Part shown: positions 1-64,000 of the stretch, piece by piece
How the letters are laid out: the number at the start of each line of letters is the position of its first letter
Numbering within the stretch: the first letter of the stretch is position 1
Assembly: GCA_029881335.1 (NCBI GenBank)
Contig: JAOUMU010000001.1
Location: 35,172-99,171 of the forward strand
Direction of reading: 5' to 3'
Length of the DNA: 64,000 nucleotides
From: Nitrospinota bacterium
GTDB lineage: Bacteria > Nitrospinota_A > UBA7883
Translations under genes and position numbers: made by a program
The notes under the pieces: model-generated
Database searches by the model: none
What the model was told of the DNA's origin: nothing
Seen by the model: the letters and a program-made list of their open reading frames with translations, nothing else

Positions 1-1441
1 CATCATTTTCCATTTCGTCATTACCATCCATGCCGCCACCTCCGGCGCCCTTGGCCTTTTCAGCCTCGCGCTCATGGGACACCATGCCAGCCAGGTTGTT
101 TCTTTTTATCATTCTATACAGCGACATGCGGGCGATTCCCGCATTCTCGGAAGCCTGGGTTATGTTCCCCTTGCAAGTGTAGAGCAGGTTCTCCAGAAAA
201 TCCTTCTCAAACTCGCCCAGGCACGATTCTCTGGCCTTTTTATAGGTCATGCCCCGCATGGCTCCCTGACGGCGAATGTTATCCGGCAGGTCCGCCGAGG
301 TCAACTCGTTTGTGTTTGCTCCCGCCACCGCGGTCTCCAGCGCTCCCATCAGCTCCCGCACATTGCCTGGCCAGTGATACTCCGCCAAAATCCGCATAAA
401 GTCATTCCCCACGGTTGTCGGCTCGGCGCCATCCCGCTTGGCCATGGCCGCCAGAAAGCTCTCGGTAAGCGCCGGTATATCCTCCGTCCGCTCCCGCAAG
501 GGTGGTATATGGATATTCACCACGTTTAGCAGAAAGTAGAGATCCTGGCGGAATTTCCCCTCGTTCACCATCCCCTTCAGATCGGCGTCGGTGGAACAGA
601 TCACCCGAGCGTTCAGCGGAGCCGATTCCCTCCTGCCCGGCAAGTCTGCCCCCTTGTTTTGCAGAATCCTGGCCAGTTGCGCCTGGGCATGAGGAGCCAG
701 CCGATCCACTCCGTCCATGTATAAGGTTCCCCCCTCCGCAGCCAGGAAAAAGTACTCAGGGCCTGCCTTTTCTCCAGCGATTGTGGCCGCTGGCGGCTGG
801 GCCAATAGCCGCTCCTTGGTCAGCTCGGCGCAATCCACCACCACAAAAGGCGCGCCGTCCCGGCCACCGTGGACATGGATGGCCATGGCCGCCGTCCGTT
901 TGCCGGTTCCCGTCTCCCCCTGGATCATGACACAAGTCCTGGAGGACGCCACCTTGGTTATTATCTGGGTTATCTGGGCCATGGCCCGGCTCCGCCCCAC
1001 GAAATTGTTACGCAAAAAGTCTTCGCGCACCTTTTGGCGCAGCATGTCGTTTTCGTTCACCAGCCTGCTTTTTTCCAGGGCGCGCCGAACGGTGATCACG
1101 AACTGGTCTGGCGAGAATGGCTTTGTGACGTAATCGAAAGCGCCGCTTTTCACAGCTTCCACCACCCCCTCTATAGTGGCATAGGCGGATATCATGATGA
1201 CAGGCATTTCGGGAAACTCCCCCTTTATCGCCGCCAACAGCTCCACACCGTTCATCCCTGGCATCTTGAAGTCGGTCACCACCGCCTCCGGCCGCAAGGC
1301 GCGGATCATCCGCAGGGCCTCGAAAGGGTCCGTGGAGCCTATGCAGGATATCTCTTCATCCTCCAGGATCCTCACGCACGACTCCAGGAGATCCGGCTCG
1401 TCGTCCACCAGCACCACACGCGCGCTTTCCTGTTCATGCAT
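1..1441 (-). CDS. sigma54-dependent response regulator (NtrC/Fis family), partial; the C-terminus runs off the window
   Basis: The reverse complement from 1441 translates MHEQESARVVLVDDEPDLLE (REC), then a VMIQGETGTGKR Walker A typical of sigma54 AAA+ activators, then a C-terminal Fis-type HTH (GNITQASENAGIARMSLYRMI) near coordinate 100. No stop occurs before position 1. The ATG overlaps the stop codon of the upstream kinase (ATGCATGA). Confidence 0.85.
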   Translation of the reverse strand, partial: MHEQESARVVLVDDEPDLLESCVRILEDEEISCIGSTDPFEALRMIRALRPEAVVTDFKMPGMNGVELLAAIKGEFPEMPVIMISAYATIEGVVEAVKSGAFDYVTKPFSPDQFVITVRRALEKSRLVNENDMLRQKVREDFLRNNFVGRSRAMAQITQIITKVASSRTCVMIQGETGTGKRTAAMAIHVHGGRDGAPFVVVDCAELTKERLLAQPPAATIAGEKAGPEYFFLAAEGGTLYMDGVDRLAPHAQAQLARILQNKGADLPGRRESAPLNARVICSTDADLKGMVNEGKFRQDLYFLLNVVNIHIPPLRERTEDIPALTESFLAAMAKRDGAEPTTVGNDFMRILAEYHWPGNVRELMGALETAVAGANTNELTSADLPDNIRRQGAMRGMTYKKARESCLGEFEKDFLENLLYTCKGNITQASENAGIARMSLYRMIKRNNLAGMVSHEREAEKAKGAGGGGMDGNDEMEND

Positions 1442-3404
1442 CGGCGATCACCCCCCTGGCTGGCTTTTTCATGGCCTCAAAGGCCGAGCGCAGGCTAACG
1501 GTGAACGAGGCGCCGGCGCCTGACCGGCTCTCCACGCTGATTGTTCCGCCGAAGTCTTTCACCAGGCCATAGCTGATGGAGAGGCCCAGTCCGCTTCCCT
1601 GCCCCACCTCTTTGGTTGTGAAAAATGGTTCGAACAGATGGGCCATCACCTCCTCGGTCATTCCTGGACCGGTATCCGATATCCGCAAATCCACCATCTC
1701 CGTCCCCTTACGGGCGGTCGCCACGGTGATCACCGCTCCTTTTTCAGAAGCCTGGAATGCGTTGAATACAATATTGTAGATTACCTGTTCCATCCCGGCG
1801 GCGTCGGCCCACACGAAGGGGATATCCTTATCAAGCTCAAGTTTTAGGACTATCCCCTTTTTCCTGACCGGGTAGTCGATAAGATCCAGCACCCGGCGGG
1901 TTATCTCGTTCAAGTCTACGGAAGACAGATCCCCTGGCTTGGAGCGGGAAAAAGTGAGCAGGTTGCCGGCGATTCTGCCGATACGCAGAGCATGGTGGGT
2001 CACCACCTCCAGGTCTTTCCTGGCTTTTTCAATCTCCCCTCTATCCACGGCCCTGCGGATAAGCTCCAGACGGGTGACCACTACCGAGATAGGGTTGTTT
2101 ATCTCGTGGGCCACTCCAGCGCTCAAAAAGCCTATGGCCGCCATCTTCTCCGCCTCCATCAGTTTCCGCTCCACCTCCTTGATCTTTTGGGAACGATCCT
2201 CCACCTTCTTTTCCAGCGATATACCATACTCGGTCAGCGATTCTGCCATGGCGTTAAAGGCGTCGGCCAGCGCTTCTATCTCATCCCCGGAGCGGATGAC
2301 GATCTTCCCGGAGCCCTCGCGGGTATCGGCGAAGCGCTCCACTCCCATGCGCAGAGCCCTGATGTTCCGAGTAAGCGCCCGGGAGAGGGCTATGGCCACA
2401 AGAGTCGCCAGAGCCAGGGCTCCCACGGCGCCCAATGCGTATTTTCTATTGATCACTCCAGCTTCAGGTCGCATCAGCTCCCTTGGGTAGCGGTCATACA
2501 CCACGAAGAAACGAGACCTGTCATCCGGCTCCGGAAAGACTGCTGCATAGGCGAACAGGGCGTTTGGGTCGTCATAAATTATACCTGTCCGACCGGAAAG
2601 AATCTGGCGGGACACGTTGCGGGGGTAGGCGGCTTTAACGTTCTCCTTCTCCATGGCAAAGAGGGTGGACTGGGTGGTCTCTTTTTCCATAAAAGGGTTG
2701 AAAAGATACTTCCCCTCGTGGGTCACCAGGGCTGCGGCGCGCCGGTTCTCCAGTGACATTCGGGAAAGCCCCTCCATCACCTCCGAGCCGTTCAGGTCCA
2801 GGTATATGATCCCCGTGGCGATCCCCTTTTCATCGAACACCTTTGTGGCGTATCTGGTGAGGGTGACGGAGCTTAGTTTCACGTCCTGGGGCACGATAGC
2901 CTGCATGGTTATGGCCGCCACCCCGAGGCCTTTCTGTTTGGCCGCCTCTACAAAATGAGGGGAGGTGACGTGGTTTCTTTTACTGAAATTATCCAGCGCC
3001 GCGACCCTGTTTCCAGACCGATACACGGTCACCACCTCGTCGCCGTATTCATCCAGCAGCCCGGCGGCAGAGTATCCTCCTTTGTTGGTCATAAACCTTA
3101 TAAACTCCCTTTCCACCAGTTCCGTCCAGAACACCATATCCTCTGGTCGATCCCTGGCGGCCACCATCAGGGAGGTGACGGCGTATCCGTGGCGAAGGTT
3201 TTTAATATCGACCTGGGCATTGATGAATGCGCGTTCGATCTCCTTGCTTCGGATCATGGAGTTCAGGAAAATAAGGCGCACCGCTTCCTCCGCCAGAGAA
3301 CCCTGGGCCATTCGCAAATCCTGCAGGCCGAAGTACGCCATGGGTGCAAACGCCACTAGCAGCAGGGCCACCATGAACCTTTTCCAGAGTTTGTTGAACA
3401 CCAT
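1434..3404 (-). CDS. sensor histidine kinase: N-terminal TM, about 300-aa periplasmic sensor, second TM/HAMP, HisKA, HATPase
   Basis: 656-aa ORF with an H-box (AHEINNPIS) and G-boxes (DTGPGM, GSGLGLSI). Two hydrophobic segments flank a long extracytoplasmic domain. It is translationally coupled to the downstream response regulator. Confidence 0.85.
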   Translation of the reverse strand: MVFNKLWKRFMVALLLVAFAPMAYFGLQDLRMAQGSLAEEAVRLIFLNSMIRSKEIERAFINAQVDIKNLRHGYAVTSLMVAARDRPEDMVFWTELVEREFIRFMTNKGGYSAAGLLDEYGDEVVTVYRSGNRVAALDNFSKRNHVTSPHFVEAAKQKGLGVAAITMQAIVPQDVKLSSVTLTRYATKVFDEKGIATGIIYLDLNGSEVMEGLSRMSLENRRAAALVTHEGKYLFNPFMEKETTQSTLFAMEKENVKAAYPRNVSRQILSGRTGIIYDDPNALFAYAAVFPEPDDRSRFFVVYDRYPRELMRPEAGVINRKYALGAVGALALATLVAIALSRALTRNIRALRMGVERFADTREGSGKIVIRSGDEIEALADAFNAMAESLTEYGISLEKKVEDRSQKIKEVERKLMEAEKMAAIGFLSAGVAHEINNPISVVVTRLELIRRAVDRGEIEKARKDLEVVTHHALRIGRIAGNLLTFSRSKPGDLSSVDLNEITRRVLDLIDYPVRKKGIVLKLELDKDIPFVWADAAGMEQVIYNIVFNAFQASEKGAVITVATARKGTEMVDLRISDTGPGMTEEVMAHLFEPFFTTKEVGQGSGLGLSISYGLVKDFGGTISVESRSGAGASFTVSLRSAFEAMKKPARGVIADA

Positions 3405-3432
3405 GGCGCTTACTGTTGGCGTCGTCGGCCGG

Positions 3433-4233
3433 TCAGTTGATGTCCTTTACACAGCGAAAACCGATGACATGACTTTTGAAATGCTTGTTGACGAACTCGC
3501 GATGGGAGCCACGAGCCACCAGGTTCAAGTCCACCCAGGAGCCCCCCTTGACGACTTTCATTACAGGATGTTCCGGATCGGCGGAAGAAGTCCATTCCCG
3601 CACGTTGCCTGCCATGTCCATGGCGCCGTAGGGGCTCTTGTCCCCTGGGGCGTGACCGGTTTGGTTGGCGGAACTGGAGTTGCACAAGGCGTGGCCCATC
3701 AGGCGCATGTCGGAATCTGCCGTGGCCGCCTTCTCCACATCAAATTCGTTTCCCCACGGAAAGATCAATCCGTCCGGGCCCCTGGCGGCTTTTTCCCATT
3801 CCTCCTCGGTGGGGAGCCTTTTGCCCGCCCACTTGGCGTAAGCCTGGGCGTCTTCCCAGGTGACGTACAGGACGGGAAATTCATCCAGTCCTTTCATGTA
3901 GGTTCCGTTCTCCCAGTGCATCGGGGGCTTGGCGCCAGTGGTTTTGACGTATCTGGCGTATTGACGGTTGGTAACCTCGGTCTTGTCGATATAAAAGCTT
4001 TTCAGGCGTACTTTCCTTTTGGGAGTTTCCCAATCGAACCGGTACGTTCCATACATTCGGTGGCCTGCGTATTGCTCCGCCATCTTTTTGGCTTCTTCCC
4101 GAGAGGCGCCCATCCAGAATTCACCCTCCGGCGCCAGGACCATCATTGGTGGGGCTTCCTGGGCGTGAGAGGCTCTGGCCAGAGCGCAGAAGGCCGCAAT
4201 GACCGACACCAGAACCAGGCTCGCGTTTCTCAT
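3433..4233 (-). CDS. secreted FGE-sulfatase (SUMF1/NirV/EgtB-like) domain protein
   Basis: Motifs VTNRQYARYV, RLPTEEEWEKAARG, FPWGNEF, GGSWVD and GFRCV. Signal peptide MRNASLVLVSVIAAFCALARASHA. The start is moved to M22 of the track ORF: this gives a GGAGAG RBS and avoids overlap with the upstream substrate-binding protein gene. Confidence 0.7.
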   Translation of the reverse strand: MRNASLVLVSVIAAFCALARASHAQEAPPMMVLAPEGEFWMGASREEAKKMAEQYAGHRMYGTYRFDWETPKRKVRLKSFYIDKTEVTNRQYARYVKTTGAKPPMHWENGTYMKGLDEFPVLYVTWEDAQAYAKWAGKRLPTEEEWEKAARGPDGLIFPWGNEFDVEKAATADSDMRLMGHALCNSSSANQTGHAPGDKSPYGAMDMAGNVREWTSSADPEHPVMKVVKGGSWVDLNLVARGSHREFVNKHFKSHVIGFRCVKDIN

Positions 4234-4270
4234 TCTCGCAGTCTCTCCTTTTTTCCTTTCCTGACAAAGG

Positions 4271-5536
4271 TTATTTTCCGCCGTGGATATATTCAAATCC
4301 GTATTCGTGCCCAGTTTTCCTCAATTCAAAAATAAAAGCGGTTTTGTCCGCCTCCCGGGTGGAGCCGATGCTGGTGATACCTGTCACGCCCTGATATTTA
4401 TCGATATTCATTAGCGCGGCCCGCACATGGCTGGGGCGCAATGACTCTGCCTTTTCCAGGGCAATGGCCAGGATATGCAGGCTGTCGTATGCCAGAGCGG
4501 CCATTATGGTGGGTGTCTGGCCGAAACGCTCGGTGTAGTTCTTTACAAAAGCCTCCGTCCTGGGTAGTTTCGAGTTTACATCGAATCCGCTGAAGACTAA
4601 AGTCCCCTCTGCGTCTTTTCCCAATTCAGTGAAGGCCTCGGTCATCAGGTCCTCGCATCCTATCACGGGGATTTTGAGCCCCAACTTTTTCATCTCCGTC
4701 ACCAGCTTGACCCCTTCCTCGTCGCCGCCGGTATACACAATCGCGTCGGGAGGGTTTTTTATCATCTTTTTGATCTGGGCCTCAACGCCTCTCTCACCAG
4801 GTATGACGCTATCCATGCCGTGGGACCAGATGTAATACTCATCAATGATTTGAAGATTTCGCTTTATAAGCTCCATCTTGAATACGGCGTTTAGCTGGAT
4901 AGAATAGTCATTGACCACGGAGGAGAAGAGCGCGAATTTTTTCCATGGTCTCTTCTGTTGTATGAAGTCGACCATGGATGATACGCCGTTGGAATCCGTG
5001 AGCGAGTTGCGATAGTTATAGGGCCCCGTGTCCCCCAGCCTTCTTCTTGACCCGGAGGAGATCAGGGGCAACTGGTTGTCGTTTATCATTTTGTTGGCCG
5101 CGAAGCTGACCTCGCTGGTGGCGGCGCCCACCACGGCCACGGCCCTGTGCTTCAGGAAGGTCTCCACTCCGACCCTTGCTCCAGCCACAGATCCGGCGGT
5201 GTCGAAGATAAGCAGGTCAAATTCCTTTCCTCTTATCCCGCCCTTGCCGTTCACTTCATCGGCGGCCAGCTCCGCGCCGTTGGCCGCTTCCTTGCCGAAC
5301 CGGGAAAGTTCGCCACTCATGTCGCCCAGAACGCCGATTTTGGCTTCCCTGGGCTTCTCTTTCATTATTTCTACCTCAGTTTTCTCGCCGAATCCGTATT
5401 CGGGCGAGGCTGCGTCGTTGGTTCCAGCATAGGCGCCGGGACCGGAACCCGCAGCCAGAAAGAAAAACAGGGAATATATTGCCGCATTTATGATAAAGTA
5501 TGGCGTCATCTTGGATTCTTTTTTTTCAGTCATCAT
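4271..5536 (-). CDS. periplasmic ABC-transporter substrate-binding protein (LivK/Peripla_BP_6-like)
   Basis: 421 aa with an N-terminal hydrophobic signal/anchor. It has a type-I periplasmic binding fold signature (IGVLGDMSGELSRFG...AVVGAATSEV...). No permease or ATPase gene is adjacent. Confidence 0.65.
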   Translation of the reverse strand: MMTEKKESKMTPYFIINAAIYSLFFFLAAGSGPGAYAGTNDAASPEYGFGEKTEVEIMKEKPREAKIGVLGDMSGELSRFGKEAANGAELAADEVNGKGGIRGKEFDLLIFDTAGSVAGARVGVETFLKHRAVAVVGAATSEVSFAANKMINDNQLPLISSGSRRRLGDTGPYNYRNSLTDSNGVSSMVDFIQQKRPWKKFALFSSVVNDYSIQLNAVFKMELIKRNLQIIDEYYIWSHGMDSVIPGERGVEAQIKKMIKNPPDAIVYTGGDEEGVKLVTEMKKLGLKIPVIGCEDLMTEAFTELGKDAEGTLVFSGFDVNSKLPRTEAFVKNYTERFGQTPTIMAALAYDSLHILAIALEKAESLRPSHVRAALMNIDKYQGVTGITSIGSTREADKTAFIFELRKTGHEYGFEYIHGGK

Positions 5537-5605
5537 TCCATGGCCTTGTTGTTGCTGTGTTTTATTATGACTTTATAGTAAACAGTCATTTGAGGGGGAT
5601 ATATT

Positions 5606-6256
5606 TTGAAAATAGGGCATCTTAAATCAAGCACTGTGTTATTTGCTTTTTGCTTCATGGCATTTTGCATTTCAAAGGCAGGCGCCGCCGAATCCGACAT
5701 GGTGAAAGTTGCTGCGGGGGAGATTAAGCAGGACCAGAACGGCAAGGCCGTGAAAGTGGGCGCTTTCAAGATCGATAAGCACGAGGTCACCTTCGCGCAA
5801 TTCAACAGCTTTAACAAGGAATTCGAAATCCCCGAGGGGAAAGAGGACCATCCCATAACTGAAGTTACTTTTTTTGACGCCGAGGAGTATTGCAAGCATG
5901 TAGGCAAGAGGTTGCCCACCGGCGCTGAATGGGAACTGGCCGCCAGTGGGACAGATGGAAGGCTGTATCCCTGGGGAAACGAATTCGACTCCACCAAAGC
6001 CAACACTCTCGAGTCCGGGCGTAACGGCACCTCTCCGGTGGGCGCATACCCTGACGGCGCCAGCCCCTCCGGCGCGCTGGACATGAGCGGCAACGTGTGG
6101 GAGTGGGTGGACCAGTACGAGTCCTCCGAGAAGCGTTATCGCCTGGTGTTGGGAGGATCTTTCTTTGATAAAAAGGAGAATTGCACGAACAAGTCCTCTC
6201 TTAAAAGCATTCCCGACGATTCCCACACCTACATCGGCTTTCGATGCGCCAAATAG
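5606..6256 (+). CDS. secreted FGE-sulfatase (SUMF1-like) domain protein, paralogue 2
   Basis: Signal peptide, then RLPTGAEWELAASG, YPWGNEFD, GGSFFD and GFRCAK. It is divergent from the substrate-binding protein gene. Confidence 0.7.
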   Translation: MKIGHLKSSTVLFAFCFMAFCISKAGAAESDMVKVAAGEIKQDQNGKAVKVGAFKIDKHEVTFAQFNSFNKEFEIPEGKEDHPITEVTFFDAEEYCKHVGKRLPTGAEWELAASGTDGRLYPWGNEFDSTKANTLESGRNGTSPVGAYPDGASPSGALDMSGNVWEWVDQYESSEKRYRLVLGGSFFDKKENCTNKSSLKSIPDDSHTYIGFRCAK

Positions 6257-6272
6257 CATCCACCCAGGGTAA

Positions 6273-6746
6273 GTGATGAACAAAACGATATCGGAGAGTA
6301 AATCGATGAAGGCCGTTCGTACCACGTTTTCGGTGGTGGTGCGGGCGGTTGCCCTGGTTTTCATGTTGTTCCTGGTCGTCGGCTGCGAGCAGAGCGGCCC
6401 CACCAGCTTCATACAGTCTTCCGCGGAAGGAGGAGGAAGTAGTTTTTTCGTTCCCAAACCGGAAGACCTGGTGGAGGACCCTGAAACGGGGCTTATGATT
6501 ATCCGCGGCGCCCTAAACATTCACTTTTCCCCTAAGCTTGCCAGGGAGGAGGCGGAAAAAGTCATCGCCGCCTCCGGAGGAGAAATAATCGGCTATGACT
6601 ATTCCGTCAATTTCTTTCAGGCCCGGTTCAAACTGGACGGAGCCGAACTGGAGAAAAAGCGCATCGAGCTTTTGTCCCGCAAGCATGTGGAAACAGTGTC
6701 CCGCGCCAGCGTTTCCGTTCATATCGACCCCTATTACGTAAAATAG
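6273..6746 (+). CDS. hypothetical lipoprotein
   Basis: Signal peptide with a lipobox-like LVVGCEQ. No recognisable domain. Confidence 0.4.
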   Translation: MMNKTISESKSMKAVRTTFSVVVRAVALVFMLFLVVGCEQSGPTSFIQSSAEGGGSSFFVPKPEDLVEDPETGLMIIRGALNIHFSPKLAREEAEKVIAASGGEIIGYDYSVNFFQARFKLDGAELEKKRIELLSRKHVETVSRASVSVHIDPYYVK

Positions 6747-6759
6747 GCCTGCCCTCCTC

Positions 6760-7131
6760 TTACTGGGCGGGCTTCCCCCCGGAGCGCTGCAAAGGTATTA
6801 TCTCCATCTTACGGACTACAGTGCCCGTTTTGGCGTCAAAGAAATCTATGTACCCTTTGAATTCAGGATCCACAGACTGGATCGCCTCCACCGCCTTTTT
6901 GGCGTCCTGGAAGTTTACTATTTCCTGAGCCTCCACCTTGATTGTCACCGCGCCCCGGCTCTCTGCGATTTCATAAAGAATCCAATCCGGATTCACGGCA
7001 GATACGGCGCTGGCAAATTTATCTTCCATATTGGAGCCATCACTCCCCTGCGTACATGCGCCAGCCATCGTCAGAACCAACGCCAGCAGACATGCGGTCC
7101 AGGCCGTGGGCGACTTTTTCACTTCAATCAT
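6760..7131 (-). CDS. hypothetical lipoprotein
   Basis: Signal peptide plus TMAGACTQ lipobox. It is the last gene of the minus-strand operon that begins with the ABC ATPase at 12872. Confidence 0.4.
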   Translation of the reverse strand: MIEVKKSPTAWTACLLALVLTMAGACTQGSDGSNMEDKFASAVSAVNPDWILYEIAESRGAVTIKVEAQEIVNFQDAKKAVEAIQSVDPEFKGYIDFFDAKTGTVVRKMEIIPLQRSGGKPAQ

Positions 7132-7135
7132 TTCC

Positions 7136-7501
7136 TTATTCCCCTCCTCTTTTCTTGTCGTTTTCCTTCAGGTAATCAATTATCAGACGCCTGTTCTTCT
7201 CGTCCTTCATGGCATCCACACTCTTCATTACCTTCTTAAACTTATTTACCAGCTCCAGGGCGTCGGGATCGCCTTTCTTCCACATAGCCTCCGGATCCAA
7301 CAGCCATTCATGTAGCCATTCATCCGACCGCCGGATGGTCACCCCCTCCAGCCCGGGACCCACTTTCGGATCGGCGGAGAGCCGATGACACATGTAGCAT
7401 TTTCTCTTGAACAGCCTTTCCGCCGCCTGAAAATCCTCACTGGCGGAGGGGCTGGCGAACACCCCCAAAGCTATAATAACCAATACTACTTTTTTCAACA
7501 T
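7136..7501 (-). CDS. small periplasmic monohaem cytochrome c
   Basis: Signal peptide and a single CxxCH (KCYMCHR). 121 aa. Confidence 0.7.
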   Translation of the reverse strand: MLKKVVLVIIALGVFASPSASEDFQAAERLFKRKCYMCHRLSADPKVGPGLEGVTIRRSDEWLHEWLLDPEAMWKKGDPDALELVNKFKKVMKSVDAMKDEKNRRLIIDYLKENDKKRGGE

Positions 7502-7524
7502 CTAAAACCTTCTCACGTCGATGA

Positions 7525-8184
7525 TTACTCCAGAAACAACGTTCTGAGGCCCACCCCCATGCTGCTCCAGGATATTTTTCCTTTTTTCACATCCGGAAAT
7601 TTGGCCTTGACCAGTTCCACTGTCTGCTTGCTCTTCTTGAAATCAATTCTTGGTGTCAACTCGGAGTTGTTCGATTCCCTGACATCAATCTCCACCACCA
7701 GCGCGCCATCCTCACCAAGTTCAAAGGTGTTCACCCGCCACTGGTTATCCCCCATGGCGGAGATCTCCTTCTTGACCTTCTCCACCGCCTCCGGGTCCAG
7801 CGATGGCCCCTGCTGCGCTTTCATGACGTTCATATATGTGGCTCTCACGGCGTTTAGAAGCCGATCATCCCCCGTCTGCTCCGCATAATACTTGGACATC
7901 GTCCCGGCGATATTGAAAATGAAGTCCCTTGCATCCGGTGGGGCTTCCGGGCTGGCGGCGTATTCCACCATCTCTTTCACTTCCCCAGGCACTTGGTCGG
8001 CGTGGGTTTTTATCAATTCCTTCATCTGCTTCTCATCCTTCTGGTCGTAAGCCTTGATGAAAAGCTGGCCCACGGAGGGCCCATCCTGCGCCATGGCAGG
8101 AGCTATTGTAACCAGAGCGGCCAGAAGAGTAAACACCGCCCATGCGGACGGCTTGATATGCGTAAGCATTTTGTTCTCCATCAC
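7525..8184 (-). CDS. hypothetical periplasmic protein
   Basis: Signal peptide. No recognisable motif. It overlaps the DUF4340 gene by 4 nt, so it is probably co-transcribed. Confidence 0.4.
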   Translation of the reverse strand: MMENKMLTHIKPSAWAVFTLLAALVTIAPAMAQDGPSVGQLFIKAYDQKDEKQMKELIKTHADQVPGEVKEMVEYAASPEAPPDARDFIFNIAGTMSKYYAEQTGDDRLLNAVRATYMNVMKAQQGPSLDPEAVEKVKKEISAMGDNQWRVNTFELGEDGALVVEIDVRESNNSELTPRIDFKKSKQTVELVKAKFPDVKKGKISWSSMGVGLRTLFLE

Positions 8185-9533
8185 ATAAAAATATTCAGTA
8201 TCCCCTTTACGCCTTCATCTACAGCTAGAATCGATTTTTCAGCTCCTGACTGCGCGTAAATATATCCCGCCGGTGTCCTGCCCCCCAGGCTCAGATACAT
8301 CGGCTCTATACTGGAGTCTTCAAATAGCAATATCTGTGCGAAAGGTGGATACAGCCCGTACTCCATCAAGTTCTTCGGATTGTCGGTGACGAAATCCCTC
8401 ACCCTGATGCTCGCCAATGCGTCGAAAAACTCCTTCACCTGGTTGTAATCGATCTTTTCCCCTTCCAGGCTGTCCATGTGCCATTCCTTTTCCTGATCCC
8501 GCACCAGCATCTGTTTCTTGCCGCGCTGGTGTATCTCTATTCTGGTCAAGCGCTCGGTTTCCATATAGAAAACGTTCCTGCTGCGAAGGTCGGCGGCATC
8601 CCTGGGAATTGCGTTTACAAGATCCTCCTCCACCAGGAAAACGTTCTCCCGGTCGGACATCGATACGTAATAGCCCCGCTTTTCCGGATTGCGGGCGCCG
8701 ATGGAGATGGATACGGTCTCCTCGGAATCTCCCGCCTGCCACAGCGATAGCTTGGCCGCAGGTTTGTCCAAACCGTATTTTGCAACATTAATCCTGGTTT
8801 CGTCAACGAACTCCTTGACTTCCGAATTAAAGAACATACCCATGAGTTCGAACACCCGGTTGTGATCCGCCCTGGCCTTTATCGGTTTTTCTATCGCCCA
8901 TCGCCCATCCCCGGGCAACTTCAGCCTGATATCCTTTCCATCCCGGCTCATGGCGAGCTGATCCACCATCACCGGATTAAACCGCAATATTCTCTTGTCC
9001 CTGAAGTAATATACATCCTTATCCGCCTCGCTACGGGCGTCGGCCAATACCCTATACACAGGCTCCTGCCCTTTGAGCCGGGCGAATGCGATGCCCATGG
9101 TGGGGCCTCTTTTACCGAAAAAGACCGTGTGGTGGGTCAGATCTTGCCCCACCTTCATGGTCAATGTCACAAGAGGATTGGCCAGCCCGAATTCGAGAAG
9201 CCGCTCCGCGCTCGGATTGGGGTCCATCACATACTCGGAATCGTTCTTTGAGGCGGTCACATTTCGCAAAAACTTCTCCACAGCCCCAGAGTCCGCCTTG
9301 GCGTTCAGGGGCTTTGTGATCCTCCAGCCATCCTCCCACCGCTCAATCTCTATGAGGCTCCCCTCCTTTTCCAGCACGATGGCGGCCACCTGCGTAGATT
9401 CAAATTTGAAAAGGCGGCTCTCCTCTTCTTTTCGCTGCTTCTCGGCTATGGTCCTCTCCCAGTCGATATAGCTATATCCGGCCACAGCGGTCAGGATCAT
9501 CACCCAAATGAATGTGGTCTTGTAATATCTCAT
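8181..9533 (-). CDS. DUF4340-like protein, the usual partner of GldG-type ABC auxiliary proteins
   Basis: 450 aa with an N-terminal TM. It sits immediately downstream of the GldG-like gene, which is the arrangement known for this family. No catalytic motifs. Confidence 0.5.
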   Translation of the reverse strand: MRYYKTTFIWVMILTAVAGYSYIDWERTIAEKQRKEEESRLFKFESTQVAAIVLEKEGSLIEIERWEDGWRITKPLNAKADSGAVEKFLRNVTASKNDSEYVMDPNPSAERLLEFGLANPLVTLTMKVGQDLTHHTVFFGKRGPTMGIAFARLKGQEPVYRVLADARSEADKDVYYFRDKRILRFNPVMVDQLAMSRDGKDIRLKLPGDGRWAIEKPIKARADHNRVFELMGMFFNSEVKEFVDETRINVAKYGLDKPAAKLSLWQAGDSEETVSISIGARNPEKRGYYVSMSDRENVFLVEEDLVNAIPRDAADLRSRNVFYMETERLTRIEIHQRGKKQMLVRDQEKEWHMDSLEGEKIDYNQVKEFFDALASIRVRDFVTDNPKNLMEYGLYPPFAQILLFEDSSIEPMYLSLGGRTPAGYIYAQSGAEKSILAVDEGVKGILNIFM

Positions 9534-9564
9534 CTTTCAGATTACTCCGCCCCAGGCCCCGGGC

Positions 9565-11160
9565 CTATGACTGTCCCTCCTGCCGGAACCAGCGCCGTCG
9601 GCTGTATATTCCCACTCCGGTCATCAGCACCATGGCTGGGACCATTACCACCGGCACCCAAAACACGGCTCTGGCCTGGGACGCGTCGAGCGTAACCGGG
9701 CTGATGTTCTTCTGCTTTGCCCGCACTCCCACGAAATCCGCCTTCTCCGACAGCCAGTGCACCGTGTTCATGAACAGATCGCGGTTGCCCACCAGGTTGA
9801 AGTTTGTGTTGCTCGCAAAATCGGAGTCGCCGATCAGAATGATTTTCCCGTATCGGTCCTTCACGGACCCGGTTTCGTCCTTTGCCCCCTTGGCGGCGTG
9901 GGTGGAAACCGCCATGACGGGAACAGGGCCGCGCTTCTCGTAGCCTTCGTTGTACTCGACGTTTCCATTCTCCAGCTGATCCTTGTCGGTCTCCGTCCAG
10001 CTGCTCGGGCCGGTCATCGCCAGCTGGTAGCGGCCCAATTTAGGATCCTCGTCTATATACACGGAATTGACTATGGGAAAGTAGGACGCCAGGGTGAAAT
10101 CCTGGGTCAACGGGTGCTTCTTGTTGTATGCGTAGACCGCCGGGGTCATGGCGTTTCCCCCATAAATCTGGGTCTGCCGGTCGATTATCACATCGCTTTG
10201 CAGTTTGAAGCCATAGCTCTCCAGCCAAGTCCGCAACGTCGGCGGATGGCCGGGGTCCAATTGAACGAAGAGAGCCCCGCCTTTTTTGTAATATTCGTCC
10301 AGCCGAATATATTCCTCCGCAGAGAGATCCTTCTGGGGGCTCGACAGAACCACCAGCGAGGCGTCCTCGGGCACCTCCTGCACCCGCATCAGGAATAGCT
10401 CCTTGATCTCATAGCTCTCCTGGAGCATGGCTTCGCGGGCGGCCGAATAGCCATCCTTGCCGGTGAAGCCCAGCTCCTTCTCCCCATGCCCTTTCACCCA
10501 GTAGATATAATTCTTTTCCTTGCTCACCAGGTTCAACAGGCCATTGGTAAGTTTCTCTTCGGTCTCCGTCCCCACCTTGAACTCCCGCCCCTGGCTCATC
10601 AACAGGATGAGCCGGAATTCCGATTGGCCATACTTTGAGGCCAGGCCGGGATTGCGCTCCGGATCTACGAAAGAGAAGGTGAATTTATCCGTCACACCGG
10701 CGTAGGACTCCAGAAGATCTCGGGCCATCTGCCTCTGCACGGCGTGCATGGTACCAGACTCGAAGCGGTAGAAAGCGACCGCTTTTACCGGGTGCTCCAG
10801 GTTCATCAATATGTTTTTAGTTTGGGTGGACAAGGAAAACCGCCCAGTCTTGGTCAGGTCGAACCTCTTGTTGTTGCCTGCGCCCCAGACAGCCACAGCC
10901 ACCATCACGCCGATGAAGATGATTATCATCACCACCATGTTCGCGCCGTACCTGGCGCTCTTGCCGCCGAGCAGCCTCTTGAACTCATTGAGGCGGATGT
11001 ATATCAGGAAAAGGGCAAGCATGGAGCCTACCCATATCAGGCCCGCCGCCGCCAGGCTCATTGTCCCGTCTATGGCGTAGAGGCTGAAGCCCCCCGCCAG
11101 CAGAATGCCCGCTATCAGCGTTATTATTATAATTGCCAGCATATTGTTTATCCCCTCCAT
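9565..11160 (-). CDS. GldG-like ABC-transporter auxiliary component (ABC_transp_aux family)
   Basis: 531 aa with N- and C-terminal TM helices flanking a large extracytoplasmic domain. It follows an ABC-2 permease, giving the canonical gldA/gldF/gldG-type order. Confidence 0.6.
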   Translation of the reverse strand: MEGINNMLAIIIITLIAGILLAGGFSLYAIDGTMSLAAAGLIWVGSMLALFLIYIRLNEFKRLLGGKSARYGANMVVMIIIFIGVMVAVAVWGAGNNKRFDLTKTGRFSLSTQTKNILMNLEHPVKAVAFYRFESGTMHAVQRQMARDLLESYAGVTDKFTFSFVDPERNPGLASKYGQSEFRLILLMSQGREFKVGTETEEKLTNGLLNLVSKEKNYIYWVKGHGEKELGFTGKDGYSAAREAMLQESYEIKELFLMRVQEVPEDASLVVLSSPQKDLSAEEYIRLDEYYKKGGALFVQLDPGHPPTLRTWLESYGFKLQSDVIIDRQTQIYGGNAMTPAVYAYNKKHPLTQDFTLASYFPIVNSVYIDEDPKLGRYQLAMTGPSSWTETDKDQLENGNVEYNEGYEKRGPVPVMAVSTHAAKGAKDETGSVKDRYGKIILIGDSDFASNTNFNLVGNRDLFMNTVHWLSEKADFVGVRAKQKNISPVTLDASQARAVFWVPVVMVPAMVLMTGVGIYSRRRWFRQEGQS

Positions 11161-11927
11161 CTTTTAGATTCCAGCGACCGCATGCTAAGGAATAAAAACA
11201 GCGCCATGAATATCAGGTAGTAGATTATATCGGAAGTGTCCAGGACGCCCTTTGCGAACTTTTCGAAATGAAACATTATCGACAGGTACTCCAGCACCTT
11301 GCCGGTGGTTTCACCCACCAGCCCTGCCGTATATCCCACCATGTACAAGAGCAGAAGCGCCGCGAAGCTGAGCGCCGCCGCGATCACCTGGTTCTCCGTG
11401 ATCGACGACATGAATATCCCCAACGACACAAAGGCGCCTCCCATCAGAAATAGCCCCATGTAGCCTGTCACCACCACTTCCCATTCCGGGTCCCCAAAAT
11501 AGCCCACCAGCGCCACCGATGGCAGGGATAACAGAAGCATCATAGTAAAGATGCCCATGCACCCGGCGAATTTTCCCATGATCGCCTCTTCGTCACGCAC
11601 GGGGAAGGTTAGCAAAAGCTCCATGGTGCCCGCCTTCCACTCCTCGGCGAAGGCCCTCATGGTCAGCATGGGAAGCATGATCAGCATCACCACAGCCACC
11701 ACGTTGAAAAACGGGCGTATCACCATTTCCGTCACGTTAAGCGCCCCAAACTGGCTGGCTATGGTGGGGTTTGTCTGCACCTCAAAGCTCAGCTGGCTGA
11801 ACTTGGCGAAGATCACGTAGAACTGGTATCCGGTGAGCACCGCGAATATGGTGGCCACCACGAAAGCTACCGGCGAGTTGAAGTATGATCTTATCTCCTT
11901 AACCAGGATAAATATGAAATTCTTCAT
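11148..11927 (-). CDS. ABC-2 type transporter permease (GldF-like)
   Basis: 259 aa with six predicted TM helices. It lies between the ATPase and the GldG-like gene, with overlapping or adjacent stops and starts. Confidence 0.65.
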   Translation of the reverse strand: MKNFIFILVKEIRSYFNSPVAFVVATIFAVLTGYQFYVIFAKFSQLSFEVQTNPTIASQFGALNVTEMVIRPFFNVVAVVMLIMLPMLTMRAFAEEWKAGTMELLLTFPVRDEEAIMGKFAGCMGIFTMMLLLSLPSVALVGYFGDPEWEVVVTGYMGLFLMGGAFVSLGIFMSSITENQVIAAALSFAALLLLYMVGYTAGLVGETTGKVLEYLSIMFHFEKFAKGVLDTSDIIYYLIFMALFLFLSMRSLESKRWRG

Positions 11928-11930
11928 CCC

Positions 11931-12872
11931 CTAATTCCCCTCCTCGGTGACGATCTTGATGAATATATCCTCCAGGCTCATTTTCACCGGCATCAGCTCG
12001 TACAGGTCCCATCTTTTCTCCACGATGGCCCGCGCCACCTGGCTGCTGCGGTCGATGGTCCCGTCAGAAAACTCCACAACGTACGGCAGGCTATCCTCCG
12101 CCCCGGCGCCCGTCTCCACGTTTTTAACTCCTTCCATAGCCCACAGGGCCTTCACCACATCCTCCTTCGGGCCGCCGATCCTGGCGCGCACCTTGTCGGA
12201 GACGCGCAACTGGGTGGTGAGGTTCTCTGGAGTGTCTATCGCCTTCACCCTGCCTTCGTCTATGATGATAATGCGCTTGCATATGGCGCTCACCTCCGGC
12301 AGGATGTGGCTACTCAGGATGATGGTGCGCTCCCCGGCCAGCCCCTTGATCAGAGATCTGATTTCTATTATCTGTTTCGGGTCCAGCCCGATTGTCGGCT
12401 CGTCGAGTACCAGCACTTCAGGATCATTGATCAGAGACTGGGCCAGGCCCACCCTCTGGCGGTACCCCTTGGAGAGCTCGCCGATGAACTTGTGAGCCAT
12501 GTGGGTCAAACCCACTCGCTCCATCAGTTCGCCCACGCGGCTGTTTATCTCCCTATAGGGCACATCCTTGAGTCCCGCCACGAACTTCAAGTAGGTCGGC
12601 ACCTGCATATCCGTGTAGAGCGGCACAGTCTCCGGCAGATAGCCTATTCTCCTGCGGACATTGAGCGAATCCTCGAACACATCGTATCCCGCCACTCGGG
12701 CCGTGCCACTGGTGGCAGGCATAAAGCAGGTGAGAATACGCATAGTGGTCGTCTTCCCGGCGCCGTTAGGCCCCAAAAAGCCCAAGATTTCCCCCTTTTC
12801 GACGCTGAATGTCACATCGTTGATGCCTCTTGCCTCGCCGTATTTCTTGGTAAGATGCTCCACTTCTATCAT
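11931..12872 (-). CDS. ABC transporter ATP-binding protein (GldA-like)
   Basis: Walker A GPNGAGKTT, signature LSKGYRQRVGLAQSL, Walker B LVLDEPT, and an H-loop. Confidence 0.85.
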   Translation of the reverse strand: MIEVEHLTKKYGEARGINDVTFSVEKGEILGFLGPNGAGKTTTMRILTCFMPATSGTARVAGYDVFEDSLNVRRRIGYLPETVPLYTDMQVPTYLKFVAGLKDVPYREINSRVGELMERVGLTHMAHKFIGELSKGYRQRVGLAQSLINDPEVLVLDEPTIGLDPKQIIEIRSLIKGLAGERTIILSSHILPEVSAICKRIIIIDEGRVKAIDTPENLTTQLRVSDKVRARIGGPKEDVVKALWAMEGVKNVETGAGAEDSLPYVVEFSDGTIDRSSQVARAIVEKRWDLYELMPVKMSLEDIFIKIVTEEGN

Positions 12873-12987
12873 TCGAAAACTTTCCTTATTAGCGAAATAT
12901 TGGATTTTTCTGCTTGATACCTGTTTTGGCCGGATTGGCGCTGTACCGTCAAGGGGACAGTATATGCAAAAAACGGACTAAATCACT

Positions 12988-13028
12988 AGAAAAATAAAAG
13001 GCCCCGACCATTCACCGGCCGGGGCCCT
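12988..13028 (-). terminator. rho-independent terminator downstream of the cytochrome c gene at 13074-14264
   Basis: GC stem GGCCCCG...CGGGGCC at 13001-13027. On the minus strand it is followed by TTTTATTTTT (12990-12999). Confidence 0.6.
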
Positions 13029-13073
13029 GATTATCAACCCCGATAGGGCGCTTTCACGCCTTATCCTGATTTC

Positions 13074-14264
13074 TTACTTGTCGTATTCCATGCTTATCGC
13101 ATTGTCGCCCACCTTGGCGTCCGGGTTCGAATCGGAAGTGGTCTTCACGTCCACGCCGACCCTTTGGGAAGCCAGCCTGCCGCCGCCGATGGAGTTGTAG
13201 CCGCCTTCGTTGTGGCCACGGCCAGCCATCACGCCCGCAAGCTCCAGCTCCTCGTTCATATCCTGGAAGGCGGAGTTGCTGCGGGAAGAAGCAGCTGTCA
13301 CATCGTCCGGATCCATCTCGTAGGCCGGCTTGGCGGCCAATGTGCGGATAAAGGAGACAATGTTCCAAATGTCCTGATCCTGCAGGATGTTGCCCCAGGG
13401 AGGCATGGCCGCAGACATGTTACGAGCCTCGCCGCCGCCCTTGATCACCTTGAACATCTCCAGGTTGTCGATGTAGTTGGCGTACTTCCCGTTGGTCAGG
13501 TTACGCGGGCGAGGATCCAGCTCAGCGGCTGTGGGGCCGTCACCCTTGCCGCCCCAGCCGTGGCAGTGGACGCAATAAAAGGAGAAATAATGCGCGCCCT
13601 GATCAGGATCGGTCCCGGCGATCGGGGTCTTTCCGCCATGCCTCGGGCGAGTTATGTTGTTCCACTGGTTCACCCACTCGTTGTAGTCGCCGCCCAGCTT
13701 GGAGCCGGAATCATGCTTACGGAACCAAACCTCGGTCACGCCAGATTTTTCAGCCCAACCGGACTGGGTGTCGCCCAACTGGCCGGTCCACTTGTTTTTG
13801 AAGCGCTTCTCGATGGAGGACGCCAGCGGGCTTTTGTTCTGCGAGGTCAGCTTGCCGCCGCCGAGGGCCGCAGGCAGGTCCGCGCCTATTTTGCCAGGGC
13901 TGGAAGCAACCTTACCAACACCGGTCAGATAATCGAAGCCGGCCACGCCGTAGGTCGAGTGGCCCGAGCCCGTGCCCTTGGTCTTGGCGTCATCGCCCCA
14001 TCCGGCCACGTTGGCCGCTTCGGCCTCCCTCAAAAAAGCCTCCTGGGCTTTATCAGCGGCTTCCTGTGACAGGTCGCCCTCTTTTTTCGCCGCATCGAGC
14101 TCGGCTTTCGACTTGGTCCGCTTGGCCATCGCCTCGTTGGACGTCACCAGCGAGCCTGTGAAGGCAAACGCCAGGAACAACGCAAGAATAATCCTGAATT
14201 TCATAGATCCCCTCCAAATTAAAAATAAAGAGTTATTGAATATCACCCCTAAGGATTTACGCAA
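13074..14264 (-). CDS. periplasmic monohaem cytochrome c with a long N-terminal extension
   Basis: Signal peptide (an alternative start MKFRIILALFLAFAFTG is likely). About 230 residues of Lys/Glu/Gly-rich low-complexity sequence follow. Then a class I cytochrome c domain, YCVHCHGWGGKGDG...MPPWG. It is monocistronic, with promoter and terminator regions on both sides. Confidence 0.7.
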   Translation of the reverse strand: MRKSLGVIFNNSLFLIWRGSMKFRIILALFLAFAFTGSLVTSNEAMAKRTKSKAELDAAKKEGDLSQEAADKAQEAFLREAEAANVAGWGDDAKTKGTGSGHSTYGVAGFDYLTGVGKVASSPGKIGADLPAALGGGKLTSQNKSPLASSIEKRFKNKWTGQLGDTQSGWAEKSGVTEVWFRKHDSGSKLGGDYNEWVNQWNNITRPRHGGKTPIAGTDPDQGAHYFSFYCVHCHGWGGKGDGPTAAELDPRPRNLTNGKYANYIDNLEMFKVIKGGGEARNMSAAMPPWGNILQDQDIWNIVSFIRTLAAKPAYEMDPDDVTAASSRSNSAFQDMNEELELAGVMAGRGHNEGGYNSIGGGRLASQRVGVDVKTTSDSNPDAKVGDNAISMEYDK

Positions 14265-14564
14265 AATAAATCACGACACCCAATCAAGCATAAACCATAC
14301 CTGCAAAAACACCTAACGCATTATTTTTTAAGCAGATAGAGCCGAACCAATCGTGTTACACCCCGCCAGGCTATTTCCCCATGTTTTTTAACGCCCACGG
14401 ATTCCTCTCCAAAGCAAGTGACAATTAATGTCAGCATGCCAAGAATTAATTATTTTTCGGTCGCCGGAGGGCTTTCTTGACTGGGGGTGGAAGCGGGAGC
14501 CATTCTCTTAATCATTACGTTAAATATAGCTGGCCGCCAAGCTATATCGATTAAACGAAACGAA

Positions 14565-15188
14565 TCATTGATGGTAGGTGGTTTTCCCCATATTGACAAT
14601 GCAACCGCCGAAAAACCATTTGTCATCGTGGGAGTAGACTGTAACGTTTTGCCCCTCCCGGATCTTTTTCATGGAGCAGTCATAGCTCGCGCTCCTGACC
14701 TTTTTCCCATCATGCTCGGGGGCCGCGGTCTTATCTGGATACGACACATCCACTGGCACGTATACGTTGGTGGCCCTTTCGTATTCGGCGTTCACCGGGT
14801 CATCTTCCAGCGCGACCTGGTAGTATGGGTCCCCCACCTTTGTTTGGGCCCCGGGGGGGAAAAATCCTTTCTCGGCCCAGGTGATACCAATCTGGAAAGT
14901 GGGGGTCACATTCAGATATATCTCCTTGTACTGTTTATAGCTCCCCTCCAGGGACCTTTCCTTGTCCCCCTTGTTCATCTGGCGCATGAATTTCAGTTGC
15001 CTGGCTGTGACATGGTTAATGTCGAAAATGGTCTTGTAGTCGGACTCCTGAACCGCCTTGATATACCTTTCCAGTTCCTTGTCAGGATCACCAGGGATTT
15101 TATCAACGCATCCGGCGGCCAAAACCAAAGCCAGCCCAGCTAGCATCAGCGAGCGGGCCATCGGCTTACCAAACAACTTGCGGTTCAT
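14565..15188 (-). CDS. hypothetical lipoprotein
   Basis: Signal peptide plus LAAGCVDK lipobox. It overlaps the cytochrome b gene by 23 nt. Confidence 0.4.
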   Translation of the reverse strand: MNRKLFGKPMARSLMLAGLALVLAAGCVDKIPGDPDKELERYIKAVQESDYKTIFDINHVTARQLKFMRQMNKGDKERSLEGSYKQYKEIYLNVTPTFQIGITWAEKGFFPPGAQTKVGDPYYQVALEDDPVNAEYERATNVYVPVDVSYPDKTAAPEHDGKKVRSASYDCSMKKIREGQNVTVYSHDDKWFFGGCIVNMGKTTYHQ

Positions 15189-16437
15189 ACCAATGCCTCA
15201 TCATCCAGCGGTTGTCCACCACCAGGGGGTTCCTTAGCGTATCCTTGTAAGTCACGGGGGGGATGCCCATCCTGTCCCCCATTGACGCGTTATGGCAACA
15301 ATTGCACCCCATCCAGGGTGATTTCACACTACCCAATGTGAATCCAAAGAGCAGCAATCCGCAAAGCGTGGCTCCGACTCCCGCATATGCCACCGCTTTG
15401 AGCTTTCGACGGCCAGCTGGAACCCTGGCCAGCTCCTCTTTGCGCTTCCGCTTGACAATGAAGGGGAGAGCCAGAGCCATGACCAGCATCACGAAGGGAA
15501 TCCAGAAAAGGTAGAAACCCCAGTCTCTGGGGGGATAGTACCAATATGGCATCAGGAAAGTGACAAAATACCACTCCGGCGCGGGGATGAATTGACCCTC
15601 CATCGGCAGAGGTATCTGCTGTGGATCCTGGCTGGGGATGGGGAACAGCACGCTGAGAGAGACCAGCGCCACCACAAAGGGGAGGAACGCCACAAGCTGG
15701 CGGGCCGCGTAATCCCAAAAACCCCGCTTTCGCAGACGGGTAAGGCAATGGATCTCCAGCAGGACGAACGCCGTTATTGGAAGAACAATGTCATGGATTA
15801 CAAAGTTTCTGGTGGGGGTGTAGCTTTCCATGAAGAATGAGTACATCCAATCCCCAAAAAGGGGAATGTTTTTCAGCCAGTTGTTGAACATCTCCATCAT
15901 CCAGTAGCCTTTCCACTCCCATGGCAGGATAGTGCCGCTGATCAGAAAGCCCATATAGACGATGGACATGGCCACTCCGGTGATCCAGTTGAGCTTCCGG
16001 CCTCCCTGGAAATCCTTACGGAAATATCCACGCCAGAGATGAACGAAGATGGCCACGCCCAGCAGAAACGCTCCGTATCGGTGGAGATTGCGGGTGAAGG
16101 CGCCCAGGTATGTTTCGTTGTTGAAATACTGGACTGTCTTGTATGTATCCCGCAGGCTTGGCTCGTAATAGAAGATCATGTATAGCCCGGAGAGAAGCTG
16201 CAGGATAATCAGAAGCAGGGCCGCGCCTCCGAAATAATGGCGCCAGTTGAGCCGACGGGGTTTTATCCAGCCCCAAAAACCTCTGTTTCTCTCGAAATCA
16301 TAGTGATGGGGTCGGCCTGGCTGGCTTGTTCTTTTTCCCCTGGCATAAAGATTACCAGGAGCATGACTTGTTTCTTCAATCACTGGGTCGGACATAGCTT
16401 TGTTTAACACCGAGATACTGCAATTAAACCGGCCCAC
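15166..16437 (-). CDS. fused cytochrome b6 / subunit-IV (cytochrome b of a bc or b6f-type complex) with a C-terminal CxxCH motif
   Basis: N-terminal half has cytochrome b helix A/B signatures (YFGGAALLLIILQLLSGLYMIFYY, FVHLWRGYF). C-terminal half is PetD/SUIV-like (PEWYFVTFLMPYWYYP). After the last TM comes a short tail containing GCNCCHN, which is a CxxCH motif. The start may lie 14 codons downstream (MSDPV...). Confidence 0.75.
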   Translation of the reverse strand: MGRFNCSISVLNKAMSDPVIEETSHAPGNLYARGKRTSQPGRPHHYDFERNRGFWGWIKPRRLNWRHYFGGAALLLIILQLLSGLYMIFYYEPSLRDTYKTVQYFNNETYLGAFTRNLHRYGAFLLGVAIFVHLWRGYFRKDFQGGRKLNWITGVAMSIVYMGFLISGTILPWEWKGYWMMEMFNNWLKNIPLFGDWMYSFFMESYTPTRNFVIHDIVLPITAFVLLEIHCLTRLRKRGFWDYAARQLVAFLPFVVALVSLSVLFPIPSQDPQQIPLPMEGQFIPAPEWYFVTFLMPYWYYPPRDWGFYLFWIPFVMLVMALALPFIVKRKRKEELARVPAGRRKLKAVAYAGVGATLCGLLLFGFTLGSVKSPWMGCNCCHNASMGDRMGIPPVTYKDTLRNPLVVDNRWMMRHWYEPQVVW

Positions 16438-16492
16438 CGAGCGGCGAGCCTTTACTGCAGATGAAGTAAATTCTGAATGGATTCAGAAACCG

Positions 16493-17056
16493 CTAAAAAA
16501 GTGGATGCATAGGCCTGTCAAACCAAAGCCTCTTTCTTTTTGTTCCAGCCGAGCCGACCAGCTTCCATTTTCCTTTTTCCAGGGTCAGAATGTGCTCCTC
16601 GTTGGTCCAAGTATCCACCGGCACACGATCCGCCTCCCCCTTCCGCTTGCCAAGCAGGATTCCGGAGCAGCCGATAACCACCAGCCCGCCATCCGGGGAG
16701 TAGTTGACAAGCTTCATATTATGCATGGTGCTCATGCCGTCGAAGTTGCTGAATATCCTTTCCCATATCCTCCTGGCGGCATCCTTGTCATGATCCCCGT
16801 TCTTATAGCTGTCGGAGTACAAGTTCATCAGCGATTCCAGGTTGCCCGTTTTTATGGCGTCTTCGGCGTCCTCGAAGAACCGGGTCACATCAGCCAAGGT
16901 CTCCTTGCTGATTTTTCCCTTCATCTCCGGAGAAACCCTGATGGTGTGGAAGCCGTGACCAGTGTCAGCGCCCCAGGCCGGAGTGGCAGGTGAACTGGCG
17001 AAAAGAAAGATAGCCAGGAATATTGGCAACGCGCCAAGGTTTGCGCTGTGTCTCAT
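16493..17056 (-). CDS. periplasmic NTF2/SnoaL-like protein of unknown function
   Basis: Signal peptide. Its size and secondary-structure pattern fit DUF4440/SnoaL-like proteins. No cofactor motifs. Confidence 0.35.
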   Translation of the reverse strand: MRHSANLGALPIFLAIFLFASSPATPAWGADTGHGFHTIRVSPEMKGKISKETLADVTRFFEDAEDAIKTGNLESLMNLYSDSYKNGDHDKDAARRIWERIFSNFDGMSTMHNMKLVNYSPDGGLVVIGCSGILLGKRKGEADRVPVDTWTNEEHILTLEKGKWKLVGSAGTKRKRLWFDRPMHPLF

Positions 17057-17202
17057 ACATTACCTCCGAAGGGGATTTTTTCCGCTAGACGGCATCGACG
17101 CCCGCCCCGCAGCACTACTATACCAGATCAGGGCTCAAAAGATAACCCACCTCCCACCACATAAACTACTACTGCAAGCCCCCTCAAATCGACACGCTTT
17201 AT

Positions 17203-17242
17203 GGTAAAAAACGTGCGGCGCGTTTTTTATGGGACGCGCCGC
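17203..17242 (-). terminator. rho-independent terminator after the monohaem cytochrome c gene; it separates the bd-like/cytochrome c operon from the cytochrome b unit
   Basis: 8-bp GC stem GCGGCGCG/CGCGCCGC (17215-17242). On the minus strand it is followed by TTTTTT (reverse complement of 17205-17210). Confidence 0.6.
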
Positions 17243-17274
17243 AAACCCATTATGCTTCCGAAACAGCGGTCAGG

Positions 17275-17652
17275 CTATTTTTTGCCTTCGCATTTGCACA
17301 TACCACGCAGGTGCTTGACTAAGTCCGTTACCTCCTCATCGGTGAGGATCCCGCCCCAGGGAGGCATTTGGGTGGACTTGCCCACGGCTACGCCACCTTC
17401 CTTAATCGACTTGAAAACGCTTTCGTCAGTCAGCGAGCTCATATCCTTGGCGCTGGTATGGTTGCGCGGCTGGACAGAGAGCGCCGGGGCGTTTATCCCG
17501 CGTCCAGTCCCCTTGGAGCCATGGCACTGAACGCAGTACAAGCTATAATTATCCGCAGCCTTTTCCTTGGCGACCGCGACATCAGCCTGGCCCAGAAAGC
17601 CAACGGCCAATATCGCGAAAAACAGTATCGAAGCTAATCTAGTCATAATCAT
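17275..17652 (-). CDS. periplasmic monohaem cytochrome c (c553/c551-like)
   Basis: Signal peptide, CVQCHGSKGTGRG and a distal MPPWG methionine ligand region. Confidence 0.7.
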   Translation of the reverse strand: MIMTRLASILFFAILAVGFLGQADVAVAKEKAADNYSLYCVQCHGSKGTGRGINAPALSVQPRNHTSAKDMSSLTDESVFKSIKEGGVAVGKSTQMPPWGGILTDEEVTDLVKHLRGMCKCEGKK

Positions 17653-17669
17653 TTATCCTATCTCCCCGG

Positions 17670-18341
17670 TTAATCAGCCGTCATCAGAAAGTTAACCATC
17701 AGTTGCAAGGTGGCATCGTCAAAATCCCTCTTGGCCATCCAGACCTTCGGATCCCAATGCTTCGGATCCTGAATGAAGCTGTACATCCAGTCAGGATTCA
17801 GCCTCTCGCCGATCCCCTCGAATGTGGGGCAGGAAATGCCGCCGCCCTTACCCGGGAACACATGGCAGGCGTTGCACGCCTCATCCTTCATCATCACCAC
17901 GCGGGCCCTGGCTTTTTTGACCTTACCCGGTTTAAACACACCAGTCTTCATACTGGCGTCTTTTAAGGTCATCAGGTAATCCGCCACAGCGGCCGCGTCC
18001 CCCGCAGAGAGCTTAGACGCGCATTTCGGCGGATCCTTCACTACATCCGCCTCGCCGTTCAGAGAAATGCTGTTCAAATAAACCACTCCACCAGCCCTTA
18101 ATGTAGTCGGGCTCTGAATATACTTTACCAGCCAATCCTTGTTGAACTTGCTGCCAGCGTAAAACAGATCGGGCGCCTTGCGTTTCATAACTTCCGCGAT
18201 CGTCTGCGCCGACGGACCCACCATCTTGTGACAGGAACCGCACTTGTTGCTTTCCACCAGCGCCTTACCATCCGCGGCCATCGCCGACGGAGCTGCCACC
18301 GCCATCAACGCGGACACGGCTAAAGCCAAAATCCTTGTCAT
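17670..18341 (-). CDS. periplasmic dihaem cytochrome c
   Basis: Signal peptide. Two CxxCH motifs (CGSCHKM, CNACHVF). Confidence 0.7.
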   Translation of the reverse strand: MTRILALAVSALMAVAAPSAMAADGKALVESNKCGSCHKMVGPSAQTIAEVMKRKAPDLFYAGSKFNKDWLVKYIQSPTTLRAGGVVYLNSISLNGEADVVKDPPKCASKLSAGDAAAVADYLMTLKDASMKTGVFKPGKVKKARARVVMMKDEACNACHVFPGKGGGISCPTFEGIGERLNPDWMYSFIQDPKHWDPKVWMAKRDFDDATLQLMVNFLMTAD

Positions 18342-18389
18342 ACCGAAACCTCCTTTATCTAATTAATCGCAATTATGCGTGTTCGACAA

Positions 18390-19958
18390 TCAGTCTTCTT
18401 TTCTTCCCACCACAGAGAAGATAAACTGCCCTGCGACCAGCAGGACGAAGACCATCAAAGGAACCATTACCACGGCGGAGCCGGTCTCCGGCTTGAGCAG
18501 AAGCCAGCGCCAGGTGGTCAAGGTGTGCTTGGAGCCGATTTCGCCATTGGAACCGTCCCAATTGGCGAATGCGATGGGAATATACTTGCCCGCCGCGAAC
18601 TGGGTGTCCTTATCCTTGGCGTCGGTGACCAGGTTTCTCCTCATCATCACCTTCCATGTGCCGTCCTTGTACGAGCCAGTGGAAACAAAGCCCGCCGCCG
18701 CCGCGTCCGAAACGTCCTTCTTGCCGGAGCCGATGGTGGAGAACATGCTGCCCGATTGTCCCTTTTCCACATCGCCGCTGTTCCAATACATCATGCTCAC
18801 CGGCCTGGAAGCGTCTCCATGACCGAAATAAGGCTTGCCGGACGCCAGATTGTCCAAATCCAGCGGAGTCTGAATGGCCACGCCATCTGAGCCAAGTGCG
18901 CCCCAAGCCAGCATGGCGGAGGTTGGATCCCCTTTCACGCTCCTTGTCCTGTCGTCCCACTCCAGCAGAAAAGCCACTTCCTTATCGGTAAATGTCGACT
19001 TCACCAGGATGCCGTTGTTGGATGGATCGTAAATCCTCTCATCCTGGATTATCTGAGGCACCAGGAAAAAAGTAGTCCCTTCAGCAATGTCCCAGGCCGG
19101 ATCATTCTCATCCGTGGGCAAAGTCTCCCGGTAGACCCCTTTAACCACGATCTCGCCCTCTTTGACCTCCATGCGGGAATCCGCCAGCGACATCACGTAG
19201 TTGACAACATGCCAGCGATCCTCCACCGAAAGCTTCCCCGCGCCGGTCTTCTCCGCCGCATGGGCCGGCATCGGCGTATTCGGGATACCTGAGGTGATTC
19301 TGGCATAGATATCCTTCGGATCATTTCCACCACGGAAGGTCCAGGGCTGGGTCAGGTTCCGCGGCCACAGTTTGGCGCCGCTCTCCTCTTTCAGCTTCTT
19401 GATAGTGTTCCCCTTGCCACCCTCGCCATGACACTCAAAGCACTTGGCGTCCTTGAACAGCTGCTTGCCTTTGGCGATACTGTCAGGAGAGCTGGGCGCG
19501 GGAGAAGGGTAGGCCATCTCCGGAGGATTTTCCATATCCTCAAACATATCGGTCAGGCTCTTTATATAGGCCACCAGATCCCACCGTTGTTTCTCATCCA
19601 AAACCTTGCTCCACGCCGGCATGCTGGTGCCTGGCATCCCGTCGGAGATCATTCTGAAGAGATCCTCGTCTCTGGGCAGATCCGAATCAGGAGCGCTGGA
19701 CCTGTATTTATATACGCCGTCCGCGAAATTGCGCGGAGGTGGTATCATAAAATCGGCTCCGGGCCCATCGGCCTCTCCCTCTTTCCCATGACACCACCAG
19801 CACTTTTTCATGTAAACGGTCTCGCCGTTTTTCACGTCACCTGCAGCGGCAATTGCCGGACCCGTGAGGGCCGCGAAATACACAGCCAAGGCCACTGCGG
19901 CTGCAACCGTCATTATTCCTTTTGTTGAACGCATCGCTATCCCTTGCCTATAAATCAA
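18390..19958 (-). CDS. dihaem cytochrome c fused to an approximately 260-aa Cys-free domain, with a C-terminal membrane anchor
   Basis: Signal peptide. CWWCHGKEGEADG and CFECHGEGGKGN, each followed by a MPxxxMP-type ligand region. Then a large domain without Cys or His motifs. The protein ends in a hydrophobic helix (VVMVPLMVFVLLVAGQFIF). It overlaps the upstream gene by 4 nt. Confidence 0.65.
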   Translation of the reverse strand: MIYRQGIAMRSTKGIMTVAAAVALAVYFAALTGPAIAAAGDVKNGETVYMKKCWWCHGKEGEADGPGADFMIPPPRNFADGVYKYRSSAPDSDLPRDEDLFRMISDGMPGTSMPAWSKVLDEKQRWDLVAYIKSLTDMFEDMENPPEMAYPSPAPSSPDSIAKGKQLFKDAKCFECHGEGGKGNTIKKLKEESGAKLWPRNLTQPWTFRGGNDPKDIYARITSGIPNTPMPAHAAEKTGAGKLSVEDRWHVVNYVMSLADSRMEVKEGEIVVKGVYRETLPTDENDPAWDIAEGTTFFLVPQIIQDERIYDPSNNGILVKSTFTDKEVAFLLEWDDRTRSVKGDPTSAMLAWGALGSDGVAIQTPLDLDNLASGKPYFGHGDASRPVSMMYWNSGDVEKGQSGSMFSTIGSGKKDVSDAAAAGFVSTGSYKDGTWKVMMRRNLVTDAKDKDTQFAAGKYIPIAFANWDGSNGEIGSKHTLTTWRWLLLKPETGSAVVMVPLMVFVLLVAGQFIFSVVGRKED

Positions 19959-20725
19959 TGATGTTCCGCCATTACCCGAGGCTTATGCCCCGTGTAATCG
20001 TACAGAAAGATGATGACCTTCCAGACTTCCTCTTCACTTAGCAGATGGTGCCAAATCGGCATGGCCGATATCCAGGGAGTTCCCTCCGAAGGCAAGCCCG
20101 GACCGCCCGTGCTTATACGCCAGAAGACGAAAGACTCCGTCAACTGGGCGATGGTGCCGATATCCACAAAATTGGCCGGCATTGGGTTGAATCCTTCCGC
20201 ATAGGGGCCCTTGCCCAGCATCATGTCGCCATGGCAGAAGTAGCAGTTCTGGTAATAAACCTTACCGCCCTCTTCCGAGTGCTTGGCCAAATTCGCCGTA
20301 TCCTCGCGGAAGGGATTTTTTAAAGTCTGCAGGTTGTAGGATTTCCCCCACGCCTTTGCGGCGGATGGCGGCGCAGGATGCACCGACCGCAGTTCCACTG
20401 GCGCGTCGAAAGTGGGCTTAACGTATTGGTACGCCACGTAGGCCCCGAATAGCCCCACCACCAGTATGACTCCCATCCGGAGCCTTCCCTTCGCAGGATT
20501 GGTGTAAAGATCCATGACTGGACCGATCGAGGCGTTATAGCCCTCCTCCGAGAAAGAATTGATCAGCAACGCTCCGGCCACCATGAAGAACACATACATC
20601 TTCATGACCGAAGTGGGAACCACCGGCCAAGTCCCAGGATGCAGCACAGACCCCACCAAGGGGACTCCGAATTTAAGCAACAGGTACCCAACAAGCACCG
20701 TTATCCAAGGTTTCAGTAATTTCAT
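19955..20725 (-). CDS. membrane-anchored (3 TM) monohaem cytochrome c
   Basis: Three N-terminal hydrophobic helices, then NCYFCHGDMMLGKGP with a methionine ligand region (WISAMPIW). Confidence 0.65.
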   Translation of the reverse strand: MKLLKPWITVLVGYLLLKFGVPLVGSVLHPGTWPVVPTSVMKMYVFFMVAGALLINSFSEEGYNASIGPVMDLYTNPAKGRLRMGVILVVGLFGAYVAYQYVKPTFDAPVELRSVHPAPPSAAKAWGKSYNLQTLKNPFREDTANLAKHSEEGGKVYYQNCYFCHGDMMLGKGPYAEGFNPMPANFVDIGTIAQLTESFVFWRISTGGPGLPSEGTPWISAMPIWHHLLSEEEVWKVIIFLYDYTGHKPRVMAEHH

Positions 20726-20742
20726 CAGATAAACCTACCCCC

Positions 20743-21582
20743 TTATTTCTTGCCCGCCAGGGCGTCGACGATCATATTCATTTCCGCAACCGTCATCTTC
20801 CCCGCGTAATCGTCAGGCATCATGTCGGCATCGAACTCTTCCACAATAAAATCATTGGGCTTCAAGATCGATTCGACTATATACTTCTCCGCGGACAAAC
20901 CCTTCACTCTTTTGCCTGCCGTGGAACTCATCTTCGTCAGATCGGGGCCGATATCGCCTCCTTCTTCCACACCAGGCACTATGTGGCAGGAGAGACAGTC
21001 GAACTTGGCGAAAGCCTCCGCCGCGTTCTCCGCCACCCTGATCTCCTCTGGAGCATCATCAGCCGGCGCTCCCTCATCCCCCGTAGGCAGAGGCACTGTC
21101 ACCTCCACGCCAGCCGTATTCTGGAGAAACGCGATAACCGCGTTTATCTCCACTTCTGAAAGCCCGATGGCGCCCTTGCTGACGTCCGGCATGGGGCTAA
21201 TGGTATCGTTTGACCCCTTCTTGCCGAACCCCTCCACCACCATCGCCGAAACGTCTATCATCGATTCGCGGATATACTCCTCAATGTTCGTGGCCTTTCC
21301 CTTGTAGCGGGGATCCTTGATCCGCTCCATGGATACGGAAGCCACCGGCTCCAGAAGCGGGGCGCGACCGCCCACAGGATTGTGGCACAGGGTGCATGTC
21401 CCCTTGCCGTTGTAGATCTTCTCGCCAACGGCGATAAACTGATCCATGGTAATGTCTCCGCCCAGCTTCTCCTCCACGGGAGGCGCCTCCGGCACGATCA
21501 GCGGAAGGCCGAACGTGGTGTATCCGGCGAACCCGCAAATAACCGCCAGGCTGAAAACAACAATTTTAAGTAAAGCTTTCAT
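20743..21582 (-). CDS. dihaem cytochrome c with an N-terminal anchor or signal
   Basis: CTLCHNPVGG and CLSCHIVPGVEEGGDIGPDL. 279 aa. Confidence 0.7.
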   Translation of the reverse strand: MKALLKIVVFSLAVICGFAGYTTFGLPLIVPEAPPVEEKLGGDITMDQFIAVGEKIYNGKGTCTLCHNPVGGRAPLLEPVASVSMERIKDPRYKGKATNIEEYIRESMIDVSAMVVEGFGKKGSNDTISPMPDVSKGAIGLSEVEINAVIAFLQNTAGVEVTVPLPTGDEGAPADDAPEEIRVAENAAEAFAKFDCLSCHIVPGVEEGGDIGPDLTKMSSTAGKRVKGLSAEKYIVESILKPNDFIVEEFDADMMPDDYAGKMTVAEMNMIVDALAGKK

Positions 21583-21592
21583 CTATACCCCC

Positions 21593-23536
21593 TCAGTGCC
21601 CCGCCTCTTGCTCTTCCTTATTCTTGGCGGCCAGAATCGGCATCCAGAACATGAAGAACACGAGCGCCATGAATATCATAACTATGATGGTTACCACCCA
21701 TGCCGCGTAGGGCAGAGTGGGAGTGAACGCCTCTATAGAGTTATCGCGGAACACGGTGTACACGTGCCAGTGCTGACGGATGGCGGACCGGCAATAGCCC
21801 ATCAGCCCCATCAGCCACGTAAAGGAGACCGCAAGCATGAACAGGGCGTACTGCGCCCGGTCCGGCATATGGCCCCACCGGAACACTCCGATATCCTTGG
21901 CCCCCCTGAATTCCAGCGTCTGGAAAACAATACCCAACACACAGACCACCGCCGTGGTGCTCACCTGCGGTATCGACAGCCCGATCCGGATGTTGGCGGG
22001 AATCCAGTAGCTGTATACACCAAGAAACACAATATTGACAATGGCTGCCGTAAAGAGCGCAATCTGGATCGGCAGTCCGTTTCTGGCCCAGAAACCGTCA
22101 CCCGCAGGTCGTGAATTGCTCCGCATGAACAACTGGAAGCTTAAAAACGTGGACAATATCAGGATATTGACCGCCGTATTTTTCGCCGCCATGACTCCCA
22201 GCGGACCCAACACGGAGTGATGCGCCCCGCCGATCTGCGAAAGCTCCTTACTGTTCATGATCAGCGTATGGGGAGTGAACCACGTGAGAAACGCGATCAC
22301 GATAATGATCCCCAGCGGTTGAATGATGTAGTAGAACCTCTTGGAAGCTTCCGTGCGGCCCAAAGAGCACCAGAGGTAGTAGTTGGCCGACAGGAATATG
22401 GCCCCGATCAGCACCGCCTGCAGAATAAAGAGCCAGGCAAAGACACCACCCATCAGGGTGATACCCATCTGCTGCGAATAGTCATAAACCTCCTTGGTGA
22501 GCCAGTATCCCGCGAATGGCAACGGCAGAAGGCCGGCCATGGCGATAATGAACGAGGTGTACCCCATCCAGTCGTAGTGGGCCTTCTCCTCCGCCGAGCT
22601 GGTGGTAATAAACTTGAACGCCGCATAGGCCGCCGTCAGAGAACCACCGTAGGCGATGTTGGCTATGAACCGGTGCAGGTTCAGCGGATTCCAAAGCTTG
22701 CCATGAATCGCCGCCCAGGAGTCGCCCAGGAACTGGCCCTCCGGCCCAATCCCCGAGGGCGCCATCATGAACGAGGCCCAGGAGTTGGAAAGAACCATCA
22801 ACACCATGCCGGAGCCGTTAAGCCCCAAGCCCAGGCCCAGGTGCAACCACTTCAGACCCGGCGAGGAACTCATCTTGTCCCACCCGTAATAATAGGTGTA
22901 AACAAAGAAGCTCTCCGCGAAGAACATCAAGGCGTAAATGATCATCGTCTTGCCAAAGACAGAGGTCATGTACGCCATAAAATCCGGATAGAAGACCACC
23001 AGCAGGATCGAAAGCAAGCCTCCAAAAGAAGCCGCCAGTGAAAACCCGGTCATGGTCACCTTCATAAACTCGTGCGCCATATGGTCGTATCGCTTGTCCC
23101 CGGAGAGGACACCGATAAGCTCGATCACCCACACGAAGATGGGCACTCCCAGCACGAAGGCGGCGAAGAACAAATGAAGTTGCGCCGCAATCCAAACAGC
23201 CAGGCGGCCGTCAACCCCCGCCACCCGGGGATAGTCCTTCTCCTCCAGAGCGGGAGTGGTCATCGGCTTCCAACCCTCGTCGGCCGCCTCCTCCCCTTCC
23301 GTCGCGGCCCCTTCGGCAGGCGCCATCTCTGCGGAGGCTTCATCATGTGCAGGCTGCGCGGCCTCATTGGCCCACGCCTGCCCGGCAAAGAATCCCGCGC
23401 CATCGGACATGGGAGCCAGGCCCCCAGCCAGAACGACCATGAGGAACAGGCTCCCCACAAGCGCGAGAAACCGGCCTCCCTTGTTTTTTTCCTTCAGCCG
23501 GTCACAAACGCCGGCGCTCTTGGTCAGCTTTGACAA
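21593..23536 (-). CDS. cytochrome bd-like (CydA-related) polytopic membrane protein; first gene of the cytochrome operon
   Basis: 647 aa with about 14 predicted TM helices. The first helices resemble CydA helix 1-2 (W..AAQLHLFFAAFVLGVPIFVWV...). The CydA GRQPW signature is absent and no cydB is adjacent. Residues 40-110 are an Ala/Glu-rich extension. The call rests on topology and partial motif similarity only. Confidence 0.5.
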   Translation of the reverse strand: MSKLTKSAGVCDRLKEKNKGGRFLALVGSLFLMVVLAGGLAPMSDGAGFFAGQAWANEAAQPAHDEASAEMAPAEGAATEGEEAADEGWKPMTTPALEEKDYPRVAGVDGRLAVWIAAQLHLFFAAFVLGVPIFVWVIELIGVLSGDKRYDHMAHEFMKVTMTGFSLAASFGGLLSILLVVFYPDFMAYMTSVFGKTMIIYALMFFAESFFVYTYYYGWDKMSSSPGLKWLHLGLGLGLNGSGMVLMVLSNSWASFMMAPSGIGPEGQFLGDSWAAIHGKLWNPLNLHRFIANIAYGGSLTAAYAAFKFITTSSAEEKAHYDWMGYTSFIIAMAGLLPLPFAGYWLTKEVYDYSQQMGITLMGGVFAWLFILQAVLIGAIFLSANYYLWCSLGRTEASKRFYYIIQPLGIIIVIAFLTWFTPHTLIMNSKELSQIGGAHHSVLGPLGVMAAKNTAVNILILSTFLSFQLFMRSNSRPAGDGFWARNGLPIQIALFTAAIVNIVFLGVYSYWIPANIRIGLSIPQVSTTAVVCVLGIVFQTLEFRGAKDIGVFRWGHMPDRAQYALFMLAVSFTWLMGLMGYCRSAIRQHWHVYTVFRDNSIEAFTPTLPYAAWVVTIIVMIFMALVFFMFWMPILAAKNKEEQEAGH

Positions 23537-24294
23537 TATAGCCCCCTTTTATGTATCTGTATCGGTATCGTTTTTAATGATTGCGCCGCTATTAATGACC
23601 TTCAGGCTGGAATAACCACAGCCCCTGCCACCTTTGCGCTGTTTCGTCCAAAACATAGAAACAGACTAGAAACACACACAAAGCGATCGCGAACACAATT
23701 ACCTTCTGTCCAGTCAAAAGATTCCCCTTTGCAAATAGTTTGATATTCCATCAAGGCAGACAATGCGCCAATACCCCCGCCCCTATTAAGAGAGGTTTAT
23801 CAAGCAAAAACCATGCCCCGAAAAACCATCATCGCGCCATACCCCGTAATTACAACAGGTTGCGTTAATCCCTCAACCACTAATCCTCGATATAAGGCGA
23901 TTTGCCTAGCCTTGGCAGCCGATTTTGCCAGTTACGTTGCATTCGGATAACAAAACATCATAACGCTTTGTTGAATTCCGATCACAATATGGATTCATGG
24001 TTCCATCTCCTCCGTGAAACCATACTCCTTGAGCGTCCCGATATACAAAACCGCCGAACTTCCCCGAATCCCCAAAGGCTCCAAACATAATACTAGAAAA
24101 TATATGCAAACAAAAGGACTTTCCAGGCCTCCATGCCAAAAATCGAAAGCATTTCTCATTTAGGCGTATACATTTCGTGCAATTCGCGCCGAATCATGTA
24201 AGGTTTCATGTTGACAAACTATTCAAAAAGTTGCATTTTAATAAAACGTTAGTGGTTCCATTCTCAAACTCATTTAACCTATTTGGAGATACCT

Positions 24295-24393
24295 GTGAAG
24301 AATTTTACCTTTCTTGACTGGTTTATTCATTTCGCCATAGGAATAAACCTTTTTGTTTGCGCATTTATCGTATGGTTTGTGATGATGCGATGA
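24295..24393 (+). CDS. possible small hydrophobic peptide ORF (32 aa) in the long intergenic region
   Basis: GTG start preceded by GGAGA 7 nt upstream. It encodes VKNFTFLDWFIHFAIGINLFVCAFIVWFVMMR, a single TM-like helix. A TTGACA -35-like hexamer lies about 80 nt upstream. There is no homology evidence. Confidence 0.2.
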   Translation: MKNFTFLDWFIHFAIGINLFVCAFIVWFVMMR

Positions 24394-24501
24394 CCTGTTA
24401 ATGGAAAGCACTCAAGATTTGCGCCTTTCCCCTCCCGGGCGACATGGCGCCGATACAGCGGATAGCGCAACACTATAGTATACGGAGCGGTAAATAACGG
24501 C

Positions 24502-25968
<1,467 letters not shown>

Positions 25969-25980
<12 letters not shown>

Positions 25981-26645
25981 AAGAGCTTTCCCTGCTGGTG
26001 CAGCATGGCGAGAACGTCCAGGCCGTTTCCTGCGCCGAGAAACTTTTGGCCCAGTCGTGCCCCATGGAAGATATCGTAAAGGCTCTCTCCGATGGCCTGG
26101 AAGTTCTCCGCAACAAGTGCACCATAGAAAACTTTCAGTTGCTCGACGTTTTACTTGCCACCAGGGCCATGGTGGAGGTGGTGGATGAATGCCTGGCCAG
26201 AAAGCTCCAGAACGAATTGGACAATCTGGCCACCACCCACGAAGCCACCCAAAGCGCAGAGCCGACCAGGACTTTGGTCATCGGCACTATCCAGGGGGAT
26301 ATCCACGATCTTGGAAAGCATATTGTGGCCACCTTGTGCAGATTCAAAAACTTGCGGGTAATAAATCTGGGCAAGGATGTTTCCGTGGAGCAGTTCGTGG
26401 ACACAGCCATCGCCGAGAATGCCGATTTCATTGGCGTCTCCAGCCTTATGACAGTCTGCCTCTCCAGGATAAGCGAGATAAAAAATGAGCTGGCGCGGCG
26501 GGGACGAAACGAGATTACGGTCGTGGCAGGGGGTGGCGCCGCCCAACAAAGCTCGCCTGACAGGCTCAATGTCGATTATGTCGCACACGACGCTTTCGAC
26601 GGGCTCGATTATTTTCTCAGCGACATCCTTCCAGTTAAAAGTTGA
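25969..26645 (+). CDS. cobalamin-binding corrinoid protein (MtaC/MtbC-type: helical cap plus Rossmann B12-binding domain)
   Basis: DxHxxG motif (GDIHDLGKHIV), SxL (SSLMT) and GG (VVAGGGA). The ATG at 25969 overlaps the last codons of the regulator. The longer track ORF from 25767 is rejected because it lies inside the regulator gene. Confidence 0.75.
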
Positions 26646-29383
26646 ATTCCACAGAGAGAATACAAGCTGTCATCGGCTTTGGCCGGGTGGATAGGCCACC
26701 CGTGGCCCCGGAGCTTATCGCGGTCACGGCCACCATCTGTGGCGCGGCGGTGGGCGATTATGTCAAGGATGGCGCCGTTATCGCCCAATGCCAGATGGAA
26801 GCCGCACGCATAACCGGCTCTGATGCTTTATTCGCCGCCGCCGACCTGTGTGTGGAGGCGGAAGCCCTGGGATGCGAAGCCCATTTTCCCCGGAACAACT
26901 ACCCGCATATAAAAAGCCCTATCGTCCACTCCTATTCAGACCTGAAACAGCTTCGCCTTCCAGATCCCACCTCGGATGGAAGGATGCCCCAGATACTGAA
27001 AGCCGTGCGGCTTCTGGCTGACGATTCGGATGGCCGCCTGGTCCTCGGCAACGCCGTAGGACCCATCACCATGGCTTCCAGAATCATGGATATAGAGAAG
27101 ATGCTCTATATGATAGTGGATCAGCCAGATAAATTCAGGGAGATAATCGAGTTTTGCGAAGGTGTCGCCAGCCGGTTCGTCGACGCGATCCTGGAGGCCG
27201 GCGCCGACGGAATATTGATCTTTGATCCTTCAGCTTCCCCGGCGCTCCTGCCACCCAGGATTTTCCGCGAATTCGAGCTGGAGCCGATCCGCCGCATCCT
27301 GGCGGGGGCCAAGCAAAAAAATCCATCCGTAGTCACCTGGTACTCTGTAGCGGGCCCGGTCCAGACCAACACCGCCATCATCTCCGCAGTGGGGGCCGAT
27401 GTCACCACGGTGGATTACCCCGTACCGCTGCAAACCGCCATGGAATACTCCGGCCACACAGTGATAAACGGCAACATCAGGCCCGCCCTCTTTCTGGAAG
27501 GGACGCCCTCGCAGGTATATGACGAGGCGATGACACTTTTAGACCAAACTCGCCTGTCGGAGCGATTCATACTCGGAAGCGGCTGTGAAATCCCGATCAA
27601 CTCACCGGCAAGGAACATAATGGCCCTGCGACGCGCAGCCAATGATCACGCCTCCCAGATTACCCAGATCAACGAACCAGCGGCAGGGAAAGTCCGGGCG
27701 ACGTTTCACCCCCACAACCGCGCCATTTATGTGGAGACAGGCCAGACCATTCTGGAGGCGGCCGCCATGGGGGGCGCCCCCATCACCACATATTGCGACC
27801 TCACCGGTGTATGCGCCGAATGTGTGGTGACCGTGTGCAATGGGAAGGTCTCCGCGCTGGACATGATTGAAGAGGCCCAACTGGGAAGCCTGGGCGAAGG
27901 GGGAGGAAGGCTGGCCTGCCTCGCCAAAATCCAGGGAGACGTGGAGATCTACGTTCCCTTTTCCTCGCGCCGCATCCCGGACAAGGCTTGCGCCCCTGCC
28001 CAACTTTTCGACGAATCGACCTGTGCCGATTCCCACTCGTCGGATTTCGACCCCGTGTTCCCCCCCATGCGGGAGAAGGCCAGGATCTCCGCCGCCGATC
28101 ATGGCTCCAGGCTGCTTCATCAGGATAATTTGGGCGCAGGGGCACCTTGCGGGGGCAATTTGCCCTGTCATGGGGCGATGTCCCGCTCCTCGTTCGCCGT
28201 GGCGGTGGATATGTCTGGTGAAAACGCCGTGGCCTATGTCCACGACATTGGCAGCGCTGAATTCCGCCACGCAGGCTCCTTCCTGGGCCCGGTGGCCGCC
28301 GTGGGGCTCAATTCCGCTGAAATCGATACCAGAAGAGCCTTGGACCCTCCAATAAGCCGCAAACTGCGGGAAGAGTCCACCCGGCTTTTCAATTCCATAG
28401 TCAACTGGCTTTACGAAAGCCACTCTATAATGCCGGAGCGAGTACGGGGCCTTCTGGTCACCGGCTGCCCCATGGCCGACGATACCTTGCGGCCCCCCGG
28501 CGAGTCCCTGCCTGGAGAATGGGCGCAAATCACCTGCGGAGGGATCGCCGAAGCGCGGATGTCCGACTATCCCGGCCTGAAGGTGCTTATGTGGCCTAAA
28601 CCACCCCACCGATTCGGCGGCGCATCCAGAGATGCCGCATTCATCCTTGCCACCATGCCCTCCCCCGCTGCTGAACCTGCGCTGTTTATACACCTGGGTT
28701 CATCCGGTTCGATAACCGCCCACTACCAGGGGCGATATTACACCCATCGATTCCCCTTTGGTAATTTGCTGGAGCGCCCTATCCCCGGCGTATCCCGGGG
28801 ATTTTTCAACTTCCTGATTCATGAGGCGCAAGTCGATGGGCGGGGTGTAACCAGTTTCAAAACCTTCAACGGCTCGGCCCCCCTGGGATTGCTGGGTACG
28901 GCCATGGTGGGAGCGGCCGCCGGAATGAAACGCCACGGAATCATCGACGACAAGGGCTTTGTCCAGGGCAAGTGGGCCCCTGTGGTGGAAAACCGATTTG
29001 TGGTGGTTCCCAAGCAAAAGACCGCCGGATACAGCCCTATCACCATCGGCTGGGAAGATATCGACAAGCTGATGATAGGGACGGGAGCATGCTCTCGGGC
29101 CGTATCGGATGTCCTGGACGCTGTCCATCTTTCCCCGGAGCAGGTGGAACGGGTTTTCGTCTCCGGCCCGTTTGGCGTGGTGGCGGACCCGGCGGACCTG
29201 ATTGAACTCGGCTTTATCCCGGATTCGTGGAAGGGGAAAATACAGTTTGTTAAAAACGCCGCAGGGCTGGGTGCGCGGAAGGCGCTTTTCTCTTCCCGGG
29301 CCAGAAAAAGGGCGGTGGTCATAGCATCCTCCATGGCGCCCCTGTCCCAGGCCCCAGGCGCCAGATATGGAGAATCCAAATGA
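26642..29383 (+). CDS. three-domain fusion: MtaA/CmuA-family (URO-D fold) methyltransferase, plant-type [2Fe-2S] ferredoxin, and RACo-type ASKHA ATPase (DUF4445), i.e. a reductive activator of corrinoid proteins
   Basis: Residues 1-340 match the URO-D/MtaA pattern (PVQTNTAIISAVGADVTTVDY, ...GSGCEIP). Residues 350-440 contain C-x5-C-x2-C...C (YCDLTGVCAECVV...RLACLA). Residues 450-913 are Gly-rich ASKHA-like. Start and stop overlap the neighbouring genes by 4 nt (ATGA). Confidence 0.7.
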   Translation: MNSTERIQAVIGFGRVDRPPVAPELIAVTATICGAAVGDYVKDGAVIAQCQMEAARITGSDALFAAADLCVEAEALGCEAHFPRNNYPHIKSPIVHSYSDLKQLRLPDPTSDGRMPQILKAVRLLADDSDGRLVLGNAVGPITMASRIMDIEKMLYMIVDQPDKFREIIEFCEGVASRFVDAILEAGADGILIFDPSASPALLPPRIFREFELEPIRRILAGAKQKNPSVVTWYSVAGPVQTNTAIISAVGADVTTVDYPVPLQTAMEYSGHTVINGNIRPALFLEGTPSQVYDEAMTLLDQTRLSERFILGSGCEIPINSPARNIMALRRAANDHASQITQINEPAAGKVRATFHPHNRAIYVETGQTILEAAAMGGAPITTYCDLTGVCAECVVTVCNGKVSALDMIEEAQLGSLGEGGGRLACLAKIQGDVEIYVPFSSRRIPDKACAPAQLFDESTCADSHSSDFDPVFPPMREKARISAADHGSRLLHQDNLGAGAPCGGNLPCHGAMSRSSFAVAVDMSGENAVAYVHDIGSAEFRHAGSFLGPVAAVGLNSAEIDTRRALDPPISRKLREESTRLFNSIVNWLYESHSIMPERVRGLLVTGCPMADDTLRPPGESLPGEWAQITCGGIAEARMSDYPGLKVLMWPKPPHRFGGASRDAAFILATMPSPAAEPALFIHLGSSGSITAHYQGRYYTHRFPFGNLLERPIPGVSRGFFNFLIHEAQVDGRGVTSFKTFNGSAPLGLLGTAMVGAAAGMKRHGIIDDKGFVQGKWAPVVENRFVVVPKQKTAGYSPITIGWEDIDKLMIGTGACSRAVSDVLDAVHLSPEQVERVFVSGPFGVVADPADLIELGFIPDSWKGKIQFVKNAAGLGARKALFSSRARKRAVVIASSMAPLSQAPGARYGESK

Positions 29384-30417
29384 AAGAAGGTTTTTTCAAA
29401 AAGCTCCTGGACAACGCTTCCGACCTGATCTGGGCCGTGGACATGGAGGGGCGCTTCATATACATAAACGACAACATCAAGGAATGGGGCTACGACAAGG
29501 AGGAGTTGATCGGCCAGCCGCTGTTGAGCATTCTAAACGCCCAGCGGATAGGGAAACGGGAGACCCGCCGCTCCATAATGGGCATCCACCAGACTTACGA
29601 GATGGAGATCGTGGACAAGAAGGGAACCGCCCACAAAGTGGTGGTCAAATCCTCGCCGCTGGAGGAGGAGGGGACAATCGTGGGAGTCATGGGGATCATC
29701 CGCGACATCACGGAGCTGGAGCGACTGGAGAGAAAACTGAAGGATGAGGAACGGCTCGCCTCCCTGGGCCGACTGGCCACCGGCATCGCCCACGAAATCC
29801 GCAATCCCCTTTCATCTGTGAAGATGAACCTTTCGATCCTGAAAAAGCGACTCAGCCCCAAGGGAGTGGATGTGGAGCATTTCGAGATCGCCCAGGAGGA
29901 GGTATTCCACCTGGAGAAGATCGTCAGCGAGCTTCTCGATTACGCCAAGCCGATCACGCTGGATCTGAAGATATGCGACCTGACCCAGTTGATCGATGTC
30001 GCCATTGCCGCCGTGGCGGCCCCTTGCGCAGAAAAAGGTGTCACCATCAGGACGGAGTATGACGGCAGAGGGCACATGGCGCTGCTGGACAAGACCAAGA
30101 TCACCCAGGCGCTGATCAATATATTGCTCAACTCGGTGCAGGCCTCCCTGGAAAACTCGGAGATTTTCGTGGGCGCGGAGACTGTGAAGTTTCCCTCGTC
30201 CGACAGGGCCAGGGTGGTGATTCGCGATCAGGGGTATGGAATCCCGGAGGATAACCTGAAATATATATTCGATCCGTTCTTCACCACCAGAAAGGATGGC
30301 ACCGGCCTGGGACTCTCCATCGTCCGCAACATCGTGGACAACCACGAAGGCTCGATCACTATAGAAAGCGAACAGGGCAAAGGCGCCACCGTGTCCATAG
30401 AGCTTCCCGCGCCGTAG
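29380..30417 (+). CDS. cytoplasmic PAS-domain histidine kinase
   Basis: No TM helix. PAS domain (LLDNASDLIWAVDMEGRFIYIN), H-box (AHEIRNPLS), and N/G boxes (GTGLGLSIV). Confidence 0.8.
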   Translation: MKEGFFKKLLDNASDLIWAVDMEGRFIYINDNIKEWGYDKEELIGQPLLSILNAQRIGKRETRRSIMGIHQTYEMEIVDKKGTAHKVVVKSSPLEEEGTIVGVMGIIRDITELERLERKLKDEERLASLGRLATGIAHEIRNPLSSVKMNLSILKKRLSPKGVDVEHFEIAQEEVFHLEKIVSELLDYAKPITLDLKICDLTQLIDVAIAAVAAPCAEKGVTIRTEYDGRGHMALLDKTKITQALINILLNSVQASLENSEIFVGAETVKFPSSDRARVVIRDQGYGIPEDNLKYIFDPFFTTRKDGTGLGLSIVRNIVDNHEGSITIESEQGKGATVSIELPAP

Positions 30418-30441
30418 GGGGAATGCAACCACCTCGCTCGG

Positions 30442-30460
30442 CGGGGTGTTCTTCACCCCG
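30442..30460 (+). terminator. hairpin downstream of the kinase gene, possibly a terminator
   Basis: CGGGGTG-TTCTT-CACCCCG stem-loop. It is followed by an A-rich rather than a U-rich tract, so it is weak. Confidence 0.3.
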
Positions 30461-30622
30461 CCTTAAAAAAGATTTGATAGATTTTGTAAGGGCGATTCAT
30501 GAGTCACCCTTACCGGCGCCACCCCGGCATGAATAGATGCCGCCCCTCCTTGCAAATGAGGGGAGAGGAGCAGAGGCCCAGGCTCGGAGGCCGGCGTGAC
30601 AGCCAAAGAAGCTCTCGCACGT

Positions 30623-30730
30623 TGTCATTTCGAAGCGAAGCGAGAAATCTCATAAGGACGGCGGGCAATGGCAGCTGGACATAGCGGACAGGCGTTCATG
30701 CTGGTATATGAGCCCCGAATGTCATTTCGA
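30623..30730. repeat. pair of 11-nt direct repeats (TGTCATTTCGA) 97 nt apart in a 338-bp convergent intergenic region
   Basis: Exact copies at 30623-30633 and 30720-30730. Confidence 0.5.
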
Positions 30731-30755
30731 CTCCACCGCAGGCGGGGGAAAGCAC

Positions 30756-31250
30756 TCACTTGCCGGTGATATCCCCATACCCGGCGTAAAGGATCTCTTT
30801 TGTGATTCTGCCCATGTGCCGGTTCAGTATCACGCCGTTTTTATCTATGAAATAAGTGCATGGCAGGCCGAACACCTGGAACTCATCTGTGGCCTTGCCA
30901 TCCTCGTCCAGGGCCACCATGAAGGTGAAGTTGTTTTTTTTCACAAACTTTTCCACCAAAGCCTTCGACTCCTTGACGTTTATCATCAATAGCTCCAGCC
31001 CCTCGCCTTTTTTCAGATGATAAAACTTCTCCAGCTCCGGCATCTCCTCGATGCAGGGGACGCACCATGTGGCCCAAAAGTTGATTATCAGGGGCTTGCC
31101 CGCATAATCGCCCAGCTTGATCGGCTTGCCGTTCAATCCATCCAGCTCAAAAACGGGGGCTGGAGCGGGCTTCGGTTTTGGCGGAGCCTCCATGGGCGCT
31201 TCCGGCTGGCAGGCGGCCGTCGTCAGCGCCAGGAACAGCAGGGAGGCCAT
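30756..31250 (-). CDS. TlpA/ResA-like periplasmic thiol:disulfide oxidoreductase (lipoprotein)
   Basis: WATWCVPCIEEMPELE thioredoxin CxxC motif. The start is moved to MASLLFLALTTAAC, which has a signal peptide and lipobox; the track ORF begins upstream at 31370. Confidence 0.7.
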   Translation of the reverse strand: MASLLFLALTTAACQPEAPMEAPPKPKPAPAPVFELDGLNGKPIKLGDYAGKPLIINFWATWCVPCIEEMPELEKFYHLKKGEGLELLMINVKESKALVEKFVKKNNFTFMVALDEDGKATDEFQVFGLPCTYFIDKNGVILNRHMGRITKEILYAGYGDITGK

Positions 31251-31261
31251 TGATAATTTCC

Positions 31262-32128
31262 TCACTGTCCCACCCCCTCCTCGATCTCTTTGGGATATTG
31301 AATGGGCAGCTCCCAGCGGAACACCCTGGTCTCCGGCCCCCCCACGTTCTCTATGCCCAGTTCCACCCACTTTGGGGCGTGCTTCCCGCCGGTGACTTTC
31401 CTGAACCTAATGTCCGCTTCGTAGTGGTGTTTGTCGGCGGTCTGAAATCGCAGCCGCCATGGCGGTATGGTGGACGCCTTTCCATCGGGGGTACGTAGCC
31501 AGGCGATATTATCCAGCTCGGCCAAAGCTACTTCCCCCTCGTGAACGGTGAAGGCGACAATAAAGACATCGTAATCTTTCAGCTGATATTCGTCGATCAG
31601 GTGTTCGGCGCCGATACTTTTCAGGTATTGGGGCGTGGCGAGCACCACATCGCAATATATATCACCCTGCCCCATATCGTTGCGCCACACGGCGTGGTGG
31701 ATCGCCTTGCGCACTTCGTAGGAGTATCCGGACTTGGTGGTGGGATACTTTTCCTCCAGGTAGCGGATTATCACATCCGCCTCCCTCCCGGAGATTTCCA
31801 CCTTCTCCTTCATCCTCATCCGCTCCACCACCTGGATCCACCCGGAAGGGGAGAGAATGGCGGTTATCATGGCAGACTCGCCGTGGCATTGCCGATAGCA
31901 GCGTTTCTGGTACACATATCGCACATCGTCCGTTCCCAGCTCCCTGATGTATCCCAGGTTGAAAAGCTCCAGCCTGACCGCCCGCACATAGGTTCGAGCG
32001 TCCGAATCGAAATCCTCGCGGGAGTCGTAAAACGCAAGGTAGACCAGAGCCACCGCGGCGAAAGCCAACGCGACAACGGCCACTGTGGCTACGGCCATCC
32101 ATTTGACGAGTTTAATTATTATCCTCAT
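31262..32128 (-). CDS. membrane-anchored hypothetical protein with a CX3CH motif
   Basis: N-terminal TM helix. Motif QKRCYRQCHGES is C-x3-C-H, not canonical CxxCH. No other recognisable domain. Confidence 0.35.
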   Translation of the reverse strand: MRIIIKLVKWMAVATVAVVALAFAAVALVYLAFYDSREDFDSDARTYVRAVRLELFNLGYIRELGTDDVRYVYQKRCYRQCHGESAMITAILSPSGWIQVVERMRMKEKVEISGREADVIIRYLEEKYPTTKSGYSYEVRKAIHHAVWRNDMGQGDIYCDVVLATPQYLKSIGAEHLIDEYQLKDYDVFIVAFTVHEGEVALAELDNIAWLRTPDGKASTIPPWRLRFQTADKHHYEADIRFRKVTGGKHAPKWVELGIENVGGPETRVFRWELPIQYPKEIEEGVGQ

Positions 32129-32904
32129 TGACCGGAGGGATATACACAGCGAAATCCGTAATCGTTGAACAGCCTGGCGCCATCGTCGCCCAGCCTGGCG
32201 GCCGCCCGCAACGAGGTACGGGGAGTCAGCCAGGAACCGCCCTTCAAAAGCCGCAGCTTCTTATTCTCGTCATACCATCCATCCTGCCATTCCCACACGT
32301 TGCCTGCCATGTTCAGCGCGCCGAAAGGGCTGGCGCCCTGGGGCCGGGAATCCGCCGGGATCGTGCCGCCGGTCATATTCTCGCCACTCTGTTCCAGGGC
32401 AAAGGAGCCTACCTTCAGCCGGGAAACACCGGTGGACCCCATGAACATCGCCTTTTCAGGATCGAATTCGTTCCCCCAGGGGTACACCCGCCCGTCATCC
32501 CCCCTGGCCGCCCGCTCCCACTGTCGCTCGGTAGGGAGGACACCACCCGCCTTTTTGCAAAACTCGTCGGCTTTGGCCCATGTCACATTCACCACGGGAT
32601 GATCCACCAGGTTGGGAGGATACAGGTGGTCTGCGAATATGGATTTGAACCTCCGGTTTGTCACTTCAGTTTTGTCGACCAGGAATGCCGGGACGAACTC
32701 CTCTCGCTCCGGAGTCTCATCCTTGTACCAAGAAATCCTGGCGCCGGAGCCAGCCAGCAGCTCGGCAAGTTGAGCCTCGTCCGTGCCCAAGGTGGCCTGG
32801 CCGGCGGGAATAAGGATGCGGCCGGAATCGACTTCCTCTGCCCAGACATGGGGGATCACGGCGAAGGCAAGGGTAATTGTTATCAACGCAGGGGCGCCCC
32901 TCAT
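32125..32904 (-). CDS. secreted FGE-sulfatase (SUMF1-like) domain protein, paralogue 3
   Basis: VTNRRFKS, GGVLPTERQWERAARG, YPWGNEFD, GGSWLTP and GFRCVYP. The start is moved to MRGAPALITITLAFAV (signal peptide). That ATG overlaps the upstream stop as ATGA. Confidence 0.7.
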   Translation of the reverse strand: MRGAPALITITLAFAVIPHVWAEEVDSGRILIPAGQATLGTDEAQLAELLAGSGARISWYKDETPEREEFVPAFLVDKTEVTNRRFKSIFADHLYPPNLVDHPVVNVTWAKADEFCKKAGGVLPTERQWERAARGDDGRVYPWGNEFDPEKAMFMGSTGVSRLKVGSFALEQSGENMTGGTIPADSRPQGASPFGALNMAGNVWEWQDGWYDENKKLRLLKGGSWLTPRTSLRAAARLGDDGARLFNDYGFRCVYPSGQ

Positions 32905-33350
32905 TGCTCTGCTCCCTTTCTGCGCGCCTGGATCCAGTCCATTCCGGTCATGATGAATGTATAGACAAGCGCGGTCCATACCAGCGTCACCAGGGTGAAC
33001 AACACCATGTCCTTGACTGGGTAGCCGCCCCTGGAGACCTGATACCACTTTCCGGCCATTCGCTGGGCAGGGGTGAGCATTGCCTCTCCACCGTATCTCT
33101 TAAAGAAATAGGCCATGATTTCCTCTTTGGACATGCCAGCCATCAGTTTGTCGCCAATATTGTTCTTCCATTGCAGGCCGCAGCTCATATGGCAATCCTC
33201 CAGCACCATGGGACACTCGCAGGGGCAGGCAAGTGAATGGGAGACTCCCATGACGGAGTTGTCCGACGCGGAGACCAGAAAGATATATCTGGCGGCCAGG
33301 ATGGTGATTACAACACCCAAGGAGACAGCCCCGACTATGGCCCTGGTCAT
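32901..33350 (-). CDS. small membrane protein with a CPCEC (CxCxC) motif between an N-terminal signal/TM and a C-terminal TM; CcmH-like topology
   Basis: LACPCECPMVLEDC is periplasmic and lies between two hydrophobic segments. It resembles CcmH/PCYCGC-type metal or thiol-handling proteins. Assignment is tentative. Confidence 0.35.
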   Translation of the reverse strand: MTRAIVGAVSLGVVITILAARYIFLVSASDNSVMGVSHSLACPCECPMVLEDCHMSCGLQWKNNIGDKLMAGMSKEEIMAYFFKRYGGEAMLTPAQRMAGKWYQVSRGGYPVKDMVLFTLVTLVWTALVYTFIMTGMDWIQARRKGAEQ

Positions 33351-34111
33351 GACGAAGCCTTCTTCCCCCTATTGCGGCGAAACACCCACACGCCCAGGAA
33401 TCCCAAGGCGCCGATAGCCAGCAATATCTCCCCGGTATGTCCGGCAAACATCCCTGGTGTCGCCATGGCGCTAAACTGCTTTTCCACAGAAGGCATTATG
33501 TCCTCCTTGGAGTAGGAGACAGATATTTCCTTGCCCTGCCCGGCCTTCACCTCCTTGAACAGGTACTTGTAATATTCGAACCCCTCTTTTTCATATGTCC
33601 CGACCCAGCCGGGGCTAATTTCAAAACGCCCTGCCCTGGCGGGCTTTTGCACATGCACTTCCAGAGTGTTGATCGCGTACAGCGCCGGAACCTTGTGGAC
33701 GAATTTGCGGACTGCCCCGCGGATGGGGGAGAAGGGGGCGTATTGGTAGTCGATAAAGAAATCGGAATATGGCAGCTTCACGTCCACCATTTTTTCCGCG
33801 CCTTCGGTCTTTATGTCGAAAAGCTGACAGAAGTGATGCCCGCTCGGCGACAGGCTGCACACATCGGTGAGCTTCGTCACCTCCATCGGCAGACCGAAAC
33901 GCGCCTCGGCGGGGAACTTATTCTTGTCGGCGAACTTGCCCTCCATTATCACCAGCACCTGGCTGCTGTCATACTCCGGCATCAGGGTTACCTTCATGCG
34001 GCCCACCACCAGCCCCTTTTCATAGGCCGCTGCCGCAGGTGACACCACCAGCGCAAAAACCGGTCCCATCGAAACCAGCGCCAGGACCAACAATCTTTTT
34101 ATAGCGCTCAT
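33347..34111 (-). CDS. hypothetical periplasmic protein with a C-terminal TM anchor
   Basis: Signal peptide, CSLSPSGHHFC, and a C-terminal hydrophobic helix. No assignable domain. Confidence 0.35.
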   Translation of the reverse strand: MSAIKRLLVLALVSMGPVFALVVSPAAAAYEKGLVVGRMKVTLMPEYDSSQVLVIMEGKFADKNKFPAEARFGLPMEVTKLTDVCSLSPSGHHFCQLFDIKTEGAEKMVDVKLPYSDFFIDYQYAPFSPIRGAVRKFVHKVPALYAINTLEVHVQKPARAGRFEISPGWVGTYEKEGFEYYKYLFKEVKAGQGKEISVSYSKEDIMPSVEKQFSAMATPGMFAGHTGEILLAIGALGFLGVWVFRRNRGKKASS

Positions 34112-34112
34112 A

Positions 34113-34892
34113 CTATTTCTCCTTCCCCTGGGCGCCGTGGTCCATCTGGCCGTGGTCCATCTGGCCGTGGTCCATCTGGCCGTGATCGTGGCCCGGCTGA
34201 TTTACGAACCTGCCCACCAGGTAGCTTTTATATATTGTCATGTTGTCCGTCAGGATCATCACGCTGATAGCCATCATCACCGCGGCCGCCGCGATCCGGA
34301 CTCCTTTTCGCGCGCCGGATCTACCGGATTTCAGCGCAATCGCCATCAATCCCGCCGCCAGCGCCGAGATGGCCGTTAACTCCCCCACCGTATACATCAC
34401 CAGCAACAGCCCGCCGCGGACCACGGTCTGATCCGCCTGAGTGAGGCCGTATATATAAGTCAGCGTGGGGGTGACGCATGGCTTGTATGCCAAGGCCAGG
34501 GCCCCGCCGTAAATGAAACCCAACACCCTGCCGCCGATCTTGACCGCTGTGGAGGTTCTGTCCAGAGTCAGCGCACCGGCGATATATAGAGCCAGCAGGG
34601 CTATGATCACGCCACCGAACTGGTTTGCTATCGCCACATGCTCAAACACCGCCTTCGAAAACGCCGTGGCGCTCATCCCCATGGTGGTAAAAACCACTAT
34701 GAAACCCGCCGCCGCAAGGGCCAGATTCACGCAAAAGGCCCTCCATGGGCTGACCGATTTCTCCTGGCCACTTTCCAGCAGGGCCGAGCCCATGACATAG
34801 GCCACAAAGAATGGGATCACCTGCATGAGGCAGAAGACCCACACGGAAAAAAAGGCATGTACGCCACCGGCGTACGCTTCGATCAGGGACAT
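34113..34892 (-). CDS. CcdA/DsbD-like transmembrane thiol-disulfide transporter with a C-terminal His-rich (DHGQM)x3 tail
   Basis: Six TM helices. It has the conserved TM1 Cys (FFSVWVFCLMQVIPFF) and TM4 Cys (AYKPCVTPTL) characteristic of CcdA. C-terminus is GHDHGQMDHGQMDHGQMDHGAQGKEK. Confidence 0.65.
   Translation of the reverse strand: MSLIEAYAGGVHAFFSVWVFCLMQVIPFFVAYVMGSALLESGQEKSVSPWRAFCVNLALAAAGFIVVFTTMGMSATAFSKAVFEHVAIANQFGGVIIALLALYIAGALTLDRTSTAVKIGGRVLGFIYGGALALAYKPCVTPTLTYIYGLTQADQTVVRGGLLLVMYTVGELTAISALAAGLMAIALKSGRSGARKGVRIAAAAVMMAISVMILTDNMTIYKSYLVGRFVNQPGHDHGQMDHGQMDHGQMDHGAQGKEK
34137..34190. repeat. 3.6 copies of a 15-bp in-frame tandem repeat encoding the His-rich tail
   Basis: GTGGTCCATCTGGCC repeated exactly at 34137, 34152 and 34167, then a degenerate fourth unit. 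Confidence 0.9.
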
Positions 34893-34912
34893 AGGTAAAT
34901 ACTACTCCGTCT

Positions 34913-35566
34913 TTACGCTGATGGCGGCGATGCGCCGGGTTGGCCTTGCGGCATTATGCTTTTCAGGCCATCCTCCAGCTGGCCGAGCCGTTCCACCTTC
35001 CCCACGAAGAACGATTGGATCACTCCATCCCCGTCCACGAAGACCGTGGTGGGCGTGATACTGACCCCCACCCGGTCGGCGAACATCTGGCCCCCTTCCA
35101 CAGCCACGGGGAATTCTAGCCTGTGGGTTCTGGCGAACTTTTCCAGGTTCTCCTGGGAGTCCTGGATTCCCACGAACATGACGTTTAGCCCGGAGGCTTT
35201 TCCCTCCTCCACGGCCTTTCGAATATTCGCCACCGACTCGTGGGAGCATGGGCACCAGTTGGCGTAGAAGTAATAGAGCATCGGCTTGCCCATAAATCCC
35301 TGGCGCGACGCCTGGCCGCCACCCAGCAAGCTCAGGTTGAACTCAGGAAGGGCGTCCCCATGGTCCAGCAGCCTGGCTTCCACGGGGCGTGCGGAATAGT
35401 CATATACAGCGTTTAATAGCACAGCCGCGGCGGCCAGCAGGATCAGCCTGTTCACCTTCCGCGAAAAGTCAACCGTCGCCGCTGTCCCGGCGGGGGTGTC
35501 CAGCTCCCCCACGCCCTCAATGCTTGTGGTTCGGGTCGTCATGATTATGTTGATTCGCTCCGCCAT
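34913..35566 (-). CDS. thioredoxin-fold (TlpA-like) periplasmic protein with an atypical WCPC motif
   Basis: Its length, the anchor, and ANWCPCSHESV where a TlpA CxxC would sit. The track ORF overlaps the upstream gene by 50 nt, so the start is uncertain. Confidence 0.5.
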   Translation of the reverse strand: MAERINIIMTTRTTSIEGVGELDTPAGTAATVDFSRKVNRLILLAAAAVLLNAVYDYSARPVEARLLDHGDALPEFNLSLLGGGQASRQGFMGKPMLYYFYANWCPCSHESVANIRKAVEEGKASGLNVMFVGIQDSQENLEKFARTHRLEFPVAVEGGQMFADRVGVSITPTTVFVDGDGVIQSFFVGKVERLGQLEDGLKSIMPQGQPGASPPSA

Positions 35567-36164
35567 CGGAAGGGTTCATCTCCATGGCCGGAGGCTGGAC
35601 AGGCTGCGGATTATTCTCCGGTGTCCCCAGCTTCCTTTGCATCTGATCCAGTCCGGTCATGTGTCCGATCTTCAGCTCCTCCCTGCCAGAGAGGTAAGCC
35701 TCAATTGGGCGTTGATCCACCGGCGTCAGGAACAACGCCTTGAGCCTGTCGTAATGGCCAATGAGCTTCAATATATCCTGCTCCCGGAAGTCCTTCTCCC
35801 AGTTGCCCACCAAAGCGTTCCACACCTGCACAATGGCCACTGCCTGGGGCTCTGTTATATTTGTGAACTCCACGTTAGGCTTAGTCTTGCGATAATTTTC
35901 TATGAACGTCTGCATATGAGGAACCACCGCCACGAATGGTGGACCACACCTGGGACAGTACATTTTTATCCGTTCGTCGGAATGACACTGGGTGCATATC
36001 CTCCTGGCCATGTCATAGGCCTCCAGCGGTTGATATTTTATATAACCGTTCGCCTTGGCCTCGCTGACTATCCGCTGGCTAAGCGGATTCGGAATGAATA
36101 TTACACCCAGAACCAGCAGCGTCAACACGCCCAGCGTAATTAACACAATGCGTTTTTTCTTCAT
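35517..36164 (-). CDS. membrane-anchored monohaem c-type cytochrome with an additional CPRC pair
   Basis: N-terminal TM, CTQCHSDERIKMYCPRCGPPF, and a His-rich C-terminus (HNHDDPNHKH). It is the first gene downstream of the sigma54 promoter. Confidence 0.5.
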   Translation of the reverse strand: MKKKRIVLITLGVLTLLVLGVIFIPNPLSQRIVSEAKANGYIKYQPLEAYDMARRICTQCHSDERIKMYCPRCGPPFVAVVPHMQTFIENYRKTKPNVEFTNITEPQAVAIVQVWNALVGNWEKDFREQDILKLIGHYDRLKALFLTPVDQRPIEAYLSGREELKIGHMTGLDQMQRKLGTPENNPQPVQPPAMEMNPSDGGANQHNHDDPNHKH

Positions 36165-36336
36165 AGGATGCTTTCTCTCTCCACCGGTTTAGACTTCCTG
36201 AAGTTTCATTCTATATAAGTTTTCCCTTTTGTTCAACCAATTGAGGGAGCAGACATAGCACCAATCATGTTACACAGAGAAATATTGCCTTTATTATTAA
36301 TGCGCAATCATGACGACTTTTGACACTCACAAGATG

Positions 36337-36352
36337 AGCAATATTTGTGCCG
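36337..36352 (-). promoter_or_regulatory. putative sigma54 (-24/-12) promoter driving the minus-strand cluster 36164->30756
   Basis: The minus strand reads CGGCAC-AAATA-TTGCT. The invariant GG and GC have canonical spacing and it matches TGGCAC-N5-TTGCW at 10 of 11 positions. It lies about 175 nt upstream of the start at 36164. Two sigma54 EBPs are encoded in the window. Confidence 0.45.
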
Positions 36353-36492
36353 GCTTACCATAATTCCAAATCCTGAACGCCACCGCGGCCATTGAGTTGA
36401 TTACCCAGCCCAGCGAAAGTATAATCAGCCAAAAGGCGCTCCCTCTTGTATATTCAGCCAGACGACACGGTGGCGCCGGTTGCTGGAGGCAA

Positions 36493-38253
36493 ATGAATCC
36501 CGACACGAAGAGAGTGGAAATAGAAGACAAGCCCCTGGGCTGGGCGATCTGGCCAAATCCCTGGGTGAACCTGGCGGCGGGGGTGGTCATGGTAGCCTTG
36601 GCGTTGGCGCTAATTTCCTTTAACGAGACGAGGGCTGTGGCTGGTGTTCAGGCGCTCACCAGCGGAGTGCTCCGCGCCGTCTCCCTTCCGGACAACGTCA
36701 TCTTTCCCGCTTATGAGGGGAAGCTGACCCATGTCACGGGCCGGCTATCAGGTCCCGCGGAAGTGGTGGATCCAATTTTCAAGGTAAAGGCTGAGTGTGT
36801 GTGCCTGATCCGGCGGGTGGAAACCAACTTGTGGGTGGAACTGGAGGAGACAGGTAAGGGTGGCCTGACCGGCTACAGCTACCAAACCCGCTGGACGGAG
36901 AAATGGATCGACTCCACCCGCTTCGTCAAGAGGGGGCACGATAATCCGGACAAGAAATTATTTCAATCCATGGGCTTCACCTCGAAAAAAGCCGGTCTGG
37001 GGGTGTTCAAGATCGATCCGCAGCTTTGCGCTGTTCACGATAGCCCCAGGCCCTTTCAGCTGACAGAGACTGATTTTGCGAATATGCCGGATAAAATGCG
37101 GATGCGCATGAAATTAAGGGCGGGAGCGCTGTACCAGAGTTTCAATCTGGACCACCCCGCCATAGGCGACACCAGAATATCCTATTGGCTGGTTGAGCCT
37201 GGCCCCGTCACCGCTCTGGCTTTGCAGACCGGCGACACGCTTTCCCCCGCAAAGACCGCCTCCGGCGAATTGGTGATGGGTCTTAAGAAAGGGGAGGCGC
37301 CGCTGGAGCAGATGTACAATCCTCCTTCGGCCCACGGAGTGGGGATGGGTGTTATCCTTCGGCTGGCCGGGTTGTTTGCGGCCTGGTTCGGGCTCATGCT
37401 GGTTATGGATCCCCTCTATCTGTTCATATCGCTGGCCCCGAGACTTCATGGCCTGCTGGAAAGAAGCTCTGGAAGGGAAACCGGCCTGGCCTCGCTCGGC
37501 TCCGGGCTTGCCGTCATGGCGCCTGCATGGATATCGTTTCAGCCTCTTGTCACCGGTGGATTGGCGCTGGCCGCGGCGGCGTCCCTGGGACTGATCGCGT
37601 GGGATATAAAAAAGGCCACGCCTAAGCCGCCACCACCACCGCCCGTCAAAAAGTTTATCCCGGAGGGCGTTACCGGCCCATATATAGACGGCTCCGGCTT
37701 GCCGGGTGGCGCCAGCTTGCCTGATGATGGGGTCTATAAACCTAGAAAACCGGCTTTTTTCGCGGTTCCGGCAGACGCTCCCGCAAAAGGCGCGGAGGAG
37801 CCTGCGGGGCCAGGCGGGGTATACAAGCCAAAACGGCCTCCATCTTTCAACGCGGCGGCCCCACGGGGAGAGATGGACCCATCCCACCCGGAGAACCAGT
37901 GGCCCGAGGCCTGGCCGAAGAGCGGAAGGAGCCATAGGATCGAGCGGGCGTTCGTGTTTCATGAACGCGACAGAATGGATAAAGGGAAAACCGCCGAGAT
38001 GATCCGCCGCAGGGAGACAAACCCTGGTGGTCTGCCACCGAAGGTTGGAAACATCACAGGTGTCCATGTGGGCGCATGGCCCAATGAAAAGGAGAAGCTC
38101 AACTTGCTGATCCGAAAAAGTGTGCCCGCTTATCTGAAGAAACATCCAGATGCTCCCCGCTATGACGACAAAGCCATCTACTCAATGAAAGTTTGGACAG
38201 GTAGCGATGACTTGTTGGGAAGGTACGCCGTGCTTCTGGTCATCCCCAAGTGA
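36493..38253 (+). CDS. polytopic membrane protein of unknown function with a Pro-rich linker and a duplicated GVYKP(R/K)(K/R)P motif
   Basis: The start is moved to the ATG at 36493, which has GGAGG 4 nt upstream. It has an N-terminal TM, an approximately 300-aa extracytoplasmic domain, three TM helices, then PPPPPPV and two GVYKPRKP/GVYKPKRP motifs. Topology resembles the TMEM43/DUF1625 family, tentatively. Confidence 0.4.
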   Translation: MNPDTKRVEIEDKPLGWAIWPNPWVNLAAGVVMVALALALISFNETRAVAGVQALTSGVLRAVSLPDNVIFPAYEGKLTHVTGRLSGPAEVVDPIFKVKAECVCLIRRVETNLWVELEETGKGGLTGYSYQTRWTEKWIDSTRFVKRGHDNPDKKLFQSMGFTSKKAGLGVFKIDPQLCAVHDSPRPFQLTETDFANMPDKMRMRMKLRAGALYQSFNLDHPAIGDTRISYWLVEPGPVTALALQTGDTLSPAKTASGELVMGLKKGEAPLEQMYNPPSAHGVGMGVILRLAGLFAAWFGLMLVMDPLYLFISLAPRLHGLLERSSGRETGLASLGSGLAVMAPAWISFQPLVTGGLALAAAASLGLIAWDIKKATPKPPPPPPVKKFIPEGVTGPYIDGSGLPGGASLPDDGVYKPRKPAFFAVPADAPAKGAEEPAGPGGVYKPKRPPSFNAAAPRGEMDPSHPENQWPEAWPKSGRSHRIERAFVFHERDRMDKGKTAEMIRRRETNPGGLPPKVGNITGVHVGAWPNEKEKLNLLIRKSVPAYLKKHPDAPRYDDKAIYSMKVWTGSDDLLGRYAVLLVIPK

Positions 38254-38326
38254 ACGCCTCTCCATTGGGCTCTGGTTCCTTCTCCCCCCAGGAGAGGGGA
38301 GCGTGAGTGCCGAAGTGGGCGACTAC

Positions 38327-40468
38327 TTATCTGATGAACTTGCGGACCCTGGGCAAAAGCTCTTTGGTAAGGGATTCCTTCGTGATGAAGTCGTCGGAAC
38401 CCTTCCTGATCGCCCGCTCGCGGGATTCCATTCGTGGGTCGGAGGTGATTATGATCACGGGGGAGGATTTGGTCTCCGGGGCCCGCTTGAGGGTATCCAG
38501 CGCTTCAAAACCGTCAACATCCGGCATGTTCAGGTCCAGGCAGATCAGGTCCGGCGCCCGGGAAATCGCAAGCGATATGGCCTCCGTGGCCGATTTTGCT
38601 TCAACTATCTCCGCGCCCAACGGCTCCAACAGCCTGCGGATCTCTCTTCTGGCCAGCCTTTCGTCGTCCACCACCAGGATGATGGGTCTTTTTTCCGGAA
38701 GCCTGGCGTAAAAAACGCTTCCTTTTCCCTTGGTGGACTCCACGGACAGATCCCCACCATGAGCGCGCATTATCTCCCGGCATAAGGGAAGGGCCAGTCC
38801 GGTTCCCCTCTCCCCATCGGTCCCTTCCTGCGAGGTTTTTACATCATGCCGAAATATGTTTGGCAGGGTGTCGTCGTCGATCCCCACTCCGTTATCCCGG
38901 ATGGCCACGGTGGTGGGCTGGCCCTGGGGGATGAAAAAGACAACCTCCCCTCCCCGATGGGTGAACTTTATGGCGTTGGACAAAATGTTGGAGAGTACTT
39001 CGCCGAAAAGGATAGAGTCGGCGTATACCCTGGTTCCCGGCGGGATGTTATTGACGATCCCGACCTTTTTGACCTGGGCGATGCTCCCCAAAAGGGAGAT
39101 GGCGGAGTCGGCGGTCGTGCTGGCGTCCTGAAAACTGGTGGCAAGTTTCACGGCCCCAATCCCCAGGCGGGAAAGGGAGAGGACTTCATTGATCATTTTC
39201 GTGGCCCTCTCCGAGCTTTCTATTATGGAATCGAAAAGCGGCCTGTTGTCAGGCTCCAGCAGGCTCACCTTCCCCTTTCCCAGCAGCTTGAGGAAAGCGA
39301 TGATGGAGGTGAAAGGGGACTTGAGGTCGTGGGCGATCAGGGAAATGTATTTGTCCTTGTCCCGGGTGGCCTTCTCCGCGGTCATCCTGGCCTGGACCAG
39401 CCTCTCCTCCGCCCTGCGTCTTTGCTCCTTGCTTTCATAACCATCCAGCAAGCTGGCGCAGGTGGCCAACAGGGGGCGCAAATGCGCCACCAGTTCCTCG
39501 TCATATCCGCCAGGGCGGTTTGCCAATCCTGCCATCCCAACTATCTTTCCGCCCAGGGTGAAGGGGACTCCCAGGTAGTTGGCCAGTTTTGGGTGTCCCT
39601 CCGGCAGGCCCCCTGCTCTTTTATCAGATTCCGGATCGTTGGATATTACCGCTTCCCCGGTCTTCAGGGTATATCCGAACAGGGTGTTCAGGTTACGAAA
39701 CTCCATACCTTCCGTGGAAATCTTGCGGAAGAGCCCGCGGGTGGTCTCGTTCCAGGATATGTCGCTTATGGCATGGGTCTTCATGTATGGCGTGCCGCCG
39801 GGGGTGTACAGCACCCTGCCGACAAAACCGAATTCGCTTTGCGTGAGTCCCAGCAGCTTGTCCAACAGGCTTTTGAAAAGTTGGCCCGCCGGGGCGTCGG
39901 AGATGAAAGCCGCTTGCATCAGGTGTATGGTTTCCATCATCCTGGTTTCCATCGGCTTGTCTACGGCGCCCGACTTCTCGGATGGCGATTCCTCTCCGAT
40001 GCCAGAAAACCTCGCCATGAAGCCGCCATGGCTTACACCGCTTCCCAGCGGCGTGATGACGCCGGTTAGCCGGGGCTCCCCAGCTCCAGTCCCTGGGGGG
40101 ATGTGGAACGTCACTGGCCGTCCGACGAGCTCGGCTTCATTAATCTGAGATCGCAGCCGCAGCAATGCGTTTTCGATTCCTTTTTCGCCTCCCAGAGCCG
40201 AATCAAGGGATCTGCTGGCCATAAGGAGTTTCCTCTCCTTGCTCATCAGGGCTAAGGGTAGGCCATCCGCCTTTAGGGCGCTTTCCATAAGGGCCGCCCT
40301 GGAGTATCCTTCCTCTATCCGGCTATGCAATTGGCGGGTTTCATTTTTCAGGCGGAAATATTCCTTGAGGATGGCCGCATATTCCAGCTTGCCACCCTTG
40401 TTGGCGGCAGGGTCGCTTTCGCCTTTCAAGTCCTTGGCGATATCATCATCCATTGGGCAGGATCCCAC
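38327..40468 (-). CDS. hybrid sensor histidine kinase: coiled-coil, GAF, HisKA, HATPase, C-terminal REC
   Basis: H-box IAHDLKSP. G-boxes DNGVGI and GTGLALPL. C-terminal receiver (ILVVDDERLARR...DLNMPDVDG). Confidence 0.8.
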   Translation of the reverse strand: MGSCPMDDDIAKDLKGESDPAANKGGKLEYAAILKEYFRLKNETRQLHSRIEEGYSRAALMESALKADGLPLALMSKERKLLMASRSLDSALGGEKGIENALLRLRSQINEAELVGRPVTFHIPPGTGAGEPRLTGVITPLGSGVSHGGFMARFSGIGEESPSEKSGAVDKPMETRMMETIHLMQAAFISDAPAGQLFKSLLDKLLGLTQSEFGFVGRVLYTPGGTPYMKTHAISDISWNETTRGLFRKISTEGMEFRNLNTLFGYTLKTGEAVISNDPESDKRAGGLPEGHPKLANYLGVPFTLGGKIVGMAGLANRPGGYDEELVAHLRPLLATCASLLDGYESKEQRRRAEERLVQARMTAEKATRDKDKYISLIAHDLKSPFTSIIAFLKLLGKGKVSLLEPDNRPLFDSIIESSERATKMINEVLSLSRLGIGAVKLATSFQDASTTADSAISLLGSIAQVKKVGIVNNIPPGTRVYADSILFGEVLSNILSNAIKFTHRGGEVVFFIPQGQPTTVAIRDNGVGIDDDTLPNIFRHDVKTSQEGTDGERGTGLALPLCREIMRAHGGDLSVESTKGKGSVFYARLPEKRPIILVVDDERLARREIRRLLEPLGAEIVEAKSATEAISLAISRAPDLICLDLNMPDVDGFEALDTLKRAPETKSSPVIIITSDPRMESRERAIRKGSDDFITKESLTKELLPRVRKFIR

Positions 40469-40667
40469 TCATGTATTCATCAGAATTCAATATTACCTTT
40501 AAAGCGCATGGCAAGCATTAGTGTGTAATATAAGTCCTTTCATCCCTTTTAGTGAAGTAATATTCACCTTTTCCAGGCGCCGGACGGCGGGCCGGTCTCA
40601 CGATTTCTTTTCTAGAATATCCTGGCGGGATAGCGCGAAAACCAGAATGCTGATAAAATAACTTCAA

Positions 40668-41924
40668 ATGGCTGAAAGCAATAACAGACACGAACCTAGC
40701 GACAAGGCATACAAGGAGATAGTTCGGTCGCTGCAGGAGATTAACGACCTGAGCAGCGTGGACGCCATCCTGGAAAAAGTGCTTTTGGAAGCGCGGGCTT
40801 TGACCAACGCGGACGCGGGTACCATTTTCCTGGTAGAAAAGGACAGGTTGCGTTTCAGCTATGTGCAGAACGAGACCCTGTTTTCCAGAGATAGCGTCAG
40901 CCCGGAGGTATATAGCAATTACACACTTCCCATAGACATCAAATCGATTGTCGGCTATTCCGCCACAACTGGGGAAACTGTTGACATACCAGACGCTTAC
41001 GCTTTGCCGAAGGGCGCTTCCTTCGGTTTCAACAAGGATTTCGACGTACAGAACAATTACCGCACCCAGTCGATCCTGGCCATTCCGCTGAAAAGCTACC
41101 AGCAAAGGATAGTGGGCGTGCTCCAACTGATCAACTCCAAGAACGAGGAAGGCACGATGGTTCCCTTTTCCTCGGAGCATAGAGACCTTTTGCCGGTGTT
41201 CACCATCAACGCCACCATAGCCATAGAACGGGGCGTCATGACCAGGGAACTGGTGCTGAGGATGATGAAGATGGCCGAACTGCGGGATCCCACGGAAACG
41301 GGCGCCCACGTTCTCCGGGTGGGGGCCTACGCGGCGGAGATATATCACCAGTGGGCGCTAAACCGGGGGGTGAACTGGAAGGAGCGCCGCCGATCCAAGG
41401 ACCTTATCCGTATTGCTGCCATGCTCCATGACGTGGGGAAGGTGGGGATATCGGACTTGATACTCAAAAAACCAGCCAGGCTCACAGACGAGGAATTTTT
41501 GACCATGAAATGGCATACCGCGCTGGGCGCCGGGCTTTTCTCCAACGCCACCAGCGAGCTGGATTCCCTCTCCCTGGACATAGCCCTGAACCACCACGAA
41601 AAGTGGGATGGATCCGGATATCCAGGGGACGTGGATATTGTCAATATGGACGACAACACCATGGGGAAAGGGAAAAAGGGTGAAGAGATTCCCCTTGGCG
41701 CCAGGATCGTGGCCCTGGCCGACGTGTTCGACGCGTTGGTCAGCCGCCGCTCATACAAGGAGCCAATGGCCTATGAACAGGCGTTGGGGATCATCAGGGA
41801 CGAGTCGGGAAGTCATTTCGATCCGGACGTGGTGAAGGCGTTCGAAGAGGTGTTCCACGTCTGCAAGGCGATCCACGCCAGGTACACCGCTGATACCCGT
41901 CTCAACGAAATCCCGACTGAATAA
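40668..41924 (+). CDS. GAF-domain HD-GYP phosphodiesterase (c-di-GMP)
   Basis: N-terminal GAF. HD motif MLHDVGKVGI. HHEKWDGSGYPGD HD-GYP signature. Confidence 0.8.
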   Translation: MAESNNRHEPSDKAYKEIVRSLQEINDLSSVDAILEKVLLEARALTNADAGTIFLVEKDRLRFSYVQNETLFSRDSVSPEVYSNYTLPIDIKSIVGYSATTGETVDIPDAYALPKGASFGFNKDFDVQNNYRTQSILAIPLKSYQQRIVGVLQLINSKNEEGTMVPFSSEHRDLLPVFTINATIAIERGVMTRELVLRMMKMAELRDPTETGAHVLRVGAYAAEIYHQWALNRGVNWKERRRSKDLIRIAAMLHDVGKVGISDLILKKPARLTDEEFLTMKWHTALGAGLFSNATSELDSLSLDIALNHHEKWDGSGYPGDVDIVNMDDNTMGKGKKGEEIPLGARIVALADVFDALVSRRSYKEPMAYEQALGIIRDESGSHFDPDVVKAFEEVFHVCKAIHARYTADTRLNEIPTE

Positions 41925-41942
41925 CGTCGCCACGAACTGCTT

Positions 41943-42404
41943 ATGAGCCTCGATTCACTGGTCACCACCCTCCACATCCTGGGCGGAGCCGCCTTCGCCG
42001 TGACTGTGGCTCTGATGCAGACCGTGTTGGGCCCGGCCATGGCCAGGATTCCCGCGGGCGAGCGAAAAACCGAGGCTGTGGCCATCATCCAGGGCAGAGC
42101 CAGGCTGGCTATGGACATCGTTATAGTAATTCAATCCCTCACCGCGGCGTATCTTCTTTTAACCCGCTGGGAAATGATCTCGGCCAGCCTGTGGCTGATG
42201 ACCAAAATATCCATTGGGACCGTGGCGCTGGCGACGGCTCTGCTCCTGCACTTTTACTGGCGGGGGAAGAAGGCCCGGCTCAAGGCTGCGGGGGAGGCCC
42301 AAAGATTCGAAGCGCTATCTTCCTGGACGCTGAAGATGGAAGGGGTCGTGCTGGCGGCGGCGCCGACGGCTTTTATCATGGGTGTGATCCTGGGCCATTT
42401 GTAA
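41943..42404 (+). CDS. small 4-TM membrane protein of unknown function
   Basis: 153 aa with four hydrophobic helices. No motifs. Confidence 0.35.
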   Translation: MSLDSLVTTLHILGGAAFAVTVALMQTVLGPAMARIPAGERKTEAVAIIQGRARLAMDIVIVIQSLTAAYLLLTRWEMISASLWLMTKISIGTVALATALLLHFYWRGKKARLKAAGEAQRFEALSSWTLKMEGVVLAAAPTAFIMGVILGHL

Positions 42405-42408
42405 GGGG

Positions 42409-45400
42409 CTATGGCGTGAGGGTGAACACCTCGTTTTTGGCCAGCATTTCTTTTATCTTCTCCCTGGAGACCGGCTTGCAAAATATGTAACCCTGCACCT
42501 GGTCGCACTTTATTCCGCTCAAAAAGGAGAGCTGCTCCAGGGTCTCCACTCCCTCGGCCACCACCTTCAGGTTTATCTCATGCGCCATGGAGACCACCGC
42601 CTTGGCCACGCTTTTTGCGTCCGGGTCTTTAAACAAGTCCACTACGAAGCTGCGATCCAACTTCAGATAATTGATGGGGAACTTCACCAGGTAGCTGAGG
42701 GAGGAGTAGCCGATGCCGAAATCGTCTATGGAAATGTTAAAGCCCCACTTGCGCAAAGCCCGCAGTTTTTCCACGGCGCTTTCGATATTTTTCACCAGGG
42801 CGTTTTCAGTAAGCTCCACCTCTATCCGCCTGGGGTTGAGGCCATGTTTTTTTGTGGCGCTTATCAGCTTGTCTACGAAATTCAACTGCTCCAGATCCTT
42901 GGCGGAGAAGTTTATCGATATGGATATCCCGGTCACCTCCTCTCCGGCCAGGCCTTCGGCCAGCAGTTCGTTCATGAAAACGCAGGCGGTGTCCAGCATC
43001 CATTCGTCCAGTTCGCGTATCAGGCCGGTATCCTCGGCCACGGGGATGAACTCTGCGGGCGAAATGGATCGCCCGTCGTGGGTCCATCGCATCAGCCCCT
43101 CTAGGCCCGCCATTTTTCCGGTGGCCAGTTCTATCTTCGGCTGAAAGACCGCCGATATCTCATTCTTTTCCAGCGCCTTTCTCAGCTTGCTTTCCAGTTC
43201 GTGGCGGCGCACAGCATTGTCGTTGAGCGACTTGGTGAAGAACATGAAGCTGTTCTTCCCCACGGTCTTGACGTTGTACATTGCCAGGTCAGCGTTTTTC
43301 AGCAGATCCTCGGCCGTTTGCCCATTTTGGGGATAGAGGGATATCCCCACACTAGAGGAGATGAACAGCTCCTCCTTCTTGTGGACAAACGGCTCGGAGA
43401 GAGAGGCGTTGATGCGCCTGGCCACTGCGGCGGCCTCTTCCTCGCTGGTCATATTCTCTATAATCACCGTGAACTCGTCGCCACCTAACCGGGCCACAGT
43501 GTCCTCCTCCCTGGCGCAACCCACCATGCGGATAGCCACACCTCGCAGCAATAGATCCCCCACGGCATGACCCAGGCTGTCATTGATCAATTTAAATCCG
43601 TCCAGATCCACGAAGAGGACAGCGAAAATGGCGTGGGCCCTTTTGGCCCTCACGATGGCATGTTTCAGCCGGTCTATGAAAAGCTGCCTATTGGGAAGCC
43701 CGGTAAGCGCATCGTGGTACGCCTTGTACTCCACCTCTTTTTCGCTGGCTCGCAATTCGGTGATGTCATAGAAAACCGCTGCGTACTGGGTGGTGGCCCC
43801 GGAAAAGTCCTTAATGGCGGTAATGGTGGTCTTTTGCAGGTATGCCTCCCCGCTTTTCCGCCTGTTCCAAATCTCACCTTTCCATCTCCCAGCCGACAAA
43901 AGCGTGTCCCACATCGACTTGTAAAACTCCTTGTCATGCTTTCCCGACTTCAGGATGCTAGGATTCCCTCCCACTGCCTCCCCGGAGGAATAGCCTGTTA
44001 TCTGGGTGAAGGCCGGATTGATCGACTGGATGATTCCCCTGGCATCGGTGACGACCACTCCTTCAGCGGAGTTTTCAAAGACGCTTGCCGCCAATTCCAG
44101 TTTCTCCTCGGTCTTTTTTCTCTCCGTGATATCCGTGGAGATGTTGCATATGGCGTATGGGTCGCCCGACATCCTGCGCAGAGGAAACTTCATGGAAAGG
44201 TAAACGTGCTTCTGATCACCAAACACAGCCTCCTCCTCCATCTCCCTGGGCTCAGAGCCCATCAGTGCCCGCATGTCGTTTTCCGCCAGACGGTCCGCCA
44301 CCTCCCTGGGAAATATGTCGTAATCGGTTTTCCCTTTGACCTGTTCCTTTCCCATCTTTATCAATCGGGCATATCGCCGGTTCACAAGGATATACTTCCC
44401 CTCCTTGTCCTTCAGGTAGATTATGGCCGTGGTGTTGTCTACGATGGTCTGCAAAAGCTGCTCCTGGCGGCGAACGTCTGTGATGGCTTCGCGCATGGCT
44501 TCATTGACCTTTACCAGGTCTGCGGTGGCCATCTCGGCCACCTCCCGGGCTTTGAGCAGTCCCTGAGAGTAACCTGACTGGATATGGGTGATCGCCAGGG
44601 AAAGCAAAGCCGACAGGGCCACCGTAATACCCAGGATTGTATAAAAAAGAAACCTCATGTTTATATAAGGCCCCAGAGCCTCGGCCTCATCTATCTCAGT
44701 AGCTATCCCCATCTCCAAATCCTTGTCCCACAACCAGCAGCCGATCACCCGCACCCCACGGTAATCACGATATCCGCTCGCTTCGCATCCACCCACCCCG
44801 GCTTTTACCTGTTGGGCCATCAGGGTCAGTGGCTGGGCCTCGCGGTCCATGGAGGGAGTCCATCCATCGACCAGGTCCCCGCCCGGGTCGCGAACCTGGA
44901 CAGATAATATGCCGGTCTCTCCTTCCTTCAGCAATCCAGCGGCCACCAGATGGGCCAGGAACCTGCTGTCTGTGAGCATAAGCCCGTCCCGGCTCAAGGC
45001 ATAGGTTTCGCCGGAGTAACCGATCCTGCCCAGTTGCATGACTCCGGTGAACTCAATGGCGGGATCGACTGTCAGCGCCAGAGCGGCGATCACTTTTCCA
45101 TCCTTATCCCATATGGGGGAGATGGCGAACATGACCGGGTAGTCCTCCACCAGCCTCCCGTCCGAGTCGGCCACCGGGATATGCGGCGTCATTGGAGGGG
45201 TCATTGTCGGCAAACCCTCCCTAAACACCCTCTCCAGCTGATCTTCGTTTTCTCTGGAGATTACGTTTTCCACCCCCAGGTCGTGATCTCCGGATGAGGC
45301 CACATTCAGATAATCTGGGGCAATGATAAAGAATCCCAACCCCTTGTGACGGGAGCGTAGCAGCTTCCTGGCGCCATGGAGTCCGGGACTGGATAGAATC

Positions 45401-45729
45401 GACTTTCTGTCTCTGGACGTCGCCAGCTGGAGCTGCGCAATATCCACCAGGGGGGGAGAAATGGCTATGAGCCTGGCCAAGCCCATGTAGTTTTCTGACC
45501 AGAGATTAATGCCTTGCCTGGTGGAGCCCAGGACGGTTCTCAACGCGGCGGCGGAAGAGGCTCTGGTTTCCCATTCCATAGTCTCCATTCCCTTCCAGGC
45601 GGAGATGGAAACCAGGACAGTAAAAATGGCCAGCAGGATGATCAGATTCCTGAGTTTTATCATGTCAGGGCAAAGGCAAACGGACCGGACACTGGCTGCC
45701 AAACAGGACATCCCCCCCAGCAATGACAC
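42409..45729 (-). CDS. membrane sensor with periplasmic Cache/CHASE-like domain, PAS domains, GGDEF and EAL (c-di-GMP turnover)
   Basis: 1106 aa. Two TM helices flank an approximately 330-aa periplasmic domain. PAS repeats follow. Then GGDEF (RLGGDEFTVII) and EAL (ELTENALV...DDFGIGYSSLSYL) domains. Confidence 0.8.
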   Translation of the reverse strand: MSLLGGMSCLAASVRSVCLCPDMIKLRNLIILLAIFTVLVSISAWKGMETMEWETRASSAAALRTVLGSTRQGINLWSENYMGLARLIAISPPLVDIAQLQLATSRDRKSILSSPGLHGARKLLRSRHKGLGFFIIAPDYLNVASSGDHDLGVENVISRENEDQLERVFREGLPTMTPPMTPHIPVADSDGRLVEDYPVMFAISPIWDKDGKVIAALALTVDPAIEFTGVMQLGRIGYSGETYALSRDGLMLTDSRFLAHLVAAGLLKEGETGILSVQVRDPGGDLVDGWTPSMDREAQPLTLMAQQVKAGVGGCEASGYRDYRGVRVIGCWLWDKDLEMGIATEIDEAEALGPYINMRFLFYTILGITVALSALLSLAITHIQSGYSQGLLKAREVAEMATADLVKVNEAMREAITDVRRQEQLLQTIVDNTTAIIYLKDKEGKYILVNRRYARLIKMGKEQVKGKTDYDIFPREVADRLAENDMRALMGSEPREMEEEAVFGDQKHVYLSMKFPLRRMSGDPYAICNISTDITERKKTEEKLELAASVFENSAEGVVVTDARGIIQSINPAFTQITGYSSGEAVGGNPSILKSGKHDKEFYKSMWDTLLSAGRWKGEIWNRRKSGEAYLQKTTITAIKDFSGATTQYAAVFYDITELRASEKEVEYKAYHDALTGLPNRQLFIDRLKHAIVRAKRAHAIFAVLFVDLDGFKLINDSLGHAVGDLLLRGVAIRMVGCAREEDTVARLGGDEFTVIIENMTSEEEAAAVARRINASLSEPFVHKKEELFISSSVGISLYPQNGQTAEDLLKNADLAMYNVKTVGKNSFMFFTKSLNDNAVRRHELESKLRKALEKNEISAVFQPKIELATGKMAGLEGLMRWTHDGRSISPAEFIPVAEDTGLIRELDEWMLDTACVFMNELLAEGLAGEEVTGISISINFSAKDLEQLNFVDKLISATKKHGLNPRRIEVELTENALVKNIESAVEKLRALRKWGFNISIDDFGIGYSSLSYLVKFPINYLKLDRSFVVDLFKDPDAKSVAKAVVSMAHEINLKVVAEGVETLEQLSFLSGIKCDQVQGYIFCKPVSREKIKEMLAKNEVFTLTP

Positions 45730-45990
45730 TGTACGAAGGAGTATTTAGAATGAAGATCAAGCTTTCCACGAAAAATTCCACTTTGTTGGTTTGATTGTGC
45801 CCTAACCGGGATTATACGTCAATCATTCCATGGACGCTCGCAGCCTGCGCTCCAGGGCTCGCAGGCAACGGGATGGACAGCCGATTCAGTTATGGTCAAC
45901 TCGCCCTCCACGGCCAAGCGGATTGGGAGGCCAAGGGCCGATCGGAAGTGTTCCTCCCTCATGCGATGGCCAATCGGGCAAATGAATAAA

Positions 45991-46066
<76 letters not shown>

Positions 46067-46079
46067 CCATATATAATCT

Positions 46080-46155
46080 TGGCGTCCCCAGCGGGAGTCG
46101 AACCCGCGTCGCCGCCGTGAAAGGGCGGTGTCCTGGGCCACTAGACGATGGGGAC
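46080..46155 (-). tRNA. tRNA-Glu (UUC)
   Basis: The reverse complement is GTCCCCATCGTCTAGTGGCCCAGGACACCGCCCTTTCACGGCGG...GGGGACGCCA. It is near-identical in pattern to E. coli tRNA-Glu. Confidence 0.9.
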
Positions 46156-46186
46156 GTCTTAATGCCAATACAATCGCGTATATTTT

Positions 46187-46262
46187 TGGTGAGCCGCGAA
46201 GGACTCGAACCTTCGACCCACTGCTTAAAAGGCAGTTGCTCTACCTCCTGAGCTAGCGGCCC
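46187..46262 (-). tRNA. tRNA-Lys (UUU)
   Basis: The reverse complement is GGGCCGCTAGCTCAGGAGGTAGAGCAACTGCCTTTTAAGCAGT...GCGGCTCACCA. The anticodon loop is CTTTTAA. Confidence 0.9.
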
Positions 46263-46353
46263 ACGCAAAAGAATCTGGTAGAGTAAAAATTCGCGGGCCT
46301 TTTGTCAAGCTATTAAGAGAAACCAGGCTGATTCTACCACATCCCGGCCCAAC

Positions 46354-46605
46354 CTATTCATCAGACAGCCTGTTAGCTTTCTCCAGTTCTTCGGCGTTAT
46401 CGGCGGCGCTATCAACTATCCCCACCAGGTCTTTCTCCAGGTGGCTCGTAAAGGTCTTGTCGCCTAATTTCCCGACTTTCTCGGCTCTCTCCCTCACGGT
46501 TTCCGGGGCCTTGGCCTCCGGCTCCCTGGTTTCGGTGCAGCCCGTGGCCATCATCAGGGCCACCGCCAGGGGCAGGGCCAGAAACGCTTTTCCAATGCCG
46601 CGCAT
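46354..46605 (-). CDS. small hypothetical lipoprotein
   Basis: Signal peptide plus MATGCTE lipobox. 83 aa. Confidence 0.35.
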   Translation of the reverse strand: MRGIGKAFLALPLAVALMMATGCTETREPEAKAPETVRERAEKVGKLGDKTFTSHLEKDLVGIVDSAADNAEELEKANRLSDE

Positions 46606-46686
46606 GTTTTTATCCTTTGAATTTTCGTATCGGATAATGATATCCGAAAGGAGCCGATGGATGGGGCGGAATCGGCCGCAATGCGG

Positions 46687-48483
46687 TTAACCACCAGAAT
46701 TGTGGCTTGCGCCCACTGTTCCTATCTGGCCGCTTTTCCCCAGCGGGAACACGATGTCCTCCCCATCCTTGATATCGAGCAGCGATTTCTCTTTTTCTGT
46801 TTTTCCTCCGTTATCTGTGTAATCCGGCCCTACGCTGTAGATTAATATCCCATCTTCAACGGAAACCATCTTCAACGGCTTGCCGTCGAAAGGATCGATG
46901 GGAACTGAGGTTATATAATCCGGCGCCAGATCATCCAACGATGCCGGATATCGCTCGGCCCTGGCGTGGTAAATCTGGGCCGCCAGCGCCGTCTTCGCCA
47001 GATAATATCGGGCTTCGGTGACGAAATTCCTTTTAACATAAACCTTATAATCCATCATACCTTGAAGCGCCCCGCCTAACAGGGATGGCTTTTTACCAGA
47101 CATTCCTTTAAATTCAACTGTAAAATCATCGGCGTATTGCCCAAACATGCCTTCGAATAACTTATCAAGCCCTTTCAGGAATTCAGGCGGGGACTTTTCC
47201 GCAAGCCGCAAAACTCTCCTGTGAAAAATGTCGTCAAAATCAATGTCATACTCCAGACCGAAAATCACATAGAGTTTCAGCGCCAGCCTTTCGGCGATGT
47301 TTGGCCCATTATCACGGCTCCAGATCCTCTCCGGGTCTCTCACAGGCTCACCCCTGCTCTCCTTGACGATGTTATATAAAAACTCCAGATCGAAAGCTAT
47401 CTCGGCCAAGCTGGCCCGTCTCCAGACGAATTCCCCAGCCAATCCTGTTTTAATATACTTCCCATCGATGACCTGATACCTGACAGGCGCAGCCCCCTTG
47501 GCGAAGATTAAAGACGGATTCTCTTCAATAATCTTTTGCACAGCGCCGCTTCCGATATCAGTTATCCACACACCAAGCAATGTGGAGACCAATGATGGAG
47601 GGGAGGCGGCAGTATGACCGCCAAGGTTATAAACCAATTCCACATTATCAACCGCCTCCATAATCAGTTTCTCCCGCGCCAGAAGCCTCGCCTCCAGCGC
47701 CAGGGCCGCCGCCATCTCTTTTTTATCCACGTACCTGGGCATTGCGGATTCCCAGCCGGGCCATCCTGGGTCGAGGGCTGGATTGTCTGCGTATGAGTAT
47801 CCAGCCATTGCGGCGCCTTTTTTGACCAGGTCAAGATAATCCTTCCTCTCCCCTATATACGCCCGCGCTTTCGCCCAGGCTTCATCGTCCTCCTTGTCCA
47901 GAAGTTTCAACATTTCCACAAACTCACCGTCATTTGCGGCTTGCCCCTCCCCAGCAATATCCCAGGCCTTGTCATAATAAGTGGCGGCGTTTTCCTCCTC
48001 CAGCGGGCGCGGAGGAAGTATGCGAATCATCGTGTCGGCGGCCATGCTTTTTATCATGGCGAACCTGGGAAGGCTGAACTGATATGACACCTCAACGGTG
48101 ACCCAGATCATTACCATCATGACCGCGCACGCCCCGGCAAGAAGAGAGATGGGCCATCTGGCCGCCGCCATGCTGCCCACCAGACTTTTTTTGCCACCAG
48201 CTGCGAAGATAAAAGCGCCACCCGCGGCCAAAAATATGGTCATGGAGAAGAAGAAAGGATAAAGCCATCCAGGCTCAAGATCTAAAAGTCCCCCAATATC
48301 CATAACCCTGGCCATGAACGCCGCCCAGGCCGCCGACGCCACGAGCAACACCACCCAGGCTCCCGAAACCACATCCCGGAAAAACTGGCTTGACATCCGG
48401 CCAAGGGTGGCGCGGACCATGGCCGTCAGCAGCAAGGCCAGTCCAGCCATCTGAGCCCATAACAGAATCGCTGTCATATCCAT
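46687..48483 (-). CDS. hypothetical membrane protein (4 N-terminal TM helices plus an approximately 450-aa soluble domain)
   Basis: 598 aa. No recognisable catalytic motif. Confidence 0.4.
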   Translation of the reverse strand: MDMTAILLWAQMAGLALLLTAMVRATLGRMSSQFFRDVVSGAWVVLLVASAAWAAFMARVMDIGGLLDLEPGWLYPFFFSMTIFLAAGGAFIFAAGGKKSLVGSMAAARWPISLLAGACAVMMVMIWVTVEVSYQFSLPRFAMIKSMAADTMIRILPPRPLEEENAATYYDKAWDIAGEGQAANDGEFVEMLKLLDKEDDEAWAKARAYIGERKDYLDLVKKGAAMAGYSYADNPALDPGWPGWESAMPRYVDKKEMAAALALEARLLAREKLIMEAVDNVELVYNLGGHTAASPPSLVSTLLGVWITDIGSGAVQKIIEENPSLIFAKGAAPVRYQVIDGKYIKTGLAGEFVWRRASLAEIAFDLEFLYNIVKESRGEPVRDPERIWSRDNGPNIAERLALKLYVIFGLEYDIDFDDIFHRRVLRLAEKSPPEFLKGLDKLFEGMFGQYADDFTVEFKGMSGKKPSLLGGALQGMMDYKVYVKRNFVTEARYYLAKTALAAQIYHARAERYPASLDDLAPDYITSVPIDPFDGKPLKMVSVEDGILIYSVGPDYTDNGGKTEKEKSLLDIKDGEDIVFPLGKSGQIGTVGASHNSGG

Positions 48484-48581
48484 CCTTTTCCCAAGGTATT
48501 ATTATATCGTTATGGGGCTTAGCTTGTCTGTCAGGACAGAAGCCCCATATTCCACCAAATCAGGAGGATCTCATCACCTGA

Positions 48582-48610
48582 TGGCCTGAACCGCCCCGAG
48601 GCTGTATAAT
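48582..48610 (+). promoter_or_regulatory. putative sigma70-type promoter upstream of the PFK gene
   Basis: Perfect TATAAT at 48605-48610, with a weak -35 (TGGCCT) 17 nt upstream. This implies the PFK start is the ATG at 48636, which has an AGGATGG RBS. Confidence 0.3.
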
Positions 48611-48635
48611 GTTCCAATTAACTAAAGGATGGAAA

Positions 48636-49928
48636 ATGAACAATCTGACGGCTGGCATTCTGGTGGGCGGAGGCCCCGCGCCCGGCATCAACGGCGTAAT
48701 ACGAGCGGCCACCATTAAACTTAGAAACCATGGGGCCAAAATCATCGGCATATACGATGGCTTTTCACACCTGATGAAAGGGGACATATCCCACGTCAGA
48801 GATCTTCAAATTGACGATGTCTCCGTCATCCATTTTGATGGTGGTTCCATCCTGCGCACCAGCCGAGCAAATCCCACCAAGAAAAAGGATGATCTGGAGC
48901 TTGTGGTGGAGGGATTGCAAAAGCTGGGCATAAACTGCCTTATCACTATAGGAGGAGACGACACCTGCTTTTCGGCTCACAAAATCGCCAAGCAGGCGGA
49001 AGGGCGGATCCAGGTGATCCATGTCCCAAAGACCATAGACAACGATATCAACCTCCCCCACGGCATCCGCACTTTCGGCTTCGCCTCGGCCCGCAGTTTC
49101 GGCGTAAAGATCGTAAAGAGTGTGATGAACGACGCTAAAAGCACCGGCCGCTGGTACTTTGTAATCGCCATGGGGCGCAAGGCGGGCCACCTGGCCCTGG
49201 GGATCGGCAGCCCCGCCGGCGCCACCCTCACCGTCATCCCGGAGGAGCACCTCGAGGAGAAGATGGATATATCCTGGCTGGTGGATACCCTGGTTGGCGC
49301 CATCATCAAAAGGATCTCCGTGGGGCGTGACTATGGCGTGGCGGTGCTGGCCGAGGGCCTGGCCGAAAAGCTGGACGCCGCTCAACTGGCCGCCATGGGC
49401 CAGCTGGAATACGACGAACATGGGCATCCGCGCCTTTCCGAGATAGATTTTGGAAGGGTAATAAAAAACCGGGCGCGCCAGGAGCTGGAGAAGCTGGGGA
49501 TCAAGATGACGATTGTGGACAAGGACATAGGCTACGAACTGCGCTGCGCAGACCCTACCCCCTTCGAAATGGAATACGTAAAGGAACTCGGCTTCTCAGC
49601 GGCCAAGCACGCGCTGATGGGCGGCTCGGGCGACATGGTCTCCATTCAGGACGGCGCCTTTGTCCCCATCCCCTTCTACGCCATCATGGATCCGGCCACG
49701 GGCCGCACAAAGGTGCGCATGATGGACATCCATTCGGAAGCCTATGAAATGGCCCTTGAATATATGATCCGTCTGAAGAAGGAGGACTTTGACAATGAGG
49801 ACTCGGTGAAAAAACTGGCGGCCTGCACAACCCTGGATCCGGAGCAGTTCCGCCAGAGGTTCGAGAAAGTGGCGGTGAAGTTTGAGGGTTCTTCCGTGGT
49901 TATCCCCTACCAGCAGCCGAACGCCTAG
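48636..49928 (+). CDS. 6-phosphofructokinase, probably the PPi-dependent type
   Basis: GILVGGGPAPGING, ITIGGDDT (GGDD rather than GGDG) and PKTIDND. The track ORF starts 9 codons earlier, at 48609. Confidence 0.75.
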   Translation: MNNLTAGILVGGGPAPGINGVIRAATIKLRNHGAKIIGIYDGFSHLMKGDISHVRDLQIDDVSVIHFDGGSILRTSRANPTKKKDDLELVVEGLQKLGINCLITIGGDDTCFSAHKIAKQAEGRIQVIHVPKTIDNDINLPHGIRTFGFASARSFGVKIVKSVMNDAKSTGRWYFVIAMGRKAGHLALGIGSPAGATLTVIPEEHLEEKMDISWLVDTLVGAIIKRISVGRDYGVAVLAEGLAEKLDAAQLAAMGQLEYDEHGHPRLSEIDFGRVIKNRARQELEKLGIKMTIVDKDIGYELRCADPTPFEMEYVKELGFSAAKHALMGGSGDMVSIQDGAFVPIPFYAIMDPATGRTKVRMMDIHSEAYEMALEYMIRLKKEDFDNEDSVKKLAACTTLDPEQFRQRFEKVAVKFEGSSVVIPYQQPNA

Positions 49929-50801
49929 ATGTCATACGATCATACGCCAGAGGAGGTATCGGGCCAACCTCCGGAAGATGAAAAGCGCGTCATCCGGGTG
50001 GGCGCCTCCGGCTTTTCTTACGACGACTGGATAGGGCCTGTCTATCCCCAGGGTACCAAGCGCGCAGACATGCTCTCCTATTACGCCAACGAGCTGAAGT
50101 TCGACCTGGTGGAGCTCAATTATACCTATTACACCATGCCTGCGCAAAAGGGCGTTGAAGGGATGCTCTCCCGGGTGGAGCCGGACTTTACCTTCATCGC
50201 CAAGGCCCACCAATCGCTGACCCACAAGATCCGCGACGAATCCGGCGGGTATATCCGAGATGAGACCGCCGTGGCGACTTTCAAGGAGGGGCTGGCCCCC
50301 ATGATCGACGGCGGGCGGCTGGCCTGTGTGCTGGCTCAGTTCCCCATGAAGTTCGGGCGGGGGACACCGGGGAAGGAGCATATAGCCTGGTTGGCCGAGC
50401 GTCTGGCGCCGACGCGATTGGTGGTGGAATTCCGCAACAAGGCATGGATCGCCCAGTCGGTGTTCGATTTTTTAAAAAATATCGGCGTCGGTTACTGCGT
50501 GGTGGACGAGCCGGACCTTCCCTCCCTCTCCCCTTTCATGCCGGTGGCCACCACGGATATCGCCTACTTCCGCTTCCACGGGCGTAATAAAAAATGGTTC
50601 GGTGTCTCCGCCGCCCAAAGACATAACTATGAGTACTCCGACCCGGAGCTGCGCCAGTTCATCACACCGATAAACAAGGTAGCCAGGCAGACAAGGACCA
50701 CTTTGATCCTCTTTAATAATCACTTTGGGGGCCAGGCCGTGCGCAACGCCATGGCCATGAGAGAGCTGCTGGGTCTTGCAGGGCAAAAGGCTGTCGGCTG
50801 A
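49929..50801 (+). CDS. DUF72 (UPF0759) family protein
   Basis: Its length and conserved pattern (FSYDDWIGPVYP...FRFHGRN) are characteristic of DUF72. It starts directly after the PFK stop. Confidence 0.6.
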   Translation: MSYDHTPEEVSGQPPEDEKRVIRVGASGFSYDDWIGPVYPQGTKRADMLSYYANELKFDLVELNYTYYTMPAQKGVEGMLSRVEPDFTFIAKAHQSLTHKIRDESGGYIRDETAVATFKEGLAPMIDGGRLACVLAQFPMKFGRGTPGKEHIAWLAERLAPTRLVVEFRNKAWIAQSVFDFLKNIGVGYCVVDEPDLPSLSPFMPVATTDIAYFRFHGRNKKWFGVSAAQRHNYEYSDPELRQFITPINKVARQTRTTLILFNNHFGGQAVRNAMAMRELLGLAGQKAVG

Positions 50802-50844
50802 GAGGGCGTTGCTTTCGGGCAATGCGGGAGTATAATCAAAATCC

Positions 50845-51705
50845 ATGACCGAAGAAATCCAGACAGAAACCGGGGAGCAGCCCTCCGGCCCCATAAGCGC
50901 GGGGGTGGAGAGCGGAAACACCCATGCTCGAAAGAGGGTGTTGCGCAAGGTGGACCCGGAGGAGCGCCTGCCAATCACCGCGCACCTGGAGGAACTGCGC
51001 TGGAGAATCATTTACAGCGCCATTACTATCATGGTCATCTTCATTCCCATGTACGCCGTATCCGAGGAGCTGCTCATATTCCTGCGGCGCCCTCTGCCGC
51101 CGGAGGAGAAACTGTTTTTCAGCTCCCTTCCGGGAGCTTTCTTTATCTACCTGAAGATATCGTTTTACAGCGCGGTAATCATCTCGGCCCCGATAATCAT
51201 ATACCACGTCTGGGAGTTTATCGCACCGGGCCTTTTGCAGGTGGAGCGAAAGTATACAAAACTTTTCGTCCTCTTCGGCACTCTCTCCTTCGCCGCCGGG
51301 GCCGCCTTCTGCTACTTTGTGGCGATGCCGGTGGCGATCCCGTTTCTCATTGGATTCGGTGGAGACACCTTACAGCCCTGGTTGACCGGGCAGGAGTATA
51401 TCTCCTTTTTCTTTATGATAATCATTGGTTTTGGGGTGGCTTTCGAGCTGCCCCTGGTCCTCATCTTCCTGATGGCCACCCGGATAACCAACTACAGGGC
51501 GCTGGCCCGCCACCGGGGATATGCGCTGATCGGCTCGGTGACTGCAGGAGCGGTTCTCACTCCCACCCAGGACCCGTTCAATATGATGGTGCTGGCTGTT
51601 CCCTTATACCTTTTCTTCGAGATGAGCCTGCTGGTAGGCTGGATTTTTTTCAAACCCCCGCCTGAGGCGCCCCAGGAGCATGTGAATGAACCAGCCGAAG
51701 GATAA
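50845..51705 (+). CDS. tatC: twin-arginine translocase subunit TatC
   Basis: Six TM helices with TatC motifs (HLEELRWRIIYS...PMYAVSE...FELPLV). Confidence 0.85.
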   Translation: MTEEIQTETGEQPSGPISAGVESGNTHARKRVLRKVDPEERLPITAHLEELRWRIIYSAITIMVIFIPMYAVSEELLIFLRRPLPPEEKLFFSSLPGAFFIYLKISFYSAVIISAPIIIYHVWEFIAPGLLQVERKYTKLFVLFGTLSFAAGAAFCYFVAMPVAIPFLIGFGGDTLQPWLTGQEYISFFFMIIIGFGVAFELPLVLIFLMATRITNYRALARHRGYALIGSVTAGAVLTPTQDPFNMMVLAVPLYLFFEMSLLVGWIFFKPPPEAPQEHVNEPAEG

Positions 51706-52405
51706 ATTAATCGCGGCCCTGGACGTGGACTCCCAGGAAGAGGCGATGGCCGCGGTAGGGCGGATGGATGGCGCCCTCGCCTGGGTGAAGGTGGGCGCCA
51801 GGCTCTTCTCCTCCACCGGGCCGTCCATGGTGACGTTGCTCAAGCAGCAAGGGCTGAAGGTGTTCCTGGATTTAAAGTTCCACGATATCCCGGCCACCGT
51901 GGCTTCCGCCTGCAAAAACGCAGTGGCCACCGGAGCGGACATGATCAACGTCCACGCCTTGGGAGGCCGCGCCATGATGGCTGAAGCCGCCGCCGCCGCC
52001 CGGAATGGAGCAAAGACCGCCGGATTGCCTCCCCCCATCGTCATCGCCGTCACCGTACTCACCAGCATGGGGCCGGAGGACTTGATCCAAATGGGTATCA
52101 CCGGGACTCCAGAGGAACTGGCCCTGCACCTGGCCCGCGAGGCGAAGGCCGCCGGGCTCGACGGTGTGGTGGCCTCCGCTCATGAAGTGACCGCCATAAA
52201 GAGTGCCAATGGCGCCGATTTCCTGGTGGTGACTCCCGGCATCCGCCCCGCTTGGGCCTGCGCCGATGACCAAAAAAGGATCATGACCCCCGTCCAGGCT
52301 CTGAGGCTGGGGGCGGACTTTCTGGTGGTGGGCCGCCCTATATTCGGCGCAGCGGACCCGAAAGCCGCGGCCCTGCTAACAATGAAGGAGATGGCGGAAG
52401 AGTAA
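51686..52405 (+). CDS. pyrF: orotidine-5'-phosphate decarboxylase
   Basis: LIAALDVDS..., KVGARLF, and FLDLKFHDIPATV with the catalytic Lys/Asp region. Confidence 0.85.
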   Translation: MNQPKDKLIAALDVDSQEEAMAAVGRMDGALAWVKVGARLFSSTGPSMVTLLKQQGLKVFLDLKFHDIPATVASACKNAVATGADMINVHALGGRAMMAEAAAAARNGAKTAGLPPPIVIAVTVLTSMGPEDLIQMGITGTPEELALHLAREAKAAGLDGVVASAHEVTAIKSANGADFLVVTPGIRPAWACADDQKRIMTPVQALRLGADFLVVGRPIFGAADPKAAALLTMKEMAEE

Positions 52406-52456
52406 CGGCGATCATTCCCCATGGGCCTGAGTCCTCCATTGAGATAAAATAGAGAT

Positions 52457-54427
52457 ATGATACGACTTGAAAATATATCCAAAGCGCACGGCGGGACCCC
52501 TGTATTCTCTGATCTGTCGCTGCATATCCGGCCTGGCCGCCGTGTGGGCCTGGTGGGGGACAATGGCGCGGGGAAAACCACCCTGCTAAATATCCTGGCA
52601 GGTGACCTGGCGGCGGACGATGGGCGGCGGATTGTCTCCCCTGGTGTGCGCATCGGCATCCTACGCCAGGAAACCGGCGGAGGGGATGATGTCCCCTTGC
52701 TGGAAAACGTCATCGCCGGGGCGGATCATCTGGTCGCCATGCAGGATGAGATGACCAGCATAACTGATCGTCTGCATGAAGCGGAGAGCAGGAGGGACAT
52801 TAAAACCGTTGAGCGGCTGGCCCACGATCTGGCCGAAGCCCAGGAACGGTTTCACGATGCGGGCGGGTATGCCATTGAGGGGCAGGCCCGCGCGATTCTG
52901 GCGGGGCTCGGATTTACTCCGGACCAGTTCGAGCGCCCCACAGGCGCCTTTTCCGGCGGCTGGCGGATGAGAATGAGCCTGGCCAGGCTGCTCCTGTCCC
53001 ATCCGGGGCTTCTGCTGCTCGACGAACCGACCAACCATCTTGATCTGGAATCCTCCATCTGGCTGGAGAGTTTTCTCACAAGCTACGATGGCTCGCTGCT
53101 GATAATCAGCCATGACAGGTTTTTCCTGAATCGAATGGTGGACTCCATCGCCGAAATTGAGTTTGGCAAGCTGACCCTATACCCCTTTCCCTACGATAAA
53201 TATGTGGAGGAGAAACAGATAAGGCGGGAGCATCTGCAGTCCGCCGCCAATCGCCAGCAAAAAGAGATCGCCCATCAGGAACGGTTCATAGAAAGGTTCC
53301 GGGCCAAGAATACAAAAGCTACACTTGTCAAAAGCCGGGAGAAGGCGCTCAGCAAGATCGAGCTAATCGAGACCGTGAAGCAGACCCGGGGCATCGGATT
53401 TAAATTCGTGGAGACAGGGCGCATCGGCCACACTCCGGTGGAGGTTATAAAGGCCACTGTGGCCTATGGCGATAACGTGGTGTATCGCGACCTGGATTTC
53501 TCCATCAGAAGAGGGGACCGGATAGCCCTGGTGGGGCCCAACGGCGCGGGTAAATCAACCCTCATCAAGCTTCTCTCCGGCCTCTTGTCGCCGAAAAGCG
53601 GCATGTTGAAAATCTCCGAAAGTGTGTCTATGCGCCATTTTGCCCAGCATCAGGTCGAGGCGCTGAATCCGGAGAACACCGTCCTGGACGAACTGATCTC
53701 CGGAATCCCTTTCGACGCCATCCCCAGAGCCCGAGGGATCCTGGGCGCCTTTCTATTCCGCAAGGACGAGGTGGAAAAACTGGTGAAGGTTCTCTCCGGC
53801 GGGGAGAAGAGCCGCCTGGCGCTGGCCAAGATCGCGCTTAATCCCACCAACCTTATGCTGCTGGACGAGCCGACAAACCACCTGGACTTGAAAAGCCGCC
53901 AAGCCCTGGAAAAGGCCCTGGCGGGGTATGGCGGATGTATCGTCCTCATCTCTCACGACCGCGCCTTCATAGACGCCGTGGCCAACAAGATAATCCATGT
54001 GGAGCATGGCCAGCTCACCGAGTTTCTGGGTGACTGGATGTATTACGAGCGCACGAAGGAGCAGAAGCTGGGAACCGCCGCCGCCATGCCCGATGCAGTT
54101 ATCCAGCGGAGCGCTCCGCCGCCTGCCAAGGAGAGGAAATCGAAAAAGGAAGCCCGCCAGGAAGCGGCCAGGCAAAGAAACGAGCGGCGGGGAAACGCCG
54201 GCACGCTGAGAAAAGATCTCTCCACCGTGGAGGCGAGGATCGCGGCGGTGGAAGTCCGTAGCGGCGAGGTGGAGTTATTGCTGGCCGATCCGGATACTTA
54301 CAAGGACCCGTCTGCGTCCGTGGAACTGGCTCGTGAACTGGCGGCTCTTAAAAACGAGAACGAAAAGTTGCTTCTGCGTTGGGAGTCGTTGTCGAGCCAG
54401 CTAGAGTCCATCGTTTCAGGTGGGTGA
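52457..54427 (+). CDS. ABC-F family ATPase (two tandem ABC domains, no TM)
   Basis: Two Walker A motifs (GDNGAGKTT, GPNGAGKST) and two signature motifs (FSGGWRMRMSLA, LSGGEKSRLALA). Confidence 0.85.
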   Translation: MIRLENISKAHGGTPVFSDLSLHIRPGRRVGLVGDNGAGKTTLLNILAGDLAADDGRRIVSPGVRIGILRQETGGGDDVPLLENVIAGADHLVAMQDEMTSITDRLHEAESRRDIKTVERLAHDLAEAQERFHDAGGYAIEGQARAILAGLGFTPDQFERPTGAFSGGWRMRMSLARLLLSHPGLLLLDEPTNHLDLESSIWLESFLTSYDGSLLIISHDRFFLNRMVDSIAEIEFGKLTLYPFPYDKYVEEKQIRREHLQSAANRQQKEIAHQERFIERFRAKNTKATLVKSREKALSKIELIETVKQTRGIGFKFVETGRIGHTPVEVIKATVAYGDNVVYRDLDFSIRRGDRIALVGPNGAGKSTLIKLLSGLLSPKSGMLKISESVSMRHFAQHQVEALNPENTVLDELISGIPFDAIPRARGILGAFLFRKDEVEKLVKVLSGGEKSRLALAKIALNPTNLMLLDEPTNHLDLKSRQALEKALAGYGGCIVLISHDRAFIDAVANKIIHVEHGQLTEFLGDWMYYERTKEQKLGTAAAMPDAVIQRSAPPPAKERKSKKEARQEAARQRNERRGNAGTLRKDLSTVEARIAAVEVRSGEVELLLADPDTYKDPSASVELARELAALKNENEKLLLRWESLSSQLESIVSGG

Positions 54428-54451
54428 CCATTACATGAGGCGCCTTCCCCC

Positions 54452-54676
54452 TCACACGGCGTCTATAAACTCCACTGCGGAGTAGCCCGCTTTTTCGATC
54501 GCGTCGGCCATCATCTCGTTTGTGACGCGAACCTCGTCGAAGCTCACCCGGGCCTGTTGCCCCTCCAGGTCCACTTTCGCCGTCTCCACTCCATCGATCT
54601 TTGCTAGCGCCTGCGATAGCCAGTTGACGCAGTGCCCGCAGCTCATACCCTCAATGCGAATCACCCGCGTTGTCAT
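54452..54676 (-). CDS. heavy-metal-associated (HMA, CopZ-like) metallochaperone domain protein
   Basis: GMSCGHCVNWLSQALAKIDGV MxCxxC motif. The start is moved to MTTRVIRIEG, whose ATG overlaps the CBS gene stop as ATGA. The track ORF extends an implausible 46 codons upstream. Confidence 0.65.
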   Translation of the reverse strand: MTTRVIRIEGMSCGHCVNWLSQALAKIDGVETAKVDLEGQQARVSFDEVRVTNEMMADAIEKAGYSAVEFIDAV

Positions 54677-55071
54677 CCGCCCTTCGCGAATCCGGAGACG
54701 GAGCGCACCAGGTCCGACAGCGACACTATCCCCACCAGCTTTCCCCCCTCCGTGACGATCAGCTTGGAGACTCCCAGTTTGACCATCATCGCGGCGGCGT
54801 AGCGGATATCCCATTCCGGCTCGGCGGAGTATGCTGGGCGGCTCATCACGTCGAAGACGTTGAGCATGGATATCTGCTCATCCTCGGCCAGCACCTTGCG
54901 GGCGATATCCGTGAAGGTGACGATGGCGTATGGATCGTGATCGTGCCTGGGGGGCGCCACGGCGGATTTCACCTTGCGCGCCAGCATCAGCTCCAGGGCC
55001 TCCATCAATGTGGCGGAACCTTCGATGGTCACCACATCGGTGATCATCATGTCCTTTACTCTTGTAACCAA
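54673..55071 (-). CDS. CBS-domain pair protein
   Basis: Two CBS repeats (MITDVVTIEGSATLMEALELM..., VFDVMSRPAYSAEPEWDIRYAAAMMVKLGVSKLIVTEGGKLVGIVSLSDL). Confidence 0.7.
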   Translation of the reverse strand: MVTRVKDMMITDVVTIEGSATLMEALELMLARKVKSAVAPPRHDHDPYAIVTFTDIARKVLAEDEQISMLNVFDVMSRPAYSAEPEWDIRYAAAMMVKLGVSKLIVTEGGKLVGIVSLSDLVRSVSGFAKGG

Positions 55072-55122
55072 ACCTTCCTCCCTTGCTTTCCTGAGCCTGT
55101 ATTCTATCAGGCTCAGGAACGG

Positions 55123-55467
55123 TTATAAATACTCCTCGGCTTCCTTTTTCAGCGTGGTCAGCTGGCTCTCCAGCCCCACCACAGACTCAATGGGCATCGA
55201 GAATGATATCCCGTTGCCTGGGTGTCGCATCTCCCCCGCGTCGTATATGGCTTTCATAATCTTCTGGCATGTCCTTTTTTCCACCAGGGTGATGAACGCC
55301 TCCTGGGGCTTGTCCAGGGTTAGCCCAAAGAATGTCTTCGCCTCATTGCTACCAGTGCCCCGCACGTGGATGATGGTGGCGCCGGTGGCGCCGGCAGCTT
55401 TCGCCGCGTCCACCACCTCCTCGGTTTTGTCCGCCGGGCAGATAGTGAATACCAGGTTGAATTTCAT
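55123..55467 (-). CDS. P-II-like (GlnB superfamily) small protein
   Basis: 114 aa. Its fold signature and its context, directly downstream of two DUF1538-type membrane proteins, fit the known P-II-like/DUF1538 association. Confidence 0.5.
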   Translation of the reverse strand: MKFNLVFTICPADKTEEVVDAAKAAGATGATIIHVRGTGSNEAKTFFGLTLDKPQEAFITLVEKRTCQKIMKAIYDAGEMRHPGNGISFSMPIESVVGLESQLTTLKKEAEEYL

Positions 55468-56201
55468 TTTCTATCTCCTCTCTTTCTATACATGATTATT
55501 GTTTTCATCGATACGGCGTAGCCTAGCACCGTGATCATGGGAAACACGGAGGCAAACGCGATCAGCCCGAATCCATCCACTAGCGGATCTCTGCCGGGAG
55601 TGTTGGCGGCCAAGCCAAGCCCCAGGGCGGCCACCAGCGGCACGGTGATGGTGGATGTGGTCACTCCGCCAGAGTCGTAGGCCAGGGGAACGATTTCCCT
55701 TGGCGCGAACCAGGTGAGAGTCAACGCCACGGCGTACCCGGCCATGATATAAACCCACAAAGGGGCGCCGGTGGATATGCGATGCACCCCCACCGATAGC
55801 CCTACAGCCACCCCCAGGGCCACGGCGTTGCGCAACCGGAAGCTTTTCAGTCCGCCGGATGAAACCTCCTCCGCCTTCTGTGTCACGGCCAAAAGCGCCG
55901 GTTCCGCCATGGTGGTGGCATAGCCGATGCAAAAGGCGAAGAGAATGGTCCATCCTTTGTGATCCGGGTGGGAGAACTTTTCCGCCATCGCCTCCCCTAT
56001 GGGGAATATTCCAATATCCAGGCCAATCATGAAAAGGTAGAGCCCCGCCACCAGAGCCAGGAAACCACCCGCTATCCGCCGGGCGTTGGGCAGACGGGCG
56101 CGCAGCACGGCGAACTGGAAAAAAAGCGCCACCAACAGCACCGGCGCCACATCCCGAAACACCGACAGCATATCCTTTATAATCACGCCATGTTCAGCCA
56201 T
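55464..56201 (-). CDS. polytopic membrane protein, DUF1538-like (paralogue B)
   Basis: 245 aa with about 7 TM helices. It is clearly paralogous to the upstream gene; shared motifs include [16 protein letters not shown] and GGVTTSTITVPLV. Confidence 0.5.
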   Translation of the reverse strand: MAEHGVIIKDMLSVFRDVAPVLLVALFFQFAVLRARLPNARRIAGGFLALVAGLYLFMIGLDIGIFPIGEAMAEKFSHPDHKGWTILFAFCIGYATTMAEPALLAVTQKAEEVSSGGLKSFRLRNAVALGVAVGLSVGVHRISTGAPLWVYIMAGYAVALTLTWFAPREIVPLAYDSGGVTTSTITVPLVAALGLGLAANTPGRDPLVDGFGLIAFASVFPMITVLGYAVSMKTIIMYRKRGDRK

Positions 56202-56893
56202 TACATCACCACAATTCCGTAAATCATGACGGTTACCATGGGAGTCATCGCCGCAAAGGCAACCAACCCGAATCCATCGATCAAAGGATTACGGCCGGAG
56301 ATGGAGCTCGCCAGCCCTACACCCAGGGCCGTGACCAGAGGCACGGTCACCGTTGATGTGGTCACCCCCCCGATATCATAGGCAAGACCGATTATCCTGG
56401 TTGGCGCCATCGAGGTCAACGCCATCACCACCACGTATCCGCCTATGAAGTAGTAATGAATCGGATGACCCAGGATTATCCGGATGCAGCCAAGAGCAAT
56501 CCCTATCGCCACTCCTCCGGCCACGGTGTTTCGCAGTGTAAACGCCTGCAAGCCCCCCCCGGTTATCTTCTCCGCTTTTTCCGCCACCACAATAAGGGCC
56601 GGCTCCGCCATGGTGGCCGTATATCCTATGGCCACCGCGAATGCCAGCAGCAGCTTTATATCCCCCTTTTTAGCGAAGGAGTATGCCAGAGACTCTCCCA
56701 GCGGGAAAAGCGCCATTTCCAGCCCGCGCATGAAGAGGAAGAGGCCGGTAATGACCAGGGCTATTCCCGCCAACATCCTGGGTGTGTTGGGAAAACTCTC
56801 CCCGATGACCACGAACTGGAAGAAGAAGATGACGGCGAGCAGCGGGGTCACGTCCATGACGGAGCGGAAGAATAGCTGGAAGAAATATTTCAT
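56201..56893 (-). CDS. polytopic membrane protein, DUF1538-like (paralogue A)
   Basis: 230 aa. Shares the motifs of paralogue B. Its stop overlaps the start of paralogue B. Confidence 0.5.
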
Positions 56894-56971
56894 ATTTTCC
56901 CTGGCGCATCTTATCGGTTAATCCCTGGGTCTCCTGATGGCGAACCCTTCTGCAGCGGGCAATTGAAATGT

Positions 56972-57048
56972 TGGTCGGGGCGAGAGGATTCGAACCTCCG
57001 GCCCTCTGCTCCCAAAGCAGATGCGCTACCAGGCTGCGCTACGCCCCG
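56972..57048 (-). tRNA. tRNA-Pro (UGG)
   Basis: The reverse complement is CGGGGCGTAGCGCAGCCTGGTAGCGCATCTGCTTTGGGAGCAGAGGGCCGGAGGTTCGAATCCTCTCGCCCCGACCA. It matches the bacterial tRNA-Pro pattern. Confidence 0.9.
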
Positions 57049-57139
57049 ACGATAATCAACCAACCCCACACTCTACACTTAACTAAGGTCAGATATCAAC
57101 TTTATCTTTGAAAGATATTGGCGCGGGATTCGCGCGCGC

Positions 57140-59026
57140 CTACTTGCGCAAGAAACCTCGGTAGAGATCGTCCCTGGAGATAGACAGAGCCACTGGCCGA
57201 CCATGAGGGCATGTGTATGGCAGACGACATTGGTCCAGCCTCCGGACCAGTGATTCCATCTCCCTGACATCCAGCCTCTCCCCCGCCATCACCGAAGCCC
57301 GGCACGCCATGGAGCTTATCACCGGCTCCAGCATCTCGTCGAACCCAGACCTCTCTTCCATCCCGGACGCCTTCTCCAGCGCGTCGAGAATCACCGCCGC
57401 ATGGTCCGCTCCGGCGATGAGCCTGGGGACGGCCCTGATGTTGAAATCATTGGAGCCGAACTCCTCCAGCGAGAAACCCAGCTTCTCCAGCCATCCCATG
57501 ATCCGGCGCAAAAGATCCGCCCGGGGCGCCGTAAGTTCCAATGGCAGTGGAAATAGAAGCTCCTGACTGTCCACCTTTCCCTCACGATACCTGACGCAAA
57601 GGGCCTCATAGTTGATCCTCTCGTGGGCGGTGTGCTGATCCACCAGGAATAGCCGCTCCCCAGCCTCCAGCAATATGAATGTCCTGAACACCTGCCCCAC
57701 CACCCGCGCGTTCTCAGGGATATCCAGCCCAGCCTCCAATGGCCGGGCCTCCTTCGCTATATCCTCGGGGGTGGAATGGCCCGCTTCCGCTCTGCCCGGA
57801 ATAACAAAAGGAACGCCTCCGTCCACGGCGCCCGCGCCAGAGTATGGAGCGCCCGGATATGGAGCCAATGGCGCCACGGTCTCCCGAAGATCCATGCGGC
57901 GCGGCGGAACATATGGCCCCGCCGAAGGAGCGAAGAAAGCCGCCGAATGGACAGACGGATTCCCGGAGGTTGTGGATCTCTCCTCCAGGGCCAGCGAAAG
58001 ACCACCCCGGACCAGGTTGATCACGGCGCTGTTATCTGTGAACCGGGCTTCCGATTTGGTGGGGCTCACGTTCACATCCACACCCTCCGGGGGAACTTCA
58101 ATATACAAAAAGAGATAGGGATGAATCCCCCTGGGCAGCAGGGAACGGTACGCCTCGTTGACGGCGTAAATGATAATCTTGTCGCGCATATATCGGCCGT
58201 TCACATAGACATATTGCATGTCCCGGGCGGCCCTTCCACCACCTGGGCGGGATATGAAACCTGTCACTTTCATGCCGTCAAAAGAGTGATCCACCCGAAT
58301 CAGCGGCGCCATGGCCTTCTCCCCGAACAGGGCGCTTATCCTCCCGGCCAGCCCATCCACCCCCGACGCCGCCGAGGGCACATCGAATATCCGCTTGCCG
58401 TCGCGGGTGAAGGTGAATCCCACCGCGGGCGCCCCCAGCGCCTGGCGCAATACCGACTCGTGGCAGTGACCAGCCTCCACGCTTTCACTTTTTAGAAATT
58501 TGCGGCGGGCCGGCACGTTATAGAAGAGGGAGTTGACTGTGATGGAAGTTCCCAACACCGGGGCGCAATCGCGAATCTGCTGCAGCTTCCCCCCTTCCAG
58601 AGCGATCTCCGTTCCCGCCTCGGCTCCTGCCGGGCTGGTGGCCAGGATCATGCGGCACACGGAGGCGATGGAAGGGATCGCCTCCCCGCGAAAGCCCATG
58701 GTGGCGATAGCGGCCAGGTCTTCATGACCGCGGATCTTGCTGGTGGCGTGCCTCTCCAGGCAGAGGAGGGAGTCGTCCCGGTTCATGCCGACTCCGTCGT
58801 CTATCACACCGATGGTGGATTTCCCCCCATTGCGGATGGAGACGCGAATATGGGAGGCTCCGGCGTCCACCGAGTTTTCGATCAGCTCCTTGATGATGGA
58901 GGCGGGCCGCTCCACCACTTCGCCGGCGGCGATCTGGTTAGCCACCTTCTCCGGAAGGACTCTGATCCTCCCCGGTGTGGTCTCTGCGTAGACGGTTTCC
59001 ATTATCTTACCTGGGTTGGCTATCAT
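57140..59026 (-). CDS. mutL: DNA mismatch repair protein MutL
   Basis: N-terminal GHKL ATPase motifs (VVERPASIIKELIENSVDAGA, GFRGEAL-like) and a C-terminal dimerisation domain. Confidence 0.85.
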   Translation of the reverse strand: MIANPGKIMETVYAETTPGRIRVLPEKVANQIAAGEVVERPASIIKELIENSVDAGASHIRVSIRNGGKSTIGVIDDGVGMNRDDSLLCLERHATSKIRGHEDLAAIATMGFRGEAIPSIASVCRMILATSPAGAEAGTEIALEGGKLQQIRDCAPVLGTSITVNSLFYNVPARRKFLKSESVEAGHCHESVLRQALGAPAVGFTFTRDGKRIFDVPSAASGVDGLAGRISALFGEKAMAPLIRVDHSFDGMKVTGFISRPGGGRAARDMQYVYVNGRYMRDKIIIYAVNEAYRSLLPRGIHPYLFLYIEVPPEGVDVNVSPTKSEARFTDNSAVINLVRGGLSLALEERSTTSGNPSVHSAAFFAPSAGPYVPPRRMDLRETVAPLAPYPGAPYSGAGAVDGGVPFVIPGRAEAGHSTPEDIAKEARPLEAGLDIPENARVVGQVFRTFILLEAGERLFLVDQHTAHERINYEALCVRYREGKVDSQELLFPLPLELTAPRADLLRRIMGWLEKLGFSLEEFGSNDFNIRAVPRLIAGADHAAVILDALEKASGMEERSGFDEMLEPVISSMACRASVMAGERLDVREMESLVRRLDQCRLPYTCPHGRPVALSISRDDLYRGFLRK

Positions 59027-59115
59027 TGTACGGGGGGAAAATGGGATGAGTCAATAGGGGGGAGGAAGGAGTGAATTGCGAAAGGCTGCCGCAAGGTTCT
59101 CCGCTGGCTCAATAC

Positions 59116-60000
59116 TCACCACACCCCGGGGATCAGTCGGCTCCTCACCCTTTCTGTGTATTCCTTGTACTCCTCCAGTTCATCCACCAGTGTCCTCTCC
59201 TCCAGCGATGTACGGACAACCAATAGCGCAGCGGTGATGACCGCTGGGATAAGCGCCCAGTATGAGCCGAGAGCCATCGGTGTTGCCAGGTTGAACAATA
59301 TCGCCCCGGCGTAGCCGGGGTGCCGCACGTATGAGTATGGCCCTCTATCCACCACCTTATGTCCTCGATCAGTCTGGATGCGCACCACGGTGGAAAAGAA
59401 CCGGTTCTCCAACATGGCCCAGTGGACGAAAGCGAAGCTGACAAGATAGACACAAAACCCGGCGCCGCTGAGCCCCATCGGGACCGGCGGCGGCCAGTGA
59501 TATCGCATCTCCACGGCGGAAGCCAGGAGCGTGGCAATCGGCCCCACTCCCGCCACCAGTGGGACCAGAACCCTGTCCCATGGCTTGATCTTCTCCTTGC
59601 CGAAGCCTTGCATCCGCTCAATGATCAGATCAGGGGCTCTCCTGACAAGGCTGCGTGTATGCGCTAGCATCAATACCATTACGAATGCCATATAGACCCA
59701 GGCGTTGGCCCAGTCCAGTCTTCCGGAGGCTCCGAGTAGAATGACAAGGAGGAAAATGAAGTATGCCGAAATCCGCAAGTATATGTTTCGCATGACTCCT
59801 GCCGGCAGACCTGGTTTCTCCTCCACCAGGGCGCATCCCCCGGTTTCGGCCATGGCAAGCTCCTCTTCGGTCAGTTCCTCCGGCGCCTGGTCCGGTTGCG
59901 GCTTGAGGGCGGTGAACATGGCGCCTTTTGTGATGGGGGAGCTGTTATAAACGGGTTGATCCTCCTGGGCTCCGGCCACAAAGCCCGCCGCCTTGATCAT
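59116..60000 (-). CDS. membrane methyltransferase of the isoprenylcysteine carboxyl methyltransferase/PEMT family
   Basis: Multi-TM protein with the C-terminal consensus VVDRGPYSYVRHPGYAG...EERTL. The start is uncertain; the track ORF has a long hydrophilic N-terminus. Confidence 0.6.
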   Translation of the reverse strand: MIKAAGFVAGAQEDQPVYNSSPITKGAMFTALKPQPDQAPEELTEEELAMAETGGCALVEEKPGLPAGVMRNIYLRISAYFIFLLVILLGASGRLDWANAWVYMAFVMVLMLAHTRSLVRRAPDLIIERMQGFGKEKIKPWDRVLVPLVAGVGPIATLLASAVEMRYHWPPPVPMGLSGAGFCVYLVSFAFVHWAMLENRFFSTVVRIQTDRGHKVVDRGPYSYVRHPGYAGAILFNLATPMALGSYWALIPAVITAALLVVRTSLEERTLVDELEEYKEYTERVRSRLIPGVW

Positions 60001-60036
60001 TGCCAGGAAAACCTTTCCCGGTATGGCGCCACCTTG

Positions 60037-60651
60037 TCAACGGCCCCAGTGGGCCGTCATGGTGTCCACATCGCGGGGGGATTCATCGCTCAGGATCTGA
60101 TCGGCTATGGCAAGCCTCCCCCCAGGCCGGAGCACGCGCCACGCCTCGGCCAGCGCCTTTTGCTTGTCCGGGACCAGGTTGAACACTCCATTGGAGATAA
60201 CGGTGTCGAAACACTGGTCCGGGAAGGGGAGCGATTCCGCGGAGGCGCGAGAGAAGCTCACGTTGGTGGCGCCGGATTTCCTTGCGTTGGCGGCTGCGAG
60301 GGCTATCATCTCTGGTGTCATGTCCACTCCGGCAGAGGCGCCCTCCGGCCCGGCCAGCCTTGCGGCCAGGATGGTATCCACTCCGGCGCCGCAGCCTATA
60401 TCCAGGATCTTGCCGCCGAGGGGCACTGGAGCGGAGGCGAACAGGTGGCTGACACCGCAGTAGGTGGCGGCCACATCGCCGGGCAGGGCGCTGGTGAGGG
60501 CTTTATCATAGCCCAGCCCATCCATGCCATCTTTGCCAGTTGGATAGCGAAACAGCTTTCTCCATGCCCCCCCGGCCACTTTTGCGTAGCGGGAGAGGAC
60601 GCTGCGGTTTATTTTGCCGATGTCTTGTGGAGTGAATTGAGTTCTGACCAT
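60037..60651 (-). CDS. class I SAM-dependent methyltransferase (Methyltransf_11/31-like)
   Basis: ILDIGCGAGVD motif I, a post-I acidic residue, and LRPGGRLAIAD. Confidence 0.7.
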   Translation of the reverse strand: MVRTQFTPQDIGKINRSVLSRYAKVAGGAWRKLFRYPTGKDGMDGLGYDKALTSALPGDVAATYCGVSHLFASAPVPLGGKILDIGCGAGVDTILAARLAGPEGASAGVDMTPEMIALAAANARKSGATNVSFSRASAESLPFPDQCFDTVISNGVFNLVPDKQKALAEAWRVLRPGGRLAIADQILSDESPRDVDTMTAHWGR

Positions 60652-60859
60652 GATTGTCCTTTATCGCCTCAGGGTATTGTCGCGCCAAAAAACCGGAATG
60701 TAAAGCCTGAGGCAACGCTGAAACAGCCCCTCTGGAGCCAGTTTGCCGGATCTTGAGTTCCCTGGGGATATCACCACTCCCGCCTTCTTGTGAATGCTCC
60801 ACCATGCATTGTCAATATTCACAACGCGCCTTACCCTTCTGGCGTCGGTGGCCGGTTAG

Positions 60860-61498
60860 CTACAAAAGCTTTCCCACCCTGTCGAAGCGGACTCCCAGCC
60901 CATTGCCGTTCCAGGACCAGTGAATGATGAACGCCTTGCCGTGAATGGAGCCTATATCCAGAACGCCCCATGCCCTTGAGTCCTGGCTATTGTTACGGTT
61001 ATCCCCCATCATGAACAGCTTCCCTTCCGGCACCTTGATCGCCTCGAATCCAGGCAGGCTCCCACGGCCATGCGGCCTTTCGTATATTGCGTACGGCTCC
61101 TCTATGGCTTTGCCGTTGATGTATATGGTGTCGCCTCTCATGGATATGGTCTCCCCAGGCAGACCGATCACCCTTTTCACGAAATCCTTGTCGGGCTCAT
61201 GCGGAGGGCGGAATACGATGATATCGCCGCGCTCCGGCGGCCACAGAAGATACACCATCTTGTTCACCAGCAGGTGATCCCCCACCATAAGAGTCTGAAC
61301 CATCGATTCCGAGGGGATCTTGAAGGGCTGGAACATGAATGTGCGGATGAAAAGGGCCAGCGCCAGGGCGATAGCCGCCGCCTTTGCCAGCTCCGCAACT
61401 CCGGATGCGGCGTGCTCTTCCTCCTGGGTCTCCTTGATCGCCACAGAGCCCTTTGCCGCCACGGCGACCTTCATGTCTCTATTTTCCATCTTCCTCAA
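60860..61498 (-). CDS. lepB: signal peptidase I
   Basis: SESMVQTLMVGDHLLV (catalytic Ser box), KRVIGLPGE, GDNRNNSQDSR. It lies immediately downstream of lepA. Confidence 0.8.
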   Translation of the reverse strand: MRKMENRDMKVAVAAKGSVAIKETQEEEHAASGVAELAKAAAIALALALFIRTFMFQPFKIPSESMVQTLMVGDHLLVNKMVYLLWPPERGDIIVFRPPHEPDKDFVKRVIGLPGETISMRGDTIYINGKAIEEPYAIYERPHGRGSLPGFEAIKVPEGKLFMMGDNRNNSQDSRAWGVLDIGSIHGKAFIIHWSWNGNGLGVRFDRVGKLL

Positions 61499-63292
61499 TC
61501 ACACGCTATCGGATTTTAGCATGGCTAAAAACGCTTCCTGGGGAATTTCCACTCTACCCACGTTTTTCATCCGTTTCTTGCCTTCCTTTTGTTTCTCCAG
61601 GAGCTTGCGCTTTCGCGTGATATCGCCGCCATAACATTTGGCCAGCACGTTCTTGCGCATCGCCTTCACGTCGGCCCGGCTGACGATTTTTCCGCCGATG
61701 GCAGCCTGCACCGCCACGTCGAACATCTGCCGGGGGATCAGCTTGCGCATCTTCTCCGTCAGTTCCCGGCCAAACTGATGGGCCTTATCCTTGTGCACTA
61801 TACAGGAGAGGGTATCCAGCGGCTCGCCATTCACCAGAAGATCCAGCTTCACAAGGTTCGCAGACCGATAGCCGTGATGCTCGTAATCCATGCTGGCGTA
61901 GCCCCGGGTCATGCTCTTGAGTTTGTCGAAAAAATCCATCACCACCTCGTTGAGCGGAGTCAGGAAGATGAACTTGACCCGCTTTGGCGATATGAACTCC
62001 ATGCTCACCTGCTCCCCGCGTCGCTCCCGCAACAGCGCCATCACCGCGCCAATGAACTCGTCCGGACAGATGATCGTCAACTCCATGAACGGCTCCTCGA
62101 TCATGCTTCGAAGGTTTGACTCCGGCAGCTTGGACGGATTGTCCACAATCATAACATCGCCGTTGTTCATGGTGACCCGATACGCCACGGAAGGCGCCGT
62201 GGAGATTAGCTCCAGGTTGAATTCCCGCTCCAGCCGCTCCCGGATGATACCCATATGCAGCAATCCCAAAAAGCCGCAGCGGAACCCGAATCCCAGCGCC
62301 ATGGAGGTCTCCGGCTGATACGCGAAGGATGAATCATTGAGCCTCAGCTTGGCCAACGCGTCGCGCAGCCTTTCGTAGTCGTCGCTATCCACCGGGTACA
62401 TGCCGGAGAACACCATAGGCTTGGCCTCGTCAAAACCGGGCAACGGCTCCTTGGCGCCACCTTTGGCCAGAGTGATGGTATCCCCCACCTTGGCGTCGGC
62501 GACTGTCCTGATGGCTGCGGTGATGTAACCCACCTCGCCGGCCTGAAGGTTTTTTACGTTGACAGCCTTTGGAGTGAACACCCCGGTCTTGTCGATCTCG
62601 TATTGGGCGCCGGTGGCCATGAACCTGATAGTGTCCTTCGGTTTCAACTCACCTTCCACCATCCGGGCCAGAATCACCACTCCCTGGTAGGTGTCGTACC
62701 AGGAGTCGAGCAGCAGCGCCTTGGGTGGAGTATTCAACAATCTTTGGGGCGGCGGGATCCGCTCCACCACAGCCTCCAGCACGGCTTCCATATTCAGACC
62801 GCTCTTGGCGGAGACCGCGATTATCTCCTCGGCGGGAAGGCCGATCACCTCTTCGATCTGCTTTGTCACCGCTTCCACATCGGCGGCGGGGAGATCCACC
62901 TTGTTGATCACCGGAATCATGACCAGATCGTTTTCCAGGGCCAAATTCACGTTGGCCAGGGTCTGCGCCTCGATCCCCTGGGTGGCGTCCACCACCAATA
63001 TCGCCCCCTCACAGGCGGCCAGCGACCGGGAGACCTCGTAGGTGAAATCCACATGGCCGGGGGTGTCTATAAGATTGAGCACATACTTTTTCCCATCCTT
63101 GGCCGTGTAGTTGAGCCGGGCGGTCTGCGCCTTGATAGTGATCCCGCGTTCCCGCTCGATATCCATGGAGTCGAGGGTCTGCTGTTTCATATCCCGGTCG
63201 CTGACGGCGCCGGTGAGCTGGAGCAGCCTATCGGCCAAGGTCGATTTCCCATGGTCGATGTGGGCTATGATGGAAAAATTTCGTATATCCAT
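61499..63292 (-). CDS. lepA: elongation factor 4 (LepA)
   Basis: [22 protein letters not shown]-domain motif, [13 protein letters not shown], and the LepA-specific C-terminal domain. Confidence 0.9.
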
Positions 63293-63484
63293 GACTTCAA
63301 TAATCTAAAACCTACTATGCTAACATTTCTGGCAGAGTTTTGGGAAATCATTCACAGCGTATACTTGTGCCCCAGTGATGTAAAATGGGGGTGCGCGTCG
63401 ATCCTGGGGATTCGGTAACGGCCCTGGACCACTCCCAGGGATCTGCGCAGGGGCGGATATCTTTGAAGCTAGGGGGAGAGCCAT

Positions 63485-64000
63485 ATGAAAGCTTTGATAG
63501 TGTTCGATGGAGGCAACGCGCCGGGATACTCCGCTGTGGCCACGTCGCTGACCGAGGAAGGGGACAAACGCGGCTATGAGGTGTGGGCCGCTTTCGAGGG
63601 ATTCCGCTCCCTCACCGGCGACCATCGGGACCATACGCGCCTGGTCCGCCTCTTAATGAGCCGACGCCAGGCATGGAAGCTGGCTTCCGAACAGCCCCAC
63701 CCCATCCACGCCATGTATCGCGCCATAGACCACCCCGGCTCCGAGTTCCGCTCCGAGCGCTACCCGGAATTCATTCAGCCTGGGAAACAGGCGGCGGCCG
63801 TCCAATTCATGCGGGAGAACGGATTCACACACCTGGTGGGGGTGGGGGGCAACGGCACCATGATGGGGATCAGGGCGCTGGCCGGGCAGGCCCCGGAGAT
63901 AAAGACCGGGTTTATCAACATATCGGTGGACAACGACATCCAGGGGGATATCGCCGTGGGGTACCTCACCGGCGCGGAGGAAGGCGCCAAGATCGCCCGG
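63485..64000 (+). CDS. 6-phosphofructokinase-like protein (second PFK paralogue), partial; the 3' end lies beyond the window
   Basis: ALIVFDGGNAPGYSAV, VGVGGNGTMMG and ISVDNDIQGD (GGxG and DND motifs typical of ATP-type PfkA). No stop occurs before position 64000. Confidence 0.6.
   Translation, partial: MKALIVFDGGNAPGYSAVATSLTEEGDKRGYEVWAAFEGFRSLTGDHRDHTRLVRLLMSRRQAWKLASEQPHPIHAMYRAIDHPGSEFRSERYPEFIQPGKQAAAVQFMRENGFTHLVGVGGNGTMMGIRALAGQAPEIKTGFINISVDNDIQGDIAVGYLTGAEEGAKIAR

Follow-up and report, generated by a model that had tools for sequence, protein, structure and literature searches.

Exported FGE-fold proteins without the catalytic cysteine pair are candidate binding or adaptor proteins of the L-NosZ system in Nitrospinota

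A 64-kb stretch of DNA from a Nitrospinota MAG (hereafter the window) encodes three proteins, FGE1, FGE2 and FGE3, that have the fold of the formylglycine-generating enzyme (FGE) and are without its catalytic Cys pair. Because these Cys-less proteins sit in sensing and thiol-redox modules around the gene for a clade III (lactonase-type) N2O reductase (L-NosZ), we regard them, on gene context, as candidates for a binding or adaptor role in the L-NosZ system and not as sulfatase maturases. More specifically, and with a confidence that stops a little short of even, we propose that FGE1–3 are Sec-exported, non-catalytic FGE-fold (C-type-lectin-like) binders or adaptors that form Nitrospinota-specific additions to the L-nos supercluster.

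Results

FGE1–3 have the FGE fold and no catalytic cysteine pair

The preliminary description of this DNA had listed three paralogous genes with signal peptides; all three ORFs were confirmed (Table 1), and each product matches Pfam PF03781 (FGE-sulfatase) over its full length, with pairwise identities of 35-41%. Each begins with what we judge by eye to be a Sec-type signal peptide (MRNASLVLVSVIAAFCALARASHA/QE in FGE1, MKIGHLKSSTVLFAFCFMAFCISKAGA/AE in FGE2 and MRGAPALITITLAFAVIPHVWA/EE in FGE3), in which no canonical lipobox is visible. In the length range first given, 216-307 aa, the lower figure stands but the upper one corresponds to the maximal GTG ORF of FGE3; the likely lengths are 266, 216 and 259 aa, and the 259-aa form of FGE3 is identical to a database entry (P0121) that is also 259 aa long.

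Table 1 Features of the window discussed in the text.
Feature	Position	Strand	Evidence and remarks
NtrC-type response regulator (RR): REC, sigma54-interaction AAA+, HTH_8	1-1441	-	Response_reg 8.6e-27, Sigma54_activat 3.4e-35, HTH_8 4.4e-05
Sensor histidine kinase (HK): TM1, periplasmic dCache-like, TM2, HAMP, HisKA, HATPase_c	1434-3404	-	Pfam
FGE1, 266 aa, exported FGE-fold without catalytic Cys pair	3433-4233	-	PF03781 E 8.5e-48; between SBP and HK, same operon
Orphan LivK-type periplasmic binding protein (SBP), Peripla_BP_6	4271-5536	-	Pfam E 3.7e-47; first gene of SBP-FGE1-HK-RR operon
FGE2, 216 aa, exported FGE-fold, divergent from SBP	5606-6256	+	PF03781 E 4.4e-40
Putative lipoprotein, conserved	6273-6746	+	No Pfam/NCBIfam match; apparently co-transcribed with FGE2
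GldA/GldF/GldG-like ABC-2 transporter set and DUF4340	8181-12872	-	Pfam
DUF4340 gene	8181-9533	-	Pfam
GldG-like ABC_transp_aux	9565-11160	-	Pfam; NCBIfam GldG best, below cutoff
GldF-like permease	11148-11927	-	Pfam; NCBIfam GldF best, below cutoff
GldA-like ATPase	11931-12872	-	Pfam; NCBIfam GldA best, below cutoff
Thiol-redox operon hosting FGE3	30756-36164	-	Pfam
TlpA-like redoxin, last in FGE3 operon	30756-~31250	-	Pfam
Membrane CxxCH protein, after FGE3	31262-32128	-	
FGE3, 259 aa, exported FGE-fold without catalytic Cys pair	32125-32904	-	PF03781 E 2.1e-41
CcmH-like, CPCEC...CHMSC motif	32901-33350	-	Pfam
254-aa protein, function not assigned, FGE3 operon	33347-34111	-	
CcdA/DsbD_TM-like, C-terminal HGQMD x3 repeat	34113-34892	-	Pfam
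TlpA-like redoxin	34913-35566	-	Pfam
215-aa ORF, function not assigned, first in FGE3 operon	35517-36164	-	

The catalytic, Cu(I)-binding cysteines of FGE (Cys336 and Cys341 of the human enzyme) form a C-x4-C motif after GGS. The GGS(W/F)...GFRC core that had been noted in the window proteins is present in all three, but the segment between both motifs, which follows GGS(W/F) as VDLNLVARGSHREF in FGE1, FDKKENCTNKSS in FGE2 and LTPRTSLRAAARL in FGE3, holds no catalytic Cys pair. In a profile alignment to human FGE, Cys336 and Cys341 (kGGsymcHRSycYRYRC) are matched by columns without Cys or by inserts, and the pair is also absent from the aligned homologues (23 of FGE1, 7 of FGE2 and 17 of FGE3). 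Since neither FGE1–3 nor their aligned orthologues have the pair, FGE-type Cu(I)/Cys oxidase chemistry is not supported; the preliminary description, which had raised such a role, had itself named this absence as the result that would speak against it. A structural disulfide equivalent (..YCK.. with GFRC) is retained in FGE2 and FGE3, and in FGE2 it is the only Cys pair conserved in an alignment with 7 orthologues. A conserved disulfide in FGE1 was considered and rejected, as Cys184 and Cys261 do not co-vary across the alignment (A1). No obviously metal-binding set of conserved Cys, Met or His residues is visible in the FGE1–3 alignments, and the invariant columns for FGE1 and FGE3 correspond to family-wide structural motifs. 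The best fold matches of an AF2 model of FGE1 (pLDDT 80.8) are CalU17 and FGE, with a TM of about 0.65 to FGE structures.

Bona fide Cu(I)-dependent FGEs (human SUMF1 and the enzymes of S. coelicolor and T. curvata) share their fold and structural motifs with FGE1–3, which, besides matching PF03781 end to end, conserve RLPTEEEWE/GNVWEW/GGSW/GFRC and have homologues that database sources name 'formylglycine-generating enzyme'. We nevertheless consider it extremely improbable that FGE1–3 are true formylglycine-generating enzymes acting on sulfatases whose genes lie elsewhere in the genome: neither they nor any aligned orthologue has the two Cu-binding catalytic cysteines, CalU17 and SUMF2, an inactive paralogue, are the solved proteins that they match best, and the window holds no sulfatase substrate. 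On this last point we concur with the preliminary description, as Pfam scans of about 50 ORFs and a regex for the CxPxR signature found no sulfatase domain or signature in the 64 kb.

Assignment to other characterized branches of the family fared no better. PF03781 is the sole domain that Pfam detects in these proteins of 216-266 aa, none of which has a DinB domain, and none reaches the NCBIfam equivalog cutoffs for GldK, EgtB, SenA or PvdO. [quoted passage not shown]

Among solved relatives, SUMF2/pFGE (PDB 1y4j), the inactive paralogue of human FGE, resembles FGE1 in being a stand-alone FGE fold that has RLPTEEEWE/GNVWEW/GFRC and no catalytic Cys pair, and the two align end to end (phmmer E 6.3e-25, profile E 1.5e-42), although SUMF2 resides in the eukaryotic ER as a partner of FGE and sulfatases, whereas FGE1–3 are periplasmic proteins of a bacterium for which neither kind of partner is in view. 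The closest solved relative by sequence and by fold is CalU17 (PDB 6vqp, 7ml6; E 8.8e-29; Foldseek E 5.7e-21, 30% identity), which has in common with the window proteins a TA(D/E) loop region after PWG but belongs to an actinomycete secondary-metabolite (calicheamicin) cluster, a genomic context unlike that of the window.

FGE1 and FGE2 belong to a conserved binding protein–kinase module

Transcription on the minus strand runs in the order SBP, FGE1, HK, RR, so that the FGE and SBP genes lie upstream of the kinase pair and not, as had been thought, downstream of it. Similarly, FGE1 and FGE2 had been described as divergent around SBP, which holds for FGE2 but not for FGE1, a gene co-directional with SBP and immediately downstream of it. 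The last few residues of RR extend beyond the left edge of the window (the full gene, 489 aa, is at L001 12793-14262). PDB matches of SBP are branched-chain amino-acid binding proteins (best 4gnr, 1e-29), and the about 50 window ORFs scanned include neither a LivH/M-type permease nor a LivG/F-type ATPase, in agreement with the earlier view of SBP as lacking cognate transporter subunits. A homologue of the lipoprotein gene next to FGE2 is found at the equivalent position in 8 loci (7 distinct places).

The unit of FGE2 facing SBP-FGE1-HK-sigma54 regulator is kept across Nitrospinota at about 50% identity. Its full order recurs in L003, L004, L083/84, L085/86, L087/88, L091, L165 and L167, and the position of FGE2 in L003, L083, L085, L087, L091, L165, L167 and L168. 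A search for a conserved SBP-HK neighbourhood, proposed in the preliminary description, returned SBP-(FGE1)-HK in 9 Nitrospinota places, and HK adjoins FGE1 in every Nitrospinota locus examined. Of the four relatives with called genes, three (L083, L085, L087) have a 4-bp overlap between the SBP stop and the FGE1 start; in the fourth (L091) the two genes abut. FGE1 is not essential to the module, since it is missing from an otherwise intact Nitrospinota locus (L168) and duplicated in marine Nitrospinota loci.

LuxP-LuxQ, TorT-TorS and ChvE-VirA are SBP-assisted two-component sensors. In its gene arrangement, the window resembles them in that an orphan periplasmic binding protein, conserved in the kinase operon, is encoded with a sensor kinase and with no cognate (LivHMGF-type) importer; it differs from them in having an additional FGE-fold protein translationally coupled to SBP and a second one divergent from SBP. 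Conservation of the SBP-FGE1-HK operon, together with the lack of an importer, makes it plausible that SBP is a sensor partner of the kinase, as first suggested. However, since the SBP homologue found outside Nitrospinota (L089, L148) follows a GldAFG-like ABC operon and does not stand beside a kinase, SBP may have a transporter-linked role.

The tight coupling of SBP and FGE1 would also fit an enzyme paired with a binding protein. FGE1–3 could be periplasmic enzymes with Cys-independent chemistry, as proposed for PvdO, ToxD and CalU17, that produce or alter a small molecule, one that is either bound by SBP and sensed by the kinase or required for L-NosZ biogenesis. The fold hosts EgtB, OvsA, SenA, ToxD and PvdO, all of which are among the matches, and CalU17 is the nearest solved structure. 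We regard this possibility as rather unlikely given that the proteins show neither a DinB domain nor a His triad, nor any other conserved set of candidate catalytic residues, that the invariant columns are the structural motifs of the family at large, that FGE1 was lost in L168, and that no biosynthetic genes accompany the module.

A sigma54 promoter precedes L-nosZ in Nitrospinota

A clade III nosZ gene (L001 17867-19666) lies outside the window, about 3.6 kb beyond its left edge. The top NCBIfam match of L-NosZ is NF052460 (E 1.4e-183; 610.8 bits, below the curated cutoff of 700), its PDB matches are NosZ (4e-23), and the alignment (A2) shows no variation in its CuA motif or His ligands; P140 scores above the NCBIfam NF052405 cutoff. 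A sigma54 promoter (TGGTAT-N5-TTGCA) precedes P140-L-nosZ in 7 of 8 testable Nitrospinota loci, where it stands out as a conserved stretch of a spacer that has otherwise diverged. This promoter is confined to loci in which the sigma54 activator gene is also adjacent; in 48 other L-nosZ loci it is either missing or no better than background. A candidate site in the 70-bp spacer between FGE2 and SBP (5541-5556, TGGCCTTGTTGTTGCT) was rejected, being absent from five orthologous spacers and of a kind that numbers 21 window-wide, below the 32 expected by chance; a site upstream of the FGE3 operon (36337-36352, minus strand) has one mismatch and is not conserved in L092 or L093.

GldJ, GldK and PorK of Bacteroidota gliding and T9SS are non-catalytic FGE-fold envelope proteins whose abundance depends on the GldAFG ABC transporter (PMC5682007). 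The window is reminiscent of this system in that GldA/F/G-like genes lie 2-6 kb from FGE2 and GldK is the top NCBIfam match of FGE1 and FGE3, but scores are far below cutoffs, lipobox and T9SS genes are lacking, the phylum is another one, and the GldAFG-like set, a neighbour of L-nosZ in 10-16 of 80 metagenome loci, is also found where L-nosZ has no FGE gene around it.

Our survey of FGE genes as L-nosZ neighbours took in 80 L-nosZ loci and did not bear out a general association: FGE-like ORFs were confined to the Nitrospinota-type loci plus L132 and L102. Only 2 of about 70 non-Nitrospinota loci have an FGE gene, the exceptions being L089/L132 and, at a distance, L102, and FGE proteins therefore cannot be general L-NosZ maturation factors. 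This bears on whether FGE1–3 are Cu-centre assembly or chaperone factors for L-NosZ, that is, NirV-like analogues that replace missing NosD/NosL/NosR and have no sensory function. Lactonase-type (clade III) N2O reductases were first described in 2025 (He et al., Nature 646:152, as cited in PMC13477213), and clade III nos clusters are reported to lack canonical accessory genes (NosR/D/L; PMC13477213). Together with the location of FGE1–3 in the L-nos supercluster, and with an FGE1-like gene in L089 that stands beside SCO1/SenC and heads a cyt c-ABC operon near L-nosZ, this would suit such factors. NirV of S. meliloti (pSymA, L176 17737-18651, downstream of nirK) is also an FGE fold with an N-terminal hydrophobic segment and no CxxxxC pair, co-encoded with a denitrification Cu enzyme, but it shares only 28% identity (47.8 bits) with FGE1, lacks RLPTEEEWE, and has NirK and not L-NosZ as its partner. 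FGE2 and FGE3 have no phmmer match to it at 1e-5, the window contains no nirK, and the kinship with NirV entertained earlier thus does not amount to orthology. (A Sinorhizobium plasmid locus, L175, was discarded as NirV; its FGE-like gene stands beside sugar ABC genes and is unrelated.) As no conserved Cys/Met/His metal site is visible in FGE1–3 and disruption of nirV is reported to leave nitrate reduction unaffected (PMC1262709), we think a Cu-assembly function unlikely on the whole.

FGE3 is embedded in a thiol-redox operon

The start of FGE3 overlaps the stop of the CcmH-like gene, the gene order of its operon is identical in L092, L093 and L094, and two homologues of FGE3 (P0192 and P0197) are independent CcmH::FGE fusions. 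In 11 non-Nitrospinota loci, L-nosZ is directly preceded by the same TlpA/CcdA/CcmH-like operon, which there contains no FGE gene. The link to a respiratory Cu enzyme that had been proposed survives in a weaker form, in which all three genes lie in clade III nosZ modules and FGE3 in, or fused to, a CcmH-like system, but in which the FGE-type Cys/Cu oxidase role falls away.

Outside Nitrospinota, neither SBP nor HK stands beside FGE1 homologues in any of 78 genome loci, where tandem FGE copies or long fusion ORFs occur, and in Nitrospira, Poribacteria and other groups FGE-like genes abound, often as tandem copies, with no SBP/HK context. Because such genes are so abundant elsewhere, FGE adjacency could partly be incidental. 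Were it wholly so, FGE1–3 would be generic periplasmic FGE-like proteins with no functional tie to SBP and the two-component system, the thiol-redox operon or L-NosZ, a reading with which the module of L085, present there with no adjacent L-nosZ, is consistent. However, positions are kept across Nitrospinota in proteins of about 50% identity, stop and start codons overlap, and fusion to CcmH occurred twice, and we find a purely incidental placement very unlikely.

Discussion

As the binding or adaptor proteins that we tentatively favour, FGE1–3 could act at two points. FGE1, probably with FGE2 and the orphan LivK-type SBP as partners, would form a putative periplasmic ligand- or protein-binding co-sensor, as gene context suggests, that would modulate the dCache histidine kinase; once phosphorylated, the NtrC-type regulator would then activate the sigma54 promoter of the P140-L-nosZ operon. 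In FGE3, the groove with which the FGE fold once bound peptides may have been re-used in a putative adaptor. Its client would be a Cys-containing protein, such as the neighbouring CxxCH protein or apo-L-NosZ with its CuA domain, and FGE3 would present it for reduction by the CcmH-like/TlpA/CcdA pathway.

Non-catalytic use of the fold has precedents. Lectin-like 'FGS' sensor domains are non-catalytic FGE-fold binders (PMC8195603), and FGE-like (NirV/DUF323) domains are found fused C-terminally to Ser/Thr kinases (PMC1262709). The Tsi3 T6SS immunity proteins, which like FGE1–3 are FGE-like and have no catalytic Cys, work through protein-protein binding (10.1101/2021.05.21.445229), but no T6SS, vgrG or effector genes lie near FGE1–3.

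A bolder version, which we consider quite unlikely, is that the Cys-less FGE paralogues are lineage-specific L-NosZ accessory factors, with FGE3 and the CcmH-like protein reading Cys segments of apo-L-NosZ CuA/CuZ for reduction and metallation, and FGE1, FGE2 and SBP making up a three-part kinase input that switches on sigma54-dependent L-nosZ transcription. If true, a fold that oxidises substrate Cys would have been re-used as a cysteine-peptide reader in Cu-enzyme biogenesis and sensing.

Nitrospinota are an abundant marine nitrite-oxidising phylum, for which our findings provide candidates for the maturation and regulation of L-NosZ: a sigma54 promoter before P140-L-nosZ, an adjacent SBP/FGE-like/dCache-kinase/NtrC-type operon, and a thiol-redox operon that has gained an FGE-fold partner, occasionally by fusion. 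For the family, FGE1–3 would be a further case for the growing list of FGE folds that serve as binding modules and not in catalysis, and they call for caution when genes of this kind are automatically labelled 'formylglycine-generating enzyme' or 'nonheme iron enzyme'.

Three exported FGE-domain paralogues

The three FGE-sulfatase (PF03781) proteins of the window (G+C 56%), FGE1, FGE2 and FGE3, already recognized as FGE-domain paralogues in the preliminary description, match the Pfam model over essentially its whole length and share 35–41% pairwise identity. At the N-terminus of each, a basic n-region is followed by a hydrophobic core of 12–16 residues and a small-x-small cleavage motif, an arrangement that we read, by eye, as a putative Sec signal peptide. 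FGE1 and FGE2 had been described as divergently arranged around the gene for a periplasmic binding protein (SBP), downstream of genes for a regulator (RR) and a histidine kinase (HK). FGE2 is indeed on the plus strand; FGE1 is on the minus strand, in the same direction as the SBP gene. Because the minus-strand order is SBP, FGE1, HK, RR (intergenic distances of 37 nt and 28 nt, then overlapping HK and RR genes), the FGE and SBP genes are upstream of the kinase pair. Neither a sulfatase nor a LivH/M/G/F-type importer was found among the ~50 window ORFs scanned, and a sulfatase-signature regular expression matched none of the window ORFs of at least 150 aa, bearing out the earlier statements that the window has no sulfatase gene and that the SBP has no cognate permease or ATPase.

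Features of the window and of the adjoining part of contig L001, with the number of L-nosZ loci (of 80) in which they occur
Feature	Position	Strand	Description	L-nosZ loci
P140 and L-NosZ-like gene	L001 17344-19666		~3.1-5.4 kb left of window position 1	
P134	L001		134 aa, follows L-nosZ in L001	32
RR	1-1441	-	NtrC-type regulator, REC + sigma54 AAA+ + HTH_8; truncated by window edge	
HK	1434-3404	-	dCache-like/HAMP/HisKA/HATPase kinase, left of FGE1/SBP (Pfam)	
FGE1	3433-4233	-	PF03781 over near whole model, E 8.5e-48 (Pfam)	
SBP	4271-5536	-	Peripla_BP_6, between FGE1 and FGE2 (Pfam)	
FGE2	5606-6256	+	PF03781 over near whole model, E 4.4e-40 (Pfam)	
ABC genes	8181-12872	-	ABC ATPase, ABC-2 permease, ABC_transp_aux, DUF4340	10-16
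Cytochrome c	13074-14264			61
Cytochrome b	15166-16437			28
Cytochrome gene run	17670-23536	-	c-type cytochromes	
Dihaem cytochrome c	18390-19958		fused to ethylbenzene-dehydrogenase-like (EB_dh) domain; in cytochrome run	
Cytochrome bd-like subunit I homologue	21593-23536	-	647 aa, closes cytochrome run	
sigma54-like site	23803-23818	-	beside cytochrome run	
Corrinoid methyltransferase/activase-like set	24502-30417	+	sigma54 response regulator, B12-binding protein, 913-aa URO-D/2Fe-2S/RACo-like fusion, PAS histidine kinase	
FGE3	32125-32904	-	PF03781 over near whole model, E 2.1e-41 (Pfam)	
CcmH-like protein	32901-33350	-	CPCECPMVLEDCHMSC in place of usual CcmH CPxC motif	
CcdA/DsbD_TM-like membrane protein	34113-34892	-	C-terminal His/Met-rich repeat (HGQMD x3)	
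TMEM43-domain protein	36397-38253	+	618 aa	
598-aa ORF	46687-48483	-	no Pfam match	
SCO1				9
U254-CcmH-like-CxxCH protein-TlpA-TlpA-CcdA operon			immediately upstream of L-nosZ	11

The paralogues lack the catalytic cysteines of FGE

The annotation-level reading of the three genes as FGE is wrong. Following the GGS(W/F) motif the segments are VDLNLVARGSHREF in FGE1, FDKKENCTNKSS in FGE2 and LTPRTSLRAAARL in FGE3. Alignment of human FGE to a profile built from FGE1 and 23 homologues placed the human catalytic segment (kGGsymCHRSyCYRYRC) in cysteine-free columns or at insert positions, and the FGE1 family alignment contains no invariant cysteine. The sole cysteines conserved among FGE2 orthologues (n = 7) are those of ..YCK.. 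and GFRC, equivalent to the structural disulfide of FGE, and likewise only these are kept among FGE3 homologues (n = 17). The absence of the catalytic Cys pair from FGE1–3 and their aligned homologues rules out their identity as formylglycine-generating enzymes, so that a true FGE is effectively excluded, and it overturns the initial idea of a Cu(I)-dependent Cys oxidase, for which the preliminary description had itself named complete loss of the pair as a refutation.

The strongest matches among solved structures are to CalU17 (E 8.8e-29) and to SUMF2/pFGE, an inactive paralogue (6.3e-25); true FGEs aligned in a single-sequence search over the N-terminal half only. An AlphaFold model of FGE1 (pLDDT 80.8, pTM 0.81) confirmed the fold, with CalU17 as first match and FGEs at a TM score of ~0.65. 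None of the NCBIfam equivalogs compared was approached (bits against cutoff: GldK 99/350, EgtB 90/360, SenA 95/420, PvdO 38/500), and FGE1–3 contain no DinB domain. We consider unlikely the alternative that the proteins are Cys-independent enzymes of the PvdO, ToxD or CalU17 kind. NirV of S. meliloti, a PF03781 protein whose gene adjoins NirK on pSymA, is only 28% identical to FGE1 and has no RLPTEEEWE motif; on these grounds, orthology of the window proteins to NirV is rejected.

A clade III nitrous-oxide reductase locus adjoins the window

The FGE1 sequence is found verbatim on L001, a 99.5-kb ENA contig that extends beyond the left edge of the window. There the regulator gene is followed by a fused MFS/spermidine-synthase-like gene, then by the genes for P140, a 599-aa protein and P134, and then by cytochrome b. 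With 220 bits, P140 (140 aa) passes the 170-bit cutoff of NF052405, the NCBIfam model for the 'NOV5WD8W family nitrogen cycling protein'. The 599-aa protein (L-NosZ), whose gene is ~3.6 kb left of window position 1, combines a beta-propeller with a cupredoxin domain; its top NCBIfam match is NF052460, 'clade III lactonase-type nitrous-oxide reductase' (E 1.4e-183; 610.8 bits, below the cutoff of 700), and it matches solved NosZ structures at 4e-23. Across 17 aligned L-NosZ homologues the CuA C..C..H..M motif and ~10 histidines are invariant. A passage of PMC13477213 that cites He et al. (Nature 2025) places clade III nosZ in Nitrospinota and describes its clusters as being without nosR/D/L, with cytochromes and transporter genes, including a distant NosF/NosY-like pair, as neighbours.

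The recurrence of neighbours was surveyed by searching 80 metagenome loci around L-nosZ homologues with the window's proteins (see table). The nearest NCBIfam models of the ABC genes are GldA/GldF/GldG, not NosF/NosY, every score lying below cutoff. This GldAFG-like ABC/DUF4340 set is followed directly by a Peripla_BP_6 SBP homologue in loci L089 and L148.

Among the 80 loci, FGE-like ORFs occur only in the Nitrospinota-type L165, L167 and L168, and in L132 and L102. The FGE1-like gene of L132 (the same place as L089) adjoins SCO1/SenC and heads a cytochrome c–ABC operon; in L102, 9 kb separate the FGE-like gene and L-nosZ. Within the L-nosZ supercluster, the FGE genes are insertions specific to Nitrospinota. 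A direct role in Cu-centre assembly, analogous to NirV/NirK, is attractive by gene context but rather improbable, the FGE genes being missing from most L-nosZ loci and no metal site being conserved.

Of the loci with a non-Nitrospinota label, L089 (UOFX01000083.1, a vent contig with a gamma-proteobacterial label) is the only one whose L-nos cluster has an FGE1-like gene embedded in it. It encodes, contiguously, L-NosZ-like, cytochrome b, SCO1/SenC, FGE1-like (44% identity), cytochrome c, the GldAFG-like ABC set, DUF4340, SBP and a further cytochrome b; this contiguous cluster contains no kinase or regulator.

The SBP-FGE1-HK-RR unit is conserved in Nitrospinota

FGE1 homologues at 50–88% identity nearly all carry Nitrospinota or Nitrospinae labels. 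The arrangement of FGE2 divergent from SBP-FGE1-HK-RR recurs in Nitrospinota MAGs (L003, L004, L083/84, L085/86, L087/88, L091, L165 and L167), where FGE1 is only ~50–56% identical. A 4-bp overlap joins the SBP stop to the FGE1 start in L083, L085 and L087, and the two genes abut in L091, in which the sigma54 regulator is displaced yet FGE2 and SBP-FGE1-HK are intact. In marine loci FGE1 is duplicated in tandem; L168 keeps FGE2 and is missing FGE1. None of 78 loci of FGE1 relatives outside Nitrospinota (from Nitrospira, Poribacteria, Gallionellaceae, Chloroflexota and others) contains an SBP or HK partner, and tandem FGE copies or long fusion ORFs are found instead. We assign a low probability to the explanation that FGE1–3 are incidental neighbours.

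A sigma54-type promoter precedes P140 and L-nosZ

Approximately 80 nt upstream of the P140 start is a sigma54-type element, TGGTA(C/T)-N5-TTGCA, with GG at -24 and GC at -12. In L001 this promoter, TGGTACATGGTTTGCA, precedes both P140 and the L-nosZ-like gene. It is conserved in seven Nitrospinota loci (L001, L003, L083, L165, L168, L170 and L174; absent from L167), as the sole conserved island of an otherwise diverged spacer. Such sites occur at about the background rate in 48 non-Nitrospinota L-nosZ loci (seven loci with one; the expectation is 0.105 per 930 nt). Because the site is kept in Nitrospinota and is near background elsewhere, the P140 promoter, the adjacent sigma54 activator and the SBP/FGE/HK genes co-occur in one lineage, and we infer from this pattern that the SBP/FGE-adjacent HK-RR system probably controls P140-L-nosZ. 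Sigma54-like sites upstream of FGE2 and of the FGE3 operon are not conserved and were given no weight.

FGE3 belongs to a thiol-redox operon

The host operon of FGE3 in the window is U254-CcmH-like-CxxCH-TlpA-TlpA-CcdA, where U254 is a 254-aa protein. The start of FGE3 overlaps the stop of the CcmH-like gene, and the Nitrospinota order TlpA-CcdA-U254-CcmH-like-FGE3-CxxCH-TlpA is kept in L092, L093 and L094. In most non-Nitrospinota thiol-redox operons no gene separates the CcmH-like and CxxCH genes; the slot between them, filled by FGE3 in Nitrospinota, is occupied in L161 by an AhpD/CMD-family CxxC protein (7388-7966, minus strand), and L119 has a similar-sized gap there. Two homologous proteins, P0192 and P0197, are CcmH::FGE fusions that retain the CPCECPMVLEDCHMSC motif. 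Because this motif of the CcmH-like protein is conserved across phyla in L-nosZ-linked operons, the operon's sequences suggest metal handling besides thiol redox.

The corrinoid methyltransferase/activase-like set of the window, unexpected in such surroundings, adjoins the FGE3 operon in L092 and L093 too.

Discussion

The FGE fold, a relative of the C-type lectin fold, serves widely as a non-catalytic binding or sensor module. Precedents include lectin-like 'FGS' domains in conflict systems (PMC8195603), Ser/Thr kinases with C-terminal FGE-like (NirV/DUF323) domains (PMC1262709), Tsi3 immunity proteins, which work through binding their effector (10.1101/2021.05.21.445229), and GldJ and GldK, whose levels are dependent on GldG, one component of the GldAFG transporter (PMC5682007). 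Because the catalytic residues are lost, the SBP and FGE1 genes are tightly coupled and CcmH fusions exist, we favour binding or adaptor roles for FGE1–3, tentatively and with slightly less than even confidence. FGE1, and probably FGE2, would together with the orphan SBP provide the periplasmic input to the kinase. FGE3 would partner the CcmH-like/TlpA/CcdA reducing pathway by recognizing its clients; Cu-site cysteines are plausible targets of that pathway.

The basis of these functional statements is synteny throughout, and the known kinds that the proteins resemble are non-catalytic FGE-fold proteins and SBP-assisted two-component sensors. Judged from sequence and gene order, the three are Cys-less FGE-fold paralogues recruited, only in Nitrospinota, into the sensory and thiol-redox modules of the clade III N2O-reductase supercluster. 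What is added here is this genomic context, which makes them candidates for the regulation and maturation of clade III N2O reductase.

Follow-up and report, generated by a model that had tools for sequence, protein, structure and literature searches.

The cytochrome bd superfamily includes a subfamily, OR-N2, which was defined by Murali, Gennis and Hemp in 2021 and whose members have about 14 transmembrane (TM) helices, lack the Q-loop and require no second cydA-like gene, while their operons combine multiple cytochrome c genes with a homologue of ebdC (Murali et al., 2021, supplement). Nitrite oxidisers are its best-known hosts. Clusters of this kind have been discussed since 2010–2013. In Nitrospira moscoviensis (bd-like_3/alt_NxrC_2 and bd-like_2/alt_NxrC_1), Nitrospina gracilis and Kuenenia (kustd1712-1709), a bd-like gene is followed, in the order of the locus described below, by genes for two membrane-bound cytochromes c and for an NxrC-like protein that has a TM helix and a pair of haem-c motifs (Lucker 2010, 2013; Mundinger 2019), and a tandem duplication of the bd-like/alt-NxrC cluster has been reported in Nitrospira. 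TO_1 of Ca. Manganitrophus noduliformans, a highly expressed "terminal oxidase complex" proposed to reduce O2, combines a bd-like oxidase with two cytochromes c and a periplasmic (CISM-type) cytochrome b (Yu and Leadbetter; 10.1101/2021.11.15.468770). The consensus in the literature is a putative cytochrome c-oxidising O2 reductase. Our literature search found no biochemistry and no cryo-EM paper on the family, nor a solved structure nearer than canonical CydA, and Nitrospinota and Nitrospirales genome papers of 2024–2025 still call it uncharacterised, in agreement with an earlier note on this DNA.

The Nitrospinota locus described here lies on the minus strand of the window (the whole 64-kb stretch of DNA that was analysed) and runs from the CydA-like gene A through five c-type cytochrome genes, B to F, and a terminator-like hairpin into a second unit, G-H-I-J (Table 1). 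All ORFs of the earlier note were recovered at its coordinates, all on the minus strand, whereas two of its figures need correction. The five cytochrome genes, credited with about 10 haems, carry eight CxxCH motifs (2, 1, 2, 2 and 1 in B to F), and a count of ten has to include H (CNCCH) and J; the spacing, given as 4–20 nt throughout, is 10 nt (A-B), 17 nt (B-C), a 4-nt overlap (C-D), 48 nt (D-E) and 17 nt (E-F), so that D-E falls outside that range. The rho-independent terminator proposed at 17203-17242 is present as a hairpin (17242-17206; GCGGCGCGU / ACGCGCCGC, then ACGUUUUUU), which forms in the minimum-energy fold of the surrounding 66-nt stretch (whole stretch −23.4 kcal/mol, z = −2.3) and was missed by an automatic scan because of its 10-nt loop. 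The absence of CydB, haem-copper oxidase, Rieske and molybdopterin partners from the window was upheld by a Pfam scan of 30 ORFs outside the locus (nearly all ≥200 aa) and by a Rieske-motif search of all window ORFs ≥60 aa, whose single match was a shadow frame; a second bd-like gene is likewise absent from the 64 kb.

Table 1. Features of the bd-like locus and its surroundings (window coordinates).
Feature	Coordinates	Strand	Description
Sigma-54-dependent response regulator	24502..25980	+	divergent ORF; domains from syntenic genes of relatives
Sigma-54-like −24/−12 promoter candidate	23803..23818	-	GGGCATGGTTTTTGCT
Small ORF X	23592..23717	-	41 aa, one TM helix; candidate small subunit
A	21593..23536	-	cytochrome bd-like subunit, OR-N2 type, 647 aa
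B	20743..21582	-	membrane-anchored dihaem cytochrome c; 2 CxxCH, N-terminal TM, Pfam Cytochrom_C
C	19955..20725	-	3-TM monohaem cytochrome c; 1 CxxCH, 3 hydrophobic segments
D	18390..19958	-	dihaem cytochrome c + EB_dh haem-b domain + C-terminal TM anchor ("alternative NxrC" type)
E	17670..18341	-	periplasmic dihaem cytochrome c; signal peptide, 2 CxxCH
F	17275..17652	-	periplasmic monohaem cytochrome c; 1 CxxCH
Terminator-like hairpin after F	17206..17242	-	sequence and computed fold
G	16493..17056	-	secreted NTF2-fold protein, lineage-specific
H	15166..16437	-	fused cytochrome b6/subunit IV, C-terminal haem c; no Rieske gene adjoining
I	14565..15188	-	lipoprotein-like, 207 aa, paired with H
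J	13074..14264	-	396 aa; K/E/A-rich N-terminal region, C-terminal monohaem cytochrome c
Terminator-like hairpin, end of second unit	12998..13028	-	13-bp stem, 9 GC pairs, then T run

A is a CydA relative, as had been proposed, and not NrfD/PsrC-like: it scores 77.4 bits against Pfam Cyt_bd_oxida_I (PF01654, cut-off 26.2), with the match limited to residues 111-353 (profile positions 3-240 of 418), and its top Foldseek matches are CydA chains (probability 1.0), as are all the nearest solved folds. A signal or anchor helix and an acidic linker are followed by about 13 TM helices (about 14 helices in the AF2 model, pLDDT 76). With canonical CydAB(X) (PDB 6RKO, 5DOQ, 7OY2), A shares the N-terminal helix fold, the haem ligands His19 and His186/Met393, the proton-channel residues Glu107 and His126, and the RQxW motif after the last-but-one helix; it differs in having a two-helix TM hairpin in place of the Q-loop and no CydB, in the replacement of Glu99 by Tyr and of Glu445 by Ser, in four extra TM helices, in its c-type cytochrome partners, and in an additional invariant His set (H423, H440, H591 and mostly H589), whose periplasmic siting, like the TM topology, is read from helix boundaries and the positive-inside rule and not from coordinates. 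The signature residues H121, Y201, E208, Y215/Y217, H232, H288, M449/N453, S584 and W590 are 97–100% conserved among 97 homologues, with the spacing listed for OR-N2, whose signature is H/Y/E/H/H/M-N/S/W at E. coli positions 19/99/107/126/186/393/445/441 (Murali et al., 2021, Table S6). Given these residues, the helix number, the missing Q-loop and CydB, and an operon that encodes several cytochromes c together with an EbdC homologue, the complex is very probably of the OR-N2 type, no difference having appeared among the features tested, and the earlier description of a type not yet described does not stand.

The loss of the Q-loop also disfavours a role for A as a quinol:cytochrome c oxidoreductase, one of the functions first suggested. 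A related reading, in which the complex is a kind of "alternative complex III" that links the quinone pool by electron transfer to periplasmic cytochromes c, or to a periplasmic molybdoenzyme that docks on D, for instance in reverse electron transport, would need a newly evolved quinone site in A and involves no O2 reduction. Such a module has already been proposed for Nitrospina, Nitrospira and Kuenenia, the last an anaerobe, and the four extra helices and many invariant polar residues of A have no assigned role; however, according to the Nitrospina genome paper all known quinol-binding residues are missing along with the Q-loop, the invariant equivalents of His19 (ligand of the O2-binding haem) and Glu107/His126 (channel) would be needless in an electron wire, and the sequence suggests no coupling mechanism, which quinone reduction by cytochrome c, being uphill, would require. 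A cytochrome b6/subunit IV module adjoins the operon in this lineage, yet there the candidate quinone-reactive protein is H, part of a separate module that most other loci lack. We regard a quinone-interacting function as unlikely.

The operon core is widely conserved. Among 80 species genomes, essentially all loci with long enough flanks have the order A-B-C-D, across Nitrospinota, Nitrospirota, Thermodesulfobacteriota/"Deltaproteobacteria", Alpha-, Gamma- and Zetaproteobacteria, Magnetococcales, Acidobacteria and Fibrobacteres, and the cluster is also found in Rhodobacteraceae and Gallionella; Kuenenia kustd1712-1709 has this order as well. The A family matched more than 7000 clusters at 90% identity, and at least 557 members were confirmed among the first 600 pattern matches listed in species genomes. 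This conservation of gene order across phyla places the arrangement far beyond chance and bears out the view that A heads a conserved c-type cytochrome operon. The proposed six-gene unit resolves into a conserved core, (X)-A-B-C-D, and a movable pair, E-F. In the loci compared, F always accompanies E, and E stands after D in Nitrospinota-type relatives and a few others; where proteobacterial loci contain E, it mostly comes ahead of A. In Proteobacteria, a tandem duplication gives A'B'C'D'EF followed by ABCD.

At the head of the operon, 55 nt upstream of A, lies a small ORF that the earlier note had passed over (X, 23717-23592; (M)TGQKVIVFAIALCVFLVCFYVLDETAQRWQGLWLFQPEGH), preceded by a Shine-Dalgarno-like AAGGGGA. 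A profile HMM of X homologues picks out an ORF shortly before 67 of 75 A-type genes and before none of 16 A' paralogues, and all 73 matches fall on the operon strand (2.04 million six-frame residues). X matches no family in Pfam or NCBIfam, its homologues, where called at all, are annotated "hypothetical protein", the copy in the window is absent from the protein collection, and an X-like ORF is mentioned neither in the OR-N2 preprint nor in its supplements (Murali et al., 2021). X is a conserved, overlooked gene of about 40 codons for a single-TM protein, matching no curated family and reported here as new; its product is a candidate small subunit of the complex. About 85 nt upstream of X, beside the divergent sigma-54 activator gene, the promoter candidate has one mismatch to TGGCAYG-N4-TTGCW, a fit that is not significant at 1.25 matches expected over the whole window; the closest relative (locus L003) has GGCATAGTTATTGCT at the same position, and the element is not conserved in L005. 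Syntenic copies of the activator gene in L003, L004 and L005 carry Response_reg, Sigma54_activat and HTH_8 domains, and its product is a candidate regulator of the operon.

Among the cytochromes, B follows A in nearly all related loci, 76 of 78 B homologues have two CxxCH motifs and all 70 C homologues have one. The 260-aa part of D, listed only as a Cys-free domain, is an EbdC/NxrC-type haem-b domain (PF09459, EB_dh, 7.5e-16; TIGR03477, DMSO-reductase type II gamma haem-b, 7.5e-25) followed by the C-terminal TM helix; PF00034 matches D twice, and its dihaem part matches Kuenenia chain 6h5l_B (2.8e-43). Aligned to EbdC, D has H380 and H478 at the positions of the haem-b ligands, which we take to be Met108 and Lys201 in EbdC, and 46 of the D-type homologues have Met/His or His/His there.

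The "alternative NxrC" type of D, and the presence of the cluster in or near the nitrite oxidoreductase (NXR) loci of Kuenenia, Nitrospina gracilis and Nitrospira, would suit a membrane anchor and electron acceptor dedicated to periplasmic NXR, which would make the locus a mark of nitrite oxidisers. This is very improbable here: the Pfam scan of 30 ORFs found no molybdopterin or NxrB-like gene in the 64 kb, and the cluster also occurs in Rhodobacteraceae, Gallionella, Zetaproteobacteria and Magnetococcales, none of them known as nitrite oxidisers. Classes outside Nitrospinia, moreover, apparently lack nitrite oxidation and yet have OR-N, according to the Nitrospinota genome paper. Compared with the Nitrospira, Nitrospina and Kuenenia clusters, no NXR, cupredoxin or multicopper oxidase genes lie nearby; compared with TO_1, the locus has its periplasmic cytochrome b in one protein with a dihaem c, and its operon encodes two further soluble cytochromes c.

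What sets this lineage apart from OR-N2 as described is E-F after D and the appended b6/subunit IV/haem c module, G-H-I-J, whose make-up (NTF2-like protein, fused cytochrome b6/subunit IV, lipoprotein) had been read correctly and to which the cytochrome c J is added. G has an NTF2-like fold (AF2 pLDDT 79; Foldseek matches to NTF2-like proteins at about 1e-6) and only 13 homologues, the named ones all from Nitrospinota MAGs. H is a cytochrome b/b6 (PF00033, 7e-30) with invariant H-x13-H, H-x14-H, the E of PEWY and CxxCH; its NCBIfam matches to ExtP (1e-37) and cytochrome b6 (6e-37) both lie under the cut-off, and at 130 bits against 290 it is not an ExtP equivalog. Like the Rieske-less ExtP/Cbc-type modules of Geobacter, it has b6-type four-His haem ligation, a PEWY-like motif and associated periplasmic c-type cytochromes with no adjacent Rieske gene, but b6 and subunit IV are fused and a monohaem c domain is added at the C-terminus. 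TO_2 is partly resembled through the PetB/D-like H, although MrpD-like subunits are missing. I matches no family in Pfam or NCBIfam; in a distant locus (L086) that has no bd-like gene, an H gene also occurs with a gene of about 208 aa behind it. J follows H-I in close relatives, and its cytochrome domain is 40% identical to F. G-H-I-J is a separate, lineage-specific module, and H may connect the quinone pool with the periplasmic cytochrome c pool that the complex would also use.

As a whole explanation, we lean slightly towards an OR-N2-type bd-like complex acting as a cytochrome c-dependent O2 reductase; for O2 reduction itself as the function, we hold the scales level. A has kept the ligand of the active-site haem and part of the proton channel from the cytoplasm but lost the Q-loop and the quinol-binding part, the haem-b ligand positions of D are filled, and published transcriptomes place homologous clusters among the most expressed genes in aerobic nitrite oxidation and Mn(II) oxidation (the latter, 10.1101/2021.11.15.468770). 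Many hosts belong to Gallionella, Zetaproteobacteria, Magnetococcus and Nitrospinota, which are microaerophile lineages with high-potential electron donors. The homology behind the assignment is limited to the first four or five helices; and with Ser584 in the place of the b595 ligand Glu445, and Tyr201 in that of Glu99, the canonical di-haem active site may not exist. EbdC/NxrC-type domains normally dock a periplasmic molybdoenzyme, which counts against an O2 role. In the strictly anaerobic anammox bacterium Kuenenia the A-B-C-D cluster lies inside the NXR locus, which is explained at least as well by a complex that exchanges electrons with NXR or with the quinone pool.

The altered residues Y201 and S584 and the occurrence in anammox bacteria could also point to a reductase or detoxifier of another small oxidant (NO, nitrite-derived species or H2O2) that uses cytochrome c electrons, with O2 at most a side substrate. 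Homologues are, however, reported to be highly and constitutively expressed in aerobic lithotrophic growth, the hosts are mainly aerobes and microaerophiles, and the Pfam scan of the window showed no N-oxide genes linked to the locus, and we consider this function quite improbable.

From synteny, we infer that X, A, B, C and D are physically associated in a core membrane complex, in which the haem-binding A would be joined by B (two haems), C (one haem) and D (two c haems, the haem-b domain and the anchor), with the soluble periplasmic E (two haems) and F (one haem) most likely carrying electrons in. In the most likely mechanism, periplasmic cytochrome c would supply electrons, which would travel by way of the haems in B, C and D, six in all, to a b558-type haem of A (His288/Met449) and on to the His121-ligated active-site haem, the putative site of O2 reduction; cytoplasmic protons would enter by what remains of the CydA channel (Glu208, His232, Tyr201). 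The resulting charge separation would generate a membrane potential as in canonical bd oxidases, with cytochrome c in place of quinol as the donor and without CydB.

All ten minus-strand open reading frames (ORFs) called in the earlier note are present with the same coordinates, namely the CydA-like gene A, the five c-type cytochrome genes B to F that follow it, and the four genes G to J of a second, downstream unit. Intervals of 10, 17, 48 and 17 nt separate A-B, B-C, D-E and E-F, and C and D overlap by 4 nt, so that the spacing of 4-20 nt or overlap proposed earlier holds for four junctions but not for D-E. The terminator hairpin noted after F is real (17242-17206, a 9-bp GC-rich stem with a 10-nt loop, then ACGUUUUUU), and a stronger terminator-like hairpin follows J (13028-12998, minus strand). 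The five cytochrome genes had been credited with about 10 haems, but their CxxCH motifs add up to 8 (two, one, two, two and one from B to F), and 10 are reached only when H and J are counted as well. The 64 kb had also been said to lack CydB, Rieske, haem-copper and molybdopterin subunits, and none was found in 30 further window ORFs (nearly all ≥200 aa) or with a Rieske-motif regular expression; nor was a second bd-like gene (a second cydA) found in the window.

Features of the bd-like locus and its upstream region, with selected counterparts in related loci (L numbers)
Feature	Position	Strand	Description
X	23592-23717	-	41 aa; one TM helix; TTG start; AAGGGGA sequence before start
A	21593-23536	-	647 aa; Pfam Cyt_bd_oxida_I
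B	20743-21582	-	279 aa; 2 CxxCH; N-terminal TM
C	19955-20725	-	256 aa; 1 CxxCH; 3 TM
D	18390-19958	-	522 aa; 2 CxxCH; EB_dh domain; C-terminal TM
E	17670-18341	-	223 aa; 2 CxxCH; signal peptide
F	17275-17652	-	125 aa; 1 CxxCH; signal peptide
-24/-12-like (sigma-54) promoter candidate	23818-23803	-	GGGCATGGTTTTTGCT; about 85 nt upstream of X
Sigma-54 response regulator (activator)	24502-25980	+	divergent from operon
B12-binding protein	within 25767-26645	+	
URO-D/Fer2/RACo-type fusion	26642-29383	+	913 aa
PAS histidine kinase	29380-30417	+	
Motif upstream of J homologue	L016 17898-17913; L007 11007-11022; L006 17301; L008 17437		
Tandem modules	L001 2664-14949		Pseudopelagicola sp. nBUS_20, CP179202.1
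Tandem modules	L026, L030, L032, L040, L042, L043, L045-L047, L051, L055, L059, L070		

Subunit A matches the Cyt_bd_oxida_I profile (PF01654), the check proposed at the outset, with 77.4 bits against a gathering score of 26.2, residues 111-353 covering profile positions 3-240 of 418. With its AlphaFold2 model (pLDDT 76, pTM 0.73), the top Foldseek matches are CydA chains at probability 1.0 and target-normalised TM-scores of 0.45-0.59. Canonical CydA chains are the only significant matches in the PDB sequence search and in Foldseek, and neither search returned a solved structure closer to A. An NrfD/PsrC-like identity is ruled out, as the Pfam, PDB sequence and fold searches give CydA only, and a haem-copper assignment is likewise ruled out by the lack of a COX1 match in Pfam for A, for the other nine locus proteins and for the 30 further window ORFs. 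A residue-level alignment with CydA from E. coli, Geobacillus and mycobacteria, together with conservation among 34 and among 97 homologues, gave the following equivalences (E. coli residues in brackets): H121 (His19), Y201 (Glu99), E208 (Glu107), Y215 and Y217 (Phe114 and Phe116), H232 (His126), H288 (His186), M449 and N453 (Met393), S584 (Glu445) and RQHW at 587-590 (RQPW). H121, which corresponds to the axial ligand in TM1 of E. coli CydA, is kept in 96 of 97 homologues, and together with the fold matches this shows that A retains the four-helix haem core of the superfamily.

Canonical quinol-oxidising CydAB has a Q-loop with the quinol site between TM6 and TM7, whereas the profile and PDB alignments of A end before the Q-loop, which is absent; in the model, its place is taken by a hairpin of two TM helices (residues 366-420) and a periplasmic segment. 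A second inserted hairpin (residues 482-542) leads to about 13 helices after the N-terminal signal/anchor helix according to the hydropathy scan and the model, the latter having 13-14 long helices besides the N-terminal one, and the topology was derived from helix boundaries and the positive-inside rule. Canonical CydAB further differs in having Glu99 in the proton channel and Glu445 as a ligand of haem b595, where A carries Y201 and S584, both invariant or nearly so among homologues, and in having CydB encoded alongside, whereas no Cyt_bd_oxida_II match was found in the scanned window ORFs or in the called genes of relatives. That the complex is instead a quinone-linked electron module, a reading on which the missing quinol site of A bears directly, is unlikely. 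A also has extra histidines, set within a bd fold (H423, H440 and H589/H591), of which H423, H440 and H591 are 95-100% conserved, while H589 is found in 75 of 83 orthologues and is replaced by Asp in the paralogues A'. On the topology derived above, all four would face the periplasm close to M449 and S584, and they may be what earlier authors took for extra haem- or copper-binding ligands.

Within the cytochrome bd superfamily, the signature listed for the OR-N2 subfamily (H, Y, E, H, H, M/N, S, W and Y-x-Y) is complete in A, as H121, Y201, E208, H232, H288, M449/N453, S584, W590 and Y215/Y217, with spacings 0-4 residues off the OR-N2 reference (Murali, Gennis and Hemp, 2021, Table S6). OR-N2 operons were described as holding multiple cytochromes c and an ebdC homologue (Murali, Gennis and Hemp, 2021, supplement), and judged by its signature residues, about 14 TM helices and an operon of this composition, A would belong to OR-N2. 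OR-N1 is ruled out by the signature residues, since the Gly reported at the Glu107 position of that family is unmatched in A (Murali, Gennis and Hemp, 2021), and so is OR-C, whose CydA-like subunit contains haem c motifs and 8 TM helices, whereas A has no CxxCH and about 14 TM helices.

The missing Q-loop and the conservation of the cluster in Nitrospina and Kuenenia have been noted previously (Lucker et al., 2013), and a gene table for Kuenenia shows the order of A-B-C-D again, as kustd1712 (cydA-like), 1711 (dihaem), 1710 (monohaem) and 1709 (dihaem). Nitrospira moscoviensis has the same architecture: a bd-like gene is clustered with genes for two membrane cytochromes c and for an alternative NxrC that bears two haem motifs and a TM helix, the cluster ranks among the 40 most transcribed genes, and a duplicate of it lies close by (Mundinger et al.). 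The same kind of complex has been named TO_1, with expression at the 98th percentile (Yu and Leadbetter). As the architecture has thus been published for Nitrospira, Nitrospina, Kuenenia, TO_1 and OR-N2, the locus is a member of a genomically described kind, and the suggestion in the earlier note of a complex of a type not yet described does not stand. The other half of that suggestion, that the complex is uncharacterised, does: a 2024 comparison of Nitrospinota reported that most members of the phylum have OR-N1 and OR-N2 genes, calling the family 'yet uncharacterized', a 2025 comparison of Nitrospirales stated that its oxygen affinity 'still remains unknown', and we found neither a biochemical paper on an OR-N enzyme nor a published assay for an OR-N member in the literature.

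The C-terminal half of D had been described as a Cys-free domain, but it is an EB_dh domain, the haem-b gamma subunit domain of type II DMSO reductases (PF09459, 7.5e-16, 59.3 bits against a cut-off of 33.3); D also matches TIGR03477 (7.5e-25) at 87.5 bits, below the equivalog cut-off of 169.85. EbdC/NxrC gamma subunits partner with molybdopterin (alpha) and Fe-S (beta) subunits, whereas the window has no molybdopterin subunit. H380 and H478 of D align with Met108 and Lys201 of the ethylbenzene dehydrogenase gamma subunit (EbdC), which are presumably the axial ligands of its haem b, and these two positions hold Met/His or His/His in 46 D-type homologues. The dihaem domain of D (residues 43-260) is closely related to PDB chain 6h5l_B (2.8e-43), deposited as 'conserved hypothetical cytochrome protein', which we take to be Kustc0457, a dihaem cytochrome of Kuenenia that serves as redox partner to an HAO-like enzyme. 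Since B, C and D are anchored (by an N-terminal helix, three TM helices and a C-terminal helix, respectively), while E and F have signal peptides that look cleavable, the predicted features fit a membrane complex in which five c haems and one b haem would sit at the periplasmic side of A and would be fed by soluble cytochromes.

Aligning the upstream regions of the window and of the related loci L003 and L005 exposed a small ORF, X, that the earlier note had missed. A regular expression followed by a profile HMM, run over the six-frame segments of every locus, 2.04 million residues in total, gave 73 matches, all on the operon strand. A homologue of X lies upstream of 67 of the 75 A-type genes with enough upstream sequence, across phyla, and upstream of none of 16 A' genes. 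The homologues share a motif of roughly F-x-x-L-D-x(6-7)-Q-G-L-x-L-[IF]-F, match no Pfam or NCBIfam model, and are mostly unannotated, or 'hypothetical protein' where annotated; the window copy is absent from the protein collection, and X is not mentioned in the Murali preprint and supplements. X is a candidate small subunit, which may be likened in kind only to CydX/CydS. In L063, a Nitrospinota MAG (3596-10665), the order is small ORF, D-like, B, C, D and then A, with the small-ORF homologue upstream of the D-like gene and not of A.

The family of A is large, with 7263 of 8000 scored 90%-identity clusters matching, 174 50%-identity clusters at E <= 1e-30, and a relative confirmed in at least 557 cases, among the first 600 pattern matches of a species-genome scan. 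The earlier note had asked whether the gene order recurs in relatives; a tblastn comparison of the window proteins with 85 retrieved loci placed A-B-C-D in this order in essentially every locus with enough flank, across Nitrospinota, Nitrospirota, Thermodesulfobacteriota/'Deltaproteobacteria', Magnetococcales, Acidobacteria, Fibrobacteres and the Alpha-, Gamma- and Zetaproteobacteria (including Gallionella and Mariprofundaceae). Synteny across 80 loci rules out that the c-type cytochromes are unrelated neighbours. E-F follow D in Nitrospinota-type relatives and a few other loci, while the usual place of the pair in Proteobacteria is ahead of A, where it often ends a paralogous A'B'C'D'EF operon, and G-H-I-J follow the operon in the close relatives L003, L005-L008 and L016 only, with unrelated genes between F and G in L005. 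Because the order of A-B-C-D is near-universal, the position of E-F varies and G-H-I-J are confined to close relatives, the conserved unit is A-B-C-D, with X at its head, E-F are a movable donor pair, and G-H-I-J are a lineage-specific neighbour. At about 730 aa, A' shares about 40% identity with A and still bears the OR-N2 signature, but Asp stands in for H589 and no small ORF accompanies it. In many Proteobacteria, A'B'C'D'EF is followed in tandem by (X)ABCD, which recalls the reported bd-like_3/bd-like_4 duplication of Nitrospira.

In the downstream unit, the NTF2 fold of G was confirmed, as was the fusion of cytochrome b6 and subunit IV in H (PF00033, 104.7 bits), which in addition carries an invariant C-terminal CxxCH. 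H shares with the bc1/b6f complex the four haem-b histidines (H-x13-H and H-x14-H, invariant) and the PEWY Qo motif (E invariant), but lacks an adjacent Rieske [2Fe-2S] subunit, no Rieske gene being found in the window or beside H in L003, L005 and L086. Database entries named 'MAG: ... [Nitrospinota bacterium]' are identical to G and, along the 414 aa annotated, to H. H and the next gene (about 208 aa; window 14565-16437, minus strand) form a pair, which also occurs in the distant locus L086 (10001-13354), there without a bd-like gene and followed by three cytochrome c7 genes. In Magnetococcus sp. YQC-5 (L034 98-6235, minus strand), a divergent operon beside an E-F-A-B-C-D cluster codes for several beta-propeller proteins (YNCE- and Vgb_lyase-like) besides a split cytochrome b6 and a subunit IV-like protein of 242 aa, and Pfam gives no Rieske protein there either; G as a partner conserved with cytochrome b was ruled out there, as the 206-aa protein at the same position has no similarity to G.

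Upstream of X, GGGCATGGTTTTTGCT resembles a sigma-54 promoter, and GGCATAGTTATTGCT is its positional match in L003. The -24/-12 pattern is not enriched window-wide, nor does the motif occur before A in L005, L007-L009 or L016; a sigma-54 promoter was thus dropped as a statistical finding and kept as a positional lead. A -24/-12-like motif (e.g., AGGCACGCAGGTTGCT) also lies about 90-100 nt upstream of the J homologue in relatives, while none was found upstream of J in the window. L003 and L004 share the arrangement of the divergent genes from 24502 to 30417, as does L005 save for the URO-D fusion, and the set forms a putative, unusual corrinoid-type sensor beside a respiratory operon. Further away, Redoxin/AhpC-TSA, FGE-sulfatase-domain (two window copies) and unannotated proteins of about 255-290 aa occur at 30756-36164 and 3433-5536 (both minus strand); this neighbourhood recurs at L003 457-3048 and L087 1-7613, relatives have a CcmH-like gene at the matching position, and it may be a set dedicated to cytochrome maturation or redox homeostasis. 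Its Peripla_BP_6 and DUF4340 genes occur as well in a Hyphomicrobiales locus with an H homologue.

A belongs to the bd superfamily, bears the OR-N2 signature, has lost the quinol site, has no CydB and stands in conserved synteny with haem proteins. The putative function of the complex is reduction of O2 to water with cytochrome c as donor: the locus proteins would form one complex, electrons would enter from cytochrome c, and the haem at His121 would reduce O2, with cytoplasmic protons arriving via Glu208 and His232. This is supported by the retained active-site ligand and channel residues, by the high expression of homologues in aerobic lithotrophs reported in the literature, and by a host range rich in microaerophiles, and is weakened by the altered Glu99 and Glu445 positions and by the fact that anaerobic anammox bacteria carry the cluster, there within the NXR locus. 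A reductase for another oxidant, such as NO, on which the same anammox clusters bear, seems quite unlikely. An anchor specific to NXR, which the anammox setting and the NxrC-type domain of D might bring to mind, is most improbable here, because NXR is missing from the window and the cluster occurs commonly in lineages not known for nitrite oxidation. The oxidase could be drawn more closely in a joint reading that we offer as speculative and rather doubtful, namely a haem-only, CydB-less cytochrome c oxidase, X-A-B-C-D, with an extra histidine site and paired with H. X would be a previously unrecognised, widely conserved subunit of ~40 aa, and the presumably periplasm-facing H423, H440, H591 and, mostly, H589 would replace the lost functions of Glu445 and the Q-loop, bind an extra haem or metal, and make up either the point of electron entry or some of the active site. 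H, which has no Rieske gene beside it, would be the partner of the oxidase in this Nitrospinota lineage, and if this were true, the two would make a complete quinol-to-O2 chain without a Rieske/bc1 complex or a haem-copper oxidase.

Nitrospira, Nitrospina and Mn(II)-oxidising Nitrospirota presumably have OR-N 'bd-like' complexes as their main terminal oxidases, and carriers in this survey also include genomes labelled as Gallionella, Zetaproteobacteria and Magnetococcales, which are lineages known for iron oxidation and magnetotaxis. By itself, the window copy is one more from a Nitrospinota MAG and adds little to the OR-N question; the comparative work around it contributes the definition of the core as (X)-A-B-C-D with a movable donor pair E-F, and the conserved small ORF X, which is relevant to expression constructs and proteomic searches. 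Pseudopelagicola sp. nBUS_20, a member of the Rhodobacteraceae with a complete genome (CP179202.1), has two tandem clusters and, if cultured, may be easier to work with than the slow-growing nitrifiers.

Follow-up and report, generated by a model that had tools for sequence, protein, structure and literature searches.

A 64,000-nucleotide stretch of Nitrospinota DNA (the window) encodes a protein in which an MtaA-like methyltransferase domain, a plant-type [2Fe-2S] ferredoxin domain and a RACo-like domain are joined in a single chain. Its gene lies between those for a dedicated corrinoid protein (CoP) and a histidine kinase. On balance, and with moderate confidence, we favour the view that this module provides a two-component system with a corrinoid-state signal input, of which the fusion would be an accessory subunit rather than a catabolic enzyme. 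No description of such a corrinoid-state input module was found in the literature. Signalling is favoured over catabolism because the context of response regulator, CoP and kinase is conserved. A preliminary description of this DNA had read the fusion in terms of corrinoid repair coupled to methyl transfer, whereas the CoP, the PAS kinase and the sigma54 regulator around it point to signalling.

A four-gene operon

Four overlapping genes on the plus strand form one operon. The first (24502..25980) encodes an NtrC/AtoC-type sigma54-dependent response regulator with REC, AAA+ and Fis-type HTH (HTH_8) domains, assigned from Pfam and NCBIfam matches; the start of the next gene overlaps the regulator stop by 13 nt. 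This second gene (25968..26645; Pfam, NCBIfam) encodes the CoP, which is 225 aa long and consists of a B12-binding_2 cap and a Rossmann B12-binding domain. The CoP stop overlaps the TTG start of the fusion by 4 nt (TTGA), and the fusion stop overlaps the start of the last gene by a further 4 nt (ATGA). The product of the last gene (29380..30417; Pfam, NCBIfam) is a 345-aa soluble histidine kinase (PAS-HisKA-HATPase) with an AtoS/ZraS-like core and the H-box AHEIRNPL. The flanking kinase and regulator thus have the make-up of an NtrB/NtrC-type two-component pair (PAS-HisKA-HATPase with H-box in the one; REC, sigma54 AAA+ and HTH_8 in the other). Neither these gene neighbours nor the degenerate ATPase half of the fusion figured in the preliminary description.

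The CoP carries the features of MtaC/MtbC-type methyltransferase-cognate proteins (cap, Rossmann domain, DxHxxG, SxL and GG), in the form of the His-on motif GDIHDLG (DxHxxG), an SxL (SSLMT) and a GGG, and its cap motif LRNKCTIENFQLLDVLLATRAM includes a Cys that is conserved among the corrinoid proteins of the module. Methyl-Co(III) is photolabile by established chemistry, which would suit a B12-dependent photoreceptor (CarH or AerR-like) or a cobalamin-availability sensor in which methyltransferase and activase would restore methylcobalamin once light has cleaved it. B12-binding domains are also known light sensors and predicted partners for two-component systems (PMC8717448, PMC11796333), and a B12-binding_2 plus B12-binding protein likewise serves as the sensory element, tied to a transcriptional or two-component output, in CarH/LitR, in AerR/PpaA and in predicted photoglobin-B12 modules (PMC8717448). 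However, these systems lack both methyltransferase and reductive activase and sense light via AdoCbl or photolysed B12, whereas the window CoP is methyltransferase-cognate and is accompanied by cobalt-state-setting enzymes. It fits the methyltransferase-cognate model TIGR02370 (E 4e-28, under the model's cut-off) far better than the CarH model (E 1e-5, NCBIfam), contains no Trp at all and hence no Wx9EH AdoCbl-binding signature of CarH, and has no HTH, fusion or association with a MerR-type DNA-binding domain being the other mark of the CarH/AerR type. The source records are mostly from dark habitats (groundwater, hydrothermal vent, deep-sea dive MAGs), and we regard a light or cobalamin sensor of this kind as very improbable.

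The fusion gene itself (26642..29383; Pfam, PDB matches, AF2/Foldseek, homologues) encodes 913 aa, starts with TTG and has no stops inside the frame. A concern raised at the outset was that two adjacent genes might have been joined during assembly. An artefact of this kind is ruled out, because the same three-domain architecture recurs in 58 clusters of full-length homologues (30-100% identity), which come from independent assemblies; together with the intact reading frame, this establishes the fusion as genuine.

Domains of the fusion protein

The MtaA-like methyltransferase domain, of URO-D fold (residues 1-340, 26642..27661), is the best conserved section of the protein. It is matched by Pfam URO-D (residues 3-335, E 9.9e-63), by MtaA 4ay7 in a PDB sequence comparison (E 5.8e-18) and by the same structure in a Foldseek search with the AF2 model (4ay7_A, TM 0.89, rmsd 2.2 A), in which the (beta/alpha)8 barrel is present. 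The ferredoxin domain, of the plant-type [2Fe-2S] kind, spans roughly residues 350-440 (27689..27961) and is matched by Fer2 (residues 358-430, E 2.4e-7). A linker (residues 441-513, 27962..28180; Pfam, AF2) stands where RACo has a linker and a middle domain, and disorder is predicted for its residues 479-513. The RACo-type ASKHA domain follows (residues 514-905, 28181..29356) and is matched by RACo_C_ter (PF14574, DUF4445; residues 732-903, E 2.5e-23). RACo 3zyy aligns with residues 352-448 and 511-907 (E 3.8e-23) and was recovered by Foldseek (E 1e-24) from the AF2 model, which has a pLDDT of 85.3 and a pTM of 0.78. At the family level, the NCBIfam matches were MtaA/CmuA (E 1.7e-43) and AcsV (E 4.7e-25), each under its curated cut-off; for instance, the fusion reaches 149 bits with TIGR01463, whose cut-off is 235, and 111 with NF040654 MtaA, whose cut-off is 400. 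The preliminary assignments of an MtaA/CmuA-like N terminus, a ferredoxin-type middle domain and a DUF4445 RACo-like C terminus were therefore borne out by HMM search and, for the two outer folds, by structure prediction and alignment with MtaA and RACo.

The zinc site sets this domain apart from MtaA. An MtaA-type zinc site serves thiol activation, and in M. barkeri it consists of H240, C242 and C319 (His-x-Cys ... Cys). Alignment to MtaA and homologues places the motif WYSVAG (27338..27355) at the 'vlHiCG' position, such that 'HiCG' reads 'SVAG': Ser235 stands where MtaA has its zinc His, and Ala237 where it has its zinc Cys, without exception in 58/58 homologues. By motif comparison, the distal ligand is kept as Cys315 within GSGCEIP (27575..27595), where it is followed by an invariant Glu316; one of the three MtaA ligands is thus retained, again in 58/58. 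The distal Cys and the missing proximal H-x-C pair had been noticed correctly before. Judging from the alignment, the fixed loss of two zinc ligands is compatible with a partner other than a simple thiol. The closest relatives form a wider URO-D clade with a substitution at the middle Cys ligand (W-x-x-[IV]-[ATV]-G ... SGCE), and the homologue alignment reveals many invariant polar residues in the domain, an active-site-like set. In sum, the fusion shares with MtaA/MT2 (M. mazei, 4AY7) the URO-D TIM-barrel, a gene beside that of the cognate corrinoid protein and the distal Cys of the G-C motif, but differs in Ser235/Ala237 and its scores under the NCBIfam cut-offs, in being without an MtaB-type partner and in being joined to ferredoxin and ASKHA domains within a two-component operon.

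The four ferredoxin cysteines of the RACo-like half, C385, C391, C394 and C426, are all there as first described, align with the cluster cysteines of RACo and are kept in 57/58 homologues. As in RACo/RACE (C. hydrogenoformans RACo 3ZYY, 4C1N; AcsV), the plant-type [2Fe-2S] domain is N-terminal to the ASKHA domain, and DIGTTT, DIGTNGE and AGPAFE are kept in most fusion homologues. In the window protein, however, the aligned phosphate-1 motif is AVDMSGEN (28202..28225), in place of the D[IVLM]GTT[TN] of RACo and 49/58 homologues, and the phosphate-2 motif is FIHLGSSGS (28685..28711), in place of the D[IVLFM]GTNGE of the same proteins; AGPAFE is degenerate as well. The window protein gave no Pfam match (E<=0.1) to the RACo middle domain (Raco_middle, PF17651), which is found in most homologues. 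Furthermore, a His-on MtaC-like CoP takes the place of CoFeSP as the partner, and Ser398 of RACo, a Co(II) ligand in the complex (PMC4934906), aligns with Pro705 in the window protein and with Ala in most homologues. Degenerate ASKHA motifs are confined to one clade of nine that includes the window protein, with ASKHA identities of 30-37% versus 48-49% for canonical members, while URO-D identity stays at 61%. At one locus (L026), the ferredoxin and RACo parts are wholly deleted, and the CoP, a UROD-only protein and the kinase are kept. Given the decayed ATP motifs and the undetected middle domain, the window protein has most likely lost ATP-driven reductive activation and kept its methyltransferase-like domain, [2Fe-2S] domain and ASKHA scaffold. 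If Co(I) chemistry is required, this lineage would therefore need a trans-acting activator. The earlier proposal, in which the fusion ties Co(II)-to-Co(I) repair to the methyl-transfer step, is accordingly doubtful for the window protein, in view of its motifs and the L026 deletion, but it may still apply to those homologues (49/58) whose motifs are canonical.

Degenerate motifs, faster ASKHA divergence and the half deleted in L026 could also be taken as signs of a decaying relic, with the ASKHA half of the window gene degenerating and the module heading for loss in this lineage. We give this reading very little credence. The 913-codon frame is open, as are about 470 ASKHA codons in nine divergent clusters, and the URO-D domain, CoP and kinase remain highly conserved in the same clade. 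AF2 also folds the ASKHA domain with pLDDT mostly 70-90; that is, the domain is predicted to fold despite its degenerate nucleotide-binding motifs.

Gene neighbourhoods of the relatives

The signalling gene context is conserved across phyla. The order of regulator, CoP, fusion and kinase, with the sigma54 response regulator gene upstream, is repeated in about 20 Nitrospinota loci where fusion identity is just 35-40%, and the order of CoP, fusion and hybrid kinase is repeated in deltaproteobacterial loci. CoP identity is 63-84% in the Nitrospinota loci and 51-52% in the deltaproteobacterial loci, where the fusion is at 30-34%. Kinase identity is 88% at L004 and 51% at L001, against 61% and 36% for the fusion at the same loci. 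Overall, both CoP (51-84%) and kinase (51-88%) exceed the fusion (30-61%). Zinc-less URO-D relatives occur in three arrangements, namely unfused, fused as in the window, or fused to the CoP, and whatever the state of fusion, a signalling protein comes next. For example, a CoP-UROD fusion is followed by RACo and a PAS hybrid kinase at L089, and a CoP by a UROD-RACo fusion and a PAS kinase at L090. Separate genes for CoP, UROD, DUF1638 and RACo precede a GAF kinase and a sigma54 response regulator at L092, and those for CoP, UROD and RACo precede a PAS-HD-GYP protein instead of a kinase at L091. In a control count (kinase within 6 kb on the same strand; figures after correction of six mis-registered motifs), a kinase adjoins 33/35 zinc-less loci versus 3/59 zinc-type (HICG) loci.

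Several points weigh against a sensor, the possible need for a trans-acting activator among them. Two-component genes can merely regulate adjacent catabolic genes; the Brocadiaceae loci L023 and L029 have neither a kinase directly downstream of the fusion nor an adjacent CoP; and none of 155 CoP homologues turned out to be fused to a kinase. CoP and fusion could form a metabolic corrinoid methyltransferase system with efficient Co(II)-to-Co(I) repair, in which the kinase and regulator only set expression by substrate. Every part is homologous to catalytic systems (MtaA, MtbC/MtaC-like CoP, RACo), invariant polar residues abound in the URO-D domain, as they would in an active enzyme, and the canonical ATP motifs and [2Fe-2S] cysteines of 49/58 homologues imply selection for real Co(I) chemistry. 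However, the fusion has a single methyltransferase domain, and no second methyltransferase (MT-I, MT-II) or pterin-binding domain was found in about 35 neighbourhoods inspected. The thiol-activating zinc site is absent from all members, the ATPase motifs are degenerate in the window, and L026 lost its RACo half yet kept the kinase. The CoP and fusion genes are sandwiched between regulator and kinase with overlapping codons, and the partners across loci are varied signalling outputs, including HD-GYP, not transporters or downstream metabolism. We therefore judge a metabolic system to be fairly unlikely.

Two comparisons show what metabolic settings can look like. Unfused operons of the order CoP, URO-D, CobW, URO-D and RACo (Geomonas silvestris Red330, L058; Nitrosomonadales, L037) have the same three families and order, and one of their URO-D paralogues has GRMP and FILGSGCEVP motifs in common with the fusion. 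They differ in having two methyltransferases with intact HICG, a CobW metallochaperone and no adjacent kinase, and they look like ordinary catalytic systems. The second comparison is P0105, an uncharacterised metagenomic MtaA-Fer2-RACo protein of zinc type with the same domain order and much the same length (961 aa), whose zinc ligands (HICG, PACG) are intact and whose ASKHA motifs are canonical. It is encoded in an ABC-transporter operon without CoP or kinase, hence metabolic settings for such fusions do occur. P0105 is probably an independent fusion event, since its URO-D part is only 27% identical. The search for other MtaA-RACo fusions suggested in the preliminary description has thus yielded 58 clusters, and this unrelated protein makes the fusion type not unique to the family.

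Possible signal and target genes

In the signalling mechanism that we favour, the cobalt state of the CoP would be the signalling variable, as Co(II) versus Co(I), CH3-Co(III) or Co(III). The zinc-less MtaA-like domain would dock on the CoP, where it may move a methyl group on and off with a non-thiol partner or sense the corrin from its upper face. The [2Fe-2S]/ASKHA half of ancestral and canonical members would re-reduce oxidised Co(II) with ATP in a RACo-like manner. The PAS kinase would sense the state of the CoP, or of the CoP-fusion complex, and phosphorylate the sigma54 activator, which probably controls the adjoining cytochrome bd-like oxidase/cytochrome c and periplasmic thiol-redox clusters. 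RACo-type activators bind their corrinoid partner according to cobalt oxidation state (PMC7317905, PMC4934906), so a built-in reading of that state is possible for the module.

The signal is most likely an oxidant or redox condition (O2 or hypoxia), a guess based on the neighbours and favoured because these are respiratory. The main alternative is a small-molecule methyl donor. In such a sensor of methyl donors or C1 status, the zinc-less URO-D domain would act like MT-I and methylate Co(I)-CoP from the donor, the kinase would read CH3-Co(III)-CoP, and RACo would hold the CoP in a ready Co(I) state; the architecture is the same and the sole difference is the signal. The wider URO-D clade with its substituted middle Cys fits non-thiol substrates, the invariant polar residues are active-site-like, and most members have a canonical activase, needed only for Co(I) nucleophilic chemistry. 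However, the donor cannot be named, the neighbours are respiratory and thiol-redox genes rather than C1 or methylotrophy genes, and activase loss in the window clade fits a Co(I)-dependent step poorly unless a RACo acts in trans. We consider a methyl-donor signal unlikely.

The putative regulon of the proposed redox-responsive module comprises two syntenic clusters on the minus strand, beside which the module remains despite rearrangements. The respiratory cluster (13074..23536) encodes cytochrome bd-like oxidase subunit I, a cytochrome b and several c-type cytochromes, one of which has an EB_dh domain. The thiol-redox cluster (30756..36164), convergent with the operon and syntenic in many Nitrospinota loci, encodes two ResA/TlpA-like thiol-disulfide oxidoreductases, an FGE-sulfatase-like protein, a DsbD_TM-like membrane protein and hypotheticals. 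Assignment of these clusters to the regulon is weak, because sigma54-like matches across the window are not above chance in number. Weak sigma54-type -24/-12 candidates for a target promoter are nevertheless present on the minus strand upstream of both. One, GGGCATGGTTTTTGCT (23803..23818), lies 267 nt upstream of the cytochrome bd-like oxidase/cytochrome c operon, and similar sites precede the orthologous oxidase in L006 and L009. The other, CGGCACAAATATTGCT (36337..36352), lies 173 nt upstream of the ResA-like/DsbD_TM-like/FGE-like cluster, and a similar site is also found in L004.

A three-domain fusion with an incomplete zinc site

The reading frame at window positions 26642-29383 (forward strand) is open over all 913 codons from a TTG start, and the N termini of homologous proteins, MNSxER, begin at the same position. 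Pfam places URO-D at residues 3-335 (E 9.9e-63), Fer2 at 358-430 (E 2.4e-7) and RACo_C_ter at 732-903 (E 2.5e-23), and the nearest NCBIfam models are MtaA/CmuA for the N terminus (E 1.7e-43) and AcsV for the C terminus (E 4.7e-25), both far under their curated cut-offs. The top sequence matches in the PDB are RACo (3zyy), aligned over the ferredoxin region and over 511-907, and MtaA from M. mazei (4ay7). An AlphaFold2 model with 58 homologues as input (pLDDT 85.3, pTM 0.78), in which the linker 479-513 is disordered, was matched by Foldseek to RACo (E 1e-24) and to MtaA (TM 0.89, rmsd 2.2 A). Pfam, the PDB matches and the model thus bear out the URO-D, ferredoxin and RACo-type domains of the preliminary description. 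The fusion is also a real gene: an assembly artefact or frameshift can be ruled out because the architecture recurs in 58 clusters of full-length homologues (818-989 aa, 30-100% identity), which come from independent metagenomes. The protein is identical to a database entry, 'ASKHA domain-containing protein [Nitrospinota bacterium]'; names such as this or 'uroporphyrinogen decarboxylase' say little about its likely role.

Such fusions are rare, with only about a dozen full-length examples among the 150 top-scoring matches when 1.84 billion representative proteins were searched. A full-text literature search turned up neither this fusion nor a corrinoid/methyltransferase/activase/kinase operon; papers that it matched on the Pelobacter genome, SignatureFinder, a sigma54 regulon and photoglobin deal with other systems. 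The fusion is not unique, since a second and probably independent one exists: P0105 (961 aa, L093:3149-6034), a zinc-type (HICG/PACG) MtaA-Fer2-RACo protein with canonical ASKHA motifs, encoded in an ABC-transporter operon with an NMT1-like binding protein, two permeases and an ATPase.

The zinc site had been described as having its distal Cys, in GSGCEIP, and missing the proximal H-x-C pair, and two alignments confirm this. An HMMER alignment to MtaA and a MAFFT alignment with unfused HICG-type relatives, in which the His and Cys zinc ligands are kept, agree on the register: in the motif WYSVAG the zinc His is replaced by Ser235 and the zinc Cys by Ala237, and the distal ligand is retained as Cys315. 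Residues W233, S235, V236, A237, G238, C315 and E316 are invariant in 58 of 58 homologues; the absence of two of the three zinc ligands is thus an old, fixed trait and no local defect. The nearest relatives outside the fusion family fall into a broader clade with Ala, Thr or Val in place of the middle Cys (W-x-x-[IV]-[ATV]-G ... SGCE), and relatives further away are of the HICG type. Unlike the fusion, both URO-D proteins of a classical unfused operon keep HICG. This operon, which has no kinase, is found in a cultured Geomonas and many MAGs (also at loci L037, L078 and L032). In Geomonas silvestris Red330 (L058:5296-12843) it comprises a corrinoid protein, URO-D, CobW GTPase, a second URO-D, RACo and a hydantoinase/oxoprolinase-like protein, and Nitrosomonadales and Desulforhopalus MAGs have the same genes up to RACo. 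A simple joining of its adjacent URO-D and RACo genes seems an unlikely origin of the fusion, whose URO-D domain is closer to the first, non-adjacent paralogue.

A conserved module and its proposed sensory role

The fusion gene occupies the third position in a four-gene operon. It is preceded by an NtrC/AtoC-type sigma54 response regulator (24502-25980) and a dedicated corrinoid protein, CoP, of 225 aa with DxHxxG, SxL and GG motifs (25968-26645), and is followed by a soluble PAS-HisKA-HATPase kinase (29380-30417); consecutive genes overlap by 13, 4 (TTGA) and 4 (ATGA) nt. The identical gene order is found in about 20 Nitrospinota loci, whose fusions are only 35-40% identical to that of the window. 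Identity ranges are 51-84% for CoP, 51-88% for the kinase and 30-61% for the fusion, making the fusion the least conserved. In deltaproteobacterial loci, a membrane-bound hybrid kinase comes after CoP and the fusion. More distant relatives show the same parts in other states of fusion: a CoP-UROD fusion with a separate Fer2-RACo and a PAS hybrid kinase (L089:6001-12241); CoP, a UROD-Fer2-RACo fusion, a PAS kinase and a REC-HATPase protein (L090:5342-12096); CoP, UROD, DUF1638, RACo, a GAF kinase and a sigma54 regulator in a Nitrospirota MAG (L092:5320-12081); and CoP, UROD, RACo and a PAS-HD-GYP protein in a gammaproteobacterial MAG (L091:5354-10021). In all, the module of CoP, zinc-less URO-D and RACo occurs in Nitrospinota, Nitrospirota, Planctomycetota (Brocadiaceae), and Delta- and Gammaproteobacteria, hosts that include nitrite oxidisers and anammox relatives of environmental importance, most of them uncultured.

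As a control, HMMs were built and 94 sequences (93 fetched loci and the window) were scanned for a same-strand kinase core no more than 6 kb away. One was found at 33 of 35 zinc-less URO-D loci versus 3 of 59 HICG-type loci, counts in which six HICG motifs were assigned by eye and which overstate the effective sample, as many of the zinc-less loci are orthologous. The two zinc-less loci without a kinase core are L091, with its HD-GYP output, and L029, a Brocadiaceae contig.

A three-part input found in all fusion states, together with interchangeable outputs, is what a sensory module, and not a catabolic pathway, would be expected to show. In addition, RACo-type activators recognise their partner by cobalt oxidation state (PMC7317905, PMC4934906) and thus supply a mechanism by which the state of CoP could be read. 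For these reasons we tentatively propose, as a reading that could well prove wrong, an undescribed class of signal-input module in which the redox or methylation state of the CoP cobalt, set by the zinc-less MtaA-like domain and the RACo-type activase, is reported to interchangeable outputs (PAS/GAF histidine kinases with sigma54 regulators, hybrid kinases, or an HD-GYP protein). The signal carrier would be the cobalt state of CoP, set and reset by the URO-D domain and, ancestrally, by the ATP-dependent activase; the PAS kinase would sense this state and drive transcription, from sigma54 promoters, of genes for respiration and periplasmic redox functions. To our knowledge, triads of corrinoid protein, methyltransferase and ATP-dependent activase are known only from the catabolism or biosynthesis of anaerobes. 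If true, this would be a sensor whose read-out is cobalt redox chemistry or methyl transfer.

The preliminary description had instead taken the fusion to couple Co(II)-to-Co(I) repair to methyl transfer, which corresponds to a metabolic reading of CoP and the fusion as a catalytic corrinoid methyltransferase system. Every part of the module is derived from catalytic systems, catalytic competence is apparent from the sequences of most homologues, and two-component genes commonly adjoin genes under their control. However, a second methyltransferase or pterin-binding domain was absent from all module neighbourhoods inspected, and we consider a metabolic role less likely. The sensory proposal has limits of its own. 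The Brocadiaceae loci L023:1397-5486 and L029 have an orthologous fusion, 32-44% identical, without an adjacent CoP or downstream kinase; two CxxCxxCC-domain proteins are encoded ahead of the L023 copy and a Gp49/HTH toxin-antitoxin-like pair after it. A CoP family matching that of the module does exist in Brocadiaceae (P0307, P0317). A Rosetta-stone search found no CoP-kinase fusion among 155 CoP homologues.

CoP itself has a cap-helix motif (LRNKCTIENFQLL; LRNKCTIENFQLLDVLLATRAM) at residues ~45-70 with a conserved Cys, which is found in the aligned module CoPs and in the CoP-UROD fusion P0065 and is missing in the Geomonas catalytic corrinoid protein. This Cys could ligate cobalt or act as a redox-active thiol. 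The only B12-based sensors we know of are proteins of the CarH and AerR types, which respond to light or to B12. It is improbable that CoP is such a B12 photoreceptor: it is of the methyltransferase-cognate type, it contains no Trp and therefore misses the CarH signature, and many of the source MAGs were recovered from groundwater, from vents or from the deep sea.

Decay of the activase half

The canonical ASKHA motifs D[IVLM]GTT[TN], D[IVLFM]GTNGE and AGPAFE are present in RACo and in 49 of 58 homologues, and at these positions the window protein reads AVDMSGEN, FIHLGSSGS and FPFGNLLER. Pfam detects no RACo middle domain in the window protein; most homologues have one. The nine degenerate members (P0001-4, 6, 10, 16, 18 and 42) form a single clade in a neighbour-joining tree. 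Their ASKHA parts are 30-37% identical, versus 48-49% among canonical members, and the mean pairwise identity of their URO-D domains is 61%, on par with the rest of the family. RACo ligates Co(II) via Ser398 (PMC4934906), a position that is Ala in most of the fusion family and Pro705 in the window protein. From what is generally known of ASKHA motifs, we infer that the window protein would no longer perform ATP-driven reductive activation. The activase half would then be a pseudo-ATPase in this lineage, which would mean that the proposed sensor has left Co(I) chemistry.

The [2Fe-2S] domain is kept in the window's clade while the ATPase decays, which, speculatively, would fit a move towards Co(III)/Co(II) chemistry or towards binding that depends on state alone. 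In one member, P0042, the four ferredoxin cysteines are also gone. In the MAG HyVt-426, a minimal operon (L026:875-3654, DRJW01000257.1) consists of a response regulator, CoP, a 345-aa URO-D-only protein with WYSVAG and GSGCEIP but no ferredoxin or RACo part, and a PAS kinase. The natural series from unfused to fused, to ATPase-dead, to deletion of the RACo half is a ready evolutionary experiment on which parts are essential.

Neighbouring redox clusters and the possible signal

In Nitrospinota, the operon adjoins one or both of two clusters, whose order and orientation vary among loci. The respiratory cluster (13074-23536, reverse strand), syntenic in many Nitrospinota, encodes a cytochrome bd-like oxidase, multiple cytochromes c and a cytochrome b. 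In the window, oxidase subunit I has 647 aa and matches Cyt_bd_oxida_I only partially, and at least four cytochromes of the c type are encoded, one of which carries an EB_dh haem-b domain. The conserved seven-gene thiol-redox cluster (30756-36164, reverse strand) encodes two ResA/TlpA-like thiol-disulfide oxidoreductases together with a DsbD_TM-like membrane protein and an FGE-sulfatase-like one. Its other three products match protein families weakly or not at all, one of them with a sub-threshold hit to a haem-binding domain; counterparts of the cluster in L004 and L006 include a CcmH gene. Elsewhere, COX1/COX2, SCO1, superoxide dismutase, cytochrome c peroxidase or Sox genes lie near the module.

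Candidate sigma54-type -24/-12 sites are found at 23803-23818, 267 nt upstream of the oxidase gene, and at 36337-36352, 173 nt upstream of the thiol-redox cluster, with counterparts in L006, L009 and L004. As such sites are no more frequent than the shuffled expectation, whether across the window or within single loci, it is only the positions of these sites, upstream of two syntenic clusters, that suggest target promoters. If the module does feed kinases, it would probably control the unusual cytochrome bd-like terminal oxidases of its hosts. The respiratory neighbours favor an oxidant or hypoxia as the signal. The main alternative is a methyl donor, because canonical members retain an activase that is useful only for Co(I) chemistry.

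The deltaproteobacterial hybrid kinases that follow the fusion (L003:10887-13700, L008:3269-5482) have a periplasmic PilJ-type domain, which we take to resemble the NarX/NarQ sensor domain. This gives a faint hint of a nitrate or nitrite link, on which we do not rely, the NarQ/NarX NCBIfam matches being weak (E 0.004 to 3e-8) and probably due to HAMP. Several Nitrospinota loci (L005:2507-4378, L006:2799-4586, L011, L019 and L022) have a second kinase, dCache_1-HATPase_c, immediately upstream of the sigma54 regulator; the window is without it, and 23537-24501 is non-coding save for small ORFs. Further signaling genes near the window operon, both on the reverse strand, encode a GAF-HisKA-HATPase-REC hybrid kinase (38327-40468) and a 1105-aa dCache-PAS-PAS-GGDEF-EAL protein (42409-45729).
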